This document shows, piece by piece, positions 1 to 38,710 of a stretch of DNA of 38,710 nt; positions within the stretch are counted from its first letter, which is position 1, and each line of letters starts with the position of its first letter. The position numbers were made by a program, and so were the translations under genes. The stretch comes from Folioceros fuciformis (Eukaryota): the NCBI GenBank assembly GCA_049999805.1, contig JBNGIO010005748.1, forward strand, positions 100,801 to 139,510, written 5' to 3'. The notes under the pieces are model-generated. The model worked only from the letters and a program-made list of their open reading frames with translations. It ran no database searches and was not told the origin of the DNA.

Positions 1-127
1 GTGTGCGGTTTGGGTTGTTGTTGGAGGTAGGCAAGAGGGCAGGGTGCGCTTGGTACGTCGCAATGTGGGTTAAGCTTTGATTTTGCATGAAAATCTGGGA
101 ATTTTGTTTGATGTTGCCAATTTGCAG

Positions 128-1517
128 GTACTTCAATTTGAACGGATGGCCGTCGTCTTCCGTGTCTGCAGTCCCTCCCGAAACTGACGCTGACAGAGAG
201 CGTGTAATCGACGTGCTGCAGGTGAGCATGTGGGTTTTGATGTTTCTCACAGCTCAGTGGCGGCTATTTACTCATGAGAGCAGTGAGCGTGGGAGCAGCG
301 GTTTTCATATTGTGGTCGCACGCAGGATTGGAAGACGGAAAAGTACAAAGATTTTATTCGGTCGGGCACTGTACGTAGCTTGCCCTGTCACTCTGTGACA
401 TTGGCTGCTGCGAAACGAGAGCATGATTTTGAAAAATCCTTGTTTGAAATGCAGGTGGAGACGCGACCTGGAGTCTTAAGACTGATGGATGATGCCCGTG
501 CAGCTGTCCGTTCTGTTGACTTACCACACGTCTTCTTTTCTGGATGGCAGCTGCAAACCACCGAAACATGAGGTTCAGAAGCTTACTGGATTGTGTACGC
601 AGGGTAAGAAGCTGGCAGTATGCTCTGCCGCTACGAAGAGTTCGGTTGTTTTCTGTCTTACAAATCTGCTCGGTGAGGTATGTCCTTCAGCAGGTACCCA
701 GCAGATAGGCATCAAACAGTAACGAACCAAAGCTTGATAGTAAGGTTGGTTGGAAACTTGCAGGAGCGTTTTGGAAACCTAGATTGCTTCCTTGCAGGTG
801 AGCTCAAGTTCTGATTCTCGTGTGTACCGTCAACTTCTAGGTCTAGTTAGGCCTTTCTCCTCAACGTGAACTTGCCGTGACCGTTCGGTTTGTGCATGAT
901 AATCTGGCTGGGTTTGGCAGGAGACGATGTTGACAAGAAGAAACCAGATCCATCAATCTACATAGCTGCTGCAGAAGTAAGTTTCCACAGGGAACAGTTT
1001 AAACCGGCAGAAGTGTTGATTTATCTTAGGGTCGCCAACTTCGTTGGTCTGGCAGAAACTTGGAGTGTCCCCCGAAAACTCATTGGTTGTCGAGGACAGC
1101 GTGATTGGGCTTCAGGTGGGCATCTTCCCAAACTGTTTCTAGAACAAGCATGGCTTAATCTTGTTGAGATATCTGAAATGGTTTCTTGTCAGGCCGCATC
1201 GGGTGCTGGAATGCGATGTATCGTGTCCTTCACATCCTCGACAAGTCAGCAGGTATCTTCATGCAGCGCACTGCATAATGCTGCCTCAGATTACAGCCAT
1301 AGTTTTGCCACTAAGTGGATCCGTATGGTTGTCTCTGAAGGATTTCAGCACAGCAAAAGCAGTGTATCCGGACCTTGGAAATGTTAGGTGAGGCATGACA
1401 ACTGATTCGTTGACTGCTTGGTTTAAGATTACTATACTCTGAAAAGTGGTATTTCGTCCACTGCGCAGTCTGAATGATTTGGATGAGCTCTTTGAAACTG
1501 CCCCTGCTGCGGTTTAG
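128..1517 (+). CDS. HAD-superfamily hydrolase, CbbY-like (At4g39970-type), 5'-truncated by the window; 10 visible exons
   Basis: GT-AG exons 128-221, 326-370, 455-505, 603-677, 764-797, 921-976, 1056-1115, 1193-1252, 1341-1387 and 1469-1517 splice in frame to ...YFNLNGWPSS...DWKTEKYK...RPGVLRLMDDARAAGKKLAVCSAATKSSV...FLAGDDVDKKKPDPSIY...LVVEDSVIGLQAASGAGM...VYPDLGNVSLNDLDELFETAPAAV*. HAD motifs II-IV are present (CSA, KKPDP, VEDS). Confidence 0.93.
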
Positions 1518-1692
1518 GAACAAGGCACAACAAGCATCGTTGATCAAGTAATTTCGACGAATCCGCCAGCAGGTGCGTTTTTGCTCATCACCCTGCTTAA
1601 AATGTGCTGATGAACGTTTGCTGAAATTGGCAATTTATCTTGAGTTCCTAACAAATTAAGGGTTCCAAATCACAAGATGGTCCACGTAGCAG

Positions 1693-4419
1693 TCAGCACC
1701 ACACAAGTTTCCTAGAGCCAGCGAGGTTTGCGGTCAAGCAGGATTCGTAGAATATTGGTCGGGCGTCTGCACCTTCTGCCACTGTCAACACCATTGCCAC
1801 ATCATCTGAAACCTCCATTTCCGTCGAAATCTCTGTCATTATGTGCGGACAAACGTAATCAACTCACAAACTCTCTGGTCTTGCACAGTTTTAGGATTGG
1901 TAGAGCAAGGTTCCTCACCTGGATATTTGTCCTTGACAAGCTTGGCTGCCTTCCTAGTTTCACACCACACATGAAGGACACACTGAGAAAACCCGTGTCT
2001 CTTCTTTACACCCCTCCTTGCCACTACCTGTTAATGGAACGTGCCCGGAATCACTTGCACAAGAACAAATAAGTATACACATGACGCTAAGCTGCAGATG
2101 TCGCAGGCTTCTCGAGTTCTTCGAAATATTTTGTCAGGGATTGGAGAACTTACCAAACCAAATAGTTTCTTTCTTAAAAGATCGACAGCAGTATGTTCGT
2201 TGAATTTCTCTGGATCTGGGTAGGACATAGCTCGAGTCACTGAAACCCCCACGCGTCGACCTGATATTGTGCAGATATAGTCAACTTTCTTCATGTTCAG
2301 GAAGCTGTATTCCACCTGAAATGTGTTTAGCCCATACTCAGTTTGCAGCAAGAAATGAAAAATACTGTCGGGAACTGGACTTCAGCAAAAGGTCTGGAAT
2401 ACCTCCGTTTCAGACACAACTTCTCTAGCGTGAAATGTCCGGACGAAATACTCCACGGATAGAACCTGTGTAGCACAGCACAGGGTTTCCCGAAGTCAGA
2501 TGTTAGCTAGGACTTCGCTAGGATAACGGAGGCCAGGTGTATGGACACGAAAGGCAAGATAAGACCTCAGAAATAGACACGAACAGGCGAGATAACACTC
2601 CAGAAATACACGCGACAAGGCGGAATAAAACCTCAGAAATAGAGGATTTGCCTCCGGCGTTCGGCTTTGTGGCAACCCTTCTAGCTTCATGTCCCAGCAA
2701 AAACCCCATGAACGGAGAGAAAGCCGTGAAATGCCCCACTAAAATCTGTCCGCATTTTGGGGTGAGATTGTCGTGAGTCTTAAGCCGGTGTCTGCAATCC
2801 TCCTCATCTAATCCGTCCTTGGCTCGTGTCAGTGCAATTGTCAGAAGCAAGTTCTCCTTGATTGGCGTAGTCACAGAAAAATCTCTGTTGACCATCATAA
2901 GGAGGGGTTGGGTTCTCTCAGCTGCATTGTCGCTGACTGCTGTGTTACAACTTACATCACAGGAGCTTGATGTAGTAACGGATGAACAATCTGATCTCTT
3001 TGCAGGAAGTTGACAGTTCCTAGGCTGTGGTAGGGACCCTGCCTCTCCTGATTTCTCCAGTCCCTCTCCTCTGCCACAAGTGTCTGCCACCTTCTCGTTA
3101 CGCTGTTTCCTTAGTTGTAGGATTGGAAATAGCATCCTCGAACGGGCTTGCGGTGCCTGTTTCAATGTTATTCCCTTACCTATGCATTGGATATTCAGAT
3201 GAGCCAAGTTGTGATCGATGGTCATACGTGCTCTGAATGTGCAATTCGTTGCTGCATGATTGAGCAGGTTTCGGTTCGGTCTTCTGTAGCCTCTCTGCTC
3301 AATCTCAGAATGTGGTCTGCATTTCTTGACTAGCGGTAGAAATCCCTGTTGCACTGCAGTATGTACCCTTTCCAGGTCATGTGACGAGCCAGTAGTCACT
3401 TTGACAGTAGACCATGAACATCTGCACTTCGTAGTATGAACTGGCTGTGTGCGACTGTCATGCAATTGGGTAGACTCCTGGATCGATGGCCACCTTTCCT
3501 CCTCCAACATTGTCCTGTCATGATTATGTGGGGCGGAAAGTAGGATCCTGTTGCCACCGATAGGATCACCAATTGATCGTAGGGAGCTTTCACCATTGCG
3601 CACAGGCTCAGAAACAAAGTTATGCCTGATAGTCGTGTCATGATAGATAGCTCCTGTGGCTGTGCTACTTACTGAGAGCCTGTGTGTAGAGTCTGATGAT
3701 GTATGGCAGCCTCTCTGTGGAGAGCTATAGGCTTGGGCATCTTGTTGCACGTCACCAAGAATTTTAACCACCAGGTTAGGACAAGTTGTGTGCCTTGAAG
3801 GTCCAGCTGATGATTTTCTGGGCGATTGTCCTTCATTACCTCTGCAGGTTCTAACCGAGTCAGAGGTCGCCTGGCAAGGCCGGGCTCTTGAATCTGTGGC
3901 TGGTGGATGCAAAACCTTGGTTGTCAAAGAGCCTTCCATCAAATCCGTCGTCTCCTGAAGATCCAATCTCTTGGATTCTGTCCAGGGTTTCTGGTTCAAA
4001 GTAGGGGAGTTTGCGGAGGACATGCTTGTGCTCGGCCTTTTCTTTCTCTTTCCACGGGTCTCCTCTGATGATTCGAAACTGAGCTTCTTCCCGCATCCGT
4101 CTGGCCTCTGCAATAACTCTGTCTCTTTCTGCGTAGAACTTGTTGCAGGCATCCTCTCTTCGCTTGAGCTCGGCTTCTTGACCTTCGACACTGCAGGCGC
4201 TGTGGTAGTGCCATTTAGCGAGGAGCTTGGCCGTGAGGGCTGCTGAGCTTGAAGATCTTCTTCCTTTGGTTGTGTCGATGAAGGCGTGTGGCCCTCGTCC
4301 TGTGCAATAAGGGACTGGAATGACTGGGTGCCACTTGTATCCAATTCGGTGGCTGAGAGGCGTCGCACCGGTGTTGTTACCTCCGAAGGGTCCCTCCACT
4401 TCTGATTCACTGTCACCAT
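1693..4419 (-). CDS. AAC4-like protein (family named after Dictyostelium AAC-rich mRNA clone AAC4): long S/T/P-rich N-terminus plus conserved C-terminal domain; 5 exons
   Basis: Minus-strand exons 4419-2632 (or 2566), 2465-2403, 2315-2154, 2027-1919 and 1832-1693 with GT-AG borders give PNAGGKSSISEVLSVEYF...SETEVEYSFLNMKKVDYICTISGRRVGVSVTRAMSYP...LLRKKLFGLVVARRGV...CVLHVWCE...MVLTVAE...IFYE...VWC*. The NAGGxSxxSE, KxxDY, GVSVTRA and LHVW motifs match the AAC4 family as I recall it. The start codon is uncertain. Confidence 0.75.
2546..2643 (-). repeat. Three degenerate ~33-bp tandem copies spanning the first exon/intron junction of the AAC4-like gene
   Basis: Minus strand: TCTATTTCTGAG|GTTTTATTCCGCCTTGTCGCG / TGTATTTCTGGAGTGTTATCTCGCCTGTTCGTG / TCTATTTCTGAG|GTCTTATCTTGCCTTTCGTG. 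Confidence 0.85.
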
Positions 4420-6192
4420 CTTCTTCCTCCTTAGACTTCTTAGACCTTGTGGTAGATGGTTCAGATGATTTGGCCATTGTCGTACAGCTCTAGAGCGTGT
4501 CCGTAGGCTATGGACTACGGGAAAATGGTCTCAAAGGTGCTGCATCAGAGTGGATCCGTCGTCATATAAGCTCGTGTGGTGCGCTGGTTCCTGTGAGGCC
4601 CATTGGATTCAGTTCCTCCTGTCGTAATGTTGCAAAGCCTATCCTGTCCAAACTAAGGCCTTGGAAGAGTAAAGGGAAGCGGGAGAGGGCCCAGAGAGTC
4701 TACAGTACACCCCTTCCAAACCCGATACACCCTGGCTCAAGACTTGTTGCTGTCTGCAGACTCGTCAATCAAGAATAAGGTCCTCCTCCCTGTTAACCAC
4801 AAGACAATTCGAAGGGAGAGCAGCAGAGGACGTTAGAAAAGGACATTATGAAGGAAGTCTGGGTACTTCTGAAGTACCTTGAGAGGTGTGCACTTCAAGC
4901 AAAGGCACAGGTTCAGGAAGCAAGTAACTGAGATCCATCACTCTATCATGATCTCTGATGCCATCTCGAAGGTTCCGATATGGTGTTGCCAAATTAGAAT
5001 GAGCACCATGAAAGCAGCAGAGCAAATCTCTTGGCGTTTCGCCCGACTTGTTGCTCAAAGTTTCTCACATCCTCCCAAGAGGCAAACGTTAATCAGGCTG
5101 ATGAAAGGAATCTTAAAGGGGATCAGGGAGTGAACCAAACCTGGCTGTTGTCGAATCATACAGCGCAGACAGAAGCGTTGCTGCTTGTTCTTTGCTGGGC
5201 GAAGAGCGCAGACGAAGTGAGTATGCGAATCTTGGAAGTAGTAGCAGCGAGGCTGCTCTACTTTTGTAGCCCGTAGGAGCCGAGCTCAAGTTAAGACAAG
5301 GACTCGAGCCATTCTTGACATTCTCACCTTCTTGTGAGGACGTGTGCTGACAAAGGCTCCTGAAGAAGGAAGCCGTAGCTAGCAAGCCATCGACGTGGAT
5401 GCTCGACAGATTCGCAAATTATTCAACCGGCCTGGCTGTTCGTTTCGTAGCGTCGCACGGTTCCAGTGTCGTTCTCCACGGCAGTATGCCACGTCGGCCA
5501 AACGCATTCGCCGCGCAAGTTTAGCCGCGGCGAAACGGAACGAGGTGAGCCTGTGGACTTGTCCAGTGCCGAGGCAAGGGACGACGAGCAGGTTGCGGCA
5601 AAGCAAAGGTAGACAGGTTGATGTCGGGAATGATACGATTCTGTCGTGTTTGCTCTCGTTCGCAGTGCGTGCGCAGCGTTGTGGATTCTTGAGTCGGAGC
5701 GTGCTGGCGTGTGCATGGCCGTCAGGAATGGCGATGGTCAGGGAACGACAACAGGCCTTGGCTTTGACAAGTAAATGGGAGGGTGGAGGATGGCTTGACA
5801 ACGGCATCGGCGTTGAGCAGGGCGTGCAGGGTGTGACTTGCGTCCATGGGCCGCAATGGCAATGGCAATGGCTTTGATTACTGCTGTTTGGCAGGAGTTC
5901 GTGTATGGTTTTGCAGAGGCACAACGATGATAATCGGGGATCCAACCCGATGATTCGACGGTCAGACAGGAACACGCGGGCGGGGCGGCGGGCGGGAGTA
6001 GCAGCGAAGGGCGAACGGCATCGAATGCACCGCTTGCGCATCCCGTGACACTTGGGGGCTCACATGACGAGCCGCACTGGAGTGCAGCCTGGAGGCTTGG
6101 CAGGAACGTCCATCACTTCGGCGAGGAACCGGCCCCGGACATGGCAATGGCAGCTCTCGCTGCGGTGCCGTGGTCCCTGTATTCAGGATACG

Positions 6193-6241
6193 CTCACGGC
6201 TCGGAGCTCACGCCTTACGGCTTACGGCTTACGGCTCACGG
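6193..6241. repeat. Short heptamer repeat CT(T/C)ACGG
   Basis: CTTACGG at 6214, 6221 and 6228; CTCACGG at 6235 and 6193. Confidence 0.8.
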
Positions 6242-6573
6242 CACGACTCGACGCTGTACCTGGCAGCATTTGACATGTGTAACATGAGTATGCCATCGTC
6301 GCTGCAACAACCTTAGGCCAGCAGCAGGGCAAGGAGTCTGGAAGGCAGTAGCTTGGAGCTGTGGTCGCCCAGCTGGTGCAAGAGAAAAAGTAATATCTGG
6401 TTAGGGTTAGAAAGGTGGGGGTGGAGGCTGCGAATCCTCCCCTTCCTTCAGGAGAGGGGAAGTAGCGCATTTCAGGGATCTTGTCAGTGGCCAGATCTTT
6501 GCGTACACACCGAGCGTGAGGCTGTATGTACGCGGGCATGATACAGTACCTGCACGACTACATGCTTCAGCAG

Positions 6574-6676
6574 TGGGCAGGGGCAAGGCCGGGGGCAACG
6601 GCAGCGGCAGGGGCAGGGACAGGGACAGGGACAGCGTCTGGGACATGTACAGGGGCAGTGGCTGTGGCAGTGGCAG
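6574..6676. repeat. Degenerate hexamer repeat (GGGGCA/GGGACA/GTGGCA)
   Basis: Runs such as GGCAGGGGCAGGGACAGGGACAGGGACA and GGCAGTGGCTGTGGCAGTGGCA are seen directly. Confidence 0.75.
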
Positions 6677-8470
6677 AGCACATAAGGGGGGTGCATACTC
6701 TTTTCTAGCACTTTCGTAGTTCACGATGCGTTGACAAGGATGCCTTGTGTTTTTTCACAGCCTCCAAGCGTAATGAGCAGGATCTTCCAAGCTCCATCAA
6801 CAGGAGCTTCCAAACCCTCATCACAGCAGGAACAGCAGGAGCAGCAGTGTCCCCCGGGCGGGGAGGTGGCCTGGTACCAGATTGTAGCAGATAGCGATGC
6901 CATGCAGCATGGCTGTCGGTGCGGAATCTGCAGGGCCTGCCTGCCTGATGCACAAATTCACAGCGTTTTCTATGCAGATAGCAGGCAGGCCATGGAAGAG
7001 CGCGCCGTGGTGCTTGTGGAGGTGGCAGAGGCGGTGGATGTGGGACCCCGTCGCCTCTCACATTTGTACATACTTCCCGTTTCAGACTCTTCAAGGTACT
7101 GTACATCCGGACTGTGAAATGAAAACCTAAAAGGGGCACGGGGAAAGCAGTAAGCCAACTGTCCCAGTGCAAAAGGAGTCTAGCAAGCCAGAGACACCAA
7201 AATCAAAATCTCTGAAAAGCGATGTGCACACTTCAGTGCCAGGCAGCAAGGCCAGTCCGATGTCCGCTGTCCCCCGTCGCCCGTCCTGTGTTGCAGCCCT
7301 GGACTTGTCCGCCTTGCCTCATTTCCATTCGTATCATTTTCTGGCTTGTGCCCCTCTCTTTCTTTACTCTCCTTTCATAACCTTTCCTTCCTCCTGCCCC
7401 CGGCCCCTGCTGATACCCCTGCCCCTTCACTTCGCTCTACTGTCACGGCCACGACACGCCGCCTGCAGTTACTGTTGTTTTTCATCTTCAATGGAAACGA
7501 AGGTAGGCAACTAACTTGCCCAGGTGACAGTTTTGCGCGCGCGTGGTCCTGCCGTGCACCGCGATGCAGCGGTGGAATCCTCTCTTGTTCCTTTTTCCTC
7601 TGGTTTGGGTGCGGTAACTGCTGTGCGACTACGGCTGGGCCGCGGTGGCTCATCGGCGGGGCAGCCAGGCTGGAGGTGTGGAGGCCGAGAGCCGACATGG
7701 GCGAAACGGTGGCTTGCCGGACGAAGCGGAGACTATCTGGGAGCTGAGATCTGTGAGCGGAACCCGAGTTGACAAAGTCGTCAGCAGGCAGGCACCAGTT
7801 CGATTTGAGTGTGTTGCAGTCGCCCAGTGCAGTCCAGTCCAGTTTCGTTGCCTCCGCTTTCCGCTTCTCCGTTTCATTTGCAAATCCGGAGGCCCGGACG
7901 TCCCAGTTTTGAGATGGAGATTGGGTGGTCGCTAATTAGCGTGGGTGCCGCGCGACCGACGACCAAGGGATCTTTCAATTTATGTCATAGCCCGATTCCC
8001 AGAGACCACAGCCCCGAGGTCCGCCATGGCAACTGCATCATGGCCAAGAATCTGGCGGTCCACCGGACTCTTGGTCCCCTGCCTTACCCACTCCTGGGCG
8101 GAAACTTCCTGATTAGGCTTAGCTTGCCACGTCTCTAACGTACATCGCAGAGTAACCGCATTGGCGGATATCTCTACCCCATAGTTCTGCCCTTCCACCT
8201 CCACGGAGCCTTCCCGTCCGGGCACCCCGCCCTCCGTTTCTTGATAAAAAATATATTCTATCTAGCTCAGTGTTAATCATGGTTCGAATAGTTGAGGGTG
8301 CTTTTAGATACAGCTAAGCTAAGCTAAGCGAAGGATGAAAGAAATGAATATAAGTTGAAGGTATCTTCTGATTGCCATTGGGGTATTCGACTCCCATAAG
8401 GCATCAAAGTTTGAATGAAGAGTCGAGTTTTGGATCTCCAAAAGCATTTTGGCATATTCGACTTTTGGGC

Positions 8471-8540
8471 GCGCATTCAACTTTTGAATTAAAGACGTTT
8501 GAGAGCGCACATTCAAGGTTTTGAATTAAAGAAGTTTGGA
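8471..8540. repeat. Imperfect ~35-bp direct duplication in an AT-rich island
   Basis: GCGCATTCAACTTTTGAATTAAAGACGTTTGAGA is followed by GCGCACATTCAAGGTTTTGAATTAAAGAAGTTTGGA. The motif TATTCGACT recurs at about 8384, 8455 and 8542. Confidence 0.7.
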
Positions 8541-10667
8541 ATATTCGACTCAGCATCTATTTGTTCGACCTTGTCCAGAGTAAGAAGCTGAATGTAAAGT
8601 AATATGACTTAACCTCTATTTACTCATTGTTACCATGTGTGAGATATCATTGGGTTCCTGTGATACATTTGCTAACAAGGATTCAAATGTTCGTTTGACA
8701 AGGATTTGTCTCGCGCCAACATGTCTTGGTAGGCCCCATCTCTAGCCGCAATTTGAAGTGTCCTGATTGGCCCAGTCACTTGGTAGGCCCAGCCATGTGA
8801 CTGACACGTGACAACCAGCTACTCACACGTGTAGGTTGCGTGAGGACAGAGCAATCGAACCCGGACCGATCAATTGAAGCCACTTGGCGTGACAAGAAAG
8901 CAATCCAAGCCAAACCGAACCTACCAATTGAAGCCAACGGAATGCAACGGGACCTAGCCCAGCCAAGCAATCCAATCCGAACCCACCCAACTGGACCCAA
9001 CGGTTCACAACCCAACCCAAGACTACGTGACCAGTCTCCGTAGAAGAGCACTGCTTATTGGACCTTTGTGTATATGCACTGGGAGAGGAGAGTGTGGAAG
9101 GAAGGGGGAGATATGGTAATGTGGTCCGGGTCCGGGTCCGGTTCCGGATTGTGGAAGTGGACGTGTAAGGTGAGGACCCTGGGGGCGCAACAGGGCATGG
9201 CGAAACCGAGTGCAGAGAAGGAACCACCTGGCACGATGTCGTTGCTGCGTCCCCTGCAGCGCCCTGGGTGCTGAGTGTCGGGTGCTGGGCCCTGGAGGTC
9301 CTGGGTACTGGGAGTCCTGGAGGTCCTTGGGGTCCGGAGGGTCCTGGGGTCCCAGGCGTGTGCCCGCACACAGCCAGCTCTGCAAACCCGGGCTTGCAAG
9401 CACACACACATACATACATAGATCCTGGCCCCCCCCTCGGCGTCCCCTTCTTCTGGCTTCTCTTCTCTTCTCATTCTCTCTTTTCTGCTTCTCTTGGCCT
9501 CGCCTCGCATCCTCGCGTCCCTTCCCAGCGCTCGCGTCTCCCGACTTTGGCGCCAGAGAAGCCCGGCAACGCGCTCCTCCTGCGCCCGCTCTTCTCCTCT
9601 CCACTCCACTCCGCCCCAGCCCAAGCGCTTTGCAATCTGCTGCATTCCGCTCTCAGCTGCCGCTCTTTCGCTTCTCCGCTTCTCCCCGCTCGGTCTCTTC
9701 TCTGCTTCCCGCTGATTGCTCGTGTTTCTTCTGGTGCTCTGGTGCTTGAGCCTGCGCTGCCGTGCTGCTTCTGCTGCAAGCAAGCCTCCGCCCATCCCGC
9801 AATCCTCCCAGGTTACAGGCGCTGCCCAAGAGCAGAGCGTAGCGCACGCGGAGCTGGATTGGTCACGCACGGTGGCGGGAATGTGGAGCGTCGGGGCCGC
9901 TGTCCTGCAGGTGTGAAGCGGGTGGCGTACCCGAGGAAGCTCGCCTTCAAGCCTCGCCGAGTTGGTGTTGCGGTAACGGTTGAGGATTGCGCAGGCGGGC
10001 GACGGGGATAGCCAGCGACGTCGCCACAGTGACTGCTCCACAAACATCTCGTGAAATTCGCGCCACCAGGACAAGCCGTGGGATTGCGCCTCCAGGTCCT
10101 CCGACAACGCTTTGCCAAGTAATTCGAGGATTGCAGGAGCTGGAGTCAGACCGGGAGCTGCGCGCAATCACCATCTCATCCGGTAAGCCCCCGTGTCTGC
10201 CTGCAAGTGCCGCTACCTTCCTTCCTTGCGTGAATTGCCTCTACCAGTGCTTTTATCAGCCCCCGCTGAATCTGACACCCAGTTTATTGCTCCAAGCTCG
10301 CACCTGTACGGTGCGCCTCTGCTCCCTGAAACGAGGGAGGAGAGGAACAAATCCATGCACCTTGCTCGCTTACTTGCGTGCAGCTGCATGCATGTATATC
10401 GCGCTTGGCCTGCCTCTTTGCCGTGATTCAATCTTCTCCTCTCCATGAATATTCTTATGACTGTGTGTATTTGTTGGCGTGTGGAGTTGGTGAATCTCAG
10501 CCTGAGAATTTGTCCTCATCTGCCTGCATCCTGACTGCTATTGCTGTGTGCAGTGAGCTTCACGAGATTTGCTGCTGCTGCTTTGTGACACTGCCGAGCT
10601 CGCCTGGGTGGAATTGCGCGTGCCGGAGGCCGGGCGTGGGCTTAGCGTGTAGGTCCCAAGAGTCAAG

Positions 10668-13600
10668 ATGCCCCGCGATTTCAGCCGCCTCACAAGCTCG
10701 GTCCGCAAGCCCAGCGCGGACGACTGCGATCCCAAGCGGCTGCCTCTGCCATCTCAGGCGGTGGTGGACTCCACGGCGCCGACCCACTCAGCACTCCGCC
10801 TGCCATTCCACAAGTTGAGCACCAGGGGGAACGCGCAATATCCTGACACCTCCTCGGCGGACGGCCAGGCCAAGGTGCCCGTCACCAGCACCATTCGCCT
10901 GGTCCATGCCGCCTCAGGCCGGATCAGGGAGTTGAGCGTGAAGCCCGGCGTGAAGCCCCACCGCTTGGCTTTTGCCTCCAGGCCCGGCCACTCTCGGCGT
11001 TCGTCCTTGACGGAGCAGCTGACGCTGCCACCGGACGTTTGTGACATCTCCGTCGCCGACGTCACCAATATCATCATCAACAGCCAGGTGCCTGCTATTG
11101 GGACTGGGACTGGGACTGGGAATGGGAATGGGAATGGGAATGGGAATGGAAATGGAAATGTGGCCACTGCCCAATTGCATACAGATCGTGACAGCGTGCA
11201 TCATCCGGAGTACCAGGATCCCCTGCTCTGCGAGGCTGTTTTACGAACCATCTACGCTCCCAAGCGGAACGGCCAGGATTGTGTGGACACGATGATGGAT
11301 GTGGCTGCCGTCAGGGGGGTGTTCCCANNNNNNNNNNNNNNNNNNNNNNNNNNNNNNNNNNNNNNNNNNNNNNNNNNNNNNNNNNNNNNNNNNNNNNNNN
11401 NNNNNNNNNNNNNNNNNNNNNNNNNNNTTCCCAACTATGAACGACTCGGCTTTTTCTACTGTGCAGACCCGGGCTCGGAAGGTTGCGCTGTACCGGCGGG
11501 CAGGTATGTTTTAAACGCCTTGGGATTCACCACCTGCGGATGCTGTGGATGGGGATCATGGCACTGTTGCTTTCACCGCAATTTGTTGACCGGAAGACTG
11601 TGGCTTTGTGCAGAACTGGTGTGCAGACTGGACAAGATTCACCATGACGGCGACCCATTTATCAACCCGGCTCTGTTCGACGATCAGACCCATTACATGG
11701 CCTGGAAGGCAGAGGAGATTCGAGAGCTTACAAATAACATCGATTTCATGACCACTCTGCCGTCCTTCTCGGCGTCTGTGCAGGTGAATGTCATCTACGG
11801 GGATGGTCTCGGGGAACCTGGCGAATCATCATGCCGGTCCGTGCTTGGGTGCGCCAAGCCCCCTCAGCACCTTCAGGCCTACTGCACGGTTTCGTTGCTT
11901 CCAGCGAAGCCGGGTAACACCACATCTCCGGACGCCGAATCCGACAATGCGGCAGTGAGAAAACCTGCATTTCGCACCAATCCCGTGGCTTGTGGTGAGA
12001 GTGCCGAATGGAACGCCAAGTCGCCGTGGATCCCGGTTGCCAGGTAATCAGCTCCTCCCCATTTTCCTAGTCACTTAACAGAGGAGCTCGGTCGGTGAAG
12101 AGGATTCTGACGCAATTGTGAATTGTGGTGGCAGCGCGCAGGACCGGTTCCTCATTGAAGTATGGGACAAGCTGGGCGGGTCTGTCATTCGGGGAGACGG
12201 GGAAATAGCCCGTGCCCAGGTCACCACAAATTCCTTGAACCAGTTCATCAAACGGAAGAGTAATAGGAGGAACACGAGGAGAAAGGTAGTACTAGGAAGC
12301 TCCAATTCAAATGCTGCCAGTCCTCCGCACCCTGTCCATCTTACTGCGGAACCGTCTCACGCTGTTGGAAATGTGAATGCAGGTGGCTCCTTGGAGTGGA
12401 GACACGTTTCTAGGGCAAGTCGTACTGTCCTACACGCACGTCGAAGCGCAAGCCCTTCCACACGGTGGGCGCCAAGGGGATGGTCCTGCCACAAATTACC
12501 AGCTGCTGGATGACAAGGGGAGGGAGACCTCCATCACTCTCACGCTCCAGCTTTCTTGCATTTGCGAGAGGCTGTGCAGGTAGGCGTCATTCAGTCCTCC
12601 GTTTGGCACTCACAGTCTGGTCGCCACCCGGCTACGTGTGCATAACTCAAACTTTGTCCTTTTCTTCTCTGGCAGGGAAGCACCGCCAAACAGGTTGCTT
12701 TTGTCGCCTCCGGTGGATGACTTGGAGAGAGCTTACGACCTACTCCTCCGTTTGGCATACAGGCAGCTGAGGCCAGGTGCCACCCCCTTGCTGTCTTCCT
12801 TGGGTAGTTGCTCCATGTGCTTAAAACGGGGGTTTTGGGGGTGGCGTGGGAGAGGTCCTAACCGTCACTCTCACTCCTGGCCTGCAGGTGAGTTCAAGCT
12901 AAAGACTCAGTGGACGAGGATTGTCAAGGACTTCGCAACTCATTACGGCTTGCGGAAGGAGAGATGTAGTCTGGCCCTTTCCCACCTGCTGGCACGAAAG
13001 TTCAATACGGATCCCGAATATCTGCAATACCTCGTCCAGGAGTGGTCCCCAGCTTGCCAGGCTGCGAAGGACGGCAAGCTAACCAAGACGGAGCTGGCTG
13101 TTCACGGCAGTATTGTCGTGTGTACGTTCCACTTTCCAGTCCTGTTTTGGTCTCCATGCTCGGTCTGGGCTTTTCGTTGTACTAATCACACTGTTATGAC
13201 TGTGAATGTCCAGTGCTTATGAAACCTGCCGTGGATATCGTTGAAAATTTCCAGACTGTATTCCCCAAGAACCGGCCTCCAGGAGGATTGGCGAGGCTTA
13301 TTGAGCTTCTGTCACTGACTCTGCGTTGGGACCTCAATCTGGATGAAATTGTGGTTCCCCTTCGGAGCTGGGTCCAGGTGAGTAATAGATGCTCCACTAC
13401 TTTCACGCTTGCTCGCTTGATTCACACACACGCACACCGTGTGACATTAACCTGTTGTTGGGTGCGTGGCCCTGACCAGTCATTTTGCGAGAAACGGTTC
13501 CACAAATCTCTCGTGAACGACTCTCTGCAGACAGGGGAATTGAGGGATATCAGTTCCCAGTCAATCACCAGAGCGGTGCGCTTCATCCGTAACGATCTTC

Positions 13601-16600
13601 AAGAGCATGCTTCCACCTTCGTGGACGCCTTTCCGAAATCCTGCTTCCTTCCTGCCGTCACCGCCCCTGTCTACTACAAGTTGGTGAGCCTGCTTCCATC
13701 CTCTGTGCAGCATGGACGCTGGCAAGCGTGTTGGACAGAAGTTCTGAGAGCTGGTTCTCAATGTCAGGTGTCTGACTATATCAAAAGTTTTGTCGGGGCT
13801 GCCTCCGTGAAGACATTTCCTAAAGATTACGTGGTGAGTTGACACCAACGGCATCCCAGTTGCTTAGGGTTGCGGTACTCTGGATATTGGCGTGTCGCTC
13901 CTTCCAGAAACGGTTGCAGATGGGAGCTGTGCACTTCCTTGCAGGACTTGGCCAAAGAGCTGTTACTGCTCCACGAAGATATCGAAAAACTGGGAGTGCA
14001 GCTGAAGTTCGTAGACGTGCACAGCGTGTTCGAGGAACATCTTAAGCTATGGCTGGCGACGACAAAGCTTCGCATGATAGAGTAAGGCCTTCTATTTCTT
14101 GCCGTCAGGAGACTTGTTTGCGCGTGGCCTCTTTGCGTGAGATCGGTTGCACCTCAGGAATCAGATTTGGAAGAAGCTGACTTTCGAAGCTTGTTGTTGC
14201 CTGTCTGGTTCAAATCGTGCAGGTGGATAAACTCGACTGTTAGTGCGGAGAAATGGGAACCGCTCTCTCCTAAGACAAATGCTTTCTTCTCATTCTCTGT
14301 TGTTGGTAAGATCCGTCACGACTCCTTTCCTGCGTGTCTCGCGCGTTTTTCTTTTAATTTTTAATTTTCCCCCCTCAATTTCTAGATAACAATCCATTGT
14401 TGGAACTGGGCAGATATTCTTTTCATGATTGGCGAGGTTGTGGATGAATTGTCGTCTCGTCTCTTGTCCCTTCCATTTGGGGCGCAGTATCTTCCACAAG
14501 TTGAAGTCGGGATTTGTAAGGCCATCGAGACTTATGTAGGAGTCTTGGAAAAACTTTGCCAGGAAGCGCTTCCAGAAGAAATTTCAACTAAAACTCGTGG
14601 TATTCTAAGCCGGTTCAAGTCGGACGACAAAGTTCAGCCCCTGTCAATATCGAAGACTATGTGTGTCATGGTGAGCTGGGTACAGTTTGGACTGTTGTTT
14701 TTGTCTGTAGCTGCTGCTGTAGTTCTGTAGACCCCCCCAGAGCATCTTGACATGTGGAAACAAGGTCATCGCGCCATCTGGACACGTTAACAGTAACACG
14801 GTGTAGCGCTTGCTGGTCAACTTGTGCAGCTGAATGATATGCTCGCTGTTCTGGAACAAGACCGGGACTTAGAGAAACGACTGGAATCAACATGGGGAAC
14901 TGCGCTGCAAGCAGTTCCTGCAAAAGTATCTGAAGATAGCGATCCGGATTTGAATTTTCCTGACTCTGATGAGAATATTCCAGGGTAAAACCTCTTTACC
15001 CTGCTGGGGCCATCAGCCTTCCTAGTATCTGGTCGAGTCTAACGTTTGGCCTAACAGCTCGTGTGTATGTTTGTTCAGCGAGAATGTTATCCCCGGTGCT
15101 GTCAACACACATCCTCGTCCCAGTACGCAGGTCGGCCAACATTTCAAAGATCTGGATCACTATGTGCAGCAGACTTTGACGAATGTAATCGGATCAATTG
15201 TGGAAAACCTGCAGGTGAGTGCCGATTAGTTCACGTTTTTTATGGACTGCTCCTCAACTGTTTCAAGAAGTAGGTAGATCTAATCGAGGGTTGCAAATGC
15301 TCTTGCAGGGCCGTCTAATGAGTGAGCTGCAGTATGTCCTTCGTGATTTGGACTCTCATGCTGATTATGATATCGGCGACCAGTTTCTGCCTTTAACGAA
15401 ATATCTGGATGAGCATCTTTCTGTCATGAACGAAGGACTGCATCCAACTCTCTTTCGACGCGTTCTTTGGGTAGGATATCTGGTTGTCCTCCTCGTTTTC
15501 TTTTGGTGAGACACAAACTGGCATGTCCCTTGATTTTGTCGTTGGTCCTGATCACTGCCTTCATTCCGTGTCCAGGAGAGTGCACACGCGTTGATGTTTT
15601 GCATGGAAGAGTTTGCCCTGAATCGTGACGAGGATCCCACTCCGATGACTCCATCGCAGAAGATGAAAATGGAACAGTCTCTGACATTTTTCTATGACTA
15701 TTTCCACGGAGGCGGTCAGGGCCTTAGTAGCGAGGAGATGGATGAAGTTACTGGCCGCCTTCGGAAGATTCTTTTTTGCTGGGATCTCGGCACTCGTGAG
15801 CTTTGCATCTTATACTGGCAAGCCTGGGATAGGTACAACAACGTTGACACGCAAAAGAAGGCGAATTCACCGCGCGAGCCAGTTCATGGGCTCAATCCGC
15901 CGTCGGTTGGGCACGTGGAGTCTGTCAAAGTTGAGACCCAGTTACATGTGTTGGACTACTTGACGCTGCTGAGACAGAAGAATGACGACGAGGCTCGGGA
16001 TATTGTGATGCGTCAGAGCTTGATCGCCAGCAACAAGATGATACAGGTATTTGTCTGTGAGCAGAGAGCTTATATAATGACCGAACCTTGCCTGCTTGGG
16101 TGATTGCTGTGGTTAGGGGGACTCTTTCGCCCAGCAAAGGCACGTTGGTTGACATGCTACTGCTTCTCTCTGCCTTGCTTGTAGTTCATCTTTGGACTTC
16201 CGAAGGATGAAGAGATCCTCGACTCCTTCGGCTGCAGGTATGTCTCGATGCTGTTGATGCAGCTGCATCCTTAGCACCATGACAAGTATCTGTCGTGCCG
16301 GTATGACTGATCTGTGACCATCGGTCTTCTGGTGACAGGAATTCAAGGAAGGCCAAAGGCACTTTGTATGTGACAGCACGGCATTTGTGTTTTGCCGGTA
16401 CAAGCACGGCCGCAGCGGATGACAGGAATGTATTTCTGCTTCCCTTTGATCGGATACTGCGACTTTCGGTTGTCGGAAACTCCTCTATCTCAATTGTTGC
16501 TCTAAACAACCGGGTGACGAAGGTCACAAAACTTAAGGACTGCAACGATGTCTGCCGAATTATCTACAAACAGGTTAGAAAGGATCACTACGGCTGTCCT

Positions 16601-17399
16601 ATTGGGTGTTTCAGGCTGCCAGGTCTTATGTCCTGTTTCTACAGGTTGTTGGCACGGGAACTCATTTGGACAGATACATGGCTTCAACGTGGCTCACAGG
16701 TACGCTCCACTGCTCGCGCTAACGTGATCTATATTTAGCAATGTACGCCAACTTCATGAGGTTTCCAGCTGAACGGTGCAACGTAATTGTGAGATCCAGC
16801 AAATTCTGGTTCGAAGGAGCGCCCAGTGTCCAAGCAGCCGAGCGAATCGAAAGCGTCAGCGGCTCCTTCACGTACTCCATCAACCCAATCTGAAGACTCG
16901 GGTGTCGAAAACGTCGATTTGGGACAGCATGTCAGTTTTCTGCCTACTTTTGAAACCTTGCTACAACTTGTTCACCTTCCCTTTCTGCACTTGTTGAGAA
17001 GAGGCAAAGTGTATTTACTCGTCGTGTTACTGCTACTCCGTCTGGTGGCATACATGTTGATCTGTACTTATCTGGTTCTCGAGTCCTGGAAGCATCTTAC
17101 TGCGGGGAGCAATTGCATCCTTGTGACGTTTGACTTACACATCATAAACCCATGTCATCTGCAATGACTTTGCAGCTAGTTTGCAAACGTGTGCACTCTG
17201 GGATAGGAATGCTGCTACTGCAAATGCCATCACCACAGGGGCCTAACAGACAAATCTCTGTGGGAACGAATCTGTGCAGGAGAAGTCCGTGAATAGCGAC
17301 GATGACGAGCCAGCCAGAGATAGCATGGAGCTGGAACTGACGAGGGTACTTCGGGCGCAGATCCGGAAATTAATCCGACGTGAAAGAGGCAAACTCTGA
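10668..17399 (+). CDS. Unc13/Munc13-like protein: C2 domain, MUN domain (MHD1+MHD2), C-terminal GRAM domain; about 21 exons
   Basis: Phase-compatible GT-AG exons: 10668-11503, 11614-12043, 12135-12285, 12383-12579, 12676-12776, 12888-13121, 13214-13377, 13480-13683, 13768-13833, 13945-14081, 14223-14305, 14414-14670, 14830-14984, 15079-15214, 15309-15470, 15576-16046, 16185-16237, 16339-16573, 16644-16699, 16800-16930, 17250-17399. C2: VQVNVIYGDGL, AYCTVSL, AEWN, FLIEVWDK, DTFLGQV. MUN: IVKDFATHYG, FQTVFP, FSFSVVDIL, MCVMLND, FLPLTKYLDEHL..FRRVLW, YFHGGGQGL. GRAM: FGLPKDEEILDSFGC..GTLYVTARHLCF. An in-frame stop lies 18 nt upstream of the ATG. A probable 5'-UTR intron spans 10183-10553. Confidence 0.88.
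11100..11159 (+). repeat. Hexamer microsatellite (GGGACT)3(GGGAAT)5(GGAAAT)2, read in frame as (GT)3(GN)7
   Basis: Seen directly; the reading frame is open through it. Confidence 0.9.
11328..11427. other. Assembly gap of exactly 100 N, probably a placeholder with overlapping ends
   Basis: 100 N flanked on both sides by TTCCCA (11322-11327 and 11428-11433). Confidence 0.9.
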
Positions 17400-17770
17400 A
17401 GGAGAGCACCACGGATTCGGACATCACCCCCCGGTCCACAATCTTCGGGCATTGCTGATTTTGTTCCTGGTGAGCATTGCTGATTCTGTTCTCGTGAACA
17501 GAGTGGTCGGGTAAAAATTTTGCACAACTTATGCAAGTCTAGGCTTGAGCCTCACTTGCGGAACAGTGGGTTTGGTTGGGGACCTGCTCAAAAACATTCT
17601 TTGTGTACTTTGATACACTCAGGCCGCCCATTGATTTATGTCGAAGTAGTGCGGAAAGTCATCAGTTAGTTTGGACCATATCCCGTCGTCGTGGGAGACA
17701 TACGAAAAGCGGCAATAATTTTGGCTCTAGCGGACAGTACATTTCAACCTGGTGGCGCAGCATATTACTG

Positions 17771-18570
17771 TCAATCTCTTCTGCCTTGCTGTGTTTGCCT
17801 CGAAGCTTGCTCCGACTCGAAGTGCTTTCGCATCGCCTTAGGCAAGTGAACAGGGAGTAGAAAACCGAAGAGATTGAAGCTCCAAAATATCATATTGGCA
17901 ACAGCAAGCATCTGCCCAAACCTAATCCACGGTCCTCCTGATGGCGCGAGCTGGCGACCCCCGGGTTCCTGCTGCAGGCCTCCCGCCTCCTCGGCGACAC
18001 AAGACCTTATCCAAGTTGAGATTGAACCCAACCTCCATGCGTTGTAAGAAATAGGGACAAGACAACGAGTGATGACTGAAGCCTTGTTCGTGTTGGAAAA
18101 GACCTCTGTTAGCACCTGGCATGAGAGCAAGAAGAGATGGGGTGCTGCTGCCCGTATCGCGTTCTGATCCCCTTGACCAAATGCAGCAATGATGTACACC
18201 AGCGGCAACAGAAGCCCCAACACAGCTCCGAGTGTGATATACTTGCCGAACCATAGACTACCTGCAAATACGGCAAGGCTTTGAGCAACAACGAGCACGA
18301 AGGTCATACAACGGCAGGACGCTAAAACTTACTCTTGTAGAAGCTGGAGGGCGGCTCAGCGGTGACCGGGGGAAATGCCACCTTGTTGAACAACCAAATG
18401 TATGCAGAAGTCAAGAACACAAAACCAACATCTCCCCCCGAGACCAGACCACAAGCAGCAAGCAGAACCGTCAGTAGAAGCAGTAGGACGTGCAACCGGG
18501 ACAGCCGGCCTACGAAATTCGGCGGCCGTGACTTCGCGGTGGCGCCGTGAGAAGGCCCGCTTGGACCCAT
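17771..18570 (-). CDS. Conserved plant multi-pass membrane protein of unknown function (At1g27990/At5g52420-like); 2 exons
   Basis: Exons 18570-18333 and 18262-boundary intron 18332-18262 (GTAAGT...TTGCAG, phase 1), exon 18261-17771. Product: ...LLAACGLVSGGDVGFVFLTSAYIWLFNKVAFP...LWFGKYITLGAVLGLLLPLVYI...GDQNAIRAAAPHLFLLSCQVLTE...LVPISYNAWRL...LAVANMIFWSFNLFGFLLPVHLPKAMRKHF, with several hydrophobic helices. Confidence 0.85.
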
Positions 18571-19199
18571 TCTTCCCAGGCGTCAAGGCGAGCTGACAAT
18601 AGGATCTCGGATGAAGCGGACACCCGGGTACAATAATTCGTGACCACACGACTCCATGATATCCGCGTGAAACATATCCAAACTTCGCCACACCCAATGG
18701 CTGCGTTGTGCCGTAAGAGATCCTGATTTGAACACCCAATCCCAACAACTGGGCGACGCGATTTCTCGTGTTGCAAAGGTATAGACGCAGTTTCCCATCT
18801 CTGTCGAAACGACAGTCTGTGTTTCACGCAACAAGCGCACTTGTACCACATCAGCAGTCCTTTTCCACGCCCTAAGTGTAGCACTAAATCTGCAATAAGC
18901 ACGCACACGTTGTAAGATCACCATTCCTACTTCCGACCCTTCACGGTTAGTGGACGAATTAACGGCAAACTATAAACCCCATTCAACGAGTTGTCCATGC
19001 GTTTTCGTTTTTGTGTCCTGGGGTGGGAATCAGGGTGTCATTTTGAGCGAGTACTATCTCAGTCCCCGAGGCCACCTAGCCTGGCTACGCTCGGTCGCGG
19101 AGCAGGGACCATGTCTTTTTCCACCTTTGGTCACTAAATATAATAAATATTAAATAAATCGTTTATAAATAATAATATAAAAATACAAATTTCTAGTAT

Positions 19200-20238
19200 A
19201 TTGTCCCCAGGCTGGTCTTTCTCAGCTTTAAAAATACCATGCCAATCTTTCTCCTTTAGAGGCCGACCATCTATAGATATACTCATCAATGCATCAAGGA
19301 TCAGAATATTAGGATTAGTTCACATGTTATTCATCACAAAGTTTTGTTTAGAAAATCACCACTCACATCTAGCAGTACTATAAGGTATGACGAAACATAA
19401 TTTTCAAAGACGATTTTCAAAGACGTACTAGTATTACCCACTCTCGAGTTATTGAGTATATTTTGTAAGAGTTGTTGAGTATATTTTGTAAGCTGCTAAC
19501 ATAATCAATCTTGCATAAGAAGACTTCAAGGTAGACACAAATGTTAGCAACTCAGCTTGACACACCTCGTCAACTACAAAAGGATTGACAACACTAGTAT
19601 TTGCATCCAAAGAGTTAGCTCTAAACCTTTTCAACAATATCCCTAACAAACTATTAACTAACTACATAAGTTCCTCTATATCTTTAGGATAAAATTCGGG
19701 ACTGAATAAACGACAAGCATGCAATACACAAAGATAAGGAAACTTGTTATTCAATGCTTCAACAACAACTAAAGCATATTTTCATATTTATTAGTACTAG
19801 TAATACAAGAACTTAGCTCGCTTTCAGAGTAGTCAGATATTACAAAACCCTCGTACACTCTATAACTTTTTTTCAAGTTTTCAATGAAAGAGAAAAGCTT
19901 TCTGCTTCATATATTTGCTTCAAACATATTATTGGCTTGTTCAACAATAGAATCTATGACGGGAGCTATACTAATTGGCTTCAGATAATCATGTCGAAAG
20001 TTAATATTCAAGGAATTAAGGACCTCTAAAATATCTAATAAAAAGTGAAATGAAAACAAGGTCTTAGTAGTTAGTAAAGCTTGGAAGACAGTCTTCTCTT
20101 ACAAAGAAGAAGAACTACTTGGACCCTTATTGGCTTTTGGCCAATTTAGGCTCTCATCCTCTTGAACATATTTAAGTAAAACTAGTAATAGACAAACTAT
20201 TCTACTCATGGCTTGACCTCTAAACAACTAATAAACGT
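19200..20238 (-). pseudogene. Degraded hAT (ZNF862-like) transposase, C-terminal part including the dimerisation domain
   Basis: The minus strand reads V-Y-*-L-F-R-G-Q-A-M (decayed RWLSR motif) ...FHFLLDILEVLNSLNINF... and STARCECG-(FSKQN)...ILDALMSISIDG, matching the hAT C-terminal S-T-A-x-C-E-R-G-F-S motif. Many stops and frameshifts; AT-rich. Confidence 0.8.
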
Positions 20239-20462
20239 TATTAAGATATATTATTATTATATATCATAGCAACTCTAACTAGCTACCCATCCAACTATAA
20301 ACCATTATTGGTTTAAGTTTGAATTAGGGTTTGTTCACTAAAATGGTTACAAAACTTTTTTTGTATTTTAACACCCTTCTTCTTGATATGAACTATCTTC
20401 TTGTGTGTGCTCTTTGCATTTTTTAGGCCATGCCTCATGGTCACGCTCTTGCGAATTTATTA
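20239..20462 (+). repeat. 5' LTR of Copia element A (224 bp)
   Basis: Near-identical to the reverse complement of 23856-24082. Followed directly by the PBS and preceded by AACGT (TSD copy). Confidence 0.92.
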
Positions 20463-20474
20463 TGGTATCAGAGC
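20463..20474 (+). promoter_or_regulatory. Primer binding site complementary to initiator tRNA-Met
   Basis: TGGTATCAGAGC immediately after the LTR, the standard plant tRNA-iMet PBS. Confidence 0.93.
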
Positions 20475-22350
20475 AGAGTTTTGATACTAATTCTAATCAC
20501 ATATTAGAAAAGGCGTAGAAGAGATGGATGCACTTTACTATTTTATTGCAAGGGCAATCTGCAATGTTTGCAGTTATTGCACCTGTTCAGATTTGCATCC
20601 TCTCCTTTTTCAAATATTACAATTTTGCTGAAACACAAATTGTTTCAGGACGCCATGACAAGGAATTTCAACAGCATATATTGCAAATGTAGTCACCAAC
20701 AGCCATTTTCAAGTCTTGCTGGAAATTGCAATAACCATAATCAATTTGCACCTTGTTGGCCAGCGCCTCCATTTTTCTGTCCTGGGCACATCCCTCTACA
20801 GCACAATTATCAGTCAAAGCCAAAGCAAAGATAAGATCTCTACTCTATCTCAAAGAAGCTTACACCAATTCAATATGAAATCTAGGTCTTAGGTGAAGAG
20901 GTACACGAACAACAACGCAAAGCCAAAATAGAAAATATATTGATGAAGAAATAGATAGGTCAATTAGAGAAAAAATTCCATCAACTAGCCACACAATTTT
21001 AGGCCCTCGCCTCAGGCACACACACAAATTTGCCTAAATCCACACCTGAATTTTCAGCAACAGACCCAGTTGTTTCCTTCATTTGCAATATGCCATCTTC
21101 ACCCAAAGTTTCTAATATGACATATCGCCCATTACCAGAACCAACCAATTTGAGTTCATACAAACCTCTCCCCAAACCTATAGAGTGTGCACTTGCAGGA
21201 ATAGCCTCACTCTTCAAGAGCTCTTCTACCATCTTGTAAGATTGCGGGTCGTGAACCTCGATAGGTAGAACCTGTAGAATTAGCACACACCTCTAGCACA
21301 TTAGCATTGGTTATCACACCATGACTACCACTAAAATGGAAATAAAGGACAAAGACAGGTTCAATGGCTCAGACTTTGCAATCTGGGAAATGCGCATGGT
21401 TGGCATTTTTGGAGAGCATGAACTCGTGGATGTCGTGGACGACTCCCTTGGTGTTGCAGCAACAAATCCTGCAACTGTACAAGGCCAACAAGCAGTTAAT
21501 GTCATCGAAGCATGGCACAAGAAGGATAAGAAGGCAAGAAATACATTACTCTCTACCCTGGATCGCAATATGATGCAACATACTCAAGGGCAAGCAACCG
21601 CACACAATGTTTGGAAGGTATTCCAAGACATGTTTCCTGCGAAAGATTCTATGTCTCTTATCAATTGCACATGTGTTTTCTACTCACTCCGCATGAAAGA
21701 CAATGAGATAGTGGAACACCATATAGATAGGTTTCGAACCTTAAGAGCAAGATTAGCAGCTGCAGGAGAAACGCTAACAGAGTTGAAGGCGTCTACTGTC
21801 CTACTAACTTCATTGCCTGCAAGTTATCGAACTTTTGTCAGCTCACAGGCAACCTTACTTAGACAAGCAAGTGCAAGTATCACCCTGTCACAAGTTGTTG
21901 GAGCTCTGTTGGAAGAGGAATCCAGTTGTGTTGGATCTAAAAGACCTTCTTCCTCCAATCAATAGCATGTTCTCTACACCTCTCACGGAAGAGGTAGAAG
22001 ACGTGGAAGGGGACAAAGTTTTGGTCCTCGACGTCCATATTCTGCTCAGCTAAGTACATTTCCTCCACAACGAGTGAAAGGCCCATGCAATTGGTGCCAA
22101 ATTCCAGGGCATTTCGAGTATGAATGCCGGAAGAAACAAGCAGGCAAGCCACGGCGACCTGCAGCAGAAAGCAACATGGCTGTCAGACCCAACAACAAAT
22201 CTCGAGCAATATTGGCTGTTTGCCTATCTCTTACCAGAGCCGAACATGTGGTTTCTAGACTCCGGTGCCACCAACCACATCTGCCACTCACGTGAGATGT
22301 TCAGTAATTATACCTCTTCTACAACTAGCCAATTTGTGCTATTAGGAGAT

Positions 22351-22579
22351 GATAGGCGAAATCAAGTTGATGGCCAAAAAACGTTTGTAAAGGATAGGCG
22401 AAATCAAGTTGATGGCCAAAAAACGTTTCTGAGGGATAGGCGAAATCAAGTTGATGGCCAAAAAACGTTTGTAAGGGATAGGCGAAATCAAGTTGATGGC
22501 CAAAAAACGTTTGTAAGGGTTAGGCGAAATCAAGTTGATGGCCAAAAAACGTTTGTAAGGGATAGGCAAAATCAAGTTG
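22351..22579 (+). repeat. 42-bp in-frame tandem repeat, 5 full copies plus a partial, inside the Copia protease region
   Basis: Unit GATAGGCGAAATCAAGTTGATGGCCAAAAAACGTTTGTAAGG at 22351, 22393, 22435, 22477, 22519 and (partial) 22561; encodes DRRNQVDGQKTFVR. Confidence 0.95.
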
Positions 22580-23265
22580 TAGTTCAATCATGGACACAGT
22601 TTTCAGCTTAGAGGGGTACTTCATGTTCCTAGTATGACCAAAAACTTGCGTTCAATACGCAAACAAACCTGTGATCACAGCCTGCAAGTCATATTTACCG
22701 CAAGTTGGTGTGTAGTCTCCTCAGTTTCACAACCCTCGCTAGTCCTAGCTAATGGTTTTCCTTACCATGACCTATATCATCTGCATATTACCACCAAGCA
22801 TGTTCAGTCAAACACACAGCAAGCTTTTGTAGCAGATGCTAAACCAGCAGTAAGTCCCTCTTTTTTATGGCACTGTAGATTAGGGCACCCTAGTCTAGCA
22901 TGCATAGATAGAGTAGCGAAAAATAAAGCCTTGTACAAAGACGGGCTTACCATCAAACTTGATGCCACACTTTTTTGTGAAAGCTGTCAAATTGGGAAAC
23001 TTACTCAAAAGCCTTACAATGACCCCTCGCCTACAAGAGTTATACACTCGGATGTTTGTGGACCCATGTCTACATAATCCTTTGGAGGAGCAGTGTATTT
23101 CTTGTCATTGTTAGATGAATGGAGCCCCTTCTGCAAGCTCTATTTCCTTCACCATAGACATCAAGTTTTCAGCAAATTTCAGGAATATGTAGCCATGGCA
23201 GAACCTCAAACAAGCTCCACCATCAAACGCCTACGGACTGACAACGCCAAAGAGTAGTTCATATC

Positions 23266-23855
23266 TTACAGATAGTGGTTGTGAGGAGCATATGGTTCTT
23301 ATAACCAATGTTTTACTCAAATAACAAAAGGAGAGGTTGCATGCAAGTCTATGGTATGGGATACTCATAAATGAAGGGACAAACAAGATGAAGGTGCAAC
23401 AAATAATTATTTATGTATATTATTTGCATAATGGGATGGTATGAACGGATTTTTTGAAGCTAGCCAATATCACAAGTGCATGTAAGGAAGGGATCTTCAA
23501 CACCTTGGTTGAGCAATTACAACTCTTTAATCTGGGCATCAAAAAAATGAGTGGATTTGGAAGCGATGAAGCATCAATCATGGTTGGCAAGGGCCAAGGC
23601 CAAGGAGATCACAATGTTGTGAAGTTTCTGCATATTGTAAATATGTGTTTTGCTCAAACTCATTGTGTTACTCACTGCACGGCACTTGCAACTATAGATG
23701 CTGCATCCAAGGTTCCTGACTTTGAGGTGGTGGACAAGATTGTCAAGAAATTGCACGCTGCTCTTCGTCATTCAAGCAAGAAGACTACGGTTTTGTGTAA
23801 ATAGAAAGTGCAATTAGAAATGCAAGTCTTAACTGTATTAGGAATTCATGACGTC
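23266..23855 (+). pseudogene. Degraded hAT (ZNF862-like) transposase, middle part, inverted relative to the other two parts
   Basis: TDSGCEEHMVL...MSGFGSDEASIMVGK...THCVTHCTALATIDA...LRHSSKK...LGIHDV, matching the hAT GxGSDGASVM and HCxxHxxxL motifs. Confidence 0.82.
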
Positions 23856-24082
23856 TGATAAACTCGCAAGAGCGTGACCATGAGGCATGGCCTAAAAAAC
23901 GCAAGGAGCACACACAAAAAGATAGTTCATATCAAGAAGAAGGGTATTAAAATACAGAAAGAGTTTTGTAACCATTTTAGTGAACAAATCCTAATTCAAA
24001 CTTAAACCAATAACGGTTCATAGTTGGATGGGTAGCTAGTTAGGGCTGCTATGATATATAATAATAATAATATATCTTAATA
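23856..24082 (-). repeat. 3' LTR of Copia element A (227 bp), inverted relative to the 5' LTR
   Basis: Its reverse complement aligns with 20239-20462 (about 13 substitutions plus one extra TTA). On the minus strand it is preceded by the polypurine tract GAGAGGGGG (24091-24083) and followed by GACGT (TSD copy). Confidence 0.92.
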
Positions 24083-27000
24083 CCCCCTCTCAGGCCTAAC
24101 CAGGCAACCTTCAGATGTAGTGAAAACTAGGCCGAAAAAGAAAGAAGTATGGGTTAGTCAGAGTTTGGAAATGATCGGCTGCAAATAGCTAAGGAAATCT
24201 CGTCCACTCATTCACAGTCTCTGAACGGCAGGCAATCCAGATAACAATGATCACAAAGCAAGTCTGGCCGTTGCCAGCCACACTCTTGAGCTGGTTGCTC
24301 ATAAACCCTGAACAAAGCGCGCGACACACCATGCAGGGGTTGAGGAGTGACTGGAAGCTGCGCCCAGCTGAAAGAAAAAGGGGCGCACACCCTATTGTGA
24401 GGTGAGGTGCGCGTCATGGAGCTGAGGGAGGCACACAAGCCGGAGTGTCTGGAGGAAAAAAACTGCTGCAGAATCGCCATGTGAGTGCGCATCTACTGCG
24501 CGCTGGAGCTGGTTGGAATCTGCTGCAGAATCGCTGAGAGTGCAACACATCCATTGCGTGCGGGAGTGACTGGAGAGTTGTAGGGTGCCCGCGCACTAGA
24601 GTGACTGGAGAGCTGCTACAGAATCGCCATAAGGGCAACGCGTCCAACAATAGACGCTGAGCTGCTAACCTGACTCCCTCCAGCGACATAGGTCCAAGTT
24701 CAGCGCTGCTACCTGATTCGCTGTGCATGATGCTTCATCTAGACATCGCTGCTGGTCTTAACGAATTTGCTCTTGGTTCTGCAGGAGCCGTGGATCTGCA
24801 AGAACCCTGGTGCTGCATGAGCCCTGGTTCTATAGGAGCCTGGTTCTTATTCTCTTGTAGTCCCAACGATAGCCTGTGCTGCTCATGTAACAATCTCGAT
24901 AGGCCTTTGGTGAGCAAATCTGCTATATTTTGCGTTGTTGGTATATAGGCTAGTTGGATAATTTTCTGCTCGACTGCTTGTTGAATATAGTGGAACTAAA
25001 TCTCGATATGTTTGGATCGTGCATGTAAAACAGGATTCACAGAGAGTGCTATAGTAGACTGATTGTCACACTGCAGGATAGTAGGCTTGGTTTGCTGCAG
25101 GTGTATTTCGGAGAGAAACTATCTAATCCACGTAATCTCTCTAGCTGCAAGGGAAAGTGCGCTGTATTCTGCCTTTGTTGAAGACAGGCTAATCGTCGAA
25201 AGCTTTTTGCTCTGCCAACTAATAGCTAATCCACATAAAAGTGTGCAGTATGCTGCTATCGACTTCCTATTGTCAACATCACCAGCCCATTCATCGTCCG
25301 AAAAACAGGTGAGGCTGAAAATACTTGCCTTGGTATATGTTAGACATAGATGTCTAGTGCCTTTCAAATAGCGTAGGATACGTTTAACAGTGACCCAATG
25401 GCGTTTTCCAGGGTTGGATAGGAAACGTGAAACAATGCTTGCTGCTTGTGAAATATCAAGCCTTACCCAGCCAGTGAGATAAAGTAAATTGCCCACAACC
25501 TCTCGATAAGGTACAACTGCCATTTCTGCCTTGTCTGAATCTGTTACAGGGCAGTCCTCAAGTGATAGCTTCTCACCGGCTGCAACTGGGGTGGCTACTG
25601 GATTAATATCTTGCAGGTTGAATTTAGATAAAAGCTGACAAATGAAATGCTCTTGATGTAATGTGACAGATCCTGCTGTGAGGTTGAAGAAAAACTGAAT
25701 GCCTCAAGCGAACTGAAGAGGGCTTACATCTGTCATATCCCACTCTTCGGAGAGCTGCTACTTGACTTCTGTAAGGATTTCATTGTCACTTGCAAAGATG
25801 AAATTATCATCAACGTAGAGGGCAATAATGCATAGCTGGCTGTTCTTGCACAAGATATAAACACTGATGTCAGCAGTAAGAGGCACAAAACCTAAAACAC
25901 GAAGCTTTGCATCTGCTCTTCCATTGCAGATGCGTGCGGACTGTTTCAACCCATACAGCGACTTCATAAGCTCACATACCAGGTCAGGATCTAATACATA
26001 ACCCTCAAGCTGCTGCATGTAGATTGTTTTGTCTAAAGGCCCATTTAGAATTGTTGTTTTTACTTCCATCTGATGGACAACAAGTTTATGCTGAACAGCA
26101 AAAATAATAGAATTCTCATTGATGTAGGCTTGACTACGGGGCTAAAAGTCTCGTGATAATCGAGGCCTTGAACTTGAGTGTAGCCCCGTGCTACAAGGCG
26201 GGCCTTGTATGTAGCAACAGATCCATCAAGATGAAGCTTAAGTTTAAAAACCCATTTTGAGGTAATAGCTTTCCGTCCAGCAGGCAATTTGACAAGCTTC
26301 CATATGTGGTTGTCTATCAAAGATTGATACTCACTATCAATGGCTTTCTGCCACTCTACCTTTTGGGGTGAACTAAGAGCTTCCTTATATGTCATAGGTG
26401 TATCAGGAGGCTCCATTATGGTAAGAGCAATGTGCTGAGCCATCTCTGCTAGACTAGCTCGCACGTTGTCTGAAGCATTTGATGTTGCACGAGAGACAAA
26501 AGAATCACTTGGTGTGTAGGGAGGTTCCAACCAGGCTTCTCTTGGACGACGTGTCCGTGCAGACCTACGTAGAGGTAACTGATCTTGTAAAAGCTCTTGT
26601 TGTGGCTCAACAGCAACACGGACAGGTGTTGGTAAATTAGGATCTAATATATCATCAATGAGATGGGGTGGACCGGGGTCATCATGGTTCTGGAAAGGAG
26701 GCTGATCATCATCAGGTGGTATGTCAATATTAGGCTCATCAAAGTCAAGTGCTACAACAGCTGGTAGGCGTGCTTCATAATTCAAAGGTTGAGGTTGACT
26801 TAAAATTTCATCATCAAAATCTAACTAGTGGTATATGTTTTCTTCATAATCTGACTGTACAGGCTGGTTAGTGAAAATTGTAGAGGGTGTGTGTCCATTG
26901 ACGGAACCTACAGGTATGGCGTCATGGCTAGTGCTACTATGAGCGTGTGACTCTAGGATGAAAGCTTCACTAAAACTTACACTGCGAGCAATACATAGTT

Positions 27001-27359
27001 CCCTTGTAAGGGGATAAACAAGCTTATAGCCTTTGACTGTGTCGGAATAGCCGACGAACACATGTTTCATTGCCCTATTGTCCATCTTATAGCGCTTATC
27101 AACAGGAATATAGGCATATACCACAGCACCAAAAACTCGAAGGTGACCAATAAGTGGCTTGTGTCCATACCATCTTTCAAAAGGAGTTGTGTCGTACAGA
27201 GGTTTAAGGGGCAGCCGGTTGGCGACGTAGTTCACAGAATCAACAGCTTCTGCCTAGGAACCCTTGGGTTGTCCTGCTATTGTAAGAACTGCCCTTGAAT
27301 GCTCCTGTAGTGTGCGATTATACCTTTTTGCATATGGATTCTGAGGAGGATCATATGAA
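23856..27359 (-). mobile_element. Ty1/Copia element A, 3' half: rest of integrase, SH3-like region, RT, RNase H, 3' UTR, PPT and LTR (degenerate)
   Basis: Minus strand: YDPPQNPYAKRYNRTL...AEAV...YVANR, HLRVFG...FVGYSDTVKGYK, WKLVKLPAGRKAITSKWVF...YKARLVARGY, LYGLKQS, LYVDD, PYREVVGNLLY...FSDDEWAGD...ISWQSKK...AEY, MLTKGL. Confidence 0.92.
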
Positions 27360-27715
27360 AATCCTTCTTAGCAATGAAATAGGTGAACTTCAACAAGTTG
27401 AGAATTTCCTTATCCTTTTTTGAAAAAATGCATTTCCAAAGTTCGTTGCCTGATTGGTTGTTGAGCCTTGGCTTGGGCTTGCTCCATCTTTAGATACACT
27501 AAATGATATGTACTCCTTGTATGGTTCTGCAATGCACTCTTTTGAAAGTTTGACTGCCAGCTTTTACCCAAGCTTTGAGTTGCAGCCTTAGCTTGTCCCA
27601 CTATACCATGACCATATATTTCACAAACAGCACAAAACATGCGATTCTCTTTATTGATTGAGCGCAACTCCACCCAATGAAATGCAACCTTCTATTCTTC
27701 CTTAAAGACTCTTGC
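27360..27715 (-). pseudogene. Degraded hAT (ZNF862-like) transposase, N-terminal zinc-finger part
   Basis: After an acceptor-like TTTTGATGTAG the minus strand reads ARVFKEE*KVAFHWV...RMFCAVC...NFQKSALQNHTRSTYH (TTF/C17orf113-type C2H2 pattern) ...LLKFTYFIAKKD. Confidence 0.75.
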
Positions 27716-30700
27716 CTACATCAAAAGAGCATACACAAATTAGTCAGACAATCGATGAGTTTTGCTCAAAACAGAGATCGTGCCTAAATCTCTTAATTTT
27801 CTAATCTGACCATCTATCTAGATGGCATTTACAGGAGACTGGATGACATCTATGCAATCCTACAAGATTCAATCACAACTATACATGATTAGCAAAAATC
27901 ATTAATTCTACATCCTAGCAAGCACAATATGAGCACAATGACAAACCCCTCTGCTAGTAGGGTCTATCAGATTGATAAATTGAGTAGCGTTAATTATCAC
28001 ACTTGGACACCCCGTATTGAGATGCTTCTGTTAATAAGTTCCACATGGACTGTAGTTAATGGCACAAAAGTACAACTTGCAGCCAACCACTCTGACGTAC
28101 GTGCATAGTTGGTCAAGAATGCTTAAGTACGATCTGACATATTGTTGCATGTATCAGATAGATTAATACCTATTATCAAAAGATTAACTACAGCAAAAGC
28201 TATGTGGGACAAGCTCAAATCCACATATCACAAGGGGAGCATGGCTTTTAGGCTCTATGCTCAAGAACAATTGCAATCAAACAAGCTCATAGAAGGCAAT
28301 TCTGTCCTAGATTTCTTAGAAAATTGGCAAGCTTCTCCAGATGCAGTCATCTCCTCTGGATTAACCTTGGATGATGAGACAAAAGTTATGCATTTCTTGA
28401 GAGATTACCCCAATCATAGGGCCCTTTTATCATAGCACAATCAAACAGTGCAACAACCAACAATCCTTTAACCCTTGAGACATTAATCCCTAGAATTATG
28501 CATGAAGCTAGGCTACGGCAATTCCACCTACCTTCGAGTACTCTAGTGAGTACATCTGCCCTGTTTGTTGGTAGCAAGAAGCGCTGAAATTCCGGCAAAC
28601 CATCTTCTTATGTTGGAGGATCCCAACAAATCCCTCCTCCCAACAATCCCGCACATAGGAATAAAATATGCCACTACTGTCTGAAACCAGGGCACATTGC
28701 ACCTCATTGCAAGAAGAAGAAACGAGACAGAGCAGCAGGGATTAAAAACCCTACTCGTACTCCTACTCCTACTCCTGCCTCAGTCAACACTGCTGAAGCT
28801 ACAGGTCAAGGCCTTTCTTATGTATTGTCAACTCAGTCTCAAACATTGAATCATCAGTCTACCCAAGATTCATGGCTCCTATATAGCGGAGCCACAGAGC
28901 ACATGACACCAAGGAGGGTTTAGGGTACTTACCTCACCTATCTTTGAGACATACATCTACAAGCCCATGGAATTCAACACCAGAAAATTGTGCCGTACTC
29001 ACATTAGCAATTGGGCAAGGCCGAAAGACGCCATTGCTTAATAATTGATGGAGTTCGCAGCAGTCTCAACACCGCAGGCCTCCCGAATTATTTGTGGGCA
29101 AAGGTCGCTGCCTCTGTCTGCTATGTACAAAGCCGCTGCCAGACTTCAACTATCGTAGATAAAACACCTTATGAACTGTGGACGGGGAAGAAACCAAATG
29201 TTAGCCATCTCTGCATCGTTGGATGTACGGCATATAAATATGTTCCACCAGAGATTCGAAAGAAGCTGGATCCGCGCTCCATCAAACTTACCTTTGTAGG
29301 ATATGGGCAAGATGCCGACGTGAAGGGTTATCGTCTTTACGATCAACAAACCCACTGCTTCCCATAGGAAGAAATGTGATCTTTGATGAAACTTCTATCC
29401 TCGGTAATTCCCCTTAAGATACGCTTCCTGCAAAGCATGAAATGCCTCAATCAACAACTCAAGTTGTTACCACCTTTGAGGAAGAATTCCCTCCAGCGCC
29501 ACCTCCAAATCGTATAGTTCCTTCGGCTGTTCCACTAACCCCTTATACTGGAGAAGACCCTTCCGATCCCTACGACTATGACTCGGACACTGAGTCTTAT
29601 GGCCTTCTGCTAGGGGTCGGGCCTGGTCCTGCTCAGCCAAAGGGGCGCATCATACAAAATCCTAATATTGCTGTGCAGGATCAACCAGACTCTCCAGAGC
29701 CCATAAGATAATTTACAAGATCCAACAGAGCGATTCCTGAAGTAAAATATTATGACCTCACTTTTAACAAGTCACATGGCACTTCCTCTCATGCTCTGTT
29801 CAGTGCTGATATTGTCCCTGTCAAACAAGCTCTTGAAGGACCAGAATCTAACTACTGGAAGCAGGCAATGAATAGTGAATATCAATCCTTGATTTCTATC
29901 GATACATGGACTTTGGTTGATTCACCAAACAGACAGAACATTGTCGGAAGCAAATGGGTGTTACAAAAGAAGCACAATGCACATGGCTTCTTAGCTAGAT
30001 TCAAGGTTAGACTCGTAGCTAGGGGCTTCCAACAAAAAACCAGAGTGGATTACTCTGAGACAAGTATTTTCAGCCCAATTGTTAAACTCACCTCTCTACG
30101 TGTGATGCTTGCTGTAGCTGCTTTGCATGGTCTCCTTATACATCAACTAGACGTGGAGACGGCCTTTCTACATGGGATTCTAAAGGAGGATATCTACGTA
30201 CAACAACCTCCTAGGTATGAAGTTTCTGGACAGGAGTCCAAGGTGTGCAAACTTAAGAAAACCCTTTATGGTCTTAAAAAGTCTCCAAGAGGCTGGTACG
30301 AACGCTTCCAAACACATTTGCTCAAACTTGGCTATGTGAAAAGTTATGTAGATTCCAGTGTATTCATAAGAAACAGAGGTCAGCTGTTACTCATGATGGG
30401 TCTCTATGTTGATGACTTGATTATGGTTTCCAATGATGAGAAGTACTTACTTGAATGCAAGTATGCTCTTAGGCAAGAGTTCAAAATGACTGATAATGGC
30501 AGCATGATGTACTGTTTAGGCATTCAGGTTATACAAGATCCCTCTCATCACACTGTCACTCTACATCAGGGAACGTATGTTGCTAATCTACTTACCAAGT
30601 ATCATATGTCTAGCTGTAAACCTGTTGACACACATATGCAGACAAGTGCTAGACTAAGCAAAACCATGTCACCCTAAACAGATGATGAGATGAAGTTAGT

Positions 30701-31411
30701 CCCATATGCTAATGTAGTTGGCAGCGTTCAACATTTAGCTCAATATACTAGGGTAGATGTAGCATGTTCCAATGGCCATGCCTCTCAGTTTCTATCAAGT
30801 CCTGGAAAGTTACATTAGGTGATAGCCAAGAGAATTCTTAGATATCTTCAGCGGACGAAAACCCGTGGGATTCAGTATAAAGGAGGTCCTAATGTTCAGA
30901 CTAAGTTGATTGGTTGGGCTGATGCCGATTGGGCTGGAGATCCGGACTCTTGGTAATACACCAGTGACTATGTTTTCATGCTTACAGGTGGCATAATTAG
31001 TTGGAAATCGAAAAAGCAATCCTTGATTGCTCTTCGCTCAGCTGAATCAGAATACATCGTTGCTGCCTCTGCAACAAAAGAAGGATTATGGATCGTCCAA
31101 CTACTTCAAGATCTTGGATATTCACACAAAAGACCTCTTGAGCTCATGTATGACAACCAAGCTACCATTGCTCTCTCACGAGATCTTTGATTCCACGAAC
31201 GATCCAAGCATATCGAATTGCGTCATCACTTTCTGCAACTGAAGATGGAATTAGGAGAATTACTGCTAAACTATGTTCCAATTGAAGATCAGTTTGCAGA
31301 CATCCTGACCAAGCCTCTCGGGAAAATTAAACATGATGGTTTCTGCCCCTTGTTAAGACTGATAGATTTAGCTTTACCATAGATTCTGATCATTTCGCTT
31401 CAAGGGGGGTG

Positions 31412-31629
31412 TGTGAAAGCAGGCATTTATGAATCTCTACGCTCTGAACAGACACTAAATTGAACAGTCACGTCTCTCGCTGTGTCCAGTCATGTCTCTC
31501 GCTGTGTCCAGTCACGTCTCTCGCTGTGTCCAGTCACGTCCCTTTGTGTCTAGGCGATTATGATGCCTTGGACACTCTCATAAATTAATTCTGTCTGTGT
31601 ACTCAACGCTCTTCGTGTTAAAAATCACA
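31412..31629 (+). repeat. Probable 3' LTR of Copia element B
   Basis: Follows the PPT and has inverted termini TGTGA...TCACA. No second copy in the window confirms the right end. Confidence 0.65.
31465..31550. repeat. 22-bp tandem repeat (3 copies plus a degenerate fourth) within the element B LTR
   Basis: CAGTCACGTCTCTCGCTGTGTC at 31465, 31487 (one substitution) and 31509; degenerate copy at 31531. Confidence 0.9.
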
Positions 31630-33803
31630 TCCTTCCTATCACAAGGCCCCTCGATCACGTATTTCAAGGGATTACAAACTCTCCATTGTAGTCTTCTATC
31701 ACCCCACCCTGCTGGCGCTCTACTTCTACTGGCACTCTAGCTCGAATCATATTTAGAAATAGAAGCATGAGACAAGTGTTATAGTTGAAACTTAAAGCGG
31801 CAACCGCCCTCATTTGGAATGAATTCGAAGATATCGTTGAAGTAAGAAGGCATAGAAGTGGTTTTCTAGACTATTATTCAAATTGATTCCGTGCACCTTA
31901 ATAGACCTGGCTGCAAGTGATGATGTGCGGTGTTTTCCATGAAGAAAGATGGCGTATGGCCAAACGTACCACAAGCGCAAGGGTTTGGGTTCGCAAAGAC
32001 AAAAAAAAGGACACACGCACGAAGAGTTGTACATACACTTCACCGTCCCCCCTTCGGCTAAGGCGCTGTGCTGGACGTTTTTTAATACGATCCGGTCCAT
32101 CCTAGTTCCGTGGATGACTAGTCCGCCTTGTGCAACATTTTGCACATCGGTGGGAGTACACAGGAGATCACTATCCGGGGGTTGAGGGGTTCGAGAAGCT
32201 AGAACCGTGGAGCCATTTCAAAGTGACCGTACGAGTAAAAGAGCACGCGGCTGTGGCACCTCGGAAGTGGCGATGCCGGACACCTACAACTAGGGCTACT
32301 TCAAGTTTCCACCCACTTCCGAGGACAAATCCGTGCAACGGACGCCTTCCTTCCTGTCCGTCCACAGGAAGGAGGCAAAGCATCGACAAGCGCCAGAGCG
32401 AATGCACCACTGGCACTTCCGGGCACGACAGCTCATGCCACGCATGTATGGAATGTTCGATTCTCCACGGTGCTGCGCCAGTAGCAGCACGCCGCGGCGG
32501 CATGCCAACATCTACCCATCGAACCTTCCGTCCTGTGCCCATGGCCATGCCCCTTCTAGAGACGAGAATCGCTCCTTCCCTGAAAGCAGCTGCCTCGAAA
32601 TCAAAGAGCTGTCAGGGTACTCTCAGAGCTCCACAGGCCGGAAAACCAAACCCGAGATATTAATTCATCTCTTGTCATGTCATCCCAGCCCCGACCAGCC
32701 CAGCCCAGCCCCACCCAGCCTGAACGTGAAAGCCAATCTCTACCCCACCCACCAACTTGTATGTTTCTCGTCTCGATCGATGAGTCGGCTGAGTTGGGTG
32801 CAAAAATAGGCAGTCGGAACGGGGTTCCGTGCCCGACCGCACCACAAACTGCAGATCTGCCAAGTTGCGGAAGGATAAGATCGCCACGCCACTTGGTGCA
32901 CTTCCAGCGGGCTTTGTTCCAATTAGCTCCGCTTTGTGGGGGAAATGTAGGTTTTTCCCACACCGGCGCAGAGTCTTCGCCTTTCCAAGCTCCCGACGGC
33001 GAGCCGGCGTGTTATTCTTGCTCCTCTCACCGTCCCGAATTCCGCGCACGCGCTTACCTTCCCGCCGCCTGCAGGAATAACACGTTTACGGTGTCGGTCC
33101 CATAATCAGATGCGTTATGTCATTGTATGACGTAACCTGGCTTCCGGGGCTCACCCCACGGAGCTAATACGATGCACGACAAAACGAACACGAAGACACA
33201 GACGAATTAGACCACCAGTGCCCAGCGATGAGACGTGGCGTGGCGCATCGGGAAGCCTAGAATCCCATCAGACAACGAACGAGTAGGGAGATATTGTGGT
33301 TTTATTCGATGCGGTGGTTAGGATCGATTAGAGAGGGGAAAGCGTACCGTAATTCACATTCGTGGCTTTGGAAGGCGCAGGAAGTGGGCCCGGGTCCTCC
33401 GGGAGGCTCCAGGCAACCTGTCCTTAAAAGGCCACACGCTCCAACTCAGTGTTCCATAACTCCCGCTTCCACTTGCCGTCTTCCAGGTCGCGCCTTAGTG
33501 TGTCAGTCACTCCTCGAGGGCTAGGCCGATTAACACAGCCTGAAGACGCGCGCTAACTCCGCACTCCAAGAGAAAGGCTCTCCAATTCCCGTAGATTTCG
33601 TCTCCTCTGTCAGGACAGCTCTGAAGTCGGACTGCGTTGCAATCTGCTTGCTTGCTTCTCTGCTTGCAAGTCCTTCTGTCTTTGATACGCGTGCTGTATT
33701 TTCTCTTCTGCTCAGAGAGTTGCCGTGGAAAGCGGAGCAGGATTGTCGCAGTGTGCCTTGCTGTTGTTCCTCCTTGCCAGTGCGCATTTTTGCGGGAGGA
33801 GGG

Positions 33804-34427
33804 ATGGGGACGATGGTGGCTGGAGGCGGCGCGGCGGTGGCCGCGCAGCTGCAAGGGCTTGCGGCTGCAGCGCATCCTGGCGCGGAGAGGACGCGGCTGC
33901 GGAGCTCGTTTGCGGGAGCGACGGTGAGGCTGGGCCGTGTGGGCAGATGTGCAGAGGCGGCTTGGAGCGGGGCCGGGGTGACGTACGCTTCCCCGCGGGC
34001 GGTTATGGAGAAGATTGTTTCGGCCCAGCCTAATTTTTACGAGCTGCTCGGCCTGCCGCAAGATGTGGCGCTGCCGGACATCAAGCTGGCGTACCGCCAG
34101 ATGGCCAAGAAGTTTCACCCGGATGTGTGCCCGCCGGGGCAGTCCAAGCAGTGTGCTGAGAAGTTCATCGAGGTGCAGGAGGCGTACGAGACGCTGTCGG
34201 ATCCCAGGAGGCGGGCCTCGTATGACCGCGATATGGCTAACTCTCTCAGCGCCATCGCGTCCGGGAGGAGGCGGTGTGCGGATGCCCCTTCCGCGGCGGA
34301 ATGGAAGGCGCAATGGGAAGATCAACTCTCCACGTTGAGGAGGAGAGCGGCCGTGCGGGACGCTGCCGCTCCCGAGTCGTGGGGGGCCAGAATGCGGCGC
34401 CAGCGGGGGCAACCCCAGCCCCTGTAG
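33804..34427 (+). CDS. J20: Chloroplast J-domain co-chaperone, J20-like, single exon
   Basis: Ala/Arg/Gly-rich transit-peptide-like N-terminus from ATG 33804. J domain NFYELLGL...IKLAYRQMAKKFHPDV...FIEVQEAYETLSDPRRRASYD with the HPD motif. The C-terminal EWKAQWEDQLSTLRRR...SWGARMRRQ matches the J20 tail as I recall it. Confidence 0.9.
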   Translation: MGTMVAGGGAAVAAQLQGLAAAAHPGAERTRLRSSFAGATVRLGRVGRCAEAAWSGAGVTYASPRAVMEKIVSAQPNFYELLGLPQDVALPDIKLAYRQMAKKFHPDVCPPGQSKQCAEKFIEVQEAYETLSDPRRRASYDRDMANSLSAIASGRRRCADAPSAAEWKAQWEDQLSTLRRRAAVRDAAAPESWGARMRRQRGQPQPL

Positions 34428-36250
34428 CTGGCGCGTGCACGGCAACAGGACATTGCGACAAGGAGGGAGGGAGGGAGTGAGCAGTAGCAGTGTTTTCTCT
34501 TCCGCACGATTACTTCTTCCGCTTCTGCTATTTCAGCGTGGCAACTGAAGTCGAGGTTTGGGCTCTCGGCAGATCTGGCGTGTGACATCATCGGGAGGGA
34601 TGTGCTATGATTGTTGGATCAAGTAGTGGCGAGTGCTGGTCGCAACGCAAGACTATGTGCGCTCGGTTCAATGTGACAAACAGAAGAAGAAAGCAAAGCT
34701 GAGCCAGGTCGGGGGAGGTTGTATATCTGCATTGGAAAACTTCATATTGCTAACAAACATTCAAAACGTTTGCTGGTCGGGGGCATCTCTCCCCACCAGC
34801 CAAATATCGAAGGCACGCAGGCCGTGCTTGGATCTTGGGCTTCGCAGTCTACCAACGATGGGTACCACCACATCTGGTGCCTTTACATGTGGAGTTGTCA
34901 GGAGGTGGGGGCACAGATGTAACGGGTCTCACAGCAATCCCTTGCTGTCTGTATCCTTGAGAGACTGCGATCGCAGTCCATATTCTCACTATATAATCAA
35001 TGTACACAATGTCGTCTCTTTACTTGAAATTGACGTGGTAAAAGGTCTCTCAACGCAATCCGCAACCTCTCTCTCCTCGATAACACGCGTGTTAGGGATA
35101 CCTTCATACGCGTGCTGTATGTAGTGGATGTATGGGGTGAATAGGAATATAAATAGCCCCTGCCTTCGGCTGCACGAGTGTAGCACTGTTGCCAAGGGAT
35201 GAGTCAAGTGAGAAAACGACAGGGGTGGAATCTTGCAAATCCTCGCAATGTTCCGCTCCCAACGTGGCATTGAAAAGCTGCCATCTACAAACGGCCGATG
35301 CGCGTGTGAGTGGGCAAGTGCCCAATGTGGGCCATCGCCGCGTCAGGGGAAGATGTGTTAAACACACTATGATATGATATGTAGTGGGAGGGTCGGTCGC
35401 GTGAGCTTGACGTTGTCTTTCTCCAGAACAGATAACCACAAGCTACACATGACCCAGTCGTGATTAGCGTCTCACAGTCTTTGCAGTCCTGGAGCTTGTG
35501 GGCCACACAGTCCACAGCTCTAGAAGCGTGGGTAACAAATTGTTTTGTGTTGGCCATCTGCGCGGGCCCGGCCGGTTCAGTCCTTCCCGTCGAGCTACGA
35601 CGCCCCTATTGTAAACCGTTTCACCACTCGCCGGCGTAGGTCGGGAAAAAGGCGTGCACGACTTGTCCTGTGTGTTCGTACCTTCGGACGATTCCATCGC
35701 CCGCCATTCGTACCCCGAAAAGCTCATCATTTCAATTCCCGGCGGTGCGGTAGTTTTACCTAAGCACTCTGTCAGCTGTGTCTCGAAATTCTTGTCCCAT
35801 CACTCATCGACAGTGCACTCTGTGATCACGTTACCTGCGGCTGCCTTCGACGCATCTCCGCTCCCTTCTCGAAGCGCGGCTCTCACTTGTCATTCTGTGC
35901 TCCATCAAGTCTCTGATGTGGAGACGGGGTTGTGATTGACACACCCTAGTTCACCCCAGGTCGGGTTGTCGCTGCAGCTGCTTCACATCGGATGATACGT
36001 GTGTCCAAACCGCTGACGTATTCCACACAATCGTACTCCCAAAGCCTCGAACCAAGCTTTTATTATGGTTACCCGCTCTACTGCCAGGATGCTCATCTTA
36101 CATCAGCAAAGTGTGCTTCCAAAACATGCTTTCAAATCGAGGGCGCCTACGCAGGCTCCTCGGCATTCCCGAACCACCATCCCTCGAGCACAGATCCCGA
36201 CGCAGCACGCACTTGTGAGACCCACAATCGAGAAAGTGGCCACGATCAAA

Positions 36251-36278
36251 AGGCAGGCAGGCAGGCAGGCAGGCAGGC
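36251..36278. repeat. (AGGC)7 microsatellite
   Basis: Seen directly. Confidence 0.95.
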
Positions 36279-36606
36279 AACCATCATCATGAGGGACAGG
36301 GGGCCGACACTGGTAAGCGCGGCCTGTTTTCCATTGCCAGCGCATCAAAACTATGTACAGTAGGTATTGAACCATTGATTCATTGACGACAAAAAAACTT
36401 CAGAAACCGTGTGCTCGACGGAACGGGAGGAAACGGAACAGTGTGGAGTGGATGCTCCCCGTTTTTCGGTAGTTCCTGGAGCCCCTCCGCTTAACCGGTA
36501 CCACCCACGTGGCGGCAGTTGGGGTAGTTACGAGTCGCGCGATCGGGATGGACAGGACGGTCTCCAACCGTCAGCGTCTTCCCTCTGTGCCTCTGCTTCG
36601 CATAGG

Positions 36607-36610
<4 letters not shown>

Positions 36611-36637
<27 letters not shown>
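36611..36637. repeat. (CAG)9 microsatellite, possibly in the 5' leader of the downstream gene
   Basis: Seen directly; the leader assignment is inference. Confidence 0.9.
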
Positions 36638-36640
<3 letters not shown>

Positions 36641-37145
36641 GAGGGAGGCTGGGCAGAGAGCGTGTGCAGAATCGGGAGACTTTGATCTCCTGCTACAGGC
36701 TGCAGGCCTGGGGTCGTAGATGGAATTCAGGCTTTGCTTGTTTGGTCTTGTGTTAGCAACAACAAGGATGTGTTGTGTGGCGAACCATTCGAATGGTCTT
36801 GCCGTGCTTTTCTGCTAGACTTGCATCATCATGTTCATCATCCTGTCAATTAGATAAAGTTGAGATTCAGCGCTTGTCTGCGGATTCTCTTGTGAGTCTG
36901 GAAGCCTGCGGACAGACAGAGTGGCTTCAGCATCAATTGCGGCTGGGGACATGAGTCGGATCGCATTGCTGCATCAGGCTGAGTGCTTGTGAGTTTAGGT
37001 CTAAGAGGTCAGTGATCCCTGATAGGATAGCGTTGGAGGGTGCCTGCACTTGAAGTGCAACTTGTGGCTTCAGCAAGCGTAGCTTAGGATATAATTCTTT
37101 CAAGGACTACGTAGTGGCGCCGAGGGCACCACGCACGCATCTGGA

Positions 37146-38710
37146 ATGAAGTGCCCCAAGAGTCTCAACTGCAACCTGGTGAACACGTTGTACGAGCGGG
37201 AAGTGCCGTACTACTGCCACAGGATCCAGGCTCCCAACGTGATCACGCCCTGCGTGACCGAGGGCAAGGTGTATCTGCTCAACAATGACCTCACGGCCAG
37301 CTTGACCAGGGAGCTGAACGGCAAGAAGTTCCCGGCCAACTTCAACACGCTCAACGGCAGCGAGTGCAGGAAGCGGATCGGGTGCCAGAAGGTGCGGGCG
37401 GACATATGTCCCGCGGCGGCGGGGGACAACCTCCTCTCGCCGCACCTCACCAAGCTGCTGTGCCAGCTGAGCTCCATCAACAAGAACGCGTCCTGCCAAT
37501 GGGCGTCCCCGATCCTCAAGAACTCCAAGCACAACTCCCAGGTGTCGTGCGTGGAGCTGGCCATCCTCCTGGGCCTGCTCAACGCGCTCCGATGCAACAA
37601 CGGGCCGGTGACCGACGCCCTGGGCAACTGCCTCAAGGTGAAGTTGGTGGAGGAGATCCTGTCGCACTACATGGACACCAGCTGCGGCCGCACCCCCCGT
37701 TGCGACAAGGTGCACATCACGGAGCTCATCCTCCCGGAGGTGGAGAAGATCCTAGACCGACTCCGCAACCCGGCGTCGGCCGCCCAGCTCACCTACAACA
37801 AGGACCAGCAATGTCCCGTGGACGGATATCGCCAGCCCGGGTCCAGATCCGAGGACGCGGAGTGCCTCCTGGTGCAGGTGGAGGCGGACGTGACTCAGCT
37901 CCTGGACCTGGCCTCGTCCGACCTCTCGGGCCCGGTAACATGTAAGCTCCGCGAGCTGGTGAGCAAGGTTAGATCCCTCACCTCACCCAACACCTGCGAG
38001 TCTCACAAGAGTCAGGTCGCGGGGCACATCCTGTGCCTGCTCAATCAGGTGATAGCCAAGGTGTCCGACAACCCACCGTCCTGCTCTCTCCGCGCCACGG
38101 CCCTCCTGGCCGCGCTCAACCAGATCAAGATCCCCATGTCGCAGCTCTTCTGCAGGCTCAACTGCTCACCACTGCCCGCATCGATACCCGATCATCACAC
38201 CCTCAGCTCCCCTACCTGCCGGTACAACGTGCAGACTCCCGACACCTGCACCAGGCCTTCTCCTCCTCCCTCTTGCCCGCTCCTCACCTCCTCTTCCCCC
38301 TCCCGCTCCAGCAGCTCCCGCTCCCTGTCGAGCGAGAGCGCGAACGAGAGTGTATCGGGTAGGGTCAGACCGTGTTTCAGCAGCTGTAGCGGCGGGTACA
38401 ACACGCCCATCAGGTGTAGGGCCGGCGGGCAGGACGTGGATATCTGCATTGCCACTGCCAATGCCAATGCCTGCAGCAGCAAAGCTCTGGACTGCGCTAT
38501 TTCGCAGTTGAAAGAGCTGAAGCTCAATGTGCACGGCCCCCACAACCAGCTCGTAGGCTATGTCAAGTCCCCAAAGGCCCTTTGCGACGCCATCTTCTCT
38601 GATCTCAAGGACTCTCCTTACCTCAGAGCACACCTCTTCCGCCCCAGGCACCACAAGCGCAAACCCAAGTACCACTACATTGAGATTAAGAGCACCGACC
38701 CCTGTAACCG
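37146..38710 (+). CDS. Uncharacterised cysteine-rich protein, at least 521 aa, 3'-truncated by the window
   Basis: Stop-free frame from ATG 37146 to the window end: MKCPKSLNCNLVNTLYEREVPYYCHRIQAPNV...KPKYHYIEIKSTDPCN. Strong G/C preference at third codon positions, in-frame TAA upstream at 37092, acceptor-like TTCTTTCAAG ending at 37104. Missing from the ORF track because it has no stop within the window. Confidence 0.85.
   Translation, partial: MKCPKSLNCNLVNTLYEREVPYYCHRIQAPNVITPCVTEGKVYLLNNDLTASLTRELNGKKFPANFNTLNGSECRKRIGCQKVRADICPAAAGDNLLSPHLTKLLCQLSSINKNASCQWASPILKNSKHNSQVSCVELAILLGLLNALRCNNGPVTDALGNCLKVKLVEEILSHYMDTSCGRTPRCDKVHITELILPEVEKILDRLRNPASAAQLTYNKDQQCPVDGYRQPGSRSEDAECLLVQVEADVTQLLDLASSDLSGPVTCKLRELVSKVRSLTSPNTCESHKSQVAGHILCLLNQVIAKVSDNPPSCSLRATALLAALNQIKIPMSQLFCRLNCSPLPASIPDHHTLSSPTCRYNVQTPDTCTRPSPPPSCPLLTSSSPSRSSSSRSLSSESANESVSGRVRPCFSSCSGGYNTPIRCRAGGQDVDICIATANANACSSKALDCAISQLKELKLNVHGPHNQLVGYVKSPKALCDAIFSDLKDSPYLRAHLFRPRHHKRKPKYHYIEIKSTDPCN

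Follow-up and report, generated by a model that had tools for sequence, protein, structure and literature searches.

Among described proteins that carry a MUN rod, Munc13-1 and its Unc-13 relatives place a C2 domain directly before the rod in the order C1-C2B-MUN-C2C, and Munc13-1 ends in C2C (title of entry 7t7c), as a preliminary description of the locus treated here had stated for animal Munc13. Within the rod, the NF pair of Munc13 (N1128/F1131) binds the syntaxin linker and is needed for syntaxin opening, according to PMC8728020. Munc13-4 and BAIAP3 (C2A-MUN-C2B) likewise have a C2 domain followed by MUN, without C1, and they too end in C2; their function, which is Rab27-linked, is known from animals only (title of entry 9la9). 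Plant MUN proteins have so far been discussed as bare MUN domains, and PMC3731666 describes PATROL1-type plant proteins as having MUN as their only known domain.

Analysis of a window of Folioceros fuciformis DNA, by which is meant the whole stretch of 38,710 nucleotides, points to a plant gene of fuller architecture. An intact gene is present on sequence evidence; its product, of ~1,350 residues, is placed in a land-plant family that has yet to be characterised and that forms part of the Unc13/Munc13 (MUN, CATCHR-fold) superfamily. The predicted protein consists of an N-terminal region, a C2B-like C2 domain, a MUN rod and a GRAM domain, and this identity and architecture, taken together, are very probable. 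The order of C2, then MUN, then GRAM in one gene, which the preliminary description had proposed, is real in the spliced model that spans 11467-16699 (Table 1).

Structure of the gene

The gene lies on the plus strand, and its start is placed at the ATG at 10668-10670, the first ATG past an in-frame stop at 10650-10652; the N-terminus predicted from this start can be aligned with the N-termini of orthologues. Exon 1 includes the start codon and an N-terminal region that shows little conservation and is disordered in part; within it an in-frame hexanucleotide tandem repeat (11099-11160; period 6, 10.3 copies) encodes a Gly-Thr/Gly-Asn run. The true 3' end of exon 1 is masked by a run of N, and comparison with orthologues suggests that the gap covers roughly 25-35 codons. 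Downstream of the gap, the 11467-16699 model comprises 19 exons with 1109 codons free of stops, and its 18 introns, of 71-159 nt each, are canonical GT-AG introns in every case. The model was built from sequence and homology, with an exon chain taken from spliced alignment against seven orthologous guide proteins, all of which agree in the conserved core. Splice choices at 15124/15219/15289 were dropped, those at 15079/15215/15309 being preferred as consensus sites.

Table 1. Features of the predicted C2-MUN-GRAM gene (positions in the window)
Feature	Position	Strand	Basis and remarks
Exon 1	10668..11318	+	217 codons; open from the stop at 10650; N-terminus matches orthologues
Assembly gap, 100 N	11328..11427	.	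Inside the 5' coding part; N count
Small exon, helical linker	11467..11503	+	Aligned to fern, Selaginella and P0006 proteins; donor cag/GTATGT
Helical linker then C2, three exons	11614-12043, 12135-12285, 12383-12579	+	Splice model
C2 domain	about 11763-12579	+	Aligns with Unc-13C C2B and with the Pfam-positive C2 of P0047 and P0014
MUN rod, exons 1-6 of 12	12676-12776, 12888-13121, 13214-13377, 13480-13683, 13768-13833, 13945-14081	+	Splice model
MUN rod, exons 7-12 of 12	14223-14305, 14414-14670, 14830-14984, 15079-15214, 15309-15470, 15576-16046	+	Splice model
Phase-0 intron, last MUN exon to first GRAM exon	16047..16184	+	138 nt; donor cag/GTATTT, pyrimidine-rich tract, acceptor TAG/
GRAM exons	16185-16237, 16339-16573, 16645-16699	+	Pfam GRAM; HMM of orthologue tails
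3' stretch, no homology support	16723..17399	+	May be 3' UTR, intron or lineage-specific tail

Homology ends at 16699, after which the frame runs into a TAA at 16720-16722, the likely end of the coding sequence if the donor at 16700 is unused. The preliminary description had carried the gene on to 17399, an extent that is not retained here, exons past 16722 being without homology support: spliced alignments beyond this point disagree among the guide proteins, and no piece of 16723-17800 scored above chance with an HMM of orthologue C-termini.

A family with named relatives in non-seed land plants

Among named proteins, the nearest relatives come from Selaginella, mosses and Adiantum ferns; they are uncharacterised, and all named relatives belong to non-seed plants, in line with the earlier proposal that the branch was kept in such plants. 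The blastp alignment with the Selaginella protein (43% identity over 1109 columns, 899 bits) excludes chance, and identity to the proteins of mosses and ferns and to P0006 and P0007 is 34-46% (blastp). In a tree the window gene falls inside a 13-row clade with an SH-aLRT value of 100, and sequence comparison assigns it as an orthologue of Selaginella LOC9635747, Ceratodon KC19_7G110800, a Physcomitrium protein and the Adiantum 'MHD2 domain-containing' proteins. All GRAM-bearing orthologues exceed 1200 residues. When 19 long matches were scanned with Pfam, GRAM was found at E<=0.01 in 11, nine of them with MUN or TPR_PATROL1, and Pfam C2 is also present in two of those GRAM proteins (P0047 and P0014).

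Absence of the family from seed plants is suggested. The claim that the system was undescribed stands in so far as no description of a MUN+GRAM protein was found in the literature searched, where a search on At4g24610 likewise returned no title on a C2-MUN-GRAM family, but the orthologues are already catalogued as uncharacterised proteins.

The MUN rod

All four motifs on which the preliminary description relied (IVKDFATHYG, FSFSVVDIL, MCVMLND and YFHGGGQGL) occur in the spliced product, and the alignment with fish Unc-13C (P0079) is column for column. The first of them lies at 12920-12949, an MHD1-type motif straddles the junction between 14305 and 14414, and an MHD2-type motif lies at 15699-15725. 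The accompanying statement that the motifs track Munc13-1 closely is true of these short stretches but cannot be extended to the protein overall, since blastp of the window protein against Unc-13C gives E=0.012 and structure-based identity is 12-14%.

Profile methods reveal homology to the MUN superfamily that includes the MHD1 and MHD2 regions. The plant-clade profile matches Unc-13C in hhalign with a probability of 97.1% (E 5.9e-11, 362 columns), Pfam MUN scores 35 bits in orthologue P0006 (cutoff 24.2), and TPR_PATROL1 is above its Pfam cutoff in orthologues P0005 (47 bits), P0074 (41.5) and P0075 (39.9). Pfam scans of single window exons and of the 17 raw ORF pieces gave a weak GRAM match only, with neither MUN nor C2, single exons being too short for the latter two models.

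A profile of four fern proteins had no match at E<=10 among PDB sequences, so that solved relatives were reached only by fold comparison. The structure used was the AF2 model of fern orthologue P0004 (pLDDT 81.3), a protein that lacks GRAM and stands in for the window's own. Helices at 436-1124 of this model form an elongated, all-helical fold of the CATCHR type. Its best Foldseek match is Munc13-1 C1-C2B-MUN-C2C (E 5.3e-22); C1C2BMUN matches at 9.4e-18 and Munc13-4 (9la9), the fourth fold match, at E 1e-13; crystal structures of the Munc13-1 MUN domain match at TMt 0.56-0.58 (E 4e-9 to 5e-8), and Tip20/Dsl1 and M-Sec are also among the fold matches.

In the window, Asp and Lys occupy the columns of the NF pair, in a part of the alignment where identity is low, and orthologues have Ser/Met, Glu/Thr or Asp/Thr there. 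P0079 has a single N-x-x-F in this region, and this gave the position, mapped through PDB chains on what we assume to be the construct numbering for the pair. Another N-x-x-F, right after the MHD1-type motif, was ruled out as the NF pair by the PDB-chain mapping.

The C2 domain

The P0004 model also contains a C2 beta-sandwich: its strands, at 232-417, are matched by more than 20 C2 structures at TMt 0.6-0.8, the best being Munc13-1 C2B at 0.80. The C2 region of the window aligns to Unc-13C C2B including the loop-3 insertion, which is long and basic (Lys/Arg-rich). Direct Pfam scans of the plant clade gave no C2; Pfam C2 is found at the equivalent place in relatives P0047 (E 4.8e-21), P0014 and P0073.

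The window's C2 domain lacks most of the calcium-binding Asp cluster of loops 1 and 3. Relative to Unc-13C C2B, most of the positions that we take to be the calcium ligands of Munc13 C2B are Pro, Gln, Lys, Leu or Gly, and one or two Asp remain. The label 'animal-style' given to the protein was thus too strong, the similarity to Unc13 being remote and neither the NF residues nor most C2 calcium ligands conserved, and the role in vesicle priming that was read from it becomes conjectural on account of the same two sets of residues.

The GRAM end

On the middle GRAM exon of the window alone, Pfam GRAM (PF02893) scores 21.6 bits (E 2.1e-4), below the cutoff of 23.6 because only profile positions 28-66 lie in that exon, and on the raw ORF it gives E 3.9e-4. 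The orthologous segment of Selaginella reaches 47.8 bits (E 1.5e-12) and P0007 reaches 37 bits, and an HMM of orthologue tails scores 82, 19 and 18 bits against the three window GRAM exons.

The preliminary description had asked whether the GRAM exons might form a separate transcript. By sequence they belong to the same gene as MUN, because the intron that separates them from the last MUN exon is a phase-0 intron of 138 nt, the exon that follows lacks a start codon, and orthologues show the junction uninterrupted, with support from P0005, P0006 and P0007. It is highly improbable that two adjacent genes, one for C2-MUN and a small one for GRAM, were wrongly joined. Three fern proteins (P0001, P0002 and P0004) do end without GRAM, two of them from transcript-like contigs of ~4.5 kb, and P0003 of Adiantum capillus-veneris, which has GRAM, deviates oddly just before it; yet the splice sites of the short intron are canonical and in phase, its acceptor TAG forms an in-frame stop ahead of the ATG-less GRAM exon, the junction is contiguous in the Selaginella RefSeq model, in P0006 and P0007 and in mosses, and GRAM accompanies MUN-type domains in the nine long relatives counted above. 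The three fern proteins have instead a different tail of ~70 residues, and members of the family can therefore do without GRAM.

A second GRAM-like domain is present in Selaginella, P0003, P0006 and P0007, and downstream of 16700 in the window neither a second GRAM nor a fern-type tail was found. Moss orthologues end soon after the first GRAM, which makes the one-GRAM state normal. The missing second domain, together with the N gap inside the coding region, could be taken as the mark of a decaying or truncated copy, a reading that is very unlikely for a locus with 1109 + 217 codons free of stops and frameshifts and with all splice sites intact, the more so as mosses normally have one GRAM as well.

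Relation to other MUN proteins

Like Munc13-1 and Unc-13, the plant family has a C2 domain directly before the MUN rod, one that is most like C2B down to the loop-3 insertion, and both share the MHD1- and MHD2-type motifs. In other respects they differ: the plant family lacks C1 and has GRAM where C2C stands in Munc13-1, its N-terminal region is different, most of the calcium ligands are not kept, nor is the NF pair, and identity is 12-19%. No C1 or second C2 was detected by Pfam in any orthologue; for fish Unc-13C the same scan reported C1, MUN and C2, the last in two stretches. Munc13-4 and BAIAP3 resemble the family in having C2 then MUN without C1, but their last domain is C2 rather than GRAM.

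PATROL1 and Arabidopsis DUF810 proteins are also plant MUN proteins, and orthologues of the window gene match Pfam TPR_PATROL1 in part. As the preliminary description had it, the arrangement with C2 and GRAM is foreign to the PATROL1 type, which is described as having neither; the two are set apart here by published description and Pfam. There is very little probability that the gene is simply a member of the PATROL1/DUF810 family. TPR_PATROL1 is the Pfam model most often matched by orthologues, and fish Unc-13C has no TPR_PATROL1 match at E<=0.05, but the matches are partial and, at 15-47 bits, weak for a family model, and strong full-length TPR_PATROL1 occurs in none of 69 Pfam-scanned matches (of 70, P0002 left out). 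The fern profile moreover found the fungal/animal-type MUN-C2 proteins P0044 and P0046 (E about 5e-8), a further point against membership of PATROL1/DUF810. These two have C2 between the MUN halves and no GRAM, and lie beside Unc-13C in the tree, away from the plant clade; they are probably non-animal MUN proteins of the fungal Ync13/Git1 type.

More distant proteins (P0034, P0042, P0047, P0048, P0063, P0051 and P0014) have the same (C2)-MUN-GRAM order by Pfam, with 18-23% identity and positions in other tree branches. The existence of such distant MUN+GRAM proteins fits an old lineage, as had been supposed.

Predicted function and significance

By analogy with the manner of Munc13-1 C1-C2B-MUN-C2C, whose logic of a rod with two membrane-binding ends the family would share, the protein may act as a two-ended membrane tether or SNARE-assembly scaffold. 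The C2 domain, with few calcium ligands and a Lys/Arg-rich loop-3 insertion, would hold one membrane through acidic lipids independently of calcium; the MUN rod, a rigid element, would bridge the distance between the membranes; and the C-terminal GRAM, a PH-like domain, would stand in for C2C and attach to the opposite membrane, or to a lipid or protein that marks it. This mechanism is proposed tentatively, at somewhat under even odds; for the full statement, in which architecture and orthology are included with the tether mechanism, a rough probability is 0.55. Because the NF pair is absent, any SNARE action probably differs from the opening of syntaxin by Munc13-1.

The same residues can be read in another way, with the protein as a CATCHR-type scaffold not mainly concerned with SNARE priming, in which GRAM leads a contact-site or lipid-sensing role and the MUN rod is a spacer. 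The loss of the NF pair and of most calcium ligands is consistent with this, as are weak Pfam Sec6 (exocyst) matches in P0006, P0066, P0077 and P0078, the presence of Tip20/Dsl1 and M-Sec among the fold matches, and the occurrence of GRAM domains in sterol-transfer and phosphoinositide-phosphatase proteins. Such a scaffold is nevertheless rather unlikely, since Munc13-1 and Munc13-4 are by far the best folds, ahead of exocyst or Dsl1, the MHD1- and MHD2-type motifs are conserved, and Pfam scans of relatives found no lipid-transfer domain.

The significance of the family is that mosses, lycophytes and ferns keep the C2B-MUN core of Unc13 type and add GRAM to it. Conservation of a C2B-MUN-GRAM family in these groups implies that a fuller Unc13-like tether, predicted to be two-ended, was present in the ancestor of land plants. 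The Physcomitrium orthologue is a genetically tractable candidate for tethering and SNARE assembly outside animals and fungi, and the family as a whole allows one to ask about the role of a GRAM domain that terminates a MUN rod. Its value is limited in that the family is already public as uncharacterised proteins, the function is predicted, and absence from seed plants is at the level of a suggestion. A broader scenario is possible, if doubtful: an undescribed and ancient Unc13 sub-family of the green lineage, possibly of wider distribution, in which one or two GRAM domains have replaced C2C, may bridge membranes without calcium in a secretory or contact-site pathway of spore-bearing plants, and seed plants may either have lost it or have changed it past recognition.

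Feature neighbours in the Atlas are recorded here as leads only. No MUN-GRAM cluster was among the neighbours of P0047. Clusters of unc13D and BAIAP3 appeared among feature neighbours at 0.85-0.86, and P0005 had, at 0.86, neighbours that included clusters from streptophytes under the names 'MHD1 domain-containing protein' and 'Pesticidal crystal cry8Ba protein', the latter presumably At4g24610-like.

Gene structure

The part of the window that holds the Unc13-like gene has a G+C content of about 50-55%, and an in-frame stop codon on the + strand (10650-10652) precedes the ATG at 10668. Because the sole Pfam match among 17 raw reading-frame pieces was a weak one to GRAM (E 3.9e-4, in 16307-16735), a spliced model was required. 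Used as query, the largest exon (15594-16100) retrieved three longer proteins, two of them from Adiantum ferns, and a further search with the longest of the three brought in a fourth. Spliced alignment with a custom protein-to-genome aligner and seven guide proteins gave identical junctions in the conserved core with all seven; disagreements at 15079/15124 and 15215/15219 were settled by choosing the consensus splice-site pair. The assembled model spans 11467-16699 in 19 exons with 1109 stop-free codons, and its 18 introns, 71-159 nt in length, are without exception GT-AG.

Exon 1, whose start and end are homologous to orthologue N-termini, is separated from the remainder by a scaffold gap that, by comparison with orthologues, conceals about 25-35 codons (see the table). 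Because this gap lies in the coding 5' part, every gene model at the locus is incomplete. Exon 1 also contains an in-frame hexanucleotide repeat that is missing from the orthologues, and may thus be length-variable.

The GRAM exons and the 3' end

Whether the GRAM exons belong to a separate transcript was tested at the DNA level. The final MUN exon closes at 16046 on a codon boundary, with GTATTT next, and the following 138 nt contain a pyrimidine-rich tract and, directly before 16185, a TAG that is an in-frame stop. The first GRAM exon (53 nt) has no ATG, and therefore no separate protein can begin there. The MUN-GRAM junction is moreover unbroken in the Selaginella protein P0005, in the further orthologues P0006 and P0007, and in moss proteins. 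On the DNA evidence, the GRAM exons are part of the C2-MUN gene, and the C2-MUN-GRAM architecture proposed in the preliminary description holds, with the domains in order in one spliced model and the junction contiguous in orthologues.

A single observation stands against this one-gene reading: in three fern proteins (P0001, P0002 and P0004) a mutually similar, conserved tail of about 70 residues follows the last MUN helix in place of GRAM. Because of this tail, it is possible that ferns make two isoforms via alternative last exons. No counterpart of the fern-type tail was found in the window. The Adiantum capillus-veneris model, P0003, diverges oddly from a close relative immediately before GRAM.

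The 3' end is a different matter. A second GRAM-like domain is present in Selaginella, P0003, P0006 and P0007, and the moss orthologues end about 20-25 residues past the first. With a hidden Markov model (HMM) of orthologue C-termini, the GRAM exons of the window score 82, 19 and 18 bits, and nothing rises above chance in 16723-17800. If the donor at 16700 is unused, the frame closes at a TAA (16720-16722), giving a moss-like end. Of the extent first proposed, 10668..17399, the start and the core to 16699 are thus retained; the exons up to 17399 lack support, though they may still exist, because the HMM is silent past 16723 and the frame can end at 16722. A convergent DUF7733 gene bounds the locus on its 3' side.

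Domain evidence and relation to animal Unc13

As only profile positions 28-66 fall in it, the middle GRAM exon alone stays just below the Pfam cutoff (21.6 bits, E 2.1e-4; cutoff 23.6); the orthologous stretch of Selaginella reaches 47.8 bits (E 1.5e-12). Pfam MUN scores 35 bits in P0006, and TPR_PATROL1 exceeds its cutoff in P0005, P0074 and P0075. A profile of nine plant-clade proteins aligned with the fish protein Unc-13C over 362 columns (hhalign probability 97.1%, E 5.9e-11). The C2 region of the window protein aligns with Unc-13C C2B, including the basic loop 3 insertion, and C2 is Pfam-significant at the equivalent position in the relatives P0047, P0014 and P0073.

Structural evidence concerns the fern orthologue P0004, about 40% identical to the window protein, rather than the window protein itself. 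In its AlphaFold2 model (56-row alignment, mean pLDDT 81.3), residues 232-417 form a beta-sandwich and residues 436-1124 a helical rod. Foldseek against the PDB matched this model to Munc13-1 C1-C2B-MUN-C2C (E 5.3e-22), Munc13-1 C1C2BMUN (E 9.4e-18), Munc13-4 (E 1e-13) and three MUN crystal structures (TMt 0.56-0.58), with Tip20 and M-Sec weaker; Munc13-1 C2B was the best among many C2 domains (TMt 0.80).

Four Munc13-like motifs named earlier are all present in the spliced product, in the same alignment columns as their Unc-13C counterparts, which match the versions quoted there exactly or nearly. Because the remaining MUN proteins of the alignment set keep them too, the motifs read as superfamily markers, not as a sign of special nearness to animal Unc13. 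The close resemblance to Munc13-1 suggested by the preliminary description does not extend to the whole protein: a search of the PDB with a fern-protein profile gave no match at E<=10, blastp of the window protein against Unc-13C gave E 0.012, and structural alignments of the P0004 model with Unc13 structures show 12-14% identity. The likeness lies in fold and motifs and not in close sequence.

Relatives and distribution

When 1.84 billion representative proteins were scored with a profile built from the four fern proteins, only 70 reached E<=0.001 and 13 reached E<=1e-30. Organism-labelled relatives, a minority of all matches, come from Selaginella moellendorffii (LOC9635747), Ceratodon purpureus, Physcomitrium patens, two Sphagnum species (partial proteins) and two Adiantum species, with no seed-plant protein among them, and all are annotated as uncharacterised or MHD1/MHD2 domain-containing. 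In a maximum-likelihood tree of 28 rows (quick search, long branches flagged, midpoint shown, root not inferred), the window protein falls in a 13-row clade (SH-aLRT 100) with every named plant, P0006 and P0007; its subgroup, with Selaginella and mosses, is unresolved within that clade. The sister clade comprises six proteins rich in Ala, Gly, Pro and Arg, a composition from which we would guess an algal origin. The opposite side of the midpoint holds Unc-13C, two MUN-C2 proteins and several MUN-GRAM proteins.

Among the 19 long matches, Pfam finds GRAM in 11 and GRAM together with MUN or TPR_PATROL1 in nine, so the MUN-GRAM architecture is recurrent and probably old; two (P0047 and P0014) additionally have a Pfam C2. 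The remaining 50 short matches include no strong PATROL1-type match by Pfam. P0014, a distant relative (1867 aa; C2, TPR_PATROL1 and GRAM), begins with an asparagine-synthase domain, probably through a fused gene prediction.

The PATROL1 paper attributes C2 domains to metazoan and fungal MUN proteins, and describes plant MUN proteins as lacking any further known domain (PMC3731666). No title or abstract opening retrieved from open-access papers and bioRxiv describes a MUN-GRAM fusion. Sequence evidence gives this spore-bearing land plant a genuine C2-MUN-GRAM gene of the Unc13 superfamily, which stands apart from PATROL1 within the limits of the comparisons made and is an additional orthologue of a catalogued yet unstudied family. 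The original observation is confirmed save for the 3' end, and its interpretation is supported in part.

Possible mechanism

What is established is the domain order and the fold relations given above. By analogy with Munc13-1, whose C1-C2B and C2C ends are described on two bilayers in PDB entry 7t7c, the plant protein might link two membranes through a C2 and a GRAM domain at opposite ends of the rod. The NF pair of Munc13-1 (N1128/F1131), noted in PMC8728020 as the site contacting the syntaxin linker, corresponds to the sole N-x-x-F in that stretch of Unc-13C; its columns, in a low-identity part of the alignment, hold Asp and Lys in the window protein and other residues in relatives. Most Asp positions of the Unc-13C C2B loops are not Asp in the window C2, and the loop-3 insertion there is Lys- and Arg-rich. 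Because the NF pair and most C2 calcium ligands are changed, a straightforward repeat of what neuronal Munc13 does appears disfavoured. The same changes would favour a C2 that holds acidic lipids calcium-independently, and a role in tethering or SNARE templating rather than syntaxin opening. The main rival to such a role is a GRAM-led one, in contact sites or lipid sensing.

Neighbouring features

Features of the Unc13-like 5' part and of the surrounding window
Feature	Position	Strand	Remarks
Long open frame	2518-4527	-	669 codons
Exon 1	10668-11318	+	217 codons
Hexanucleotide repeat	11099-11160		in exon 1; 10.3 copies; encodes Gly-Thr/Gly-Asn run
Scaffold gap	11328-11427		exactly 100 N
DUF7733 membrane-protein domain	17771-18325	-	convergent gene piece; Pfam E 3.2e-48
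Ty1/copia-type retrotransposon pieces	21297-30677	both	AT-richer block
gag	21297-21962	+	E 2.6e-28
ORF with tandem peptide repeat	22078-22611		inside retrotransposon block
RVT_2 pieces	26060-26821 and 25119-25700	-	
RVT_2	29712-30674	+	E 4.3e-67
DnaJ (J) domain open frame	33534-34424	+	GC-rich stretch; Pfam E 8.1e-20
Long open frame	37095-38708	+	538 codons; runs off window end

For neither of the two long open frames did Pfam give a match at E<=0.05. The retrotransposon block appears to hold at least two Ty1/copia-type elements, nested or adjacent.
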